A DNA stretch of 64,000 nt. Source: Haliotis rubra. Its lineage: Eukaryota. The notes beneath the pieces are model-generated. The model searched no databases. It had not been told where the DNA came from and was given only the letters and a program-made list of their open reading frames with translations. Positions within the stretch are counted from its first letter, which is position 1. Each line of letters opens with the position of its first letter. Below are positions 1 to 64,000 of this stretch, piece by piece. Position numbers and translations under genes: made by a program. The stretch covers positions 62,001-126,000 of the forward strand of contig NW_025764978.1 of NCBI RefSeq assembly GCF_003918875.1. Direction: 5' to 3'.

Positions 1-1450
1 TAATATAATTATTACTTGGGGAATAAAGCACTATATCATAAAACACCTGCATATTGAAGATAATTTAGTTTAGATGGGGAGTTGAGAAGTTGGACATAAG
101 AGGGTTGGGAACTTGATTGCGTATAAGTTCTACTAAGTAAAAAGTGTAAAGTATATTGTGACTTATTGTGCAGAACAGTTCAACTGTTGCTGATAAGCTA
201 ATAAGGAGTCTACTAAATAGATGAAAAAGGGGTTAAATGTTAAAAAGTAGGGCTGGGGAGGCAGAGTACGGTGTTTATGTTTTGGTTGTAAAACGTGCGG
301 TGTGTGGCCTTGACATTGTGAGTTAGTCTGGATAATCGAGTTTACACTGTAATGTGTGTGGCTGGATAGGGATGTTTTAAAGGGTTTATTCTGAATTTAG
401 GGTGCCCATTTTTGTTTGGTGTTTTGATATTTTGTTTTCAGACCCAGTCTGGTAGTTATTGAGTCATTTGGTTTCTTCTAGTAACTGTTATCTAGTAGGT
501 ACTAGTCTTTGCACCTATGGCATTTTTTATATATTGTAAGGAGTTTAGTTGGGGATAGAGAAGGACGGGAACCACTCACTCCAGTGTGTACATGATAAAT
601 GTTTTGTAGATGTGTAGGAGGGTTTATTTGGCTGCAGTGACCTCAATGCTCACAAATATGAAAGATACATTTTAGAAAGTCCGATATGCTTATGTGGACT
701 AGCAAAATGAGGATAGTTTTCACTTTTTCTTTACTTGTCCAACATATACTGTAACTCGAAATAACATGTATTTTTACCATAAGGATATACATTAGACTCA
801 GTACTATTCGGAAATGCCCATGCAACTGCACCTGTAAATATGCAGATTCTTGAATCTGTTCATTTATATATCGTAAAATCAGGCAGATTTGACGCCCTTT
901 TCTCATTTGACTGCATCCCAGTGAATGTCACCTATTGCTCTCATTCGATTTGAATCGTTTTGACATGAGCTGACCAAATTATAAACAAGATGATACAGGT
1001 AGATAGTTCCATGTATTGAACGAGTTTCAAGTCCTCCTCTGGAAACGAAAATGTTAGAAAGGTTAATTGGATACACGCGTAACCAATCACTTTTTCAAAA
1101 CCTATGCGACCACGTCCAGCTGTAGCCTTTACTTTACTTTTATTCTCAATAGACCACCAGTGGTGGTATTAGAGTACATATCACACACATCAATTATTAC
1201 ATACAGTCAAAATGGCGGAGGAGGGTAACAATATATTGTAGAAAACCAGTTGTTGGTATAAAATATTATCTAACTTTTGTCAGAAGAAAACATGGCGGAA
1301 AAGATGGGTTTTGATGGCAGAACAGGTTTGAAATTGGCGGACCAAAATGTCGCTTACATTATAATAAAGGAGTTGTATATCCATATAACTTTCCCCGTTG
1401 TTAAGCACACCAACTTCTAAATGCCATCTAAAGAAGTTCACTATATATGG
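1..1450. repeat. Left arm of long inverted repeat (partner 2680-3826); probably continues beyond the window start
   Basis: tagtttagatggggagttgagaagttggac (~66-95) is the reverse complement of ~3733-3763; aaatgccatctaaagaagttcactatatat (~1419-1448) matches 2681-2712 inverted; collinear similarity in between apart from indels. Confidence 0.93.
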
Positions 1451-2189
1451 CTAGACCAGCGTTTAACTGCGTACTATTTTCAGCTTTGATTAGACGAAGG
1501 TTTGACTGCATCCTTTTATTTGCTTTGATTACACCATTGACTGTGGAATGGTTCTGTTACTACATTGAGGTACCGAGGTGCTTTACTGTCACGTGCACCT
1601 CCTCTATCTTTGGGTAGGAGCGAATTGGGTTCATGTAGGTGAAGTTCTTCAGTTAATAAATTTCATCGTCTTTATTAATTCAAAGAAACTACAGCTGTAT
1701 TTGGATCACCCTGAAATACAATAAAGTGACATAAACATAAACGGTTAAGTTCCCATGCCTCATTTCTAATTCCTCCACTTATAACCAAACAGCGAGAACT
1801 GATAATTATTTTTGAATTGTCTACATACGGCTCATTTATAGTGTCACATACTTCAAAACTCTGTGAATGTGATGTATATGTAATAAACTGAGCTGCAAAA
1901 GAAACGCAAGCTCCAATTTGTTTGAAATGTAAGTGTAACTCACCATTCCATTAAGTTGGAATTGAACTGATGGCGTACAATATAGCGTCACAAAACCATC
2001 AACAATGAACCTAAAACATGAATATTGCACTTAGGCGACATATATTTCAATTCACACACTCACTCAGTGATTTTATTTTAGGATGATGGTTTGGATGTGG
2101 TTGATTGTCTTAGTGCTGGCCACTCATGGTGGAAATCGCCATGAAAATATACTCGTCACAACGCTTTATTTGTCATAGGTCCCTCCCGT

Positions 2190-2680
2190 TCATCTGGCAC
2201 TTCCGACACATTTCTCACACAACATCATAATTCAAAGAAAACCATAGAAAAGAACCAGTCAGACGAGAAAATTTGGAAACTTTTGGAAGCAGTACACATC
2301 AAGAAGATACGATCCGCTCTCAACAGAGATGAAGGATAGTACATTTCCTACCATCACTTGATAAAGTAATCAATAATATTTCTTGTGTACATTATCTGTT
2401 TCAATTCAACTATGTACATCAAACCCATCTTTTGTATATACATCCACCTGGCCTCCTATAAATTCTAATTCAGACCTTGTATATCACCCTTCTGGCTTCC
2501 AATCAACTTACTCAATCTCTTCTACAAGCGTTGTACATCAACCTCATTTAATATATATACAACTCATTCCCTATCTACTGTAATAAAAACTCATGAATAT
2601 ATTCTCTCAATTTGTTACTCATGTATCACTTATGGTGATTGCTTGACAATGACATTAGAATCTATGTCGAAACGTCACCT
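2190..2680 (+). mobile_element. Penelope-like retroelement 3' fragment (GIY-YIG C-terminus, 3' UTR, degenerate hammerhead-like motif)
   Basis: 2283-2336 translates LEAVHIKKIRSALNRDEG, the typical end of PLE GIY-YIG domains; 2643-2676 reads ttgacaat-GACAT-tagaatct-ATGTC-gaaac-gtc. Confidence 0.6.
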
Positions 2681-3826
2681 ATATATAGTGAACTTCTTTG
2701 GGTGGCATTTAGAAGTTGCTGTGCTGAACAACTGGGAAAGTTATATGGATATACAACTTCTTTATTATAATGTAAGCGACATTTTGGTCCGCCAATTTCA
2801 AACCCGTTCTGCCATCACAATATCTATCAAAACCCATCATTTCCTAAAGATTTCTTTTAACAAAAGTGAGATAATAGACATGTTATACAAAGAACTGATT
2901 TTCTACAATATATTGTTACACTCCGCCGCCATTTTGACTGTATGTAATAATTGATGTGTGTGATATGTACTCTTATACCACCATTGGTGGTCTATTGAGA
3001 ATAAAAGTAAAGAAAACTCTACAGCTGGACGTGGTCGCATAGGTTTTGAAAAGCTGATTAGTGTATCCAGTTAATCTTTCGTATCATTTTCGTTTCCAGA
3101 GGAGGACTTGAAACTCGTTCAGTATATGGAACTATCTACCTGTATCATCTTGTTTATAACCTGGTCAACTCATGTCAAAACGATTCAAATCGAATGAGAG
3201 CAATAGGTGGCATTCACTGGGATGCAGACAAATAAACCCTCCTACACATCTATAAAACATTTATCTTGTACACCTGGAGTGAGTCGCTCCCGTCCTTCTC
3301 CCCAACTAAACTCCTTACAATATATTAAAAAAACCACAGGTGCAAAGACTAGTACCTACTACCAATTAGTTACTAGAAGAAACCAAATGACTCAATAACT
3401 ACCAGACTGGGTCTGAAAATAAAATATCAGAATATATACAGAATAAACCCTTTAAAACATCCCTATCCAGCCACACATTACAGTGTAAACTCGATTATCC
3501 AGACTAACTCACAATGTCAAGGCCACGCACCACACGTTTCACAACCAAAACATAAACACCGTACCCTGGCTCCCCAGCCCTACTTTTTAACATTTAACCC
3601 CAATTCATTTATTTAGTAGACCCCTTATTAGCTTATCAGCAACAGTTGAACTGTTCTGCACAATAAGTCACAATATACTTTACACCTCTTACTTAGTAGA
3701 ACTTATACGCAATCAACTCCCCACCTTCTTACGTCCAACTTCTCAACTCCCCATCTAAACTAAATTATTTTTAATATACAGGTGTTTATCATATAGTACT
3801 TTATTCCCCAAGCAATAATTTATTAC
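2680..3826. repeat. Right arm of long inverted repeat
   Basis: Reverse complement of 1-1450 with scattered substitutions; lacks the ~270 bp insert present in the left arm. Confidence 0.93.
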
Positions 3827-4094
3827 GTTTTGGTTAAACACACCTACCACGTCGGTCGATGAATTGTGGCACTGTCTCAAGTCGATAGTTGGGAGTTCAG
3901 GGACAGACAGACATATACGTATGTACACAAGCCATTCTTGTAGAGTATGAGATATTATTGCACATACATTTAGAACAATACCTTTTCCACATAATAGTAG
4001 ATATATATATGTGTGAAATATGCACACATAAAACGACTAGATGAAAGGCACATGGTGTATAAAATTCCACCACTGATACAATACAGCCCGACGG

Positions 4095-4320
4095 GGAGTT
4101 GGTTTGGTTGGTCTGTTGTTTAACACCGCACTAGGCAATATTCGAGTATGGACCAGACAATACAGTGATCAACATTATGAGCAAAAAAACGCCACGGAGT
4201 TGGGTTACGATGACATTGTCAACCAACCAAGTCAGCGAGCCTGACCACCCGATTCCGTTAGTCACCTTTTACGACAAGCATGTGTTGCTGAAGACCAATC
4301 TAACCCGGATCTTCACGGGT
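4095..4320 (-). mobile_element. Short retroposon family B (non-tRNA head), copy
   Basis: Reverse complement cccgtgaagatccgggttaga...catgcttgtcgtaaaaggtgactaacgg; homologous to copies at 24928, 26066, 44970, 46760 and 47093. Confidence 0.85.
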
Positions 4321-4967
4321 AACATGGGGAGTAGGCAAATGTGTAGCTTAGCCCAGTGAAAAACAGAGCTCATAAAACAGGACTCATAAAATACCTAAAG
4401 GTATTTAAGAGAAGTTATGGGCGTAAACTTCTGTATTTGTATAACACGATGCAACAGAGTATATTCTTATCCTCCATCGAGTGAATGAAGAGACTAGAAA
4501 CTAGGAAACAGAAAGCTAAAGACGTACAGTGATAAACAAACAGTGATAAGATAACAAGGGAAGCCAGTACTTAATTAGCGCTAAATTGGTAGGGTGGATG
4601 GACAAATGGAAGCCAGGGATTGTTAATCCCGGCATGAATAATGAGATAACAATGGTGGCATTTAACAAGGGAAATGACAATAAAGAAATGCAAGCCAGGA
4701 ATTAATCCAGACCTAATTAGTGATGTAACAATAAATTAAATGATTGTTATCCTTTTTACAGACATTTTAAGAGCGCTCATTTATTTCAACGAAAACACAC
4801 TCGGTTTCTGGTGTTATTGTTGGATTATTGTTTGGACAAGTCAAAGGATTAATTACAAAATTGCCACAGAATTCGAAAGCATGTTAAACTGACAATAAAG
4901 CCTCCTGTTGGATTAAATCATACGCAGGTTAGACGTCATGTGCAGACAGGGCAGAATTATGTGAAAT

Positions 4968-5572
4968 ATCGCTTTCTCGCTCTATCGCTTTCTTGCTCTA
5001 TCGCTTTCTCGCTCTATCGCTTTCTCGCTCTATCGCTTTCTCGCTCTATCGCTTTCTCGCTTTATCGCTCTATCGCTTTCTCGCTTTATCGCTCTATCGC
5101 TTTCTCGCTTTCTCGCTTTCTCGCTTTCTCGCTCTATCGCTTTCTCGCTTTCTCGCTCTATCGCTTTCTCGCTCTATCGCTTTCTCGCTTTATCGCTTTA
5201 TCGCTTTATCGCTTTCTCGCTTTCTCGCTTTCTCGCTTTCTCGCTCTATCGCTTTCTCGCCTTGGTATATCGCTTTCTCGCTCTATCGCTTTCTCGCTCT
5301 ATCGCTTTCTCGCCTTGGTATATCGCTTTCTCGCTCTATCGCTTTCTCGCTCTATCGCTTTATCGCTTTCTCGCGTAATGGTATCGCTTTCTCGTCTCGT
5401 GCTATCGCTTTCTCGTCTCGTGTTATCGCTTTCTCGTCTCGCGTTATCGCTTTCTCGTCTCGCGCTATCGCTTTCTCGTCTCGTGCTATCGCTTTCTCGT
5501 CTCGTGCTATCGCTTTCTCGTCTCGTCTTATCGCTTTCTCGTCTCGTGATATCGCTTTCTCGCTTTCTCGCC
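4968..5572. repeat. 7-mer-based simple repeat (TCGCTTT/TCGCTCTA variants) with a 21-bp higher-order unit in the 3' part
   Basis: Direct inspection; ORFs 4940-5584 and 4993-5706 are translations of this repeat. Confidence 0.97.
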
Positions 5573-5940
5573 TCCGAATTTTAAGGCGAGAAAGCGATGG
5601 CCCTAATCAGCCACCATACATACATGCTATTACCATGTTATACGTGTATTGTGATATGAAAATAATCACCATAGTCGTCATTGAAGGACTTTGGGTTATT
5701 AAATGAATCTTGTTACAAGCAATAAATGTGTGAGAGCGGGTACTCGGTTTGTTGTATCAGGAAGGTCCACAATAAGGCTGCTATTTACAGGTAGACCAGG
5801 ACTATGGACTGTTTCTTCAGAATGATCTGCAAGTTAGGCTTAATAACTATTTGTGTGATAAGGAACTTATTATCGTACCACTAGACCGAAAAACGTCCTA
5901 ATTGAATGTGATTGTTTTACTCGATGTATTGTGCAACAAT

Positions 5941-6082
5941 GAGTGAGTGATTATGATTTTACGCCACCTTTAGCAATCTTCCAGCACTATCACGTCAGAG
6001 GACACCAGGAATGGACTTCTCACATTGTACCCACGTTGGGAATCGAACCTGTGCCTTCGGCCAAACGAGCGAACGCTTTAAC
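5941..6082 (-). mobile_element. tRNA-derived SINE family A, degenerate copy
   Basis: Reverse complement contains B-box ggttcgattccc and ends gctaaaggtggcgtaaaa...cactcactc; homologous to 11007-11160. Confidence 0.8.
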
Positions 6083-6948
6083 CTTTATCATACCGGTACT
6101 AGATTCGGTATGAGTCTACAGGAGAGTGTCATAATGGTGTAAATAAGACAAATCCAAAATTTCATACTGATATCTTGAACAGCTCCACAGATACAGGTAT
6201 GTTCCTATAGAGGAAAATTGGCAGGATCATCGTAAAAATGAAACAAAACTATACTTTTGTAACACATCTTTTACTTTTTGGAAGTTTAGTGAACAAAACT
6301 TTCTTTAACACATAAATCGATGATGCAGGAATGTTGCCGGAAGAGCTAGGTAATGAAATAGTTGTTAAACGATCACATAAATTACGATGATTAGTATATA
6401 ACGCAGCTGGGATGCGTTTTCTTCCCAAACTTTCAGCGACTAAAATCATGTAACAAGTATACCTGAATGTTAGTCCAGCCTTGTCACCAGGCCATCTGGT
6501 TCTAATGGGGGATTTCAATATCCATGTTGATTCTGTGTCTGACCCCTTTGCAAAATCCTTTTTGTGACATCTTTCAATCTCCTACAGCACGTGTCTGGTC
6601 CAAGTCCCCGATCAGGTCATACACAACTAGTCATCACCAAGGATAGTTGATATATTGTGGATGTCGTTGATGTTAGTGACAGATATCTGATCATTCACTT
6701 ATTCAGTGTTCTGTCAAACTTGCTACACTTAAGCAAGTGAGAAAATAAATTAGCTACAGGAAGACTTGAAATATAGATATTAGACAGTTTTCAAATCACA
6801 CTGAATCTTCTGAGCTGCTACAGTCACATCCCTTGATTCTTGGGGAGTTGATGATCAGACTGATCTGTTAACTACTTGCTTATCACGAATATTAGATAAG
6901 CATGCTCCTCTAAAGTCTAGTTCTGTTGCCATTCGATCTTGTAATATA

Positions 6949-7646
6949 CTGTAAACGTATTATATTTCGCGCAGGTTTTGAAGACAGAAATCTACAGGAA
7001 TCTTAAAATGACGACTGATAGTAGCATAAAGAATCATACTTAACTGTCGCTGTAATGGATTTCCCAAAACATAATTAAATAATGACCGAAATCCCATCGC
7101 CTAATTAGCGAAAACAGCAATGTGTGTTGTGGCCGCCATGGAAATTGGTCACATGACAGATGGTTTGATACAAAACAGATTACCATGAAACGACTCGGAA
7201 AGAAATAATACAGCAGTTTTTTTATTTATTCATTAAGATTTTATTTACCAGTACATCATGAAGCGAATAGTCACTTAACACTCAATCATCTCATTCACAA
7301 CAACCCGGCTTGTTTGAAATCACAAAGAGCTTCATATACAATAGAAGTTAATTCGTCAGATCGTCAGAATTCGGAACATAAGACTGATGTGTTTTTCATC
7401 TCTCCCGTGAGTAAACGGATTACTGTGTACTAGTATATCGCACAGATAGGGATTTCCTGTGAGTAAGCAATAAACGCCGCCTGACAGGTTAAGCCACTCT
7501 GTTTGTTTTCACTGCTATTAGTGGCGGCCAAAGAGGCAGCTGGCAGTTCCGGCAATTACTGACTGCGCGAATAATTGACCGCGCGATGTAGTCTAAACTG
7601 TCAATTCCGCGAAAATTGCACCACGCGAAAATAAGTACGTTTACAG
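6949..7646. mobile_element. Non-autonomous TIR element (MITE-like) flanked by TA
   Basis: ta-CTGTAAACGTAttatatTTCGCG ... CGCGAAaataagTACGTTTACAG-ta; ~24-bp imperfect TIRs; no ORF. Confidence 0.85.
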
Positions 7647-7730
7647 TATTCGTTGTTGAGCAGTCTCTTGAAGCTGGATACAAATAGTACACTAGCAAAT
7701 AGATTTGCCGTTTTTTCCACGCCAAGTGAC

Positions 7731-7835
7731 GGCCTCCGTGGTCTAGTGGTTAGAGCGTCCGCCCGGAGAGCGGAAGGTCACGGGTTCGATCCCCGACAGC
7801 GTCATGTCAAAAGACGTTAAAATATGGTACTTGTA
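7731..7835 (+). mobile_element. tRNA-derived SINE head (distinct family), truncated
   Basis: A-box gtggtctagtggttagagcg and B-box gggttcgatcccc, followed by non-tRNA gtcatgtcaaaagacgttaaaatatggtac; acceptor stem not formed. Confidence 0.7.
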
Positions 7836-8623
7836 CTTAAGTAGTATGTATTTGTCTGAACTCTCCTTAACCGAAGAAATAACATAGGTTATATCCAAAG
7901 CTAAAACAACTTCTAGCCTGGAAGCCATATTATACCAACATGGCTATGTAAAGCAAGCTTGGATTTTCTCATCAGTCCATTATCCAATTGAAGGATGCTA
8001 CGGTTCCCAAAGTTTTCAAACTGGCAATCGTCACTCCTCTCATTAAAAAGGCCAATTTAAATTCGGATGAGTTAAAAAAAAAATACCGACAAGTATTTAA
8101 TCTGTCTTTCATTTCAAAATGTTTGGAGAAAGTTTTTTCACGAAGGCTTGAAGAACACCAAATCAATAAACCTGCTTGAACCCTTCAAGAGTTTTTACAA
8201 ATCAAAACCCAGCACAGAGACTGCACAAATCCTATCTGTCCGCCAGAACTCAGGTGTTCAGGATTGGCGACATTACGTCATTTCCGACAATAGGTAACGT
8301 TGTTGTTCAGCAGGGTTCAGTTCTGGGGCCTTTGCTTTTCAGCATAAATATCATTCCAAAAGGTGATATAATCAGGAAAAACAGTTTGGTGCTTCATCTC
8401 TATGCTGACAACAATCAGATCTTCATATCTATAAGGCCATCTAAAACCGCTACTGGGATCAGTGAAATTGAAGACTGCGTGAGGGAGGTTAGATCCTGGA
8501 TGACTGTCAATATTCTCAAATTAAATGACAGTAAAACATACTTTCTACTACTTGGTTCCAAGCTAGCTATTCTGAATTACTTTTTCTTATATCTCCTGTA
8601 CACTGAGGAACCTATGTGGATGG

Positions 8624-8860
8624 TGTGAGTGGATGGCTCATCGGTTTTACGTATATTGTTTCTTATTACAACAGATCATGTCGAAGTAAGACTGACTGAC
8701 TGACTGAGTTTGGCTTTACGCCGCTTTTAGCAATATTTCAGCAACATCACGGCGGGGGACACCAGAAATGGGCTTCACACATAGTACTCATGTAGGGATT
8801 CGAACCCGGGTCTTCGGCGTGACGAGCAGACGCTTTAACCACTAGGCTACCCAACCGCCC
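8624..8860 (-). mobile_element. tRNA-derived SINE family A with 3' extension and 13-bp TSD
   Basis: cctatgtggatgg at 8611-8623 and 8861-8873; Pol III A/B boxes on the minus strand; (CAGT)n tail. Confidence 0.9.
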
Positions 8861-8939
8861 CCTATGTGGATGGAAGTTATAAAAATATATTTATTTATTA
8901 TTATGCTTCACAGACTAAAAATAATATTTATCAGAAAGG

Positions 8940-9330
8940 GTTCGGTTGATCATGTGGCACAGTCAGGCTGGTAAGGCTCATCATCAGCTCAAGGCCCTAG
9001 CCCCCTCTACACGCAGCCCAGTGTCGAACCCACCAAAATGTTTTCGGACAATATGTAGACTCCCCAACACTGCAGCCTTCTGCATTACCCATAGTGTCAG
9101 AAGGGCTGTGCTCCCGGTGGAGAACCCGGCACCAAACCAAGGGCACCAAGAACAATGGGGAGGCTGACGACAGTGTAGTTGGGATGCAAGCAAGACATTT
9201 CAAAGGCAAGGTCCGCATATTTAGCATGCTTTTTCTGTATCTTGCCAATCACTTTGTCAAAAGGGACATAAAATTCAATTACATAAATACATTCATTGGC
9301 TTTATCAAAAAGGAGAAGATATATCATTCC
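8940..9330 (-). mobile_element. 3' end of a restriction-like-endonuclease non-LTR retrotransposon (R4/Dong-like)
   Basis: ORF 9097-9327: LLFDKANECIYVIEFYVPFD..KKHAKYADLAFEM..LPIVLGALG; homologous to 57700-58225. Confidence 0.7.
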
Positions 9331-10495
9331 AAATAAAGAATTGAACAGATCATTCGGGTTTTTTCTTATCTATTAATGCAGATGATGTGAAAATATTAAT
9401 TTTAACGATGATCCTGCCAATGTTCCCATGGTAACATTAAACTTCAATTCAAAATTTTGACCTAAATTCCTGCTACCATGATAACATTTCTTTTGACACT
9501 TTATACCTACATCATTTGTTTGTAAGGACATGTGAAAACAAATAATGCAATTATATTTATCAAATCTTTTATAGAACGTTTTTCGGTTGAAAGCAGGTTT
9601 TTATGCATTTTTGTACCCTCGTCAATTCTTTTAAAAAACTCAAAAGTATGGTTTTGAAATGTTAGATCATTAGCAATTATCGTAAGATTAATATAGACAA
9701 AAAGCATTAATTTATCTTCACGCATAAAAAAGTTACAAAGCATTTTATGACATGTTCCCATATGGGAAAAAGGTTAACCACTAGGCTACCCCAGCGACCC
9801 TGTAGATGGATGAAGGAGCACCGCGTACATTATGTTCAAAATTAATCATTGTTATTGCTGCATGATAATTTGATAACTTCTTTATCCTTCTTTCTTTCTG
9901 TGAGAATTAGGAAGTTGTATACCCATCAAATTATCTTCATTCTGTTTTGCACACACAATACTCACTTAATGAAAGAACTAAACACTACTGCACCCGTTTT
10001 CCGTACTTTTCAGAGGACATGATATGTTTATGGTCACGTTTGCGTACTTATTCAAAGAAACATATTCGCCAGTTTTGCATACATACACAAGTAAGAATAT
10101 CAAGCATGTTAAATGGTGTAGTCCTACAGATGATATCACAATGAAAAGAAAAACGACAGTTTGACAGCCAACCTATTTCAGAACAAAGTATAGTAACTTG
10201 ATTGTGTTTTGTGTACCTATATTTACTATATGACTACACTTATTTCCAAGCTTGTTTGACGTTTACAATTGATGTTGTTTGTAAACAGTGTTGGTAAACG
10301 TCCGTCGAGAGTTTAAATCAAATTATGGTGTTGAAACGTGTGAAACCGTGACAATGCCTATACACTGCTGAGCGACACACCCATACTATGTGGACCTAAC
10401 AAATAATCAATTGTCCCATGCATTCGGATCAACGTTATAATATGTAATGTTTAACTTTTTTCCCAATACTCGAGCTTCTTCGTGTCCAACAACTG

Positions 10496-10840
10496 AGTGA
10501 GTGAGTTAGGTCACATCGGCAGAATTTCAGCCATATCGTCACTAAGAAAGTTATAAACTTATAAATGAAGAAAAACAAATTTACATAATATACGTACCTG
10601 TCTGCAATGGACAATAAAACAACTAGACTATCACTGGTCGAACTGAAAACTAGTAATTCGAAGTGAAGTTAAAACTAATAGCACAATTTGGACAATGCAT
10701 AATATGAAAATAGGCTATAGATCGCCTACAACTGAAGGTAGATCACCATATTAGGAACCATGGGGACTTACAGTACCTTTGCTACCTGCATGGACCCTAG
10801 TTGATCTACGGTATCCCTTCAGCTGCTGGCGGTTGCCATG
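10496..10840 (-). repeat. Dispersed repeat (retroposon 3' part); second copy at ~12225-12500
   Basis: Both copies share gagtgagtt..cacatcggc and ggctatagatcgc..caactgaaggtag..caccata. Confidence 0.75.
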
Positions 10841-11006
10841 TCCAACGAAGTCTATATCATACCTATATCAAACCCAATATCAAATCACATCACATCACAT
10901 CACATCACATATATCACAGCTTTATGACGTAAGTGTATCATTGAAATTTATACATCCTTTACCTTATATTTGGTGACTTTCAGGCGTGTATATCTCAAAC
11001 ATACTG

Positions 11007-11160
11007 GGGTAGCCTAGTGGTTAAAGCGTTGACTCGCCATACCGAAGACCCGGGTTCGAATCCCCACATGGGTACAATGTGTAAAGCCCATTTCTGGTCT
11101 CCCGCCGTGATGTTGCTGGAATATTGCTAAAAGCGGCGTAAAACCAAACTCAGTCAGTCG
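11007..11160 (+). mobile_element. tRNA-derived SINE family A
   Basis: ggggtagcctagtggttaaagcg..gggttcgaatcccc..gctaaaagcggcgtaaaaccaaactcagtcagtc. Confidence 0.9.
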
Positions 11161-12176
11161 GGCAGTCTTAAACATACATACTTCACTTTCAATTCTACAC
11201 GAATTTCTCGAGTACATACATGTATGTGTATGTTTAAGCATGTTCATACTATGGCTAATATAAATAAGGTAAGCCTTAAACAAAGTATCTGTCTGCCTGC
11301 TACGGATAAACATCTAACATGAGGTACAATATGTCAGTGAGAAAGGTTCCTCTTTCAATATGCAATAAATCCCAAAATTGGTTATTTAGTTGCCGCCTAA
11401 TAGATAAAACCAGAGGGAATTATACACTTAAGGAATAAACACCATGCTAGGTCAAGAGGCAATCTTTCAAGTTCAACCTCGTTACACTCGCGTACATATG
11501 TCAACACGCCCTGCTCAATCATATCATAGGCTGATGTGACTTTAAATATTAACTCACTCACTGGAGATAATCCAGTATTGAAATGGTTTCGTCAAGCTAA
11601 AAGATGATGGTGTTGGTCTTGCATTAACATATCGTGTATTCTACCATGACATCCAAGAATCCCCGAGCCTTACGGATTCATAATTACCAATCATAATGAT
11701 CAATGATTGACTAATCCGCTTATTAATGCTTATTTACGTAGTCATATGTTGCAATGTTTTATGACCTTTATGCGACAATCAAATCGGCCACTATTTAGGC
11801 TTTCCGTTTGAGCATTGTTATGTGAGAAAGTTTGAGGACAATCTTAGTGTTACACGTTGAGAAATGCAGTTACGAACAACTAGCCAATATCTTGAAAGTG
11901 ACGTAGCCAAAATCCAGTTGTTATCAGCAATTCCACTTCCAATTTTGGAAAAAGAATTTTGCAATATCTACCTACGGCGTTATTACCGGATCTTTATGCC
12001 TAATCTTGATCTAGTCTACTAATATACATATATAACCTCCGATAAAGTACTTTTACACGGAACATGATTTTCAACTTTTTCTGGGCACTCCGAAAGTTTG
12101 CCTTGGCCCAACTTCTACCCAGTGAACAGTTTCCTAGTGGTGTGCAGATGCAGAATGCATTTCCTCCAGGTTTACG

Positions 12177-12231
12177 AGTGAGTGAGTGAGTGAGTGAGTG
12201 AGTGAGTGAGTGAGTGAGTGAGTAAGTGAGT
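12177..12231. repeat. (GAGT)n microsatellite, expanded retroposon tail
   Basis: Direct inspection. Confidence 0.95.
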
Positions 12232-13083
12232 TAAAATTCACATCGGCAATATTTCAACCATATTGTGACTAAAACAAGTTTAGAATTCACCATAAATACA
12301 TGTAAAATTTAAAACTGTCATCGAAGGACAGTATAACCGACTAGAGTATCACAGTATCAAGAAATAAAACTAGCATCTCTCTCTAAAATTGCATTTTATA
12401 TTAGGACAATACCGTATAAAAATGGGCTATAGATCGCAAACAACTGAAGGTAGGTCACCATACTAGGGCCCTTGGGCACTGGCGATTGTAGGAAAGTTTC
12501 AGATTTACGAGAAGTTACGAATGCACTAACTCTTCCTTTTTATCCTTCAGTGAATGCCAGCAGAAGGGTGTTGTCTGTACAGTTGCTGGGCCAATAATAA
12601 GAGGTTTAGACCCTAGGTAATTGGTTGCTAACACTTTGTGATGTATCTGGATTTCCCCGCCTTGCTGAGAGCAAAGGAAAACATATAGTTTCCTGCTGCA
12701 AATATATCAAACCATGGGTCTCTGGTGTACACTACGAGACCATAAAGTTGATGCTAGCCCTATCCAGGGTTTAGAAGGCCTCAGTACTTATAAAACATTT
12801 GACATGAGTTAATATTTATCGTTACATCGGCAACATTTCAGTCATATTGTGTGTCCAGTGAGGGATGGGACATTGAGAACTGTGTTATTCATAAGATGTG
12901 ACTAACGGGATCGCGTGATCAGGTTAGCTGGCTTGGTTGACACAATCATGTCGTCGTATCCTAAGTACGTGCTCATGCTCGTAACGTTAGTCACTGGATT
13001 GTCTGTCAAAGTTCTAGAAAATTATGCACTCGTGTAGCACAACCTCCTCGTGGTGGGTGCTTGGTAACGCTAATAGCTCTTCA

Positions 13084-14932
13084 CCCCCCTGTGGACCCGG
13101 GGTCATATAGGTCCACAGCATCCCATTGTTGGTCGTAAGCCGAATTGGGCAACCTGTTTGCCGTGGGCTGCGCGCCTGCGTCGGTGGAGGACGGGATTCT
13201 GGTGGTTGAGGACATAGGAACCAGGAACCGTGTTTCTTTTGCCCAAGAGAAAACTTAGTTGGGCGGTATAATAGGCCCGATTCTATCAATCGGCTGGTCA
13301 TGTCTAACTAAATCCTCTTTAATTTGCCACTTCTGTTATATTATATTTGTCTTTGAAACTAAACATTGATGTGATTGTAATTGCCTAGAATCTTATACCA
13401 GAAGGCGGTGGTTTATGGGCCAATTTGGTGAATAATGGTTCTTGTCAAGGGCCGAACCCGTCTGGCATTAAATTGGTAGATAAAACAGCTATTCATGACA
13501 AATTCTCTGAATTATACCACCCCTGTATCCCTGATGTCGGTATCTCGGATATCCGATGCTAATTGACACCGCGCTTGTTGACATTGTGGCGGATAGGGAG
13601 CAGGGTGCTGACTCAATTATTCTTATCATGGATCGAAAGCAATCTGTTTCATCTCGTTACGAATCGAAGAGATGCCAAGGTGAAATTGAGCAATCTAGTA
13701 AATATTTGGGCTGGATATTGCCCTGATGTTCATATTGCGATATATTACAATACTTTAAGATATATTGCAATAAATATTGTGATATATTGACTGGAAGGTT
13801 TCTGCCCAAGTGATTACAACATAAATTCATAATAGCTCTCTGTGTGTGACATCATCTTCTTAGTTGCTGTTACACCATACTTTCAGGCTCCCCATCCCCA
13901 TTGTGTATGGCTGTGTGCCAGTGGTTTACAGATAAATTAATTGATATAGAGCCGGAATGTTGAATGTTTAACTGAAGTATTGCAACAAAGTTTGGCGAAC
14001 ATAATGATAAAGGTAATAGCATTACATGATTTTCATGGTCAGTGTTGTTTGTTTCAACAGAATGCACTTCAGTGCAGTATGTAATTATTGTTACTGTATG
14101 CCAGTGATTCAATCAGATTGACCTACAATATTAACATGTGTTAACATGAACTATTGCAAAATGAAACGAAAACATGATTTAGTTGAGCATAAAATCGCAT
14201 GTGACCTCGAATAACTAAGATCATTGACTAGAATGTCATTATACAGTCCTACAAAATTGATAAGACTTAGACCTTTATGATAATTGATGTCTTATGTCCC
14301 ATTATGAAACGAACAAAAATAACAAAATACTGTGAATTGTGAAAAGCCACTCAGAGCCAGAGGCTTTACTAATAAATACAAATAAAAAAATGGTCCTTTT
14401 GAAACCACTTAATTCCTCCAAATTAATGAAACCATTAAAACCCACAAAACGTAAAGCATTTGGTAGAATATTAGGCACTTTTTGAGCCACTTATAATGAC
14501 ACTTCCACATGTAAAATGTTACATGAAACCAACAGAAATATACATATATTTGGCACTTTTAGAGCACATGTTTTGCTATGGAAACCAAGGGCACATAATT
14601 CAAAGGGAGCTAAGCTGGATGAACAATATATAGCAGAATCTGAACCATATCGCAATTATCGTATTGCGATATACTGTACCGGTATATACCGGTTTACCGG
14701 TAATATTGCACAGACCTAGTTAAAATATTTCTTAAAATGCTGATTCATGGGCTAGATTCATAAACATCGAAGGTAAAGATGATCTGCCTATAAAGCTAAA
14801 TCCATTTGCCATCAGCAAAGAGAACTCTGGAATTTGTGGTGAAGTAACGAATGTAACCCGTCTTCGTAGTGGTTCACTGCTGATCGAGTGTGCACGGAGG
14901 CAGAAATTTCTGAATATTCTGTCAATCAAAAC
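13084..14932 (+). mobile_element. 5' part (structured 5' UTR and ORF1 N-terminus) of an I/Nimb-like LINE, split by a DNA transposon
   Basis: ~14748-14932 translates WARFINIEGKDDLPIKLNPFAISKENSGICGEVTNVTRLRSGSLLIECARRQ, typical of I-clade gag-like ORF1; candidate ATG at 13628; structured 5' end at 13084-13150. Confidence 0.65.
13706..14718. mobile_element. Non-autonomous hAT-like element
   Basis: Ends ttgggctggatatt... and ...aatattgcacagaccta (TAGGGCTG/CAGCCCTA-like); subterminal attgcgatata repeats; imperfect flanking duplication gtaaatat/gttaaaatat. Confidence 0.55.
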
Positions 14933-15347
14933 CAACCACGTCAGTGAGCCTGACCACCCGATCCCTTTGTTCGCCTCTTAAGACAAGCATGGGTTGCTGG
15001 AGATCAATTCCAACTTGTATCTTCGCGGTATATCCACAACTGTGCAATTCAAAGACTGGCTTTTGAAGTTATTGAACTTGGGCTTTACTCCATTACGTCT
15101 CTGGTAAAACACTTCAACCCATTAAATATTGACCGTTGGTGAGATTTTATCAATAATAACAGTGACATGATTTATTTTCAAAGCTATTTGTATTAAATGG
15201 CATGGTTTCACCCGATGAAGGAGTAAGAATATATATAATAAAGAAGTTGACATCCATAAAATGCTTGTCATTATATGTATCGCTTATAAATGCCCTTCAA
15301 AGACGCTAATTGTATTGTTAAAAATATTTGTTTTGCAAATAACACAG

Positions 15348-15584
15348 AGTATTGTTGACTGCAGGAGCGCCAACGCTGATGCCCCAAGGGGAGCTAACTG
15401 TTACTGCACGCCGGCCAAAGGCTGCTACCATCGTCACTTCCTAGTAAAGCCCATCGTAGTAGACAGCAGTCGCCGACGTGGAGGAATATTCAGCAACAAA
15501 AACAAGGGTTCTCACGACTCTGACTACTACCTAGAGGTCACTGTAACAAACCACGCCAAACTAACAACAAAGGTGGAGTTTAAA
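15348..15584 (+). pseudogene. First visible exon of the giant gene (Cys-rich, ..NCYCTPAKGCY..LEVTVTNHAKL)
   Basis: cag/ acceptor and /gtaagt donor; 237 nt open. Confidence 0.8.
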
Positions 15585-15711
15585 GTAAGTGAAACTTTCG
15601 TATAATTCATTGAAATCTCTTCTGTGCATTGTATACCAGTATACATGATTTCCTGCTGATCAATATACACGTGATCTGTTTCATATCATGTTGTTTAACG
15701 ATCTTGTACAG

Positions 15712-15920
15712 GTGACAATAGATGCAAGTCCCCTCATCCTGGTGTGGCTCACGAGGGTCAGTTGGGGAACCCGGAAGTGGACTACCAGCAGCATCTCCAA
15801 CTCTACACTCACTGGGACGGATTCTTTGACAAAGAGAGCGGAGTCAAATTCTACCAATATAAATTTGGGTCTCACTGTCTCTCAGCGAATGAATTTGGAG
15901 CTGATAAATCTTTAGTCGAG
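15712..15920 (+). pseudogene. Exon with -1 frameshift (VTIDASP / HPGVAHEG..WDGFFDKESGV)
   Basis: Phase-0 ends but 209 nt long; the C-run at 15730-15733 is one base short. Confidence 0.8.
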
Positions 15921-16138
15921 GTAAAGAACCCCATTACAAATCCACCAAGTAACATGTCCTTAACTTGCAGATGTCATATATTGAATGCTACGAAAGTAAA
16001 TTTGTCAACATTGTTTTCAATCATGCAACTTTGACATGATTAAACTGGGGGTTAAAACGGTAAAATAATGTTTCCTCTCCATGTAAAGATCGCACATATC
16101 TGTCTTAATATTTCGGATCATTCACTCATGAAATGCAG

Positions 16139-16413
16139 GTCACAGAAACCTATTCCACATCCGCCTCCTGGACAGCGCCCTCTGTCGGCAAGTATCACGT
16201 GACAGTGGTGGCCTTCAACCGAGCACTGGAAGCATCTGACCCAGTGTGTTCTGACGGAGTGACTGTAGACACAACACCACCCAATGTCAGTGAGGTGGCA
16301 GTGAGAGACTCCAGGGTGATGGAGGGGCTGGTCAAGTCATCAGATAATACTGTGTGGTTCATCGACGCCGACAGGAGGCGTACCCTGGTGGTCAATCCAG
16401 ATGGCAGTTGCAG
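16139..16413 (+). pseudogene. FN3-like repeat exon (YHVTVVAFNRALE..CSDGVTVDTTPP)
   Basis: AG/GT boundaries; within ORF 16133-16477. Confidence 0.88.
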
Positions 16414-17113
16414 GTACAAAAACAGTTTACTGAAAAATAAAATAGATTTCCGCGATACGTTACTGTATTTCTCCTAATAAGCGGATAAAATAGATCATTT
16501 TCACATGGTACCATAGCTTCTGAAATTGTTTTGGAGGTTAAGAAGCATTATTTTTGTAAGTAGCATCACTTGCAGACATAATGGAGATATCATCCGATCG
16601 TACAATCATTTGTGGATTATGGGTGGGATAGCCACTCTTTACGAAGTTACGCAATATGCCAATGTCAATATCGGATAAGCTGGTCCAGACCTGGGATGGA
16701 ATGTGTTATGAACCTATTTTGGATATTGTTTTCAGCTGATGATACTGTAATTTACATGTGGAACACTGTTGTCGCTATTATTAAGGAAACGATATTTCGC
16801 ACTGAATGGGTGTGTGTATTTTTTGTTTGTTTTCGGGACAGTTTTCTTTTCCGATATCCAAAAAGTTTTGTGCGTGCCAAAAGTGGATAGCGATTTGAAG
16901 CGTACCCTCATGATTAGCCAAGACGTTGCTCCGTTGCTCGATACCATTCAATCGAAATTAAATGGATAGTTGGAAACACTGATACGTCTAACCTCTTTTA
17001 TCTAACTTAAAACCATTATCATCATAATACATAATCACGAAAATACTGTTTCCGATTCTCTTGTATGCATACAATGGGTATGATATACATACATAAGGTG
17101 ATCGTGTCTCCAG

Positions 17114-18167
17114 TTCCAAGGCCACACCATCGGATAACAAGAGACTGTCCCTGTTTCCAATACTTCGGTACAACAGTGGAAGTGGGATGCATCTTGGGAT
17201 CAATCAGGAGTGTGAATCTTTACTAGCATTGCCTGTCAGCTTCACCGATTTACTCTATGTCTACAGGGAACACCACGTGAGTACCTTATGTCCTCAGGCA
17301 GATTGTCATAAACTACCAACATGAACACCACTTCTGTGCTTTGTTATGACTCATTATGTGTTAAACGTAACAATGTTTTGCCTTGCTTCTCATATCAGTG
17401 TTTGACTATTTCTGCACGGTAACAATGTTTTAGCTGTATTTCAGTTCTGATTGTGATTACTTTTCGGCTATTTTGTAACTGTGCACTGCTTCTCAGTAAA
17501 GTGTTTGATTATTTCCCAGCTCTTCGTAAACTGGACTGGCAGTGACACTGAGAGTGGTATCTATGACTACGAGCTGGGACTGATGTCAGATCATTCTGGT
17601 GAAGCAGTGATATCCTGCCATACACGTCCACTCATCATCATCCTCAGTATCAGGGCTACCATCCTCGTCTCAGTGAAGGGCAACAGTTCTACATCGCCAT
17701 CAAGGCCATCAACAAAGCCGGCATCTCAACTGTCAGAGTAGGGACACTTCTCAACTGTAAGAGTAGGGGCACATCTCAACTGTCAGAGTAGGGGCACATC
17801 TCAACCGTCAGAGTAAAGGCACATCTCAACCGTTAGAGTAAGGGCGCACTCAATCGTTTACATTTCATAATTCTGTCCGATGAAATCGTATATGTTTGGA
17901 ATCATCTGAACATTGTTTTTTCATCATAGGTGGTGGGACCAGTAATGGTACACACAACGTATCCTATATATTCTGGACCAATAACCGTAATGCTGAGGGA
18001 AAATTACCTGATTGCACGTTGGACCGAGAGAGCATTCATCGTCACTGAACATGCAAAATACGAAGTTGCAATCGGTATGCACGATCATTACCAACATCAA
18101 AACAAGAACATCATATCTGATATCTGTAAGATTTTGTTAAAACTATTATGTTTTCAGGATCTGAAGC
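17114..18167 (+). pseudogene. Duplicated exon block, copy 1 (17114-17276, 17520-17737, 17930-18074, stub ~18158-18167)
   Basis: Exons and introns align to 18402-19420; second exon is 4 nt short. Confidence 0.88.
17722..17848 (+). repeat. 25-bp tandem repeat x5 spanning a 5' splice site
   Basis: tctcaac recurs at 17724, 17749, 17774, 17799 and 17824, each followed by aga/gta. Confidence 0.9.
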
Positions 18168-18401
18168 CGACTTTGGTTTTAATGCGCAGAACTTATTCAA
18201 GTTTGTCTCATCAACATCAAATTCTATCTGTAATTAAATAATCATTTGGTAACGAAGATAAATGTAAACCTATTTATCGTTAAACAGTGTCCGCCTTATA
18301 AGTAATCAGTAGCTCACAAGCAACATTAATATCGTTTCCAATACTCCAGTATAAAGTATACAGTTAGGCATCACACAGATATATCATGTAACTGTCGCCA
18401 G

Positions 18402-19670
18402 TTCCAAGGCCACGCCAGTAGATGACAATTGACTGTCCCTGATTCCAATACATCGGTACAACAATGGACGTGGGATGCAACTTGGGATCAATCCTGAGTG
18501 TGAATCTTTACTAGCATTGCCTGTGAGCTTCACCAACTTACTCTATGTCTTCAGGGAACACCACGTGAGTATCTTATCTAATGAAGATCGCAATGAAGTA
18601 CTAACATGCACACCCCTTGTGTATATTTTATTACTCATTATTTGTGAAACTTAACAATGTTTTCTCCAGCTTATCATATCAGTATTTGATTATCTGTGTC
18701 AAGTTACAACGTTTTTATCCGTATCTCAGTTCAGTTTTTGATCATGTGTCGTCTATTTATAAACTGTACACTGCTTTCAGTAAAGTGTTTGATTGTTTCC
18801 CAGCTCTTCGTAAACTGGACTGGCAGTGACTCTGAGAGTAGTATCTATAACTACGAGCTGGGGCTGATGTCAGATCCTTCTGGTGAAGCAGCTCCAGATA
18901 TCCTGCCCTACACGTCCACTCATCATCATCCTCAATATCAGGGCTACCATCCTCGTCTCAGTGAGGGGCAACAGTTCTACATTGCCATCAAGGCCATCAA
19001 CAAAGCTGGCATCTCAACTGTCAGAGTAAGGGCACAAAGAGAATCAGAGTTGTATGTTTATGAAGAAGAGTATATCACATCAACCGTTAGAGTAAGGGCG
19101 CACTCAATCGTTGACATTTCATAATTTGCGATGAAATCGTATATGTTTGGAATCATCTGACCATTGTTTTTCATTAAAGGTTGTCGGACCAGTCACCGTA
19201 CATACACGATACCCTATATATTCTGGACCAATGACAGTAATGCTGAGGGACAACTATTTGATTGCACGTTGGACCAGAGACAGCATTCACAGACACTGAA
19301 CATCTTAAATATGAAGTTGCAATCGGTATGTGTTATCATTACCAACATCAAAACAAGAACATGCCTATCTGATATCTGTAAGACATTGTTAAAACTATTA
19401 TGTTTTCAGGATCTGAAGGCGGTCAGTCGACAATAATCCCCTTCACGACGCTGCAGTCAGGAGGAGGTTGTACACTGACATCGCCACCCACGTGTACAGC
19501 CGTCTCCCTCACAGACCTCCACTGGGACCTCCATCACAGCCACACCTACTTTGTGTCAGTCAGAGTCACCAACATAGTAGGACTGTCTACAATAGCAGTG
19601 TCTGAACCCTACGTCCATGACGTCATGCCGCCGTTACGTGGTGTAGTAGAAGACGTTATTCCAGCTGGGA
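18402..19670 (+). pseudogene. Duplicated exon block, copy 2 (18402-18564, 18804-19025, 19180-19325) plus next exon from 19410
   Basis: LFVNWTGSDSESSIYNYELG..KAINKAGIS is intact; third exon has +1 nt; next exon GSEGG..VSVRVTNIVGLS. Confidence 0.88.
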
Positions 19671-22171
19671 GAAGAATCTTTGCTTGAAATAAATGTATGT
19701 TTATAACTTGATTCAGTGCTCAGTGGGGAACCTAGGTTACAATCGTTCATAAAAGAACGGAAACTTGGTCGTCAGTGCGACTTGATTAATAGTGTCGAAT
19801 GTAACTATTGCCATTGTCTGTTTGAGACTTGACAAATTACATCATGTGCTAGTTAGGAGGATAATTGTCGAATGCGGAATTTGAAATTAAGCAAACAAAC
19901 GTGGTGCCCAGCGTTGACGTCCCCAGACACATATACTGGACTCATTATCAACTTATAACATTACAAGAACAACCCACTCCCCATCCGCACGTCTCCGATG
20001 TATTCCAAATATAATCAAAAACAGCATAAATACAAATAAGCACACGTTTCGTGTTGATAAATACCATCAATATTGATGGCTCAAATTGAGTTGACGATCT
20101 GTCACCGACGTGTCAAAGTCTAACATGATCTCCCACCCTCCTTCTTACAGGATTTGCATGGTCCACATGATATATCCTGGATGTATTGAGCCAGCTGTTT
20201 GTTCCAAAACTTCTCTTATCCTGCTCACGGTAGCTATAATGTTAGCATTTATTACCCCTACTTGTTGTGAAGACTATAGTATGTCCTTTTGATAAATACT
20301 TCAAAACACTATAAAATGGTCTTGGCACGTAAGTGTAGATACAGGAACCATGAATACTGTTCATCTTTGTTTACAATTTCTTTTGCTATCACTTACGATC
20401 GGACATGATCGTTTCAAGAGATGGATGTTCATACAGTCTTCTTCTTCTACTTCAGTGTAGAAACAACGACGTGTCCTAGAAATACAGATCTACCAGCATT
20501 GGTATCAATTTGCAGTTCTTAAATAAAATATTTTCAGAGTATACATTACACAGACCATCAAACATCAACAACAACTCTAAGAGCCAGATGGTATGGATTC
20601 GTTAATGGTGTTGAAAATGTTACATACAAAGTCGGAATCGGATCTCATCGTCTCGGATCAGATGTCAATGAGCTGATGGAGGTTGGCCAGGTTTTACAGC
20701 ATGAGTTTACTGGCCTACATTTGCACGAACATCAGGTTTGTAATCTTATCAGAAACTTTATTCACGTATACATCTTTACAATATCTATACATTCGAATGC
20801 ACGCAATTTGTTGTTTATTACAGAAGTATTTTGTGACTGTCGTGGCTGCCACTGGTGCAGGAGAGATGACGGTGTCCTCTGACGGTGTGACGGTTATCAG
20901 GCCAAACGCTGATGTCACAGATGCCACTATCAGAGATGGACCAGGATGCGGGAATTCTGGTATACAAAGGAATTACTAGTTGTCCCATATACATGCTAAT
21001 CGAGGTCTGACATGTCTTATGACGCGTCCGGCTTTATTAACGCCTCGGCCACTTCGTTTTATTCAACACTACAATATCATGGTGTGGTTCAGACCTTGAA
21101 CGTTCATTATTATGGTGAGATCCACTTACAGGGGCTCCATGCTGACAAATCTTTACACAAACTCAGGGGACAGTGATATTTTAAAACACAGAAATACCTT
21201 TCTGACGCATCTCTGCAGATCCAACTACAAGGCATTCATGGGTTGTATTTCATTTCACTATGTTGTCCCACCAAACCAGCCCGACACGTTTTCCTGTTCT
21301 ATTTACAGGACAGGATGCTGATTTAAATACAATGGACACCGAGGTATGTGTAAATACGACGCACTGATATGTAGTATACGTGTTACATAGTACATTGACT
21401 GTTAATAGTTGCAGAGGCAGAGACGAAAACAATGACTCACATCTAATCAATTCCAGGATTGTGCCCGTGACCTGAGATTCCAAATCTCTACCTCAGCATA
21501 TGCTGCCCACTGGAATAGGAGCGTCAGTAGTAGCCTGAACTACCAGGATGTACACTGGGGGTTACAAATACGATCTCCCTCTGCAGGTAGACCAGCAAAA
21601 GATGCACTTAGTGTTTAAAATGGGATGAAGGGAACTGGAGGTTTGACCAGTCTTGAAAACACAAATGGATACAAAGGCTATCACGTTCAAGTTTAAATGT
21701 CGCTTTTTTTATGTGGGAGATGTAGAATATGTCATAGAAAATTTGTATGCTCCATGAACGGCCAAGGCGATTCGCGCCTTTAGGCCACATTAAACAAAGG
21801 GTTCCAACCAGTGTAATTGCTTCACAAACATTAAAGTTACTCTTTCACGGTTTACAATATTAATACAAAACTTTTCATTTTTTTCAAACCTGAGTTATCC
21901 ACTTTGATTATTGTATTCGGCCTTGAGCAGATGTCTGGGACGCTTGAAGACATTTCGAGCCCCTTGGGTCGACTGAGAGGCTCATAGTTGGTAACTTAGC
22001 TTTAGAACCAGGACGAACCTTCAGGGCTGCAATCAAGTTCTGTGCTGGTAAAGTCTGTACGAAGCCCATCCATAGTGATGGTGTGACTGTCATACCCCAT
22101 CCTCCAGCAGCTGGAAGCATGGCATTAACATATCAGGAAATTGACGGGGGACAGGCTCAGGTAAAGGGTAC

Positions 22172-22645
22172 TGTTACGGTTTCTAAAGTCTTATGAGTCC
22201 CCTTTAAACCAGCAAAATATAAAACAAACAAGTCTATAGTGTTCAATTATATATTCATTAAACAAAATACACAATGTTACAAAAAATGACAGATTCCCAA
22301 TATAATACAATGGATTCACCAATCTAACATATTAACTCACTAAAGTCTTGATATTTACAGTAAACAGATGTACTGATTGAAGATTATTGACAGCTGTTGA
22401 AAGTTCAATGTCCCCTTGAAACGCCAATGTAAACCCAAAGTCGCCCCCCTCATACACCTACACAACAATCCCTTTTATACCTATTATACATGCCACATTA
22501 CGATCTCCACACAGCTAACTGCATCCTACTGAAGACCGGAAGCAAAACAAACAACAGGGAGGTGACTCCTCAGCTTTGTTGAACCATAATATCTGAAAGT
22601 TATTTGATGTGACATTATGTTTAACAAAATCACATCCTCATAACT
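22172..22645. mobile_element. Solo LTR (Gypsy-like) with 4-bp TSD GTAC
   Basis: gtac-TGTTAC...ATAACT-gtac; related longer copy at ~47700-48483. Confidence 0.7.
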
Positions 22646-24927
22646 GTACATTTCTGATAATATTAAGGTATGTCTGAAATGCATCTTTCTTGAATAGGTT
22701 TCCCAGTTACCAAGGTTTCATTGCACGAAAGGAAATGTTCGGGAATCTATATTCAGAAAGAAATCCTCCAAATTTGAAAACACGTATTGTTTATGTCGTA
22801 TGTCGCAAAAGTAGGATTGTAACTTAACAATCACGTCGACATAGAGTAACGTAAACATTGTGTAGGGAGTACTTATCCGAAGGATCTCGTCAACAGTATC
22901 TGTCAGGGGTCAGTGGAAAGTCTTTACATCAATAACGTTACATGGGCCAGTAACATTGGTGCTAGAAATTAGAGCACTTTATAGTGTGTTTCATTTAATC
23001 TTTTCCATAGATCCAGGTGACATTGTTCCGTTTCCGTGATCCTGACATACCGATTCTGTCAGAAACCTATGCCGTCATGACCAGATATGAATGGGGTCTC
23101 ACGGATAACAGTCACAACAGTTGATCAACTGGCAGGAGGTAGATGCTGGCAGTATTGTCAGTATCAAAGACGAGGTGAGCGTGAACAATATGGTCTTTGC
23201 TTAATTTATTTGACATACAGCCTGTATTACATTTTGAACCGTATTACCATAGGACCTATAGTTTGTGTTTCATTAGTGAAATATTAATGGCGGTTTTGTG
23301 TTTCTAGACACGTTTCCAGATAACTCTTCCGAAGCAGCTCGACTTTACCAAGTGCAGAAGACTGACGGTCAGGGGTTACAATGTAGTTGGCATGTATTCA
23401 ACAACTTCAGCAGATGTCAAAGACTGTAATGCCTATGACCCACGTAACGTTGTGCCTGCAGTCGTGGTAGATGCTGTTGGTGAGTAAATACTGAAGACGA
23501 CACGAATCTAGTGTCATAATTGATAAAGATATTTTTAATAATATTATAGTAGCGCACATTTCCATTTGTAAAGTTTGTATATTTCAAGGACACTGGAACA
23601 CATGCAATTGATGCAAGCCGTTGTGATTTCAGGCACAGCGAAAGGACTTCATCTTGGATATAGCATCAGTTTAGATCAGAACAGTCACTTGGAACACGAT
23701 GATGTTGACTTCACTCCCTACAAGAACATCCTGTCTGCTGCGTGGCAAACTCTACGTTACAGGAACTACACGTGGGCAGTGGTGGCAGGTGACCAGTTGG
23801 ACCCCTCATCTCACTACAATAAAGAGACCCTGATGACCGTCACTGACCCCTGTAGCATGCCGGATGTCATCAAGTGTGGAAACACAGGTGATACTGATAA
23901 CAATGAAACTGATGAAGTCGCTTGTATTTAAAGGTAACTGCATAAAACTGATTTGTTATCAATTCGTATTTACCAGTTCACGAGTTCCTAAACGTAGAAT
24001 TCACCCAAGAGGAATACCTACAGCATGGCAGGAGATTTTATGTGTGCATCCACGCTGATGAGAAGGAAATGCCGTTCGAGAAGTGGACGTCCAACCTGAC
24101 TGAAATGAACGCTTGTAGTAACGGCATCACAGTTGACCTTACGCCACCAACACCGGGGACAGTGAACGTCGACGGACTAACAGACGGATCCTTTCAGGTA
24201 CTGGTAACATAAGTATTAGATCCGACAACAGAGCATATACCACAGTGCATTTTGACAAATCTGTTTGGTTCATTCTATTTATGTATGCTCTCCAACAAAC
24301 CTGCTCACATGGATTCTCCAACTTTCAGATTAGCAACACAGATGTTGCCATGAAATGGACAAACTCCACTGATGTCGAAGAAGAGGGACATGCGGCCCGT
24401 CAGCTTGGAATCTCACATTATGAGGTTGCTCTTGGTATGAGACATCATATAGCGCACTTTAGCTGGAATATTATTCCATTGATACTCTGAACATTGTTCG
24501 TCTTGCTGAATGTACACCAGAATGTATTGATCTTTAAAATATATTTAAGTGAATGACTGTAAGTTGATTAACATTAAATGTTTTTCTCTAGGATCTGTCC
24601 CTGGTGGACAAGATGTCGTCAAGTTCACTAACGTTGGATCTGTCGACCATTACACACTCCACAGTCTTCATCTACATAGTGGAAATACATACTATGTCTC
24701 AGTGAAAGGTACTATTAAATGCGCATTAAATTACAATCTAAAGCGTACAAACTGTCGAGCAGAGGAACGAGTTCATCCAATTCTTGTGGCTCAATAAAAA
24801 ACAAGGAAGATTAAATCTATTCATTGATGTATTCCATACAGATATAGTAGCTGTGTTTTGACCTGAGTTTCGGCGACTTTGTTGAACCTAGTAATTTTAC
24901 ATTTCTTTGCTCTCGAAAAATTTTCAA

Positions 24928-25115
24928 TCCGTGAAGATCCTAGTTAGAACTGATCTTCAGTAACCCATGCTTGTCGTAAGAGGCGCCTAACGGGATCGGG
25001 TGGTTAGGTAACAGATTTGGTTGACAGACCACCGCCATTATTGTTTACAAACCGTCGCCATGTAGCTGAAATATTGCTGAGTGCGGCGTTCAACAACAAA
25101 CCAACCGACCAACCA
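24928..25115 (+). mobile_element. Short retroposon family B, internally deleted
   Basis: ccgtgaagatcc..gatcttcagtaacccatgcttgtcgtaagaggcg; (AACC)n-like tail. Confidence 0.85.
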
Positions 25116-25149
25116 ATTTTCAAGTGCATCTTTTTTTGTGGTCCGGCAG

Positions 25150-25520
25150 TTTATACACATTGCCAAAATGGTAGGGTATATTATGTTTTGAGGTGACACT
25201 AAAGGAACATAGACTAATGCCCAGCAAACAATTTATAGGACCAAAGAATCGAGCTTTGAGTCCTTATCAGCGCCTATAGGGCGTTAACGTCGAGCGCCAA
25301 GACCGTTTTGAGTGCTCTACAATGGTGTGGGGCGGTGTCATAATGTTTGGCCCAAGTGGGTCCCTATATTGTTACAGGACAACACCATTGCACCTCTCGT
25401 GGTGCAATTTGCACTACGTGTTGGGCCACGGTTCATCTTTTAAGGTGGCGAGGATAATGCACATGATCACTGAGCCCGGATTGTGACCAAGCTGCTCAAA
25501 TGCATCCATTTCGTACCAAC
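25150..25520 (+). mobile_element. Highly decayed Tc1 transposase fragment
   Basis: VERQDRF..TMVWGG and ..FIF..DNAHDH-like remnants. Confidence 0.5.
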
Positions 25521-26063
25521 AGAGACGAATTTACCCGATATTGGTGACATTGGCTACCAATTGCAAATATCGAATTTAACCCGTAGCCTCAGTAACGACC
25601 TACTGCTTGACAAACCGATGGCCACCAACCATTACAACACAGTAGATCTGACCTGCTCACGCACAAATAGATACGATTTCTAGTATCAACTATAATTTGG
25701 TAGTTGTTATTCATGGTTGATATTAGATACTAGAAACTGCTTTTGCTGATGTTCCCAACATTTCTGACACATGAATTCCTATGTACATTTAACATTTAAG
25801 GTTTCCCCAGTAGATATCATAGTTGTCCACAGCACATTGGTATTCTCATTTCAGCTACGGATTTTGTCAACATGACAACAGTGGCTGTGTCAAAAGGTTT
25901 CCTTGTTGACTCCACAGCTCCAGTCTTGACTGGCCAGCTTCTACAGCTAGAGGGACGCTACATCACATCACGTGTGGTGCATGTCTGGTAATATTGGACA
26001 TGATGTCTAGAAGTTCATGGTCAGAAGTGTAATCCTGTCATTTTTCCTGATTGTGTCCAACTA

Positions 26064-26312
26064 TAGTGAGTGAGTGAGTTTAGTTTTACGTCGCACACAG
26101 GAATATTCCAGCTATATGGCGGCGGTCTGAAAATAATCGAGTCTGGACCAGACAATCCAGTGATCAACAGCATGAGCATCGATCTGTGCAATTGGGAAGC
26201 GATGTCATGTGTCAACCACGTCAGCGAGCCTGACCACCCGATCCCATTATTAGTCGCCTCTTACGACAAGCATGGGTTGCTGAAGGCACATTCTAAGCCG
26301 GACCTTCACGGG
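26064..26312 (-). mobile_element. Short retroposon family B, full length, 12-bp TSD
   Basis: tgtgtccaacta flanks both sides; (ACTC)n tail. Confidence 0.9.
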
Positions 26313-29300
26313 TGTGTCCAACTAAAACATAAACTGAGTAGAAGGGAACAAATATGAACCATATGTGCTATGTTTGACATGCAGGTGTGTGTTACTATAC
26401 AATTTTATATTTGTACTATATATTGGACGTACTCCCGAAAACTTACTTATTTCATTTACCGATGGTTACAAGAAACATTGATGAATTATGTGTGTTTTTA
26501 GCTGGTCCAACGTGTTCTTAGACGAGGAAAGCGGAGTAAAGGAATACATGGTTTCCATGGGTACCAGACCTGCGTACGCTGACGTGTCAGAGAACGTGAT
26601 CACTAACCAGGATTGCTTGGACTTTGACACACTTAACAACGTTGTGGATGGACATTCATATTATTTTTCTCTGAAGGTATATGTAGTAGAGAGTGCAATA
26701 CTTGTATTTTGATAAAGCAAGCAGCAAAGCAAATACCATATTGAGTTTAAGTAAGCGTTGTAAGGTGTAATGACTGCTGTGAAACTCCATGTGACAACAA
26801 GAACGGGTATGCATATAATTTTCGCTGTGATTTTCGCCCAGGCGTTCAACGGTGCAGGTTTGTACACTCTCTCTTCATCACGACTTCTGACAGTGGACAC
26901 CACGCCTCCATCTACCGGCCACGTCTATGACGGATTACAGTCAGCTACCTCAAATGACGACAAAGACAAGGACTATATCACCAGTGTCTTAGAGATGGGG
27001 GCCTACTGGGAAGGCTTCGACCTTCCTCATTCAAGTGTCGTCATGTACAAGGTCAAGGTCGGGACCTGTGCAGGATGTGACGACAAGCTGGAAGAGATAG
27101 AGTTTGGAAACACAAAAAGTACAGTTTATTTTAGATATCAGGGCATATTACTTTTGAAATATTGACGAATAGAACTTCTTTGAGAACACATATTTATAGA
27201 TATGAAGGGGGGTATGTTGCATGATAGAACCACTATTTGGATATAATACTTCATACATATTAAATACCACGTATAAAATATTAAATGTTTCACACATCAG
27301 CCTCCAGCACATCCTGCTCTCTCCAGGAGTGAAGTACTTCACCACAGTGACAGCCTGTAACACAGCGCAGACCTCTGCAGCAGCTCCTCAACCTCAGACG
27401 GTGTGATCCTGGACAGCTCCACACCAGTTCCTGGAACAGTGCAGGATGGCACAGGCGACATGGACATACAGTTCCAGGCAACGAGGTCAATGTTCCAGTT
27501 ATACGGGAATAATGTTATATTGATTAGAGCAATGCTGTGTGATATTTATTGTTTTTCAACCACTTTGTCTGTCTGAATCCTTGTTTTAGGACATTTATGG
27601 GATGCAAATGGCGAGGCTTCCACGATCCTGAATCTGGTTTAGACCACTATGGATGGCGTGTAGGAACAACACCAGGAGGTGATGAGATTCTGGCAGCCAG
27701 GAATGCAGCCCTGGAAGAGGGCATCTTCCACATCTTCCCACGTGACCAACAGCTGCCAGTTGGGCACATGATCTACAGTACTATCCGAGCGTTCAACAAA
27801 GGAGGTACAATACCTATTGTTCTTATCAGATCTCTTCTGTGTATTTCGATACAAGCACCTATTTATTCTCTCGATATATCTATACATATTAATTACTTTT
27901 AACATGTCACTGATTTTGAAATCCGCGGTACAGGATTGCATTTGGAAGCAACGTCCAATGGAGTTATGATAGACAACAGCGCACCTGTTGTTGTGACCTC
28001 ACCGACGGCGATGCTCGGTATTTCTTCCGTTGTTGCCAACACTACAGTCAGTCGGACAGGTCTGAGTTTACACTGGAAGTTCCAAGACGTTGAGTCCTCC
28101 ATAGAACGCCTGTACCTCTCCTTATCATCTCACCTGTTTGGAGAGATAGATAGTTCTAATCTTAAGGTACAGTGAAGCTACTTGAATCATTTTTGTCAAA
28201 TTATACCTGGCGATTATTCCTTGTTCATTAAAAGTAATTGCAGCTGTTTTACTATCCTTTGTTGAAAGGTATGTTTATGATTGAGTGTTTTCTTAGTTAA
28301 AAGGCCGTTTGATTGTCGATGCGACTGCAATTCTTGACTTACTTACGCGTGAATAGTGTGAAAGTACTCTGATAAACAATGTTTTATAGATTCTAATAAA
28401 TACAACTCATACACAACTCACAGTTTCTGAGCTCTATGTACATGTATATGCATTATTACATATATGTTTAATTGATAGTCATGTGCATTTGACACAACAC
28501 AGCAGATATTTGGCCAATTTAAATAAAGCGTACCATGCGCTGATATTATGGATCCACTAGTAGTTGGATTTTGGATTCTCCAATTAAAGGAAAGACATTT
28601 TCGATGCTATTATACGGTTGAAATTGAAAAATCGCCTGGGGTCGACCAATTAAATCATCGAAAAAAGTCGTTTTGCCATTTCTTCTCGTTTTATTTAATA
28701 AACTATTTGAGAGCGGGAGCTATCCAGATGTTTGAAGTAAAGCAATAATTATTCCATCACACAAGAAAGCTGATATCCACAACCCAGATAACCATAAGGG
28801 CATTTCATTGTTAAGTATTTTAAACAAATTATATACCTGCATATTAAACACTCGTTTAAAACAATGGGCAATTTTCATGAATAAGATAGAAACTCAAGCG
28901 GGTTTTAGAGGAGGTTATTCTTCCATAGATCATATTTTCACGTTGAATGCACTTATTGAAAAATGCTTATGTAAAAAGAGAAAATCTTTCATAGATTTAA
29001 AAAAAGGCTTTTGATTTAATAGACAGATTTAAATTATGGAGCTTGTTATCAAGCGGTTTGGGTGGGGAAATGATGCTAGCGCTAAAAGGTATTTACTCTT
29101 CTGTTAAATCATGTATGCGATGTAATTAGATTTAACAGACTACTTTAACTGTCCTTTTGGTCTAAAACAAGGTTGTATGCTGAGCCCAATACTCTTTTCT
29201 CTGTTCATAAATGAACTTTCTAATGAAATTTCACAAAATGGAAAACATGGCATCCAGTTATTTCCCGATATGATAGACATGCTGATGCTACTTTTCGCAG

Positions 29301-29844
29301 ATGATGTTATTTTAGCTTCAGATACTAAATGTGGTTTTCAAAATCAATTACATATTTTACCATTGTATTCAGATAAGTGGGGTTTAAACGTTAGCCTTGA
29401 TAAATCTAATATTGTTGTATTAAGGAGGGGAGGTAGACTTAAAAGTACTGATGCATGGTACTTTCAAGGTAATAACTTAAAGATAGTCAATAGCTATAAG
29501 TATCTCGGTTTTCTATTCACGTGTAATGTTAGCCTGGGCAAGTCGTTATCCGATCTCTGCTTGCGTGGTAAAAAAAGCATTAATGGAATTAAATAGCAAC
29601 CTTAGAAAAATCGGTTCGTTATCACAGGATATCTTTTTCAAAATATTTGATAGTCAAATACAATCCATCCTATTATATGCTTCAGAAATGTGGGGAGATA
29701 AAAATATGAATGTATTGAGAAAATACATCTTTCGGCTTGCAAATTATACCTAAACGTTGGACCTCAGATACCTAACGCTATTGTGTATGGTGAATGTGTC
29801 CGTTTCCCTATTTTTAATGTAGCTGTTCATTGTCTTAAGTACTG

Positions 29845-29900
29845 TCGTCACGATATGGCTGAAATATTGCCGATGTGACGTTAAATATTAACTCACTCAC
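29845..29900 (+). mobile_element. 56-bp retroposon 3' tail inserted in the LINE with 12-bp TSD
   Basis: tcttaagtactg at 29833-29844 and 29901-29912; ends ttaactcactcac. Confidence 0.85.
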
Positions 29901-30609
29901 TCTTAAGTACTGGATTAAAATAATAACAATGCACAAAGATCGCATACCAAAGAAAGCTTATGAAATGTTACTTAATCTCGATAACCTTGGCTATGAGACA
30001 TGAGCTTAACAAAATTGCAATTTGCTCTTTTCTTATGTATTTGGATTTGTTTGGTTATCACAAACTGTTGGGAATCGTGTAAGTTTTATCGGAATCTTTC
30101 AAACGCGTTTAGTGGATGTTTTTTTATACAAAATTGGAGATCCGATCGTGACAATCACATATCACACGTTATGTTTTGTATAGAGAATTCAGAAACTTAT
30201 TAAACCCTGAAAAATACCTTTTGAAATTGCAGATTATAAATTACGTAAATGTTAAGTTAGATTTAGAGCAGGATTATTAAGGGTAAACTTTAATGAAGGA
30301 CGATGGTGTAAAATTAACGCAACTATGAGAACATGTCCTATCTGTCCTAGAAGACGAATACCATTTTACTTTCATTTTTCCAAGATATGATGACCTACGT
30401 CGTTAATATTTACCAAGTGATTTCAAAACGAATATGCATAACTTTAAGAAACTACGTATGACAAATAACGAACATAGTTGAAAATGCTCAGCCTATATAT
30501 AATGCATTCTTATGAACGAAGATGTGAGCTATTACAATAAATCATAATATTAAATACCATATTATACTTCTGTATTATCATATCATATCTTTTTCTACTT
30601 TATCCATAT

Positions 30610-31361
30610 ATAGAGAATACTACACGAGGTCTCATTACATACGAATTATACGAAAACGAGTGTCCTTCCTATGGTATCTGACCGAGCGAAAGCGAGGTCA
30701 GATAACATAGGGAGGTCACGAGTTTCGTATAATTCGTATGTAATGAGACCGAGTGTGGTATTTTATTTATTACCCACTTCTTACATGCATTAAATTGACA
30801 AAATAGCGTATTTTTGTTATTTTTTGGTTTCAAACCGAAACCGGTTTCATAAAGAGGTTGCGGAAGAGTTTTGTACTGTAGTACAATATCTGCATGACGT
30901 CACACTGTAATGACGTCACTGACATGGTAACCGACGTCACGATGCATGTCAGTTGTCATCGCCTCGTACAGCCTCGTACAGTAAACTACTCCGTAGCACC
31001 CCGTTTCTTGGTTTGCAGTTGCTTCCTTCGGCTAACATCACTGGTGGAAACATTGCGTTTATTTTTTCGACGGATATAATGTCTCAGTTCGACTCACAAT
31101 TAAACAGCGACACGGCAACGTTCGCAATGTTTATATTCCCACAATGCATTTAAGTTGTAGAATGAAGGAATTCACGTGTTTGTTAAGAATGAAAAAATAG
31201 TTATGTCAGAATGTGACCTAACTGAGAGGTCATCGGTTATCCAATCAAATCGTTATAATCTCAGGTCAAGTCGTTACGACGCAGGTCAACGCAATACGAC
31301 ACATGTGTGACGTACGAGATTAGTATGCAACTACCCATACATTGACCTCGTGGGTAATAAT
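30610..31361. mobile_element. Non-autonomous DNA element with a ~147-bp terminal palindrome
   Basis: Hairpin 30616-30762 centred on gagcgaaagcgag; ttattacccac (30767) / gtgggtaataa (31350) inverted pair; internal part recurs inverted at ~43430-43600. Confidence 0.75.
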
Positions 31362-32329
31362 AACCTGTATCGTATGTTCTGATTACCTGTATACATGTAT
31401 GCAGATGGGCGTGTATACATGTATGCAAATTGTATTATAATGGATGACATTATATGTATATTGGCCCGATGGCCTTTGTACGGAAATAAAGTTTTGATTG
31501 ATAGTGACATTCCCAGTTGAATGAACAAGATCAGTCTTTTGACACGCGAGGAATCATAGATGACTCCACAGCAACGTCTTTCGTTATGTGTCACTCGTTT
31601 TCAGTATTTTTTGGTTATCTTTTCATACCAGGGTTCTGAGCCAATTAAAAAGAATAAGTATATTGTTTTCACAATGTTTAACCAAATCCACAACTGGTCC
31701 CCAGATTCCAGGTTTTATTCGAGAATACACATACATAAATGTGGACTTGCATGATGGAAGTAAATACAAGGTGAAGGTCACAGCTTGCAACATGACGGGC
31801 CTCTGTACATCAGCAGCTACTTGGGACATTTTGGTTGACAGCTCTAAACCCAAAACAGGTAATCTGTTGTTGTGCACAATGAAATTTGGTGATTGTTTCG
31901 ATTGAATGAAGGTGTAAAAACAGACCATGACACTGCTGTTGTTCCTCTGCAGGATCCTTCGCCATAGAAACGGACCACGCAGTGAAACTTCAACGACATC
32001 AAACTGGATGGATGACTTGGAACAGTACAAATCTAAACCTAGCGTGGCTTGGATTCTCTGACCTACATTAAGGAATACAACATTATCTTATATCCGTGGG
32101 GTCTGGAGAATTCGGAACTGAGTACAATAAAGTAAGTGAATAACCTTGTGATACGGCATCACAAAGGACAACTGAATAGTCACATATTTATAATATAAAA
32201 TTATAACGGGTAGAGAAATCGTCTGGCCTTTTGTCAATAGACTAGGTTATAGTATTAGGTTTCAGACAACAATTTTAGTTGTATGCTGTGCACTGAGCAT
32301 CTTGACATAAACAAGTCTTACCTAAACAC

Positions 32330-33400
32330 TTTAAGAACGATAATGTTCATTATGTCAAGGTACCCTCCAAAATGAAGTTCACAGAGGACAGTTCGATGTA
32401 GATCTTCTGTAAGTGTTGTGGCCTCCACTGGTGTCTCTTAGAGGCACACAGTGTCTTCTTATGGATCTTAGAACGTTAGTAAACACACCCAGAGGAAGAT
32501 GTGTCCATTTCTTAACAACGTCAGTGGTGGATTGACATGCTGATGAGCACGTCGACACAGTTCGTTCCAGATGTGTTCGATAGGATTGAGGTCGGGGCTA
32601 CACGACGTCCAATCAAGAACTTGAATGCAGTCATTTCGTAGAAAATTCTGTCCAAGAATTGCCGAATGCAGTCTAGCGTCGTTTTGTTGTGCCATGTCTC
32701 TGCATAGATGGAAGCATGACAGGTTGCAAAATCTATTTCCTGTACTGGGCAGCATTAAAGTTTCCTCAAACGAGAACAATGGGAGAACGTCCGTGTGCGC
32801 AAAACGATTCCATGCCCCTTACGCTCCGCCACCAAATCTGTCCTCTTCACGGACGCAGACTTGAGTGTGACAATCACCTCGACCGCGGTACAGTCGGCCC
32901 CTGCCGTCGGCAAATATCAATGTGAAACGAGATTCATCGCTGAAGACAATCGAATTCCACTGTCTTTGACTGAACCTTTAACATTGGTCTATTATGGCGT
33001 CTTCAGGGCGAAGTCCAGCGGCATGCAAGCGATTTCTGACAGTTTGTGCAGCTATCCTTCCAACAAACATCGGAAACAGCTCCGGTTTGATCAATCTCAT
33101 CCTAAAATTATAAATTGTTTGTCGTGAGCAGTCAAAGGCTCTTGCAACAACGACTGCAGACTGACTAGCATCAAGTCTCCCCATAACACGTTGGCGTTCT
33201 TGATTTGAAAGGCGTGTCATTTCCAAACAAAAATTAAAATGAAAAGATTAATTTGTTTTTCCACCTCACATTCAATGTGCGTGTCCAGTTTAAGCAAACA
33301 TGCGGCTAATGACCTCATGAATTTGATTTTCACACGTGCATGTCGTGTTTTTTATCATTATAGGCCACAAAGTCAAGGTTTGCACTAATAAGGTTTGCAA
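32330..33400 (-). mobile_element. Decayed Tc1-family transposon
   Basis: MTRLSNQERQRVMGRL (HTH), ..SSDESRF-like segment, QQNDA..WTSCSPDLNPIEHIW; frameshifted. Confidence 0.9.
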
Positions 33401-33499
33401 TAATTGTGTGTCGACTAATTGTGTTGCCAATAGTCAAACTTTTTAATATACTGAGAACCATTAAAAACGCAATTGGTATTTGTTGTCCTGAAACTTACA

Positions 33500-34540
33500 C
33501 AAGTTCCATTGAAGATTTTTTCCTGCGATACAGAGGATGTATGGATAAAAAGCTGTTATTCTGTCCCATTTCGAGTTCGAGTCCCGGAGCATTCCTCTCA
33601 CATGAACTTTGATACTTAAAACTGAACCTTTGACATTTCTCGTAAACACAACCACATTCATGAAACACGCTGTGCACATGCATTACCTGCACCCAGGCCC
33701 TGTAAAAGCACAAGGAATTGTGGAACTCAATCACTTTGAGAAAATGCCACACTTGACACAAGACGAAAGGAATCAGGTTATCGGTATGGTCAGCCAAGGT
33801 GCTTCAGATGTGATGATTGTCAGGCACTTTAATGTGCATCCATCCACTGCAAGTCGACTCAGACAACGTTTTCGGGCTACCGGAAGCGATGCTGATCGTC
33901 CGCGACCTGGTGCACCACCTGTGATAACAGCTCGATAAAACCGCTATGTCAGAGTTTCACACTTGCGAAATCGGTTCCAAACAGCTGATGATTAGTTAAG
34001 GAGGACAATTGGGACAAGATAACGTCATTTCAGCGCCCAAAAGGTGCAAGGACGCCTTGCTGCCTTCAACATCCGGTGTCATCACCACCCTTATTGCATC
34101 GCCACAGACTTGCCAGACAGCGATGGGCAGCAAATGGGGCCAATCTTGGCAACAGGACATGGCCAGATGTAATTTTTTCAGATGAATCCTGGTTTAACTT
34201 ATCCTTTGCAGATGGACGTCAACAGATTTATCGACGTAAAGGAGAAAAGCTTGCGCCAAACTGTGTCCTTGAACATGATCGTTTTGGAGGGGGTGGTGTC
34301 ATGATCAGACCGCAGACCATCACAGGCTGCAGACCATCAGAGGCTGCAGCCGTTCCAACAGCTGTTCCTGAGATATGTGTGTCTTTCAATGCCCCAAAGA
34401 CTGCGAGCATGTCTTGCAGCGCTCGGTGGACATACACGATATTGACTGCAAGTGACCCCTCCTTTGTGTGATGTTGTTGCGTCACTGATGTTGTTGTTGA
34501 CTGGACATTTTCAGATGAAATTATTCACAGATGTTCACTT
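33500..34540 (+). mobile_element. Decayed, internally deleted Tc1-family transposon
   Basis: MPHLTQDERNQVIGM..DRPRPGAP, VIFSDESWF..DRFGGGGVM, then jumps to the C-terminal GGHTRY motif. Confidence 0.9.
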
Positions 34541-35567
34541 AAAACATATCTGCCAGTTAGGTTTATATATGTTGAAATTAGTGTGAGTAAAGAAAGTATA
34601 AATGTCAAATTGCATTGTTAATGGCTTCCAGTAAATGAAATAATAACGCGTACAGAAACTGTCTTGACATTAATCACAAATTTATAATAGGGCAGTGGAC
34701 TAACAGAGGTCTCCCACGAAGCAGCCGGAGTTGACAAGGGTGACGAAGGAGTTCTCCAGACCTTCAGTGTGCCCACCAAGACTCTGTCACATGATGTGAC
34801 TGTGTTTGTAGCTATCTGGGCAGTGAATGGGGTACATGGCATACTTTAGGATGTAACTCACGTGTGTATACCGGTAGATATTATGAATGAATTCTCCTTT
34901 TCTATCTTTATACCTGGTATTGTCTGTCGCTGACATTGATGATCAGTCAATAGAATGTTTCGTTGCGACTCGCAGGTTGGCCTGCAGAGTGATGCCTACC
35001 ACGCTGAACTGGTCCTGGAGGCAGACTCTACACTGTGGCTGGTGAGGAGGTGCCAGGCCTACAACTGTGAGGGACATTGTGTCTGTGCTGTGCAGGGCGG
35101 TACCTGTTCTGCCAGTAAAGCATGTGTACAAGACAAAACAGGTTTGTGGAGAAAAGAGAAATCAAACAGAAAAAGTATTAGGACATGGTATCACATTTCA
35201 GTCATTTTAGTAGCTAAACATCTCTCCCTTGTTTCTTGCATTTATGACTCTATGTCCAGTACATAAACTCACAACAGGTTAACAGAGCAGGAAGTACAAT
35301 AACAGGAGGATCTTCAATTGCATTCCTTCATGTAAATATTTCAGTTATACCACGTTGCCATGGTATGGGAATGAAAGTACCTAGTGACGGGTGTCCTAGA
35401 AGTATATGATAGACAATATACTTGTTTGTTTATGACAAACGTAACATAGTTTTCATACCTATTTCGCGCAGTTTTGCTACACCAGGTAACGACGCCTGTT
35501 TTCTCGATCCAACACGTCGTCTCTAATGACTAGCATAGGGCGGTAGGGATCTATTATATTCCGAAAG

Positions 35568-35726
35568 GGGCGGTGGGATAGTCTAGTTGCTAAAGCGTTC
35601 GCTCCTCACTCTGAAGACCCGGGTTCGATTCCTCAACTGGTGTGAAACCCATTCATTACCGGTGTCCCCCGCTGTGATATTGCTGGAATATTTCTGAAAG
35701 CGGCGTAAAACTAAATTCACTCACTC
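35568..35726 (+). mobile_element. tRNA-derived SINE family A
   Basis: A/B boxes; tail aaagcggcgtaaaactaaattcactcact. Confidence 0.85.
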
Positions 35727-36017
35727 TATTCCGAAAACATGGGTTTTATCACAGTCCCGGGAGGCAAAACGAATTGCGGTGAATCAGAGAATTTGACACC
35801 CATACCCACATATTTTTTTATTGTCTGAACATGTGACGGCTTTTCCTCTGTTTTGTCTGTTAACGAACTGGTAAAGTGTAATTCTGTCACAGGGGCCAAC
35901 ACTGTCACAGTCGTCGACACCATCAACCTCTTGTTTCCAGCAGAAGTTGACATGTCTCCTTTCAACACTTTCATGGCTGCCAACTGGTCTGTAAGTAACA
36001 CGGTATATATACTTACA

Positions 36018-36168
36018 GATATCCGAAATATCGAGACATCCGTATCGAGTTAAAAGAGTTTAAATTGAATAATGATAAATTATGAAGGATTTTGCCGGGA
36101 CCGAGATGTTTATTCGAGACAAGTGAGATATCGAGTTATCAGAGTTCGACACAACGGTGCTTGAGTGT
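36018..36168. mobile_element. Partial MITE (pogo/Tigger-like right half)
   Basis: Repeated tcgaga/tcgagtt subterminal motifs, tttgccgggacc, ending gagtgta. Confidence 0.45.
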
Positions 36169-39100
36169 ATGTCCTCAGATAACTCTATGTACCGTTTACC
36201 GGGAAGTGAGGACGATGGCACCAATAAAAGGCTAGGGAATGCGAATGTGAGGATCGCAATATACAGTGCCAAAGAAATCTTATTTTGACATGCGTTTAGT
36301 AATTTGAGTATTCAAGAAGGATAATTTATGTTGATAAACAACGTCTTTATTCTACTGTTCACTGTGGGTTTTAAGTGTTATCAAGCAATATATGACATAT
36401 ATACAAGACAGTACAGAAGTGTTTGGATGAGGGTATGGTTACAGGAGAGTGGAGTAGCATGTTAATTACACAATACGATCTCATGTTGGCAAATGTCCTA
36501 ACAGAAGAAGCCTGAAGTATAAACCAAAAAGATAAAAAAAGATTAGAACTGATTGGAATCCTTGAAGAGTAATGGTACGCTGGAGGCATGTAAGAGCATT
36601 GCTGACAGTTGACGAAACATCTTCTGATGGGCACTACTTCTTGCACTTTCCTGATTGTTTAGTCGTCGAGGGTGTGGTCTGATAAAGCTGAAGTTTTGAT
36701 ACTCAGCTCATGTGGTTTTGTTTTAATTCAGGACGTGAGGAGTATTGATGTTTTCCTATCATAAGCGTGGCTTTGGTTGTGTTTTAAATAATGTTTGTAA
36801 ACTTATACATTTGTATGCTTACACAGGCAGGCGTTTCCTGATTTTGTGGCTGACATTTCATTGGTAGGGGTTTAGGGAGGTCATTATGGGACGATGTCGT
36901 ATCGGCCAGTCTAGATATGCTCGTGTTTACTCATATGTATCACTATCATATGATAGTGGGTACCTGAAACGGCTGTATTCACATTAAAATCTTATATGAC
37001 TTATAAAAGTTTTAATAGAGGAAAAAAAATGTTGTTTATCAAGTTTAAAACACCCGAAAGACACAGGAAAAAACAAGTTGGCCTAACGCTTTTGGTATAT
37101 TTTGACATATGATCTCTGCTGGCAATCCAGTGTGTTATGAATAAAGCATGGTGCTAATACATTTATGGTGTCAACTGAATAAATGGTTTCGTTAGCGTTT
37201 AAAACAGCAGGTCGCTGTTAAATATTCATCCATATCATTATCTTACCTTTCCCTATTTCAGTACCATTCACTGATGTCCGTAGCCAAATACAACAACGGG
37301 ATGATATACTTTGATTCTTGTTGAGTACAATATTGGGCATAAGGCTCACGAGAAGAACAGATAAGACAATGAAGTCTCCAAGGCAATTTAGCGAAGTGCA
37401 TAAACAGAAAATCTTTTCATTATAAACCTTCTCATACCTATAGCATATGTGTTGTTTTGCAGCTACGAATACAGTGTAGGAGTTAGTGAAAAGGATTTAC
37501 CGGATGGAGTGTTCAAGAAATCTTCCCAAAGAGTATGGTTTGATGCAGGTCAACAAACATCAGCGATTTTGTCCTTGGACAAAGGTCAATGTAAATTATG
37601 TTTTTCCTTTGTTATCAAAAGGGGTATTTTTTCATCTATTTGAACTGTTCATTTATATTCTTCCTAATATGATCCAGTTGTAAAATAATATCAATGCATT
37701 TCGTGCCTTAAATCTTGCTGCTGCTGTGAATGGTTTCCTGGAGATATATATCAGAGACGTTTCAGTCAATGTGATGTAGCCTCCCCTGTCGTGTATTTTT
37801 TTCACAAAGGCAGTGATGTCATTAAAAGAAATTCCGTTTAACTTTCTTTCTTTCTGAGGTATTTGAAGTACCTCATCGCTTTTCATAAAGACATATGGTT
37901 TTCATATTTTATGCCAAGACGCATGTAACATTTACAAAGAGGCGGTCATCACAGCTACATTCAACAATATATATATATGAAGGGGCCAGCCGTGACCTAT
38001 TTTGAGAAGTCAAAATGTTTCGTATTACATTCCGGAGAAGGGTTCAGTGATGATTGGGATGGGGCTGTCTTAATACATGCTATTTCTTTGTTTCAGGTAG
38101 CTTTCTGACACCTGGAATACAATACTCCTTCTTCGTGAAAGCTTGGTAGAATAACAGAAATTACAGCATCTTCAAGTCAAATGGTGTCACTTTCGTTACA
38201 TCACCACCCACGGTAACAAGAAAGTCAGGGAGAACTGTAAGTGCATTCTGTGGTACATACTGTTTCCCATTAAGAAACGTTAACACTTTCATAGTCACGG
38301 ATTTCTAATTAAATACATACAATTGTCAGCATTACTTTCCCCTTATACCCGAATGAATCAGGCTCGCCGGATGTTAGAATTTTCTCCTGTCGTTGCTATT
38401 TTGATTTGTATCATCACTACATAACTGACAGACTCAAATATTAAACAGGTGAAGGAAGTCCTAAACATCAGTGACTCCAAAGACATAGACTTCCAGACAC
38501 AGAACAACACACTTGTCGTAACGTGGTCTGGACATTTCCTGCCTGGTATAAGCAGCATCCATCGATACAGGGTCTACATCAGCACGCACACAGGAGGTAT
38601 TAGGATTACTGATCTTTGTTCATCGCATTATGTACGGGAGTTTTGAACTCGCATGATCCATGGGTGTCATCAAGCCCATAGCGCACTGAAGTGATCTAAT
38701 CGAATGAGAGAGTTTCAAATGAAACATTTATGTAAATCATACTCCATTTGATCACTGATACATTTCAAATTTATATTTACTAATTTAGTAAAGAGATACT
38801 GCTCAGGGTCACATAAATACAAAGCAAGTAAGGTTCTGTTTCTAGTACTGTTTCTGCAGTTAAAGAATGACGATATGTTACCATTAGTAGATAAACAGGA
38901 TTTCATAGTTTTACACATATCTAGGATATCTTTAACATAGTTTCCTTTGACATGCTTATTTGTTAACTTTGGCTAAGGCGATCCTGAACCCAGTGGAACC
39001 AGGATCGGATCATGTCCACATCAATTTGCTATTTGGATGTACAACATAAACAAGCTCTCACAATTGGTTGTTTAAGTCCATGGCATGTCTCGACCTAAAT

Positions 39101-42100
39101 CGATTTTTTACAAGTAACATGATAAAATGGATAATTGCTTACTAGCTTATTAAACACCATTCAATATCTCCAAATCTATTTTACTGACTGGATGTAATGT
39201 GCCTGTTTTATAAGTATCCACTTTCCTAATATGTTTACTACTATGTTGATGTTCTCAGGCCACAGTATCCACGAATCAGGGGACCTGACCTCCACCATCC
39301 ATACGGGGACAGGTCTGAGTTTACGTCCAAACACAGTCTACTACTGCAGTGTCCTGGCTTACAACAAGGCTGGTCTGGTCAGCTGGGCCTATTCTGATGG
39401 AGTACAGGTGGACGTCATGCCTCCAGTGGCAGGCAGAGTGAAGGATGGAGCAGGTACGATAATGCGAATATAACTGTCTGTTAAGGGAATGCCCACTACA
39501 GAAATGAAAACAGCAGGTATTTTCAGCATTAAAGACGCATTATACATCCATATATTTCTAGCGTGTGGGAACACTGCAAGACTGTATCTTATACATCTGC
39601 AGATATCCACGACCAGGACTACCAGAGTTCTACATAAAAAATCTCTGTCTTCTGGCACGGCTTCTCGGACACAGACTCCACAATCGTCAAGTATTTCTGG
39701 TGTGTGGAGACAATCAACGACACATCAGATTGCAGTGTGATGGACTGGCTGGATACTGGACTGCACACATCCTTCAGTATATCGCTTCCAACTCCATTGT
39801 CTGCTGGTAAGTATATGGTATGTTGCATCTAACATATTGAGCCCGGACATAGTAATATATTTCCTAACATCCAATGTACTGACTATTTTTACAGGTACCA
39901 TATGGAACAAAGTGTATGCTGTAGACGTGGTTGGCCATGCCTCTGACGTAGCTGTATCTGATGGAGTTGTCATCGACACATCACCCCCGGAACCTAAGGA
40001 TGTAGCATATCTTGGAGACAATCTGGTAAAGAACCCATCTTTCGAGGTAGACGATATTACAGGAAATACATCAAAATGCAACCTCGTCATACCAACATCA
40101 TGGGAAACTGACACAGCGTCCTGTATCAGGGTTAAGGCGCCGGATTCACCTTTAGCTAAAGATGGACATATGTTTGTGTCCGTAAGTGGAAGCATCCAAC
40201 AAACGATCTCAGGTCTTGAGGTTGGGAGGCATCACTGTCATGGCCATGAATGCTGCTGGACTGACCACTGTTTCCCATGCACAACCCATCGTTGTAGATC
40301 TGACTCCGCCATTCTTCAGTCATATCAGTGATGGGCCAGGTAAATTCTCCAAAACACGTGAAAACAATGTCGCTTTACTACACATTCGGTGATGTCCCAT
40401 CCGTGTCACTTCCTTATCATCACATTTTGGCCCAGAAAGTGATTGCAAGGTCAATACTCCAAGACAATTGATGACGGTCACAGAAAGGTCATAGGTTGCA
40501 ATGCTTGTTCATGTGCCTTAGAATACTTATGGGAAGTAACGACACAAAACTAGCCATAGGGCGAAACATGTCATCAACATATGAGACCAGGTTGGAAATG
40601 AAATAGTAACATAAACAACAGGCAGCATATTACAGTACATGTTCAGTTTCTTTGTTGATACTTGCTGGAAATAGTTAACGAGAGACAATCTAAAGTGACT
40701 GAACCCAATACTAGCAATGAGCATTTAGTGCTGATAGGCAGTGAACGAATATCTGAACTGAGCAACCGTAAAGTGATGGCTAATTAATACCACTAACAAG
40801 ACACACAAACAGCTAATTAAATGGACTGTGTCCAGTAAACGGACTGAAGTGAAGGGATGAAACAAGCTACTTAAAGGTATCAGCCACATGTACTCTTAGT
40901 AAGGAGACATACATGACTATACATACAAGAGATATATCTAAAGAGCAGTAGGTAATCTTGCTAGGGAGTGACGTGGTGATCAAAGTTATTAATCATTTTC
41001 AACAAGTAACATTTTCAATAAGATTCAGACACAAAGTATAGAACTGATAAGCTAATTAGAAAAAATGAAAATATAATAGTTCACTAATAGCGTAATTAAC
41101 ACAAAAGCACAGAATGGAAGCGGAACAGGCCTGCGATTGCCGCACCTTCGAGAGTTGTGGATGGTGAGGTGCTATTGTTAAGCATACCTGAATAACGATG
41201 AGCGATATATTTGTATACACACTATTACTTGCATTATTTCGGAAGGTTTTTTAAGTTTAGATTGTCGCTTTCTGAAGTGTTGATTTATGTCATTTCTTTG
41301 TGTTTAGGCTCAGATGAAGATCATCAAACATCAAGTGTGGTTAGCGTCAACTGGAAAGTGACGGATGGAGAGTCAGGTGTCGATCACTGCGACTGGGCTA
41401 TTGGTACGTAAATGCCCGCACCGTAAATGCCCAAACCACTTGCAGTACACATATGCGACATTGTCCGATGTGCACTTGGAGACTGGCTCGTCATACAACG
41501 TCTGTGTAGTTCCTGTAGACATCTTTGGTACGACTGGAGAGAGAACTACTTCCTACTTTACAGTTCCCAATGAATCACCTGATGTATCTGGTAAGTATTG
41601 ATAATGTTACACAATCAACGTTGTGTTATTGTTCGGACATGATATTATGTGTTTATATCTAGGATAAGTTATTCTTTGACAAAAAAAAAGCAAAACGTTT
41701 TCAGGTTCTAGAAGCGTGAATGTGGTCTGCACGTTTAGAGACATATTGTGGTAGTTTGGGAAGTGATTATGTCAGTTTGACTCGTTAAGCAAATTTGTCT
41801 GTGTTTAATAGTATTTTATTCTTTGTGTCTTTGATGTTAGAAAGACAGGTGGTGTTTGACCAGACCAGTAAAGTACAATTGTTTGAGGCATTTATTTTGT
41901 GTATGCAATACCGTCATTAGAATTTCGGTTACACTTCGAAATGTACTGGTTATACACACGGTCGTAATATTGCTGTTAAAGCGGCGTAAAACTAAACTCA
42001 CTCACTCACCTTTGTTTCAGATTCTGTGGCAAATGGTGAAGTCCTTGCCAACTTGCTTTCGAAAGTGCAGATCAGCTGCCTGGGAAAGCGGATGAAACGC

Positions 42101-42287
42101 GTACCAAGGTCAGCACCAGGAGGGAAGAAATTCCACATGACTCTGAGAAGCCATTGTAGAGGTCCATAGATGATACATACTTGTATTTAAACAAAAACAA
42201 ACACGAAAACAAAAACGGTCCTTGATGGTACATACCTGTACTCGAAGAAAAACAAAAGTGTAAAAAAAACACACAGAGTCTGAAGTA

Positions 42288-42783
42288 CTCCACGAGGTTA
42301 AACAGGCCTTATCCTGGGAAGCAAGCCAAAGGCCCGTCTGTGCCTATAGATAGCTATACTGAACAAAGACACTATATTTCCTTGATCAGTATATGTTCGG
42401 AAACAGGCAACAAATATATGTCGCTAATGCTGCCCAAACCAGGTGGTACCCAAAAATGAGGGTCTGAAAAAAACTCCACGAGGTATAAATACGCCTTAGA
42501 CCGCGACACTAGCCAAAGGCCCGTCTGTGCCTATAGATAGCTATACTGAACAAAGACACTATATTTCCTTGATCAGTATATGTTCGGAAACAGGCAACAA
42601 ATATATGTCGCTAATGCTGCCCAAACCAGGTGGTACCCAAAAATGAGGGTCTGAAAAAAACTCCACGAGGTATAAATACGCCTTAGACCGCGACACTAGC
42701 CAAAGGCCCGTCTGTGCCTATAGATAGCTATACTGAACGAAGACACTATATTTCCTTGATCAGTATATGTTCGGAAACAGGCC
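42288..42783. repeat. 187-bp tandem repeat, ~2.7 copies
   Basis: ctccacgagg at 42288, 42474 and 42661; copies 2 and 3 nearly identical. Confidence 0.95.
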
Positions 42784-44575
42784 AACTACAAAAAAAACCA
42801 AGAAAAAGACTCATAATGGAAAAAAAGAACAGAAAAAAGCGAATGATTGTTATGCATGGTGTTCCTACATTTAGCTACTAGCTTCAGTGTTGTTTTTAGA
42901 ATCTATGTAGATGATCCACATGTGCACTGGTCCATCGACTTGTGTCGACCAAATCGGGCTTTTACATAATGTCCGTTGTCAGTTGTGACTGGAATATTTC
43001 TTAGTCACATAAGTATATATTTTATTCATATGATCCTCACTGGCTTATCCCAATATTTCTTTGATTGGCAAAGGCATTCAGTATTAAAATGTCACATTTT
43101 GGCATCTGATATGAGAAAAGGCTTTGAAAAATATTATGACGATAAATAATTAAATCAAATAATGCGTTATGGAAAAGTATTGAAGTAGCCTGAAGTACAA
43201 TTATGAATAATTTGCCGGGCCATCTAATACAACTGCCTATGAACAAAAAGACAACCTTCATTCGTTTTCATTCCGTTTCGAGAATGAAGATGTCGTACTT
43301 GTTCATGGGACATGATTTAAGAAATACAGTTCGCTCAACCCCAATGTATAGTGTAATCAAGTACACTTTTGCCCTGAACTATTATAGTGAAAGTACGAGG
43401 ACGTTCGAGTGATTTAACATTTTTACAGTGTGTTATGCAAACCATGAAACGGGGTGCTACGGAGTAGTTTACTGTAGGTGACTGTAAGAGGCGATGACAA
43501 CTGACATGCATCGTGACGTCGGTTACCAAGGGTACGTTTGATAACGAGGGGGCAGACGAGAATGGCGGTGTTACGTCAATACAGTGTGACGTAATACAAA
43601 ATGTGTACTTTATCGCCCGATAAAGTACAGTCGATGCCTTGGATCTTTAAGCGAAGTATCTTAGATAAGACTTTAATGGATAAATCAGAAATAGACCATA
43701 ACATATCCATGCCGAAAAAAATATGATTTTTTTACCTATTTTCCCGAACGGCACATTGAAGTGTTTCGTGTATGTGTTATTCATTGTATCAGACTTTTGC
43801 ATGTAAACCAATTATGTCTGCACGAGAAAAGAATATTCTCATATATTTTATTCCGTTTCGCCGACTTTTCTCGCCTTGGTTTCAAGCGGGGTGCATCAAA
43901 TTTTCAAACTATGTAAACAAAGTAATCTACCTCAGATCATGCAACATTCTCTCATTTGGATCTCTCTTTGCATTGCATCGGAATTCAGCCAAGTTTAAAT
44001 TGTGTATTTTGTAACGATTATTGTCTGTGTAAAGATAATTCAAGTAAGGATAACCTGAACCATTTGTTCAACATGTTTCACATGAGAAAAGTAGAACAGT
44101 TTATAGGACTTTTTACATGGTATTCTTTCTAAACACCGATGAAATATTTGTTCAAAATTGTCACTATCATTTCACGTTAAACGATAGTTTGACTGATGCT
44201 TGATTAGAGGTACATTTCTTTGTAATGCATTACACTGACGACGGTTGTCCCACATCATGTCTTTTATTTGCTTGTTTGGTTGCCTTGTACGGAATTACTA
44301 CTGTAATAAAATGTACAAAACAAACATTTGTGTGTTCTTCTTTCTGGTAAAGAGCATCTCCTCGTGTGTGGACATTTCCGTGTTGTGCCCTTCACCTTCA
44401 CCCATAAAGGGTGTTTCCGGTAGAGCAGTGGGCATCCTTTTCCTTGTTTGTTGTTTTATACCGCAGGCAGCAATCTTCCACCTGTTCTCAAACTGTAAAG
44501 AACTGAGTTTCCACCAGACAAGACAGTGATTGCCATGCATGATGATCATCGATATAGGCAATTTGGATCTCATGA

Positions 44576-44810
44576 TATATGTGGTACAGTATCAGATAGG
44601 TCATCTAGCCTCTATACCTACCCAGCCTCCATGGTATATGTGGTACAGTATCAGATAGGTCATCTAGCCTCTATACCTACCCAACCCCCGTGGTATATGT
44701 GGTACAGTATCAGATAGGTCATCTAGCCTCTATACCTACCCAACCTCCATGGTATATGTGGTACAGTATCAGACAGGTCATCTAGCCTCTATACCTACAC
44801 AATCCCCGTG
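44576..44810. repeat. 59-bp minisatellite x4
   Basis: gtggtacagtatcagataggtcatctagcctctatacctac at 44581, 44640, 44699 and 44758. Confidence 0.95.
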
Positions 44811-46759
44811 GTGGCCACCTGTCACAAGAAAGGAGGGAAGAAGAAGCCTTCTCACCTTAAACGGAAGCATCAATGTTACTGTTGATAAGTAAGAGGATGA
44901 CATTCCAAAGTGTGCTGCGTCAGTGTTATCAATGAGTAGATGTGAACCATCGTACATTTGTAAAGATGTTCAAAGACCAGGGTTAAGACTGGTCTTCAGC
45001 AACTCGTGTTTGTCGCAACAGGAAGTTGACAGTTTGGGTGGTCAGGAACACATACTTGCTTGATTCATGTCATTGTAGCCCAATTGCACAGTCGATGCAC
45101 ATGATGTTAATCACTAGATTATCTAGTCAAGACACGAATATTTACATACCGCCGTCATGTACTGAGATACTGCTGAGTGCGACGCTAGACAACAGACAAA
45201 GATGATCCAACCATTAATCAGAAGGTGCTACCAGTTCTTAAAGCCACAGTTGATGGCAACATCCATGAAAGAAACTTTCCAACTTTTAGGGAATATATAT
45301 GCTGAAATATTAAATGGCAAGTTGCTAATTGTTTATCGACGTAACATCGTTCAAAGCAGTGTAACGTTTTACCCATTTCTGACCGACATCGATTGAACAG
45401 AGTAATTGTGAACGTATAACCAGCTGAACACGTAGCTTACTACAGTACAGGAAAGAGACGCCTGTACGTTGTTTAACGAGTATCTAGCAAGTGAAAGACT
45501 ATAAAGAAATTGTATGAATTTAACTTGACTTCCGCCCGGCTTTCACAACTGAACGTGTCCATGTCAAAGGGCAGCACGCACGCGCAGTCATACACACAGA
45601 TATACACCAGTATACCCTTTGTGATCTTTTCACTGCTGGAATATTAAGCCGAAATGATGGAATTTTCAGTGAAAACCTTTCACTTCAAGAAATCTAATCC
45701 CAATGAAGTCAGAAGGACAATAATGACAACTAGAATATGGTGACATTAAGTAAGATGACGGAATTTCAATCAAACAGCTTTCACTTCAAGACATCTTATC
45801 CCGATGAAGTCAAAGGACTATCATTTCATAACATCCAAAATATGGTGGCATTACTGTTCTGGAGTGGAAATGATTATTGCAGTGAAACTAAGCAGGATCA
45901 ACAGATGAGTTTACGGGAATTCCGCATGGGTATCATTTGTAAATTCGTAGTTAATGCCTACATTTACCTGGCTGGAGAAGCGTATATTGCACAACAGGTT
46001 ATTCTAAAGATTAATTATAACATTTGGAAGGAAGTTTTGTTATAAAGGTCAATGCACCTGATGTACTGAGATGATGGTTTACCTTCTGATGAAGATACGG
46101 CGAGCAAGTCTGTCTGGTATAATAATGAAATCAAAATTGATGGTTAGTATATTTATTTTCCAACAATGACATTGAAAAGGTACAGCATTCGTACATGATA
46201 TCATTAATGATACGGAGAAACATAATCGCGACATTAACATATGAACATAACAACTTCATCTCTTAGTCGCGTTAAATATTTGAACTGGAGAATGAATTAT
46301 AAGAAAATAGCATTTCAAGCCGATTGGATGGGAGTGAATAGGGGGAGAGGGAGAATGAGGGATTGACTCTATGGTAATAAGGTCATGTGCAGTTACTAAT
46401 ACAAGACCAAGTGTATAACAATTTGTAGGGCTATCAACCAGGAAAGTAAGTGCTATAAATAGATTGCAATGCAATAACTCCGAGATATGTTATCTCAACA
46501 CACGAAAGACCTTTCTACATGTATGTAGAGAGCATGCGCGCAGAGAACGTGACACCAGGTCACTTTGAGTGGGGAGCAGGCTTATTTTATTCCCTGAGAA
46601 ACTCACCCTCGCGGACTTGGCTCACATGTGTCAACGCAGGGGAAACATATGGCGTCAACTATTTCAGTCTTTCTTCACGACGTCTACGACCAGTACACAT
46701 TAATCAAATGGCCGCAGATCAAGTTGTCAAAAGACTTAAGTTTATATTCTATAGTGTTT

Positions 46760-47336
46760 GGTCATTGTTTAACGTCACGCTCCGAAATAGGTAAACTGTC
46801 GAATATGGACCTGATAATCCAGTGATCATTAGTATCGACCTTCGCAACCATTATACGATGACATGTGTCAGCCAAGTCAGCCTGACCACCCGATCCTGTT
46901 AGTCGCTTCTTACGACAAGCATGGGCTGCTGAAGATCAGTTCTAACCCGGATCTTCATTGGTACATGTTATTTCTCACAGAATGAAGACCCTCAGAACCT
47001 CACGGTGTACAGATATTTGACTAACATTCACACTCATGATCAGCTGGATATCCTATAAGACTTTGAAAACAGATCTCACAGATCAGTAAGAAGTGAGTGA
47101 GTGAGTGAGTTTTACGCCACACTCAGCAATATTCCAACTATATGGCCGCGGTCTGTAAATAATCGAGTCTGGACCAGACAATCCAGTGATCAACAGCATC
47201 GGCATCAATCTATGCAATTGAGTACCAATGACATGTGTCCACCAAGCCAACGAGCCTGACCACCAGATCCCGTTAGTCGCCCCTTACGACAAGCATTGGT
47301 TACTGAAGATCAATTCTAACCTGGATCTTCACGGGT
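46760..47336 (-). mobile_element. Two family-B retroposons (~46760-46962 and 47093-47336, the latter with 15-bp TSD)
   Basis: cagatcagtaagaag flanks the second copy; another degenerate + strand copy at ~44970-45200. Confidence 0.88.
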
Positions 47337-47699
47337 CAGATCAGTAAGAAGAATTAAGCCACAATACATTATAGAAACACTTCAAATATAAGGATAAAGT
47401 CAGGTAAAGACTTACCCAAGAGTACCTGAAGTATTAAGGTGGAAGTCGAATAAGGCTGATCCGTATTAAATATATCTTTTAAACAGATTATCAAGAAACA
47501 TGGATAGAAGATATATTTATTATATAAAGACGATACTAACGACATGGAATTCCTGTCTATCAGGTGCACGATCAGGGAGATGGTTCGGTTCAAAGTAGGT
47601 TATAACAAAATACGATTACATCATCGGACAGTACGATTCCGACCGGAGGTAGTGGAATATTACTGTCGCCTGAGGAATATATGCTAATCTTCTTTTAGA

Positions 47700-48483
47700 A
47701 ATTACTGAGATTAAAAGCTTGTGAGCCCCCTTTAAACCAGCAAAATACAACACAATCAAGTCTATTATATTCAATTATATAGGGAATATATATAGCTACA
47801 AAGAATGTCAGTACAGGTTTCCAATACAATACTATTGGAAAATCAAGATTTATGGATGTCGACTTCTTTATTGTGAATAACAATACAAGTATACAAGAAG
47901 AACAATACAACAATTGTGAAATTGACATCCAAAAATGTTGTTTTTCTTATGCATTCCACTTCTAAATGTCCTTCAAAGACAATACTATTGGACCACAAAT
48001 CCAAAATATTGGGTCACAAATCTAAACTATTGGGTCACAAATGTTAAATAATAACTCACCAAAGTCTTGATATTACCACTAAATACAGATGTATTGATTG
48101 AAGACAGCTGTTGAAAGTTCATTGTAGACGAGGCCTCTTGAGTGGTAGGTCTTGAAACGTCGATGTTAGCAGGCAGATGGACGTAAATCCAAAGTCATCC
48201 CCCATACATCAACAACCATCCCTTATATACCTATTATACAGTTCTGTTTTTTTCTAGCAAAAACCATGCCACGCTACGATCTTCTCACAGCTTCCACAAT
48301 CCGACCGGAAGCAAAACAAACAAAGGGAGGTAACTCCTCAGCCCACTCTCAACAGGTGACATTACATAGCCCAAGTTCAAGACGAAAGTTCAAATCCACA
48401 TTCAGCACCTCAAATATTTGTGACCCATGTTAACTAAAAGTTAATTATGAGACATTGTAATTAACAAATCACATCCTCATAAC
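47700..48483. mobile_element. Solo-LTR-like repeat related to 22172-22645
   Basis: Shared cccctttaaaccagcaaaata, aaagtcttgatatt, accggaagcaaaacaaacaa and aatcacatcctcataac. Confidence 0.7.
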
Positions 48484-48914
48484 GAAATACATATTCCAAC
48501 TGAATAGCCTACTTGTATATATCAATGCGAATGTTCAAAGCAAATAGCTGCACTATATCATATCCAAAGAAATGGTCAAACTAAATGACACATTTCATAT
48601 CAAAATAAATGTTCAAATCAAATGGCTATATTACATATCAAACTAATATTTAATCTACATGACTATATCGCATATCAAAGTAAATGTTCAAACTAAATGA
48701 CTATAAAACATATCAAACTAAGTGTTCAAGCTAAATGACTATATTACGTATGCAGAAATCACTTGTTTACATATATATATATATCACATAGATAAATAAA
48801 AACAGACTGCCTTTTTCTCCAACATGTGTCGTTCTTTACTCTTCAGGGAGATTGGAGCAGTTACGGTATGACGTCATTACATATATATTGTGACGTCACA
48901 ATATGTATTTCATA

Positions 48915-48917
48915 TAT

Positions 48918-48968
<51 letters not shown>
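48915..48968. repeat. (CA)n(TA)n microsatellite in the 3' region of the receptor gene
   Basis: Direct inspection. Confidence 0.95.
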
Positions 48969-48970
<2 letters not shown>

Positions 48971-49170
48971 TGAATGGCTACAATATATACATTGCAAACA
49001 AAATGCACCCCTAAATTTGTAATGTCTCATACCGACGGATGGGAGACCATCAAACAATGTGACCCCATACAAATGTAGTGTGTCATACACTGGGGTGGTA
49101 CATGAGCTTTTACACAATATGAACCCCAATACATGCTACGTCTGTATACGGGGATGTCTTATTGTGCCTC

Positions 49171-49351
49171 TCAAGCATGTAGCGTCTCATACACAGGGGG
49201 CTGCACATGGTCCATCTTCTCGTACACGTGATCCGGCTGGGTCACACTGGTTATTCCATCTCCTGCATCTCCCGTGTCATTCTCGTAGGTGGGGTTTCTC
49301 ACGGCACCAGCAGTAACGCCTGTCTTCTTCTGCTTGTTCGTAACGACCATT
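49171..49351 (-). CDS. Last exon, cytoplasmic tail ..RNPTYEN..HVYEKMDHVQPPVYETLHA*
   Basis: tttacag/ acceptor, phase matches TM exon, TGA at 49171-49173. Confidence 0.88.
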
Positions 49352-52300
49352 CTGTAAACAAGTTGTTAAAATATTAACTCGTATTCGTTGCTGACACGCA
49401 AGCAAATATTCAATTGATGAACATAATTCAATTCAATGCCAAAACTGTATTACATCCTGATTTTATAGCTCCTAATTTGATAATAACAGTGTAAACAAAA
49501 GTAATTGTATCCTAAAATTAATCCGAATTTTATGTTATATATAAAAAGTGAATTTTAACTAAATGAGTGAGTGAGTTGGCTTTTACGCCGCTTTTAGCAA
49601 TATTCGAGCAATATCACGACGGGTTTTAACTGAATGAAATACTTGACTCTTCTTTCTTGTGGGTCCCTACATTTTAACCTTAATGAAAGAATATTGGTAT
49701 CTATGGTTACCTTCTACATCTGACCAGGAGGATCACGAGAACCAGCACAACCAATCCCAGAAAGACACATACAGACACGAGCGCCCAGACAACAAGGTTC
49801 CAATCTGCAGTACAACATGACAGGTAGACATATTAACAGCCACACAAAATGTGTCACGGTGTGGTCCTGTGCATGGCAGGTAGACATATTAACAACCACA
49901 AAACCATGTGGTGGTGTGGTCCTGTGCATGGCAGGTAGACATATAACCAGCCACAAAACCATGTGGTAGTGTGGTCCTGTGCATGGCAGGTAGACATATT
50001 AACAACCACAAAACCATGTGGTGGTGTGGTCCTGTACATGGCAGGTAGACATATTAACAACCACGAAACCATGTGGTGGTGTGGTCCTGTACATGGCAGG
50101 TAGACATATTAACAACCACAAAACCATGAGGTGGTGTGGTCCTGTGCATGACAGGGAGACATATTAACAACCACAAAACCATGAGGTGGTGTGGTCCTGT
50201 GCATGACAGGTAGACATATTAACAACCACAAAACCATGTGGTGGTGTGGTCCTGTGCATGACAGGTAGACATATTAACAACCACAAAACCATGAGGTGGT
50301 GTGGTCCTGTGCATGACAGGTAGACATATTAACAACCACAAAACCATGAGGTGGTGTGGTCCTGTGCATGACAGGTAGACATATTAACAACCACAAAACC
50401 ATGAGGTGGTGTGGTCCTGTGCCTGACAGGTAGACATATTAACAACCACGAAACCATGAGATGGTGTGGTCCTGTGCATACAGCCCAGGTCACAAATCAG
50501 TTGAAGTTAAACAACGTTGGTCACATAGAGTCAGTGTTGACGGTGTTCGGCAGCTTGACTCCTGAGAGTTTCTATGACTTCCGTCCTGACACACAACGAA
50601 GCATTCGTGACACACGTGGTCTGACACACGCGAATGGGTACCCGGCGGGATAAGTCAGATAACTGTCAAGTTTCTAGCTCCTCACAGGCAGCGTGAATAA
50701 AGGCGCTTTATGAATAGCCATCATTGTCTTTATTATTATTCCAAGACAACACCGATGCCAACTTCACCACAGTGGTGGACATCACTGACCAGGGTACTGT
50801 TCAAAGCAGTATAGTCTGTTTGCAGTGAAAAACGTATCAATGAATTTTACTTTAAACAAAAAAGTAAAATCAGATAAAGTGAAATTACGATTGCGAATCC
50901 TCATAATTTTACCTTTCCAATTGAACATGTAAATCTCAGAATGTTATTCAACTTAGGATAAAAGTTGTTTGACAAACGATCATACTTACAAATCGCTATT
51001 ATTGGTTTGTATTACAAGGGGGTATGGACATTAAATGAAACACCGAGAACAAGTAGGGTTGGTTTAAGTTAACGCTCATAACGTACCGCACGTGCATTTG
51101 TTTCACTGTTCCAACTAATTCGCTTACCCCTTTGTAATACAAACCAATAATAGCGATTTGAAACCAAAGTTTTATCCTAAGTTGAATAAGATTCTGCTAC
51201 GCGCCTGCCAGGTACATAGAACCCAGCAACGCTGATGGAGCCGTGTAATAAAAAACCCTTCGTGATAACTAGCTTCATTGTTTATACCTTCATGATATAA
51301 TTCTTGAACCACGTTTCCGGCTTGACACGTGCCGTTAGCGGGATGACAGGGGGCGCCGCCAACACATTGGTCACACAGATTCCCGCAGCGCTCACCGTAG
51401 GTACCATTTGGACATGCTTTCAAAAAATACGCCATGTGTAAAGATCTCTCTGACGAATTCATTAGCCATCGTTCAAATCTGATAATCAAAACACTAAATT
51501 CATATTCATATCGTCTAGGTACTAAAAGCGATAGAGCCATATCAGATCTAGTGGACAGGTGAGCACCCGGAAGGTACAAAAACTTAAATACCTCCACCTA
51601 CATTCAGACCATTTAAGACAACATCAGGTGCACCCAACTTAAACCTAACGCTGATGGCCCGACCATTCATTGCGGTAAAGCATGGTGATGTCTCAGTCAT
51701 CTAAATACGCTAACCACCTTGGCCTGAATTATTTATCAGGTAATTTGAACGTCAGACTAGGATGTTATCTTTGTTCAAGATAAGAAAGCAACTCAACAAA
51801 AACTATAGTCGTAAATCTTTAGCTGAACATAGAACACCGTCGCAACTCTGTAGTTGAAAGGACATCACTGTCGTGATTCTGTAGCTTGATATTGTTCACT
51901 GTGTTCAGTCTATAGTTTAGTACAGATCAGTGTCGTAACTCTATAGTGTAACTCAGACTACAGTCGTGACGTACTTGTTTCGGATAGACTTCTGTCGTGT
52001 CTCTTTAGTGTAGCAGATAATGCTGTCGTAATTCTGTACTTTAACAAAGACTACTGTCGTAACTCTATAGTTTAACACAAACTGTGATTTGAGTACCGTA
52101 CACATTATACATTGCAACCAACACCCATGTTCAAGTGGACGCTAACTCAAACAGCTCGAGCGAATGCTAATAACACAGCTTTCTCACAGTGCCTTTGCTC
52201 GAGAGCTTCTGAACAATTTGTTGGAATTAAGTTTATTATAATCAGTACTATTATTTATTATAACTCCTTCATACACACCAGTAGTGCACGTGTCGCCAAT

Positions 52301-55300
52301 CCAGCCAGTGTCACACCCATCTGCACAATGGCCATCGATGTTGTCACAAGCACTTCCATTGAAGCATTTACCACATTCCTGGGTACACAGCCGACCATAC
52401 CATCCAGAGGGACACCCTGTTGAACGATACACAGATACAGCACGTTCACACTGTGTGATAGAGATACACTGCCGACCATACCACCCAGAGGGACAACCTG
52501 TTGAACGATACACACATACAGCACGTTAACACTGTGTGACAGAGATACACAGCCGACCATACCACCCAGAGGGACAACCTGTTGAATGATACACAGATAC
52601 AGCACGTTAACACTGTGTGACAGAGATACACAGCCGACCATATCACCCAGAGGGACAGCCTGTTGAACGATACACAGATACAGCACGTTAACACTGTGTG
52701 ACAGAGATACACGTCTTGATCTACAGTAAATCCACAATCAATGTTTCAATTGTCAACGTATGCCCATAGCTGATCAAAAGATATGTACTAATGTCTTAAT
52801 AATGTACTAATGTACAATATACGCTTAACTTGAGTCTACCTAATATATCATTACTTTATGTCCTGAAGACGGTAGCACGTATGCCCCCAAGAATGGATGT
52901 GTTAAAGTACACATGGGAGCGTGGCCCACAGCCTCCAGGAAGTACATCCACTGTCCCCCTGAAAGGAAATTCATTAGTCAGTTCATGGCAATATTTTGTC
53001 TTGTAGACGAAAGGTAAGTTTCAACATCGTTCTGAACGTGTACATATTTATAATGCAACTGGTATTCCGTAAATGAATGATAATTTAATTTTTCTTCAGT
53101 GACGCAAAACAGCTGATTTATTGTTAAGTGGCAGTAAATAGTGTTCATGTTTATTGTTGTGACTGTAAAATTATATACCGTAATAGTTTAACGGCAAGCG
53201 CGCTCACTGACACCCACAAACATGCATACGCATTTCAATACTGTGTCTGAATACAACGTAATGGATATTACATATGAGGCTCCATGTAACATTTACCTGT
53301 CTCCAAAAGGCCCAGCATACAGAACACCTTCGAACTCATGAACAGACAGATATGAAGTGTCGTTACGGTACACAGTGGTAACGTTCGTCTCCAAGTCCAG
53401 GGATCCCAAAGTGCTCACTGAAGTGTCGGCGTAGTACAGTCTGTGACCTGCGACAGAAGACGCTGTGTTCGTATCTGAGACAGCTGCCATACTTGACTTG
53501 ATAGATGGCAATAAACCTAAATCACTTGTCCATTATTATTCCAGCTAAATAAGGACCAGCAAGTCTTTCGTCAGAGTAACGACATCTTTGGAAGCCTGGG
53601 AGGCGTTTTGTATACTTGCCACATAAAGAAACTGTGCACACAGAAAATATAAAGATAGACAGACAGTGTCTTTATACATAAATAAAGGTGTGAACATAGC
53701 AAGTATTGGAGACAATCAAACGCGCATGCAGGTGCCAGGCGACGTGACGTCATTAATGGTGGCCTATGGACTTGCAATGTGTTACTGCACATGCAGCCTG
53801 TGCAGCTGCACACAACATGTGAAACTCAGACATTGCTGTCACTGTCGAAAGCTTGATCTTTGGTCATTCAAACGTTCACAAATTCACATGAGAATTCATA
53901 TGCACATCATGCCAAAATTAACATGTGCTCAACGTCACGAAACCATTGGAATGGTTCGAGCAGGCATGAGCCAACAACAGGTGGCAGCACATTTCAAATG
54001 TCATCGTAACACGATATCTGCATTGGTCAGTTGTTATGGAAACAGTAATGATGTCATCGACCACCCACGTTTTGGGCGTCCCCGAGTAACGACGCCAAGA
54101 CAGGACGGATGGATTCAGGTGAATAATCTCAGACACAGGTTCCAGACGGCAGTGACCACTTCCCAAACCATTCCCCAGGCCTTCAATGCTCATTTGGTAG
54201 TCTATATGCGTCGTCAATGCACTGCTGTGCTTCACGCGCATGGTGGCCATACCCGTTATTGACTTTGTCACTTCGTCGTGTGACCCCCTACTCAATTTTG
54301 AACTTCTGACGTCATCTTTACGGATATTGTTCATGTTCTTCATGAACTTCAGCTTATAAAGTGTCTACATCATTTCGTCTTTTCTGTGTTGTATTCCAAT
54401 TCTGAAGGAATTTTCTGTGTGCACAGTTTCTCTATGTTTCTGGGTCTTGCTCTGAGGATTGGACCTTTTAAAAAAAAACTTATGGTAGTAATGAATAGAT
54501 CGAGTCCAAAACACGGTTATCTGCCGCTACCCATTCTCTGCTTTGTGAATCCATCTGTTTATTATTTTAGATAATATCTTTAAAAGGACAAAAAGAACCC
54601 AACAAAACATCGAAAAGGTTACCAGCTCGAGTTATTATTATTTTCTATTTTGGTAAAAAACAAGAGTGACAAATCAGCTTCATTGACGGAGTGATTTCCT
54701 AGAGATATTTAAGATCTATTCAAAAAAAATGTGACTCTCTAATTGTCTTTTATATTCACATCCGCAGATGTTGAAAGACAAGGATTCTGGGCAAGGTTGA
54801 ATATGTAACCGTCTAAACAGCAAAACGTGTGAACTTAATTACCTTCCTTACCTTCAAACATCATACCAAAATGATGGCCATTCTTTTTGTTTAGTAGGGT
54901 GACATAGTTACTCCCGTCGTAGTTCATCATTGTGATTTTTGTGACAAATGCTAGAAACAACTTCCTGCAATGTAAAACAGTATTTCAACAGTTTGCTTTT
55001 CGCCGGTTGTCAAATCATTGTTGGCATACTTACTTTACATGGCTTTATCTTGAATCTGTTATTTAAATTTTAGTTGACTGTAATTCTTACTTGTTCCGAG
55101 TGTCGATCGCGATTCCCCATACAGGTGAATTTTCAATCGGAACCTTTGTCAGGATCTTTGTGTCCATGTTTATCTTCCACAAGGAGCTATTATCATCATC
55201 TTTCAGGTCGAACACAAAGACTGCCCTTAGTTCGGGATCAAGGGCCATTCCATATAAACCTAAAAAGTTGAACCAAAATAGTACTTCTTTAAATACAATC

Positions 55301-56981
55301 ACAAAAACGATACACACATCTGCTGATCTGAAGGGTGATCTCTATCAACATCACAGTGTTTACCTCAGTAATTTAAGATGGCTTCTTTGGTGGGTACGTG
55401 TTGGTGAGTTTATTTGTTTTAAGTTCGTAATTATCAATTTACATCCTTACTTCTGGAGACGTTCACCCACGTTTCGTAGTCTTCTCCTGAAGACTTGACC
55501 CTACAAACAGATTTGAGAACAAAGTCGGACCAGTAGACGTAGTCGTAGACCGGGTCGTATACAGGACATCTGGGGTTGGGGGTGTGGATCGGGAGAACAC
55601 TGCAGCTGGACCTGCCATCCAGGGTGCATCGATACACGCTCCCGTTGACATCTACACCTGCACCGCTGTCTGTGATAAACATTATCTTTTCTGTCGCTGA
55701 AAATGAAGAAATATCTATTATAATTCTTAAATCGACGCCCTTTGGGGCAATTAGTTATTTCGCCGTAATCAGCGACATGGATATTAACTTCAGATATAAG
55801 TACAAGGCTAAGTTCGTATATCTTGGCTGGCTGTTTAGGTCCCTATCATCACATTTCGTCAAAAACTACATGCGAGTTGAACACTATCTCTATCTGCATA
55901 GGCGGAGCCAGTTATCTTCAAAGGGGGTTGGGGGTGGTAGGGGGTTGGAGGGGTGTGTGTGTGTGTGTGTGGGTGCGTGTGCCAAAACCAGTTTTAAACA
56001 GCAATGTTTTTATATTCGTTACCCTAATTCTTATTTCAATCATCATTTTTTTTTGCATGGACCTAATATCAGGATGTACCTTCATTTACATTATCTCCAG
56101 GGAAAAGGTTCCTATAGAACCAGCCTATACTGTACCTGTAGTATATACATTCACTGTGTAAATAATACCACGGAGATAATTCTGGTGTGGCTGTCTCTAT
56201 CACAGCAAATATATTGATATGCATACATATATATTCAGAGTGACAATAATAGGACTGTACAGTGTATTTGTTAACAAACAGTCACACCTGATTAACATAA
56301 GGAAGTTTGGATTAAATAGGTGAGTCATAATATTTCCATATCATAGATTCGCAGTGTAGGCTATGATAGGTGGGTTATGTGGCATTGTGATGTAGGTTTC
56401 GACTGGGTTCATGTTAGGCTTTATGAAGAAAGTTCAGTAATGTATGGGAAATACGACTTGTTTGTCTGGAGCTACGTCTTTGCGATTGAATATTTACAAC
56501 AATTACATAGAGGTCCTTATTATATAACACTCCCTTGCTTTAACCTGAATTGTGTCATATTGTTACATTCCAAATTATGTGTTGTCTCCAACAAATATAT
56601 GCCAGGAACCGATGGAAGGATGGACAGATCGGATGGCATAAATGCTGCGCCATGCTGGATGCAGGTGAACTAGACAAATTGGTCCTAAATATACCGTGAC
56701 AGTGATTCCCGACACACAGAGCAATGTCGCATCTGTATCACTACCTCCTAGAAACGTGGGATGTGGGCAAAGCAGGTCAAGACGCGTCACATATTCACCT
56801 GACGAGCTTTGGGTACCGAGGAACCATGGTGCATGGAGTATCTACAAAGGTTCTACTGCTACTTACAACATAGCCCAGAGACATAAAAGTACTGAAGTAC
56901 CAACTTACCATTATTAGATTCAGCGGCAGCGATCAGGAGTGCAAGGGCACACAAGACGAAGACAAGTGTAGTGTCCGCCAT
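49171..56981 (-). CDS. Type-I membrane receptor: signal peptide, YWTD-like beta-propeller, 2 MEGF-type EGF repeats, TM, NPxY/ITAM-like tail (11 exons; one internal TAA)
   Basis: Exons 56981-56909, 55696-55451, 55259-55091, 54964-54852, 53447-53297, 52958-52855, 52416-52279, 51416-51288, 50815-50768, 49804-49711 and 49351-49171; all GT-AG with matching phases; 1446 nt = 482 codons; codon 285 is TAA. Confidence 0.85.
49711..49804 (-). CDS. Transmembrane exon DWNLVVWALVSVCVFLGLVVLVLVILLVRCRR
   Basis: ctgcag/ acceptor and /gtaacc donor; ~25 hydrophobic residues then basic stop-transfer. Confidence 0.9.
49814..50480. repeat. 55-bp minisatellite, ~12 copies, intronic and abutting the TM-exon acceptor
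   Basis: gtggtcctgt recurs every 55 nt from 49861 to 50466. Confidence 0.96.
51288..52416 (-). CDS. Exons 7-8, MEGF10/SCARF-type EGF repeats (second lacks its last two Cys)
   Basis: CPSGWYGRLCTQECGKCFNGSACDNIDGHCADGCDTGWIGDTC; CPNGTYGERCGNLCDQCVGGAPCHPANGTCQAG. Confidence 0.88.
52386..52712. repeat. 81-bp tandem repeat x4 containing a 3' splice site and the EGF exon start
   Basis: ccgacca at 52391, 52472, 52553 and 52634. Confidence 0.95.
52855..55696 (-). CDS. Exons 2-6, LDLR-class-B/YWTD-like beta-propeller
   Basis: MFITD, YDPVYDYVYWSD, GMALDPELRAVFVFD, GIAIDTRNKKLFLA, MNYDGSN, RLYYAD. Confidence 0.85.
53611..54445 (+). mobile_element. Internally deleted Tc1 element with TIRs, intronic
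   Basis: TIR core agaaactgtgcacacagaaaat at ~53627 and inverted at ~54410-54431; MPKLTCAQRHETIGM..GRPRVTT fused in frame to GGHTRY*. Confidence 0.9.
56909..56981 (-). CDS. Exon 1, signal peptide MADTTLVFVLCALALLIAAAESNN
   Basis: atcATGg Kozak-like context, hydrophobic core, /gtaagt donor. Confidence 0.85.
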
Positions 56982-56987
56982 GATGTC

Positions 56988-57063
56988 ACACCAGTATATC
57001 TACCCACACCAGTATATCTACCCACACCAGTATATCTACCCACACCAGTATATCTACACACCC
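56988..57063. repeat. 18-bp tandem repeat x4 immediately upstream of the receptor ATG
   Basis: cacaccagtatatctacc repeated. Confidence 0.92.
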
Positions 57064-57469
57064 CAGCCGGGAACACGGGTATTTCAACTCTGCTCAACTA
57101 TTTGTGTACGAGGAAGTATATTACGCTTCAGCACAACTTGCTTTAGGTGACAGGGTGACAAAACCTGTCGGGTTGCCAGTAAGGCTATTAATGCATGTCA
57201 TGCCTGTCACATCAGTAATGTATGCATGTGTCATTGTGAGGTTTGAACAGTATGCGATATAAGTCATATCAACTTGCACTGATGTGTGCAGTGTGTTGAG
57301 GAGAAAGGCAACCATGCCGACGTCTTCGCTTGGATGACGTCTGGCTGGTCTAGTAAGTGAAACAGAAGATTTTCTGGTTGCTGGTAAGGACCAGTCACTT
57401 TCTTCTCAATATGTGATTTATAATGTAAATATGAAATGTAGATGATGTAAAGATTTCCACGAGTCTGTC

Positions 57470-58225
57470 CAACAGTCAGAGGATTCCTAGCGTTGGCACG
57501 AAGACAAGTAGTTTAAGTGAGGTAATTGCATGCAACCGTCGTTTTATTACCGTCTTTGCAATGCTTGTGGTTCAACCATAATACGACCCAGAATATGTGG
57601 AGGGCCTCAAGGAAAATGACAACTGTAAAATTCTTTGGAATAAGCCCTTATACAGCCTCAGACGTATCCAAGCCAACAAAAGTGGCCTTGTCCTTTTTTA
57701 TTAAACTAGTGAAATTCTGTATATGATTGAGTTTTCTGTCCCTTTTGAGACAAATGTGATTGACAAGATTCAGGAGAAGCATGTCAAATATGCGGACCTC
57801 GCTTACAATAAGTCACGTGCATCCGAAGAATTAAGTTGTTCGACTCACCATTGTTTTTGGTGCCCAGTACCTCTCAATATGCTGACTGACATTGGCTGAG
57901 AACCCGTGTTTACTGCCAGGACCACAGCCCTTCTGACACTCTGCAGGAATCTACACATTCTCCGGAAAGTTCTTGCTGGGTTCGAGAAGGCAGCGGTTCC
58001 TGGGAGATATATTTCACTGTCGGGGCTGCATGTAAAAGGGGCAAGAGCTCTGAGCTGAGTACGAACCTTACCTGTCTGCAGTGCCTCATTTTGTCCTTTT
58101 TGATAAGGCCACTGAATTTATTTTTTGTCATTTTCTGTCCCTTTTGTCAGCAATGTGATGACCAAGATTCATGAAAAGCATGATAAATATGCGCACCTCG
58201 CTTTTGAAATGTCTCGCTTGAATTC
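57470..58225 (+). mobile_element. R4/Dong-like retrotransposon RLE endonuclease remnant with partial local duplication
   Basis: KENDNCKILWNKPLYSLRRIQANK..MIEFSVPFETNVIDKIQEKHVKYADLA; second FSVPF..KHDKYAHLAFEMSRL copy at ~58085-58225. Confidence 0.7.
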
Positions 58226-58942
58226 TAGTCGTCAGGCTGCTGAAAAACATAACAATTATCTGTAAAACATGAAATTTAGCATATTTTGGATTTTAACACG
58301 AAATAGGGTTACCGAAACACAATCGTGGAAAGGCAATAGCTACATGTGCAGCTGGAAATCTTGCAATAATGTTAGTACTGTTTCATGGACGAAACTCAGG
58401 ACAGGGATGGAATACTGTTGCTTAGATACAAGTATTGCATGAGGAGGAGACAGGAATGCAAAATAGGTGTTCAAAATGGTGCCGGCATAGGTTAGACGAG
58501 TCTGTATGTGATAACGTCCAAGTATGCGATATTGATGCCTGTCTCACAGCCCTGGATCATGAAGTTTCCCAAGGATGAGCAACTGTGACATAGATATTTT
58601 TCTCAAAGTTTACAAACAGTTCTTGCAGTTTCTAATTACACAAAGAAGTAGAATCGATGTATTGCCCCTGTGTTTAGAAATTATTTTTATCCAAATTATG
58701 TCTTTTCAGTCTAGTCAGCAACAGAACAACTTTACACATGCGCTTTGTAAATGGTCCCGTCATAGGTCTGGTGACAATTCTATGCTTACAATCGCGTATA
58801 CTTTCAAGTCTCAAATATGGTTAGTACCAATATTTCATAGCGTATTTTTTACTACTAACGACTAACAATGTGTGTAAATCGTTTATGTGTGTGTTTCGTT
58901 AAACATTGATTTGAGGCACAGTAAAGGACGTTATCCTACATG

Positions 58943-61281
58943 TGCTATGAAAAAGGACAATTTGGAAAAACGTTTAGCAGACGATCTGTGTGGAGTTGCT
59001 AAGTATGGTGACTGTAAAACATTTTGGAACAGTTTAAAAAGCTCTCTACGGAATAAAAACAAAGGATGTCCAATAACACCGGATACTCTACAGTTATATT
59101 TTAAGGATCTCTTAAACCCATCTAAACTTCAAACAGATGACGACTTTGATCAACATGTTTCTGATTTTATAACTAACCATTATTGTGATGAGTGTGTGAA
59201 CTTCTCAGGTATAGATCAATTGTTGTCTGATAATATTTCTGAACTTGAAATCACTGAGGCTATTAGGAAACTGAAAACTGGTAAATCCCCTGGCGAAGAT
59301 GGAATTCCTCCAGAATTTTTTAAGATTGGACAATCGACGTTACTTGCTTTCCTTAAGCCACTATTTAACTCAGTATTAGACTCTGGAATATTTCCAGATG
59401 CCTGGAACTCTGCACTAACCATACCTCTATTTAAGTCAGGTTGTGCAACCGACCCAAGCAACTACAGGGGTATATCACTCCTAAATGTTTCAGGGAAAAT
59501 ATTTACATCCATATTAGATAAACGCCTCCGTCTATGGATAGACTTGAATGGTATATTAACAGAAGCACAAGCTGGTTTCAGGATATGCTACTACAGATAA
59601 TATATTTACCCTTCAGACTTTATGTTCCAAATATCTTTCTAAGCCTAAGGGGCGATTCTTCTGTGCTTTTATAGATTTTTAAAAGGCCTTCGACTATGTT
59701 GATAGAGCCAAACTTCTATATTTGTTACTTAAGTCAGGTTGCCATGATAAATTACACAATCTTCTTCATAATATGTATTCATCTGTAAAATCTTGTGTAA
59801 AGACTGGTAATTGTAAAACTGATATGTTCTCAACAAGTTCTGGAGTACGTCAAGGCTGCATTTTAAGCCCAATTCTGTTCATCTTTTTTTATAAATGAAC
59901 TTGTTGCAGAAATATATAAATCCTGTAAACATGGTGTGTTTATATCTCAAGACATTGATGATATTATGATGTTACTTTTTGCTGATGATGTAAATATGTT
60001 TTCCTATATAGTTAATGGTTTACAGCAACAACTTAATGTTTTGCATAAATTTTGTATTACGTGGGGTTTGGGTGTTAATATTAAGAAAACTAATATTATT
60101 GTGTTTAGAAATGGAGGTGTGTTAAAAAAAGGATGAGGTATGGTATTATGGTAATACAAGGTTGAAATGTGTTTCGTATTATAAATATTTGGGTTTAATA
60201 TTCTCATCCAGACTAAATTGGTCAACAGCCTGTAAACATTTATCTGTTCAAGCATCAAAGGCTATGCAATCTGTATATCAGTTATTCAAAAAGAATTCTT
60301 TTATTTCTTTCAAAACGGCCTGTACCATCTTTGATTGTAAGATTTTACCGATCCTTTTATATGGGTCCGAAATCTGGGGAACTAAATACTTTCATTGTAT
60401 AGAAAAGGTTCATGCATCATATTTTAAATGCTTCCTAAATTTGGGAAAGTATGCTTCAAATAAGGCTGTATTAGGGGAAACTGGTCGTTGCAATATATTT
60501 GTACTCACCAGATTACGAGTAATAAAATTTTGGTTGATATTATTAAAAATGGATTCTTATAGGTACCCAAGGCAAAGTTATATGTTCCTAAAGCTACAAG
60601 ATGATATTGGCAAGCTTAATTGGGCATCAGAGGTTAACTCAGTTACAGTTACTTTTTTCGACTGGATTTTCTCATGTGTGGATTTCACAAATGGTTGGAA
60701 ATGAATGTAATTTTTTAAATGTTTTTAAGCAACGTCTTCAGGACATTTTCTTCCAAGAATGGTCTATGTCTATAAATAATTCAAGTTTCTTAGAACACTA
60801 TTCTTCTCATAAATCTCTGTTAGAACCGGAGTTTTATATTATGAACCTACAAGACAAATCATTAATACGGGCGTTGTGTAAAATTTAGAATTGGCTTTCA
60901 TGATTTTAGAATTCACTATTTACGCAAACCCAATAGAGCTTTCAGTGATGTAAATGAATCCATCTGTAAAAATTGTAATACAGGTAATATTGAAAGTGAA
61001 TTTCATGTATTATTTGTGTGTACCAAGTATTTAGATTTAAGAAGTAAGTATTTATCATTTGTACAAACACCTGTAAGAGATGAACAAACATTGTCCAGTC
61101 TGTTAAATTCTAAAAATATTGATATTATCAAATCTATTGCAATTTATTTAAAACATGTCTTTAATGCAAGAAATGCCACCACAACCAACACGTGCATATA
61201 ATTGTAGCAAGTGTATTTGTACTATAGGCCTTTAGGCCCGAAATACTGAATAAAAATGAATCTGCATCTGAATCTGAATCT
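58943..61281 (+). mobile_element. 5'-truncated RTE/RTE-X-like LINE with 13-bp TSD
   Basis: GKSPGEDGI, NYRGISLL, QAGFR, GVRQGCILSP, LLFADD, YKYLG, C-terminal CxxC..E.EFH..C; aataaa then (ATCTGA)n tail; gttatcctacatg at 58930-58942 and 61282-61294. Confidence 0.93.
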
Positions 61282-62714
61282 GTTATCCTACATGCATTTA
61301 CTATAGACTGGAAAGTCGGCCATGTTTGGTGCATGCAGAAACATGGGGTTGTGCACTATTTCAGAGATCAGACAGAACCGTACAAGACAATCAGCTTGTC
61401 ACCTTCCTAATACTTAAGTGTTCAGGGGCCACTCTGGGAAGGGTTGTTAACAAGGCGTGAAAACTGAGGGGCCACAGTGTTTTGTTTCCTCAGTGAGTCA
61501 GTATGGTTGCTGTACAATTCATTGGTATTGGTACACACGTCTTTGTGTTATCTCTGACTGAGACTGAGTGAAAACGCCGTGTACCTGATGTGTAATATAC
61601 TCCACTGATGGTGTCATGGCGCGGATAACGTTGCTTAATTCTGGTTCAGTTGATTCAGTAGGTAGACTGAACTGAGCAAGTAAATGTTACACATATTTTA
61701 TTTAGTCCAGGTCCTGGACATGTTTTGGTCTACCCAGACGCTAGATGTATACCTAGCTTGACATTTTTCAAACCAGATTAATATATACGTACACCCAAAA
61801 ATGGACAAATATATTAGCACATAGCACTAGACTTGAATACTATGGACGTTTAAAGATTGGCATTGAAGCAGGGAAATATGTGTACATTTGCAAACGACCT
61901 TGCTCGTGCTCAAGGATGTACAAGGCTAAATATTGATACATTGAGACCTCATAAACTTGCAAAGTCTGTAATAGTATGTACAGGTAAGTTAAACAATTTC
62001 GAAGATCTGTACCATTTCACTCTTATATGTCTATCTTTAAATAACGTTCGACAGCAATACATACCAAATGAACATTTAATTTAACCTTCAGCACAACAAT
62101 GCATGTGCCCATGGCAACCACAAATTATCAAGATTTATGATTTGTTATGTTATGCTTCAAATGTGCCTTTAAGAGCAGAAATGAAATGCTAACCTTTTGT
62201 GAAAATATTGACGCATATGCATTTCATGTATATGAGCCTATGGCCTTTGATACGATAAACTTTCGATGACAAGGCGATGATCGGTTGTTAGACTGATAGC
62301 GCGTTATCGTGTTCCTATCCCCGGTTTATCTGGTCTGGATTTACTGACTGAAATGCTAAAATTAACTCACTCACTCACTGTTCCCCTTGGCAGTATTAGT
62401 TGGTTATTGTGCGTATTTGCCTCTACTTCTTTAACACAGATACAACTCGATTGGGGTTTAGGATGAAGATTTACGGAAATAGGGGATGCAAAATTTTACA
62501 ATATAGAAACAACTAAAATATTCGAGATTACAGTGCAGATCATTGGTGCAATACGTTTCAGAATACCATCTTTTGGTTTCGGAAAGAGATGCGACAGTCT
62601 TTTGGTGACAGACAAAAACATAATAGGAGTGGAGAGAGAAGGAATGCTACACCTGTAAGAGATGGTATAAAGCTACTACAGCCTGGTGCCATCTGCGGCA
62701 GGAATAAAGTTGTA

Positions 62715-63312
62715 TCGGATATTGAGATGGACAGAGGTCGGGGTGCTAGTGTCTCTGAAACTGAGAAGGAAAGAGATCGGGGTGCTGGTGTCTCCAATAC
62801 TGAGAAGGAAAGAGATCAGGGTGCTGGTGTCTCTGAAACTGAGAAGGAAAGAGATCGGGATGCTGGTATCTCCGAAACTGAGGAGGGAAGAGGTCAGGGT
62901 GCTGGTGTTTCCGAACCTGGGTGCTGGTGTCTGGTGGGAAACTGAAAAGGAAAGAAGTCGGGGTGCTGGTGTCTCCGAAACTGAGCAGGAAAGTGGTCAG
63001 GATGCTGGTGTCTCGAAAACTGTGGACAGAGGTCGGGGTGCTGGTGTCTCGGAAACTGAGGTGGAAAGAGGTCGGGGTGCTGGTGTCTCCGAAACTGAGG
63101 AGGAAAGAGGTCGGGGTGCTGGTGTCTCCGATACTGAGAAGGAAAGAGGTCGGGGTGCTGGTGTCTCCGAACCTGAGAAGGAAAGTGGTCAGGATGCTGG
63201 TGTCTCGAAAACTGTGGACAGAGGTCGGGGTGCTGGTGTCTCTGAAACTGAGAAGGAAAGACGTCGGCGTGCTGGTGTCGTGGAGACTGAGGTGGACAGA
63301 GGTCGGGGTGCT
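62715..63312. repeat. 39-bp minisatellite (13-codon unit) adjoining purine-skewed low-complexity sequence to the window end
   Basis: Unit gaggtcggggtgctggtgtctccgaaactgagaaggaaa; reads ETEKERGRGAGVS on + and ETPAPRPLSFSVS on -. Confidence 0.92.
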
Positions 63313-64000
63313 TGTTCAGCTGGTAAAAGGAAAATATACAAGGCTTTTGGAGAGGAGGAGGGAGAATGTTTTGGTTGTGGAAGAAAATGGAGGAGAGATC
63401 AAAATACTATTGGAGGTGGAGATAGAGGAGACATTGATGAGGAAATTGGAGGAGAAGACGTTGTTGATGGCAAGCAGGGAGGAAGGTGGAAGGGATTTCA
63501 GTATATGACTGGAGATGGCGAAAGATCTGTTCTTCGTGGAGGAAGAGAAAGACGAGACAAAGATCTCACTGTTGATGGAAAATGGGGGAGAATATGAGAG
63601 GTTTGGATCAATATTGGGAGAGAGATAGAGTACATCCTTGGAGGTGGAGGAGGCGCTGTTGTCGGTGGAGGAAGAGAAAGAGGGTTCAGAGATGGCTCTG
63701 TTGGTGAAAAACAGGGAGAATATGGTGATGGCGGTGGTAAAATATGGAAGAAATACCATTACAACACTGAAGGAATTGATACAGGAAACGATGACGTTTG
63801 CGGAGCAATAGAGGTGGTACTCGGAGATGGTGCTGTGTTGGGAATGCAGGGAGAATGTGATAGCAGTGAAGACGAAAGGAGAGGAGATCGTTGTACTGGA
63901 GGAAGAGAAGGAGATGGCACTGTCAAAACAGCGCAGCCACAATACGTTGATGGTGGCAGAATTCGGACAGGAGATTACATCAAAAGAGAGAGAATTACGA

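Follow-up and report, generated by a model that had tools for sequence, protein, structure and literature searches.

LOC124280664 of the blacklip abalone, a probable stop-interrupted copy of a Haliotis-only propeller-EGF receptor family

The described protein whose layout comes nearest to that of the abalone family considered here is Cueball (Drosophila CG12086, UniProt Q95RU0; arthropod clusters), a fly precedent with type I topology, a signal peptide, one YWTD (LDLR class B) propeller, EGF-like domains, a transmembrane (TM) segment and a short sorting tail, with no LDLa repeats. One paper presents Cueball as an EGF-like protein that is bound to the membrane and carries LDLR repeats (PMC4321038), and another as a clathrin-adaptor cargo, most like LRPs, with an acidic dileucine-type signal in its tail (PMC3127973). 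In the LDLR family (LDLR, LRP4/5/6, megalin) a six-bladed YWTD propeller is preceded by LA (LDLa, class A) repeats and a cbEGF pair and directly followed by an EGF, and the protein crosses the membrane once and has NPxY in its tail. Receptors of the CED-1/Draper/MEGF10-11/PEAR1 type carry membrane-proximal MEGF/PEAR1-type EGFs, a single TM and NPxY followed by YxxL; CED-1, Draper and MEGF10 have an EMI domain, about 15 or more EGFs and YxxL/I twice. Finally, the gastropod CUB/SRCR/Ig-YWTD mosaics (Pomacea 'LRP4-like' P0159, Lymnaea P0160, Babylonia P0161; 800-1300 aa) combine propellers with other modules and are LDLa-free. A previous sequence-only reading of the locus had considered LDLa repeats the normal company of LDLR-family propellers; LDLa-free propellers are not unusual, as Cueball, pro-EGF, nidogen and these gastropod proteins illustrate.

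The window analysed is a 64,000-nt stretch of the Haliotis rubra (blacklip abalone) genome, in contig QXJH01001077.1, and the locus, on the minus strand of the window, corresponds to LOC124280664. The gene model comprises 10 exons and 465 codons, with canonical GT-AG sites and in-phase splicing, and the H. asinina ortholog has the same 10-exon structure. This structure and the translation of exons 1-6, which is 100% identical to RefSeq XP_046572611.1 (P0154; 284 aa), replace the 11 exons and 482 codons proposed earlier. Exon 1 (56909..56981; 73 nt, ending in phase 1) contains the start codon and the signal peptide (MADTT...AAAESNN), with the hydrophobic leader MADTTLVFVLCALALLIAAAES; it is identical to the N-terminus of P0154, has an orthologous exon in H. 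asinina and joins the first propeller exon directly. Signal-peptide residues 5-21 are helical in the AF2 model. Exon 2 (55451..55696; 246 nt, phase 1-1) encodes propeller blades 1-2 (MFITD, YWSD) and is 84% identical to H. asinina P0001. The four following exons match P0154 exactly: exon 3 (55091..55259; 169 nt) covers blade 3 and the start of blade 4 (FVFD, GIAID; strands E108-E159 of the model), exon 4 (54852..54964; 113 nt) blade 4 (KLFLAF, MMNYDGS), exon 5 (53297..53447; 151 nt) blade 5 and the start of blade 6 (RLYYAD, VLYAGP), and exon 6 (52855..52958; 104 nt) the last propeller strands, ending in GTC TTC AGG ACA TAA A/gtaatg. As in the orthologs, the acceptor of exon 5 lies at 53447 and not at 53516, and exon 6 was aligned with the paralogs and H. 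asinina. The propeller motifs YWSD, GIAID and LYYAD are at 55535-55524, 55116-55102 and 53439-53425, respectively. A model with extra exons at 56747-56695 and 56194-56080 and a weak donor at 53328, in which exon 6 is skipped and a 499-aa frame stays open, was ruled out by the homologs and the exact RefSeq match.

The remaining part of the model is formed by exon 7 (52279..52416; 138 nt, phase 1-1), encoding EGF repeat 1 (CPSGWYGRLC...GCDTGWIGDTC); exon 8 (51288..51416; 129 nt, phase 1-1; orthologous exon found), encoding a truncated EGF repeat 2 (CPNGTYGERC...GTCQAG) and a short juxtamembrane linker; exon 9 (49711..49804; 94 nt), encoding the TM helix (WNLVVWALVSVCVFLGLVVLVLVILLV) and the stop-transfer sequence RCRR; and exon 10 (49171..49351), encoding the cytoplasmic tail and a TGA stop. 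The NCBI annotation divides the locus into a secreted propeller of 284 aa and a separate 163-aa gene, which ends at the same stop. An 81-bp x 4.1 tandem repeat (52384..52712, Tandem Repeats Finder) copies the exon 7 acceptor together with ~33 nt from the start of the EGF exon, and extra acceptors are present at 52497 and other sites. The signal peptide, the three propeller motifs, the TM segment and the tyrosine-motif tail announced by the sequence-only reading were thus all located on the minus strand, and the introns are in phase 1 at the signal peptide/propeller, propeller/EGF, EGF/EGF and EGF/TM borders, bearing out its phase-1 introns at every ectodomain module boundary. Its in-phase splicing held for the exon phases and failed for the open frame, which is interrupted by an in-frame TAA at codon 285; two EGF exons do exist, the second being incomplete (six Cys, ending in CQAG).

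Several boundaries coincide with ends of RNA contig pieces: both of exon 8 (X1 record 1 and X4 record 9) and the exon 10 acceptor at 49351. In X1 record 1 a gap of 94 nt between EGF2 and the tail fits exon 9 and leaves exactly the length of the TM exon, so the stalk exon of the earlier reading is absent. These contigs carry paralog-type bases, at 53415 and at 12 of the 181 positions of the tail, where they align without gaps, and they probably derive from the paralog LOC124280483. This mismatch pattern ruled them out as support for EGF-TM-tail splicing in LOC124280664, and therefore they do not demonstrate its expression.

The AF2 model of the 284-aa product (pLDDT 90.2, pTM 0.86) has 24 strands, and together with the gene model it assigns residues 25-284 to the propeller, with no other N-terminal module. 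Foldseek gave LRP6, megalin, nidogen and the LDLR YWTD-EGF pair as best matches (E 1e-12, TMq 0.73-0.79), nidogen reaching a TM of 0.81 normalised to the target, and exon 2 matched the YWTD repeats of LRP4 and LRP6 in the PDB by phmmer (4e-15 and 9e-13, respectively). The AF2 strands, the Foldseek matches and the PDB matches identify a six-bladed YWTD (LDLR class B) beta-propeller, in agreement with the fold proposed earlier. By Pfam, single exons and whole proteins gave sub-threshold matches only, for propeller and EGFs alike; the propeller is too divergent for Ldl_recept_b, scoring 12 bits where 21 are required. With its low dN/dS (0.19-0.29), the propeller gives little reason to think of an arms-race ligand head.

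After the propeller, Pfam detected no FXa_inhibition, EGF_CA or cEGF match in the EGFs. A receptor kinase of Solemya has 46-residue repeats of PEAR1 type with which the exon 7 repeat shares ~40% identity (E 8e-25), and the exon 7 repeat also matches Tie2 EGFs at 5e-5. The TM segment consists of 27 hydrophobic residues (49802-49722, minus strand), the region has a Kyte-Doolittle hydropathy of at least 2.0 in the homologs, and a helix at 369-411 appears in the AF2 model of full-length P0001, which was built from four sequences and is poor (pLDDT 47), only the TM helix being used. The tail motifs NPTY (49296-49285), YEKM (49224-49213) and YETL (49191-49180) are invariant, as NPTY/YEKM/YET[LI], in P0001, P0151, P0152, P0170 and P0172. 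The tandem tyrosines form YEKM-DHVQPPV-YETL, which has ITAM-like spacing but a Met at +3 of the first motif in every homolog. The pair is YxxM...YxxL and not a canonical ITAM (YxxL/I - x6-12 - YxxL/I), although the earlier reading had named an ITAM; YxxM is of the type known from PI3K p85 sites.

LOC124280664 is part of a tandem array in which at least four copies, ~43-65 kb apart, lie on the same strand. The paralog LOC124280448 (locus L003), 52.6 kb away, is intact (512 aa), and the full architecture is also intact in the H. asinina, H. cracherodii and H. rufescens orthologs. It runs from a signal peptide and a six-bladed YWTD propeller through PEAR1/Tie-type EGF repeats and the TM to a tail that bears NPTY, YEKM and YETL. 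Members are compact type I membrane proteins with at least two EGF repeats of 46 residues and a tail of ~60 residues. The mosaic architecture claimed for the locus is therefore real for the family, and the paralog and related-proteome check proposed with it yielded the intact paralog and the Haliotis orthologs. Exon shuffling or duplication is directly visible as well, since in LOC124280448 the 138-nt phase 1-1 EGF exon is tandemly duplicated; the number of EGF repeats is 1.7 in LOC124280664, rises to 2.7 in LOC124280448 and is about 4 in P0006 of H. rufescens. In LOC124280459, a 1-nt deletion lies in the EGF exon, and the annotation reads through it with the frame shifted. Outside Haliotis, family members were found neither by HMMER, run exhaustively with exon 2, nor by word-based searches; after three Haliotis representatives, HMMER returned only LRP-like multi-propeller and bacterial proteins, and no propeller-EGF-TM layout was present among the listed matches of up to 900 aa. 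Outside the family, the EGF-TM-tail chassis was not found combined with any other head, and literature searches brought up no description of the family. RefSeq labels its members 'uncharacterized' or 'MEGF10', one paralog being 'MEGF10 isoform X1'.

The family shares with the LDLR family the six-bladed YWTD propeller, the EGF directly after it, the single TM and the NPxY tail, TM and NPxY being conserved in orthologs and paralogs and both lying behind the TAA in LOC124280664. In contrast, it has neither LA repeats nor a cbEGF pair before the propeller, and its EGFs are not of the EGF-C/FXa_inhibition type. No Ldl_recept_a match was found in P0001, P0170, P0172 or P0154, which agrees with the absence of LDLa noted earlier, as does the direct splicing of the signal-peptide exon to the propeller. 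Judged by sequence, the family is not a core LDLR member because it has no LA repeats. With the CED-1/Draper/MEGF10-11/PEAR1 receptors it shares the EGF type, the single TM and the tail order, NPTY (the putative CED-6/GULP site) and YETL/YETI being invariant in the close family. However, a propeller occupies the place of the EMI domain, there are 2-3 EGF repeats, and the tyrosine pair is YEKM-x7-YETL. By the same kind of comparison it is not a CED-1/Draper member, because it has no EMI domain and no canonical ITAM, and the Draper/CED-1 chassis of the sequence-only reading cannot be taken as membership, NPxY being equally an LDLR-family feature. By family-HMM score, the closest propellers outside the family are those of the gastropod mosaics, and in P0159 and P0161 the C-terminal part also includes a hydrophobic, TM-like segment; unlike the family, these proteins have CUB/SRCR/Ig modules and LDLR-type EGFs, with neither PEAR1-type EGFs nor the NPTY/YEKM/YETL tail.

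As assembled and annotated by NCBI, the locus encodes a 284-aa propeller ending at the TAA (52856..52858, minus strand), where the NCBI CDS ends, and not the receptor; NCBI splits it into two genes because the frame is cut there. Codon 285 is the last full propeller codon, so that the stop falls at the boundary between the propeller and the EGF-TM-tail part; LOC124280448, LOC124280459 and H. asinina have TAT (Tyr) there. Two further changes flank the stop, one turning ATA/AAA into ACA and the other replacing G by A at donor position -1. We consider it probable that the locus is one stop-interrupted copy of the Haliotis-only family. The analysis itself shows how the gene is built, its fold and topology, the conserved motifs, the exon phases, the duplicated EGF exon of the paralog and the stop, whereas the roles of the intact members are inferred. 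LOC124280664 would give at most a secreted 284-aa propeller, its EGF-TM-tail exons being intact yet orphaned behind the stop. By an established rule, a stop with introns behind it should trigger nonsense-mediated decay, and with four exon junctions downstream of the TAA the mRNA is expected to be a target of it.

The TAA is read from the reference assembly alone, and it is conceivable, though rather unlikely, that an intact 465-aa receptor is encoded and that the TAA stems either from misassembly or from a nonsense allele private to the individual that was sequenced. The 180 downstream codons are open, with constraint not relaxed (dN/dS of the C-terminal part 0.37 against the intact paralog and 0.35 against H. 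asinina, where the N-terminal part has 0.22), which fits a very recent, polymorphic or erroneous stop; the end of exon 6 shows an odd local cluster, with three substitutions in a stretch of 7 nt; and at 52962, ~100 nt from the stop, all aligned short-read DNA contigs carry the paralog-type base instead of the reference base, so the surrounding reference has no independent confirmation. The 1-nt deletion in another copy of the same assembly could also be a long-read error. However, typical long-read errors are indels and not clustered substitutions, the TAA is present in both the assembly and RefSeq, where the locus was split with no low-quality-protein flag, and no reads with a sense codon were obtained. 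It is very unlikely that the truncated product is functional as a secreted single-propeller soluble decoy or binding protein kept beside the membrane-bound paralogs, even though it has a signal peptide, folds in AF2 as a complete closed six-blade propeller, stops exactly at a domain boundary and has a dN/dS of 0.29 against the paralog in the propeller part. Such a message should be subject to nonsense-mediated decay; the undecayed downstream exons indicate that the stop is young, too young for a soluble form to have come under selection; and searches of H. asinina, H. cracherodii and H. rufescens gave membrane-type relatives only, with no propeller-only product.

It also seems improbable that Cueball of Drosophila has its abalone counterpart in this family, which would then act in germline or membrane trafficking and not in engulfment or immunity. 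The published descriptions of Cueball point that way, as do the nearest clusters by protein-language-model features, named 'Protein cueball' (0.91, 194/256 features); the likeness is one of layout description and feature neighbours. The Cueball architecture was found in P0001, P0151 and P0172, and would be present in LOC124280664 only if the TAA were read through. But beyond Haliotis the exon 2 search led to LRP-like multi-propeller and bacterial proteins, no Cueball-like protein was among the best 150 HMMER matches, nor was cueball among the names of ten mid-sized ones, and the closest non-family propellers were the gastropod mosaics. The tails also differ, acidic dileucine-type in Cueball and NPxY with YxxM/YxxL in Haliotis, the EGFs of the abalone family are 46-residue PEAR1/Tie-type repeats, and the family, tandemly duplicated, was seen in Haliotis only.

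In the intact members of the Haliotis-only family, the propeller would be the ligand-binding head, the tail NPxY would, as in LDLR/LRP and CED-1/MEGF10, bind PTB-domain adaptors that lead to clathrin-dependent uptake, and the ITAM-spaced YxxM/YxxL pair would, once phosphorylated, recruit SH2 proteins of PI3K p85 or Syk type. There is a slight chance that they form an abalone-specific, tandemly duplicating family of haemocyte recognition or engulfment receptors, with a YWTD head, a PEAR1-type EGF stalk and a tail both endocytic (NPxY) and signalling (ITAM-spaced YxxM/YxxL), in which boundary stops, frameshifts and changes in EGF-exon copy number would shift copies between a membrane-bound state and a secreted or dead one. 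If the intact members were haemocyte uptake receptors, they would represent a lineage-specific addition to mollusc innate immunity. The main value of the analysis is corrective: a family labelled 'uncharacterized' or 'MEGF10' in RefSeq receives a clean gene model, and it becomes apparent that Pfam misses its two domains and that the H. rubra annotation divides one copy at its stop and reads another, LOC124280459, through its frame-shifting deletion. Module shuffling is also neatly illustrated by the array, in which all borders are in phase 1 and the 138-nt 1-1 EGF exon is found at several stages of tandem duplication.

The gene LOC124280664 proved to be real and its mosaic receptor architecture exists, as a variant of a known layout; the copy present in the window, however, is interrupted. 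On the minus strand, ten exons separated by GT-AG introns throughout give a spliced length of 1398 nt, that is, 465 codons plus a terminal TGA. Exon 1 (56981-56909) encodes the signal peptide, exons 2 to 5 (55696-55451, 55259-55091, 54964-54852 and 53447-53297) the propeller, exon 6 (52958-52855) the propeller end, exon 7 (52416-52279) EGF repeat 1, exon 8 (51416-51288) a truncated EGF repeat 2, exon 9 (49804-49711) the TM segment and exon 10 (49351-49171) the tail. Of what the sequence-only reading had recognized, the exons for the signal peptide and the TM segment, both EGF exons, the propeller motifs (YWSD, GIAID, LYYAD) and the tail motifs (NPTY, YEKM, YETL) were all found, as were phase-1 introns at every module border. 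However, that reading had counted 11 exons and 482 codons, including a stalk exon, and described the exons as splicing in phase, with no mention of the single in-frame TAA that exon 6 carries at codon 285 (52858-52856). The CDS of the H. asinina ortholog (P0001), rebuilt exactly from its own locus, consists of the same ten exons. Moreover, in an RNA contig from run X1, the 129 nt placed on exon 8 and the 181 nt placed on exon 10 are separated by exactly 94 letters, a spacing that equals the TM exon in length and leaves no room for a stalk. The translation ahead of the TAA is identical at every residue to RefSeq XP_046572611.1 (P0154; "uncharacterized protein LOC124280664", H. rubra, 284 aa), and a second NCBI gene call of 163 residues runs from 52641 to 49171 and shares its stop with exon 10. 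The public annotation thus splits LOC124280664 at the TAA. According to the XP_046572611.1 record, the window corresponds to positions 62001-126000 of contig QXJH01001077.1 (GCA_003918875.1), in the same orientation.

The nature of this stop was studied by comparison with related copies. In the alignment, exon 6 ends as AGG ACA TAA A|gt in the window, versus AGG ATA/AAA TAT G|gt in two paralogs of the same contig and in H. asinina, so that the window copy differs by a Tyr to stop change, one adjacent missense change and a G to A change at donor position -1. Beyond the TAA, 180 codons are open. Against the intact paralog (dS 0.095 overall), dN/dS was 0.29 for the N-terminal part and 0.37 for the C-terminal part, and against H. 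asinina the values were 0.22 and 0.35. As the codons behind the TAA are open, with a dN/dS that does not exceed that of the rest, the stop is either recent, polymorphic or an assembly error. At 52962, the closest to the TAA among the differences listed, all DNA contigs had the base of the paralog LOC124280448 and none that of the reference, so that the DNA contigs gave the reference sequence of exon 6, TAA included, no independent confirmation. RNA contigs likewise showed the paralog base at 53415 and not that of the window copy. The RNA tail piece had 12 mismatches in 181 nt, without gaps, with exon 10 of the window; the tail of LOC124280483, another H. rubra copy, has the same length as that of the window copy and 7 residue differences, and the mismatch pattern would fit LOC124280483 rather than LOC124280664. 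The RNA contigs therefore support the EGF2-TM-tail splicing for the family and not for the LOC124280664 copy. For the TAA of the window copy, which has four exon junctions behind it, nonsense-mediated decay is predicted. It is therefore more likely that this copy is a null allele or young pseudogene than that it is maintained as a secreted propeller.

Exon 2 was used as HMMER query in an exhaustive search of 1.84 billion representatives. The sole close match was P0001 (H. asinina, 457 aa, 84% identity), and more distant single-stretch matches were P0006 (H. rufescens, 526 aa) and P0103 (H. rubra, 353 aa); the remaining ones were multi-propeller LRP-like or bacterial proteins. In further word-based searches with P0001, a family profile and the EGF-TM-tail region alone, every added member of the same architecture came from Haliotis, the weaker non-Haliotis matches of the family profile corresponding to EGF repeats alone or to a propeller alone. 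Cluster look-ups gave five H. rubra copies, all of them on the same contig as the window: LOC124280664 itself, 284 aa up to its stop at codon 285; LOC124280448 (P0170, 512 aa), intact in the assembly and starting 52.6 kb away; LOC124280459, with isoforms X1-X3; LOC124280483, whose 330-aa product bears the name "MEGF10 isoform X1" and has no N-terminus in the annotation; and LOC124280680, a fragment of 122 aa. In LOC124280459, a 1-nt deletion in the EGF exon (position ~14283 of its fetched locus, L004; GGGAA-GTGG, the others having GGGAATGTGG) shifts the frame, so that in RefSeq isoforms X1-X3 the EGF, TM and tail exons are translated in the wrong frame. Among the copies examined, only LOC124280448 was seen to encode a complete receptor in the H. 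rubra assembly. The array looks like the product of birth-and-death evolution or, in part, of assembly noise. The opposite strand also carries an annotated 896-residue gene that spans >100 kb (window ~62727-64000 and beyond, L001 1-4255, and the whole of L004 and of L003, the fetched LOC124280448 locus), with LOC124280448 and LOC124280459 within its range; it may be a genuine nesting or a model chained across the repeated units of the array.

The array also shows exon duplication at several stages. Each EGF repeat corresponds to a single 138-nt exon of phase 1-1. LOC124280448 has 11 exons because this exon is present twice, the whole-exon duplication adding one EGF repeat to the protein, and a partial third copy lies in an intron (the three copies are at L003 13421-13537, 13739-13876 and 14179-14316). 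In LOC124280664, an 81-bp x 4.1 tandem repeat (52384-52712) copies the EGF-exon acceptor and the first ~33 nt.

No family member reached the Pfam cut-offs (SGL 25-30 bits, Ldl_recept_b 12-18 bits, no EGF family), which explains the "uncharacterized" labels. Nevertheless, exon 2 alone matched the PDB sequences of LRP4 (4e-15) and LRP6 (9e-13), and also those of megalin, LDLR and nidogen. The AlphaFold2 model of the 284-aa window product, obtained from a 46-row alignment of family members and propeller segments of HMMER matches, had 24 strands, a pLDDT of 90.2 and a pTM of 0.86. Foldseek matched it to the YWTD propellers of LRP6, megalin and nidogen (TM 0.81 by target) and to the LDLR YWTD-EGF pair, and the Atlas search agreed with this result. 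The six strands at the YWTD position are MFITD, YWSD, FVFD, FLAF, YYAD and LYAG. The EGF region matched the Tie2 EGF domains at 5e-5 and, without gaps, the 46-residue repeats of a Solemya velum receptor tyrosine kinase (~40% identity, E 8e-25), which carry Pfam EGF_PEAR1L. The TM segment has ~27 hydrophobic residues followed by RCRR. In the tails of the H. rubra paralogs, H. asinina, H. cracherodii and H. rufescens, RNPTY, HVYEKM and YET[LI]H are invariant and the residues between them vary (tail dN/dS ~0.45). Purifying selection was strongest on the propeller (dN/dS 0.19-0.29).

This family does not belong to the core LDLR family, as it has neither LA repeats nor the cbEGF-propeller-EGF-C unit. 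The Draper/CED-1 chassis previously proposed was also discarded, since these proteins, unlike CED-1/Draper/MEGF10, lack both an EMI domain and a canonical ITAM and have too few EGFs. The closest layout already known is that of Drosophila Cueball. In language-model feature space, the clusters lying nearest to P0001 were named "Protein cueball", and the best HMMER matches to exon 2 included no cueball-like protein. Cueball is an LRP-like protein and a cargo of a clathrin adaptor (PMC3127973). The closest propellers outside the Haliotis family belong to gastropod CUB/SRCR/Ig-propeller mosaics, indicating that LDLa-free propeller mosaics are common in gastropods. Five mosaic proteins (P0116, P0129, P0159, P0160 and P0161), those with the propellers nearest to the Haliotis family, join LDLa-free YWTD propellers to CUB, SRCR or Ig modules; by name, P0159-P0161 are gastropod (Pomacea, Lymnaea and Babylonia), and several of the five are annotated "LRP4-like".

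The domain order, type I topology and conserved motifs of the family were established, and its function can be proposed from them. NPxY is a PTB-adaptor and clathrin uptake signal in LDLR/LRP and CED-1/Draper/MEGF10, YxxM is the SH2 consensus of p85 PI3K, and a YxxL 11 residues behind another tyrosine resembles half an ITAM. In intact members, the NPxY would act as a PTB-adaptor/clathrin uptake signal and the propeller as ligand head, so that these proteins are most likely uptake receptors. The low propeller dN/dS argues for a conserved ligand over an arms-race target, and weakens the immune recognition reading proposed earlier.

Several repeats accompany the gene. Directly upstream of the start codon (56987-57066), in what is presumably the 5' UTR or promoter, there is a tandem repeat of 18 bp x 4.4 (CACACCAGTATATCTACC). 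The minisatellite at 49816-50483 (55 bp x 12.1, 94% matches) ends ~10 nt before the TM-exon acceptor; it has one stop per 165 nt, is otherwise open in all three frames, and is intronic according to the orthologs. The exon 4-5 intron contains, on the + strand, a 198-aa ORF (53666-54262). It encodes a homeodomain-like HTH (Pfam HTH_23, 1.2e-5), its depth was very high in each of the four runs, and it probably represents a piece of a high-copy DNA transposon, Tc1/mariner-like as judged from the sequence. Finally, the TM-tail intron contains a short interspersed repeat of very high abundance, an element at ~49564-49623 with a depth of ~4e4 in RNA runs and >1e6 in DNA runs and with GTGAGTGAGT-type flanks in loose ends.

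What the first reader, a model, noticed from the sequence alone, without database searches (positions are those of the whole stretch)
49180..49296. Cytoplasmic tail with NPTY and ITAM-spaced tandem tyrosines
Seen: NPTYEN (49285-49296), then YEKM-DHVQPPV-YETL just before the stop. Known: NPxY binds PTB adaptors (CED-6/GULP, Dab) and drives endocytosis. YxxL/I-x6-8-YxxL/I recruits tandem-SH2 kinases (Syk/Shark), YxxM is a PI3K-SH2 site and YxN a Grb2 site. Inference: an activating engulfment-type signalling tail.
Basis: partly seen in the sequence, partly recalled or inferred. Interest (0 to 1): 0.7.

Follow-up and report, generated by a model that had tools for sequence, protein, structure and literature searches.

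The report
Abalone receptor tail, three conserved tyrosines
The last exon of an abalone-only surface receptor gene encodes a short cytoplasmic tail whose three tyrosine motifs (NPTY, YEKM, YETL) stay fixed across abalone species while the rest of the tail changes, so it probably docks adaptors for uptake or signalling; it is not a strict ITAM, and this copy has a stop codon upstream.

Summary
On the minus strand, 49351-49171 is the terminal coding exon of a Haliotis rubra type I membrane protein. It encodes NPTY (49296-49285), YEKM (49224-49213) and YETL (49191-49180), then a stop.

Spliced transcript contigs and NCBI protein models join this exon in frame to the TM exon (49804-49711).

I compared seven tails: five H. 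rubra paralogs, H. asinina and H. cracherodii.
- 31 of 47 non-motif codons change residue. Only 1 of 12 motif codons does (Leu to Ile).
- The two distal tyrosines are always 11 residues apart, while the linker after NPTY varies in length.

This pattern indicates selected short linear motifs rather than chance.

- The strict ITAM rule fails, because Met at +3 of the first tyrosine is invariant.
- The Grb2-type YxN is present in 3 of 7 tails.
- There is no EMI domain, and the tail has no detectable homolog outside this small Haliotis family.
- A 40%-identical H. rufescens relative lacks NPxY.

The window's own copy carries an in-frame TAA (52858-52856) upstream of the EGF, TM and tail exons. Three paralogs read TAT there. 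NCBI annotates the locus as two separate genes.

The scan noted similar ITAM-like tails on other abalone EGF receptors elsewhere in this genome. Function is untested.

The parts
49171..49351 (-). Terminal coding exon: 59 full codons plus the last base of a split Arg codon, then stop TGA at 49173-49171. It encodes the cytoplasmic tail.
   Evidence: Sequence. Splice joint 49351>49711 with CT..AC ends in four runs. Identical tail in the NCBI model P0001.
49285..49296 (-). NPTY, a membrane-proximal NPxY motif. Val sits at -5 (Met in H. asinina).
   Evidence: Invariant in all 7 tails, with synonymous changes at the Pro codon in both other species.
49213..49224 (-). YEKM, a YxxM motif and the first half of the distal tandem.
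   Evidence: HVYEKM is invariant in all 7 tails.
49180..49191 (-). YETL, a YxxL motif two residues before the C-terminus.
   Evidence: YET[L/I] in all 7 tails. The distance between the two distal tyrosines is always 11 residues.
49050..49170 (-). 3' untranslated region, at least this long.
   Evidence: Transcript contigs cover 49050-49329 and 49124-49351 (table 8).
49352..49710 (-). Intron between the TM exon and the tail exon (GT..AG on the minus strand). It holds a very high-copy short repeat at about 49564-49623.
   Evidence: joint table, plus depth of 20,000-40,000 and loose ends at that repeat.
49711..49804 (-). Transmembrane exon (WNLVVWALVSVCVFLGLVVLVLVILLV followed by RCR and two bases of the next Arg codon).
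   Evidence: Joints 49351>49711 and 49804>51288.
51288..51416 (-). EGF-type exon (CPNGTYGERCGNLCDQCVGGAPCHPANGTCQAG). It is skipped in some transcripts.
   Evidence: Joints 49804>51288, 51416>52279 and the alternative 49804>52279. Isoforms P0001 and P0011 lack it.
52279..52416 (-). EGF-type exon (CPSGWYGRLCTQECGKCFNGSACDNIDGHCADGCDTGWIGDTCTT).
   Evidence: Matches bivalve MEGF10-named proteins.
52417..52854 (-). Intron carrying an 81-bp minisatellite (52384-52712). Each unit repeats the acceptor and the start of the EGF exon.
   Evidence: Copy number ranges from about 3 to about 90 among paralogs.
52855..52958 (-). Last propeller-side exon. It holds an in-frame TAA at 52858-52856 where paralogs read TAT.
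   Evidence: The NCBI model P0010 (284 aa) ends at this stop.
53296..56981 (-). Upstream exons. The signal peptide starts at ATG 56981. SGL/YWTD-like propeller exons lie at about 55437-55754, 55090-55341, 54850-54984 and 53296-53449. Boundaries are approximate.
   Evidence: P0010 matches these pieces.

Best explanation
The exon encodes the cytoplasmic tail of a Haliotis-restricted type I receptor: signal peptide, SGL/YWTD-like beta-propeller, one to three MEGF-type EGF modules, TM helix, then a tail of about 63 residues. The tail is a linker-and-motif docking platform. The membrane-proximal V-R-N-P-T-Y most likely recruits a PTB adaptor of the GULP/CED-6, Dab, Numb or Shc type and couples the receptor to clathrin- or actin-driven internalisation. 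The distal pair H-V-Y-E-K-M and Y-E-T-L/I is most likely phosphorylated by a Src-family kinase and then read by SH2 proteins. The fixed 11-residue register would suit a tandem-SH2 reader (Syk/Shark, or SHP-2). The invariant YxxM would suit a PI3K p85-type SH2. This gives the tail Draper/MEGF10-like logic without family membership. Shown here: sequence, splicing, topology, and selective conservation of the motifs and their spacing. Inferred: every binding partner, phosphorylation, and the activating or engulfment outcome. In this window's copy, an upstream in-frame TAA probably prevents the tail from being made on a full-length receptor. The functional inference therefore applies to the intact paralogs.
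For: - Splicing of the TM exon to the tail exon, in frame: joints; NCBI models P0001, P0008 and P0034.
- Motif-selective conservation: 1 of 12 motif codons changes residue against 31 of 47 others, with synonymous changes at Pro20 and Glu55. Counting gapped columns as variable (37 of 59), hypergeometric P is about 2e-5.
- The distal Tyr-Tyr distance is fixed at 11 while the NPTY-YEKM distance varies from 16 to 21.
- The +1 and +2 positions (Y-E-K, Y-E-T) are also invariant. That is stricter than an AP-2 YxxPhi signal would need.
- A hydrophobic residue at -5 of NPxY is kept (Val or Met).
- A GULP-like PTB exon (6itu, E 1.8e-15), a Shc-like PTB and an SHP-2-like tandem SH2 are present in the same genome.
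- An ITAM-Syk pathway has been shown experimentally in an oyster (PMC6994640).
- Draper and MEGF10 combine NPxY with an ITAM (PMC8092387, PMC6219719).
- The EGF modules match MEGF10/SREC/draper-named mollusc proteins.
Against: - No binding, phosphorylation or cell-type expression data exist.
- The strict ITAM rule is not met (Met at +3).
- All conservation comes from one genus and from close paralogs, so part of it is shared ancestry.
- The 40%-identical relative P0012 has no NPxY and different tyrosine spacing.
- No Syk/Shark gene was located in this genome; the search was inconclusive.
- The tail has no significant similarity to any characterised tail.
- The window copy carries a premature stop, and the transcript contigs match none of the five assembled copies exactly.
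Confidence: 0.45

Rival explanations
1. The tail is a pure sorting tail. NPxY and the two YxxPhi motifs are unphosphorylated endocytic or lysosomal sorting signals, read by Dab2/ARH-type PTB adaptors and the AP-2 mu2 subunit. The protein would then be a constitutively recycling cargo receptor in the LDL-receptor style, with no phosphotyrosine signalling.
For: Both YEKM and YETL fit YxxPhi, and NPxY is the classical LDLR internalisation signal (established knowledge). The ectodomain has an SGL/YWTD-like propeller next to EGF modules, as in the LDLR family: weak Ldl_recept_b and SGL hits and a weak LRP6-like hit. The strict ITAM rule is not met.
Against: AP-2 tolerates any bulky hydrophobic residue at +3 and most residues at +1 and +2, yet Y-E-K-M and Y-E-T are invariant, as is the 11-residue register. 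That is more constraint than two independent sorting signals need. There are no LDL-A repeats, and the Ldl_recept_b hit is below Pfam's cut-off.
Confidence: 0.3
2. The motifs serve another reader than those named. Possibilities include recruitment of an inhibitory tandem-SH2 phosphatase (SHP-2/Corkscrew), or a class II PDZ ligand at the C-terminus (L/I-x-A/V). The tail would then modulate signalling rather than activate it.
For: An SHP-2-like tandem SH2 gene is present. The C-terminal Phi-x-A/V is kept in all 7 tails. Draper-II uses an ITIM with Corkscrew (PMC8092387).
Against: Neither tyrosine fits the ITIM or ITSM rule (His or Pro at -2 instead of I/V/L/S/T; sequence). The PDZ idea rests on three residues only.
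Confidence: 0.12
3. The tail has no function at this locus. The window copy is a decaying paralog, and its motifs are retained only because the duplication is recent. At family level, the conservation would reflect short divergence time.
For: There is an in-frame TAA at 52858-52856 and a weakened donor (A instead of G at -1) where three paralogs read TAT G|gt. NCBI splits the locus into a 284-aa and a 163-aa model. No transcript contig carries this copy's own variants. The tail exon differs from L002 by 5%, more than the adjacent intron does (1.6%).
Against: The tail ORF is intact. Across species, 31 of 47 non-motif residues changed while the motifs did not, so divergence time was sufficient to erode unconstrained motifs. 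Intact full-length paralogs exist (P0034), and a family member is transcribed and correctly spliced.
Confidence: 0.13

Closest known systems
Draper / CED-1 / MEGF10 / Jedi-1 engulfment receptor tails
   Same: All are type I receptors with MEGF-type EGF repeats next to the membrane, and a tail that combines an NPxY with distal tyrosine motifs spaced like an ITAM. The readers in those systems are GULP/CED-6 and Syk/Shark (PMC8092387, PMC6219719, PMC4055271). A GULP-like PTB is present in this genome.
   Different: This receptor has no EMI domain; the head is an SGL/YWTD-like propeller. It has only 1-3 EGF modules and a tail of about 63 residues with exactly three tyrosines. The first half of the tandem is YxxM rather than YxxL/I. 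There is no detectable tail sequence similarity.
Canonical ITAM (Reth motif) as in FcR gamma, Ig-alpha/beta, oyster CgIgR
   Same: There are two tyrosines 11 residues apart, an acidic residue at -3 of the first in 6 of 7 tails, and a second half YETL/I. Oyster CgIgR (EGDYTELGQCDPETPYEKL) shows that ITAM-Syk signalling exists in molluscs (PMC6994640).
   Different: The first tyrosine has Met at +3 in all seven tails, so the motif fails Yxx[L/I]. No Syk binding has been shown.
LDL receptor family tails (FxNPxY)
   Same: The order of a YWTD-like propeller, then EGF, then TM, then a tail with Phi-x-N-P-x-Y is the same.
   Different: There are no LDL-A ligand-binding repeats. The propeller matches Ldl_recept_b only below the cut-off. 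The distal tandem tyrosines are not an LDLR feature.
Bivalve MEGF10/MEGF6/draper-named F5/8-type-C plus EGF receptors (P0015-P0021)
   Same: The EGF modules are homologous (31-51% identity). The tails are about 50 residues long and carry two distal tyrosines 10-12 residues apart (Y[Q/E]EL ... YQNT).
   Different: Those tails have no NPxY, and their second half is YxNT rather than YxxL. The tails are not significantly alignable with this one, and the N-terminal domain differs.

Membership tests
Canonical ITAM | Two tyrosines separated so that Yxx[L/I] is followed by 6-8 (up to 12) residues and a second Yxx[L/I] | tested here: not met
   YEKM-x7-YETL. The regex test is false for x6-8 and for x6-12 in all Haliotis tails. 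Met at +3 is invariant.
Canonical ITAM | Tyr-to-Tyr register of 10-12 residues, conserved | tested here: met
   The distance is 11 in all seven tails, although the upstream linker varies from 16 to 21.
Canonical ITAM | Phosphorylation-dependent binding of the tandem SH2 domains of Syk/ZAP-70/Shark | not testable with these tools
   No binding assay was possible. A Syk/Shark gene was not located in G000 among the SH2 loci examined, so this is inconclusive.
NPxY PTB-binding / internalisation motif | N-P-x-Y in a cytoplasmic segment with a hydrophobic residue at -5 | tested here: met
   V-R-N-P-T-Y (M-R-N-P-T-Y in H. asinina). It lies 22 residues after the RCRR stop-transfer signal and is invariant.
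NPxY PTB-binding / internalisation motif | A PTB adaptor of the GULP/CED-6 or Dab/Shc type is available in the organism | tested here: met
   A PID exon at G000:C147:1586101-1586256 best matches human GULP1 (6itu, E 1.8e-15). A Shc-like PTB is at C2423.
Draper/CED-1/MEGF10 receptor family | N-terminal EMI domain | tested here: not met
   Pfam on the full-length relatives P0003 and P0012 gives only SGL and weak Ldl_recept_b hits, with no EMI.
Draper/CED-1/MEGF10 receptor family | MEGF-type EGF repeats before the TM helix | tested here: met
   A profile search hits MEGF10-, SREC- and draper-named proteins through the EGF region. BLASTP of P0034 against P0016 gives E 5e-25.
Draper/CED-1/MEGF10 receptor family | Tail homologous in sequence to known members | tested here: not met
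   HMMER of the tail profile against 1.84 billion representatives found only three Haliotis proteins.
LDL receptor family | LDL-A (class A) repeats and YWTD class B repeats above threshold | tested here: not met
   There is no LDL-A hit. Ldl_recept_b scores 12.8-18.5 bits against a cut-off of 21. SGL scores 27 bits against 26.3.
PI3K p85 SH2 site (pY-[M/I/V/E]-x-M) | Y-[MIVE]-x-M sequence | tested here: met
   Y-E-K-M is invariant in 7 of 7 tails. Binding was not testable.
Grb2 SH2 site (pY-x-N) | Asn at +2, conserved | tested here: not met
   YEN in the window copy, YQN in L004 and H. asinina, and YQD or YQA in the other four.
ITIM / ITSM | [I/V/L/S/T]-x-Y-x-x-[L/V/I] | tested here: not met
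   The -2 residues are His (HVYEKM) and Pro (PVYETL).

The most novel reading that the evidence does not exclude
A genus-restricted abalone receptor family has independently assembled Draper-like signalling logic on a different ectodomain, a beta-propeller in place of EMI. Its hybrid tail would use one fixed 11-residue tandem (pYEKM/pYETL) to recruit PI3K p85 and a Syk-type kinase, or to switch between them, while NPTY recruits GULP. This would be a convergent, minimal three-tyrosine engulfment module in a lophotrochozoan.
Probability: 0.2. Interest if true: 0.55.

Novelty: new variant of a known kind. Interest (0 to 1): 0.35.

Why it matters
If the three motifs work as read, this family offers a very small, naturally minimal tail in which PTB-adaptor recruitment and tandem-phosphotyrosine recruitment can be dissected in a mollusc. 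It would add a lophotrochozoan example to the question of how often NPxY-plus-ITAM-like tails arose on EGF-repeat receptors. For abalone biology, it marks a tandemly duplicated, fast-evolving surface receptor family as a candidate uptake or immune receptor. As it stands, this is a motif-level prediction on an uncharacterised gene, and the copy in this window is probably disabled.

Tried and rejected
- Pfam on single exons gave only sub-threshold hits.
- The tail profile against 1.84 billion representatives gave nothing outside three Haliotis clusters. The three further hits were spurious repeats.
- The word-based homolog search with P0003 found only Haliotis proteins. The profile search reached other molluscs only through the EGF modules.
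- I tried to assign the transcript contigs to one of the five assembled copies. The variant pattern matches none exactly, so expression of this particular copy is not shown.
- I looked for a Syk/Shark gene among paired SH2 loci. The result is inconclusive, not negative.
- I rejected the ITIM/ITSM reading and the Grb2 YxN reading on sequence and conservation grounds.
- I rejected the antisense 85-aa ORF at 49059-49316 (+). All splice joints have CT..AC ends, so transcription is from the minus strand.
- A joined spliced protein model of the window gene was deliberately not built. Exons were searched by reference, and NCBI models of the paralogs were used for full-length comparisons.
- The TAA could not be re-checked against DNA reads.

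Full report
**What is there**

The window is Haliotis rubra.

On the minus strand, 49351-49171 is a terminal coding exon behind an acceptor (tttacag|A). It encodes MVVTNKQKKTGVTAGAVRNPTYENDTGDAGDGITSVTQPDHVYEKMDHVQPPVYETLHA followed by a stop.
- NPTY is at 49296-49285.
- YEKM is at 49224-49213.
- YETL is at 49191-49180.

The exon upstream, 49804-49711, encodes a transmembrane helix followed by RCR. It ends in phase 2, so the junction reads ...LLVRCRR|MVVTNK.

**Splicing and expression**

Contigs of four transcriptome-like runs, laid on 49050-55000, show these joints, all with CT..AC ends (GT..AG on the minus strand):
- 49351>49711
- 49804>51288, with an exon-skipping alternative 49804>52279
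- 51416>52279
- 52957>53296
- about 53447>54852

A single 481-nt contig bridges the tail, TM and EGF exons.

These contigs differ from the window by about 5%, and their variant pattern fits none of the five assembled copies exactly. This shows expression of a family member, not of this particular copy.

The NCBI models P0001, P0008, P0011, P0033 and P0034 contain the same junction.

**Gene and family**

The gene runs from ATG 56981 to 49171. Its parts, in order, are:
- a signal peptide;
- exons of a beta-propeller that scores as SGL, just above Pfam's cut-off in the full-length relative, and as Ldl_recept_b below the cut-off;
- one to three MEGF-type EGF modules;
- the TM helix and the tail.

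I did not build a joined model of the window gene. Exons were searched by reference, and full-length comparisons used public models of the paralogs (P0034, 512 aa) and orthologs (P0003, P0007).

The genome has five copies: four on this contig and one on C571. Their tails are 83-90% identical. The propeller exon finds only these five loci.

A tail profile searched with HMMER against 1.84 billion representative proteins found only three real clusters, all Haliotis. Word-based and profile searches found:
- H. asinina (P0003);
- H. cracherodii (P0007, 73% identical to P0003);
- a distant H. rufescens relative (P0012, 40% identical to P0003).

Beyond the genus there were only EGF-level matches, to mollusc and fish proteins named MEGF10, SREC, draper or Tie-like, plus a weak LRP6-like propeller match.

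**Are the motifs more than chance?**

Across the seven tails:
- 31 of 47 non-motif codons change residue, and the linker after NPTY has indels;
- only one of the twelve motif codons changes residue (Leu57 to Ile);
- Pro20 and Glu55 change only synonymously.

A hypergeometric test that counts gapped columns as variable gives P of about 2e-5. This ignores relatedness, so it is indicative only.

The two distal tyrosines are always 11 residues apart, while the NPTY-to-YEKM distance is 16-21 residues. The conserved islands are R-N-P-T-Y, H-V-Y-E-K-M and Y-E-T-[L/I].

Shuffles of the tail give NPxY together with a loose tandem in 0.02% of trials. I conclude that these are selected short linear motifs.

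**What they are not**

- *Strict ITAM.* The ITAM definitions in the papers I read are YxxI/L-x6-12-YxxI/L (PMC6219719) and D/ExxYxxL/I-x6-12-YxxL/I (PMC6994640). The first half here is YEKM in all seven tails, so the strict rule fails. "ITAM-like register" is the accurate description.
- *Grb2 site.* The YxN reading holds in only 3 of 7 tails.
- *ITIM or ITSM.* Neither tyrosine fits.
- *Draper/CED-1/MEGF10 member.* The protein lacks an EMI domain.
- *LDLR-family member.* It lacks LDL-A repeats.
- *Conserved beyond the close family.* The distant relative P0012 has no NPxY, and its tyrosines are spaced 16 and 14 apart.

Bivalve MEGF10-named proteins that share the EGF modules also end in two tyrosines 10-12 residues apart (Y[Q/E]EL ... 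YQNT), but they have no NPxY. The scan noted ITAM-like tails on other abalone EGF receptors elsewhere in this genome (not tested by me). A distal tyrosine pair may therefore be a recurrent feature of mollusc EGF-repeat receptor tails.

**Candidate readers in this genome**

- A PTB exon whose best solved relative is human GULP1 (E 1.8e-15).
- A Shc-like PTB.
- An SHP-2-like tandem SH2.
- CSK-, PLC-gamma- and RasGAP-like SH2 genes.

That result is inconclusive. ITAM-Syk signalling has been shown experimentally in an oyster (PMC6994640).

**State of this copy**

The last propeller-side exon ends ...TTC AGG ACA TAA A|gtaatg. Three paralogs read ...ATA TAT G|gtaatg at the same place. The window copy therefore has an in-frame TAA at 52858-52856, and an A instead of G at the donor -1 position. 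Both lie upstream of the EGF, TM and tail exons.

NCBI annotates the locus as two genes:
- a 284-aa secreted propeller that ends at this stop (P0010, LOC124280664);
- a 163-aa piece that starts inside the intronic repeat and carries this tail (P0001, LOC124280659).

No transcript contig shows the TAA version. All contigs that reach this point stop matching at 52857. The tail in this window is probably not made as part of a full-length receptor, so the functional reading applies to the intact paralogs.

**Mechanism**

My best reading (0.45) has two parts:
- NPTY docks a PTB adaptor for internalisation.
- The fixed-register pair YEKM/YETL is phosphorylated and read by SH2 proteins, either a tandem-SH2 kinase or phosphatase, or p85.

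The invariance of the +1 and +2 residues and of the spacing favours this over the main rival (0.30), in which the tail carries only AP-2 and Dab-type sorting signals. The two readings are not exclusive.

The remaining rivals are another reader such as SHP-2 or a PDZ protein (0.12), and no function (0.13).

All partner assignments are inference.

Noticed in passing
window 52856-52858 (minus strand): There is an in-frame TAA and a G-to-A change at donor -1, where three paralogs read TAT G|gt. NCBI splits the locus into LOC124280664 (284 aa) and LOC124280659 (163 aa).
   Followed up: yes
window 52384-52712; L009:1-7300: An 81-bp minisatellite sits in the intron before the first EGF exon. Each unit copies the acceptor and the first 20 or so codons of the exon. 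Copy number runs from about 3 to about 90 among the five paralogs. One transcript joint (52579>52857) suggests that an upstream unit's acceptor can be used.
   Followed up: partly
window 49816-50483: A 55-bp tandem repeat of 12 copies at 94% identity lies directly upstream of the TM exon's acceptor.
   Followed up: no
window 49564-49623: A short, very high-copy element lies in the TM-tail intron. Summed contig depth is 20,000-40,000 in all four RNA-like runs, with many loose ends. It is probably a SINE.
   Followed up: no
window 49804>52279 joint; P0033, P0002: There are exon-skipping isoforms. One drops the second EGF exon. NCBI models of paralogs join the propeller straight to the TM exon, with no EGF module at all.
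   Followed up: partly
window 53627-54422: An intronic stretch has raised depth in the RNA contigs and a plus-strand ORF that looks like a Tc1/mariner transposase N-terminus by eye.
   Followed up: no
window 49174-49182 (C-terminus L-H-A): The last three residues are Phi-x-A/V in all seven tails (LHA, LNA, IHV). This may be a class II PDZ ligand.
   Followed up: no
G000:C147:1586101-1586256; C2423:2494010-2494153; C2467:819896-822571: The same genome holds a GULP1-like PTB exon, a Shc-like PTB exon and an SHP-2-like tandem SH2 gene.
   Followed up: partly
window 15000-41000 (+): A long plus-strand gene carries many repeated extracellular-looking modules (recurrent ...DGV.VDTTPP... pieces). Reverse-transcriptase-like ORFs lie at about 28700-29600 and 58900-61200.
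   Followed up: no
P0012 (H. rufescens) tail: The distant relative has a different tail with YQDV-x12-YQNI and a C-terminal YEMC. Only the final V-Y-E aligns with this family.
   Followed up: partly
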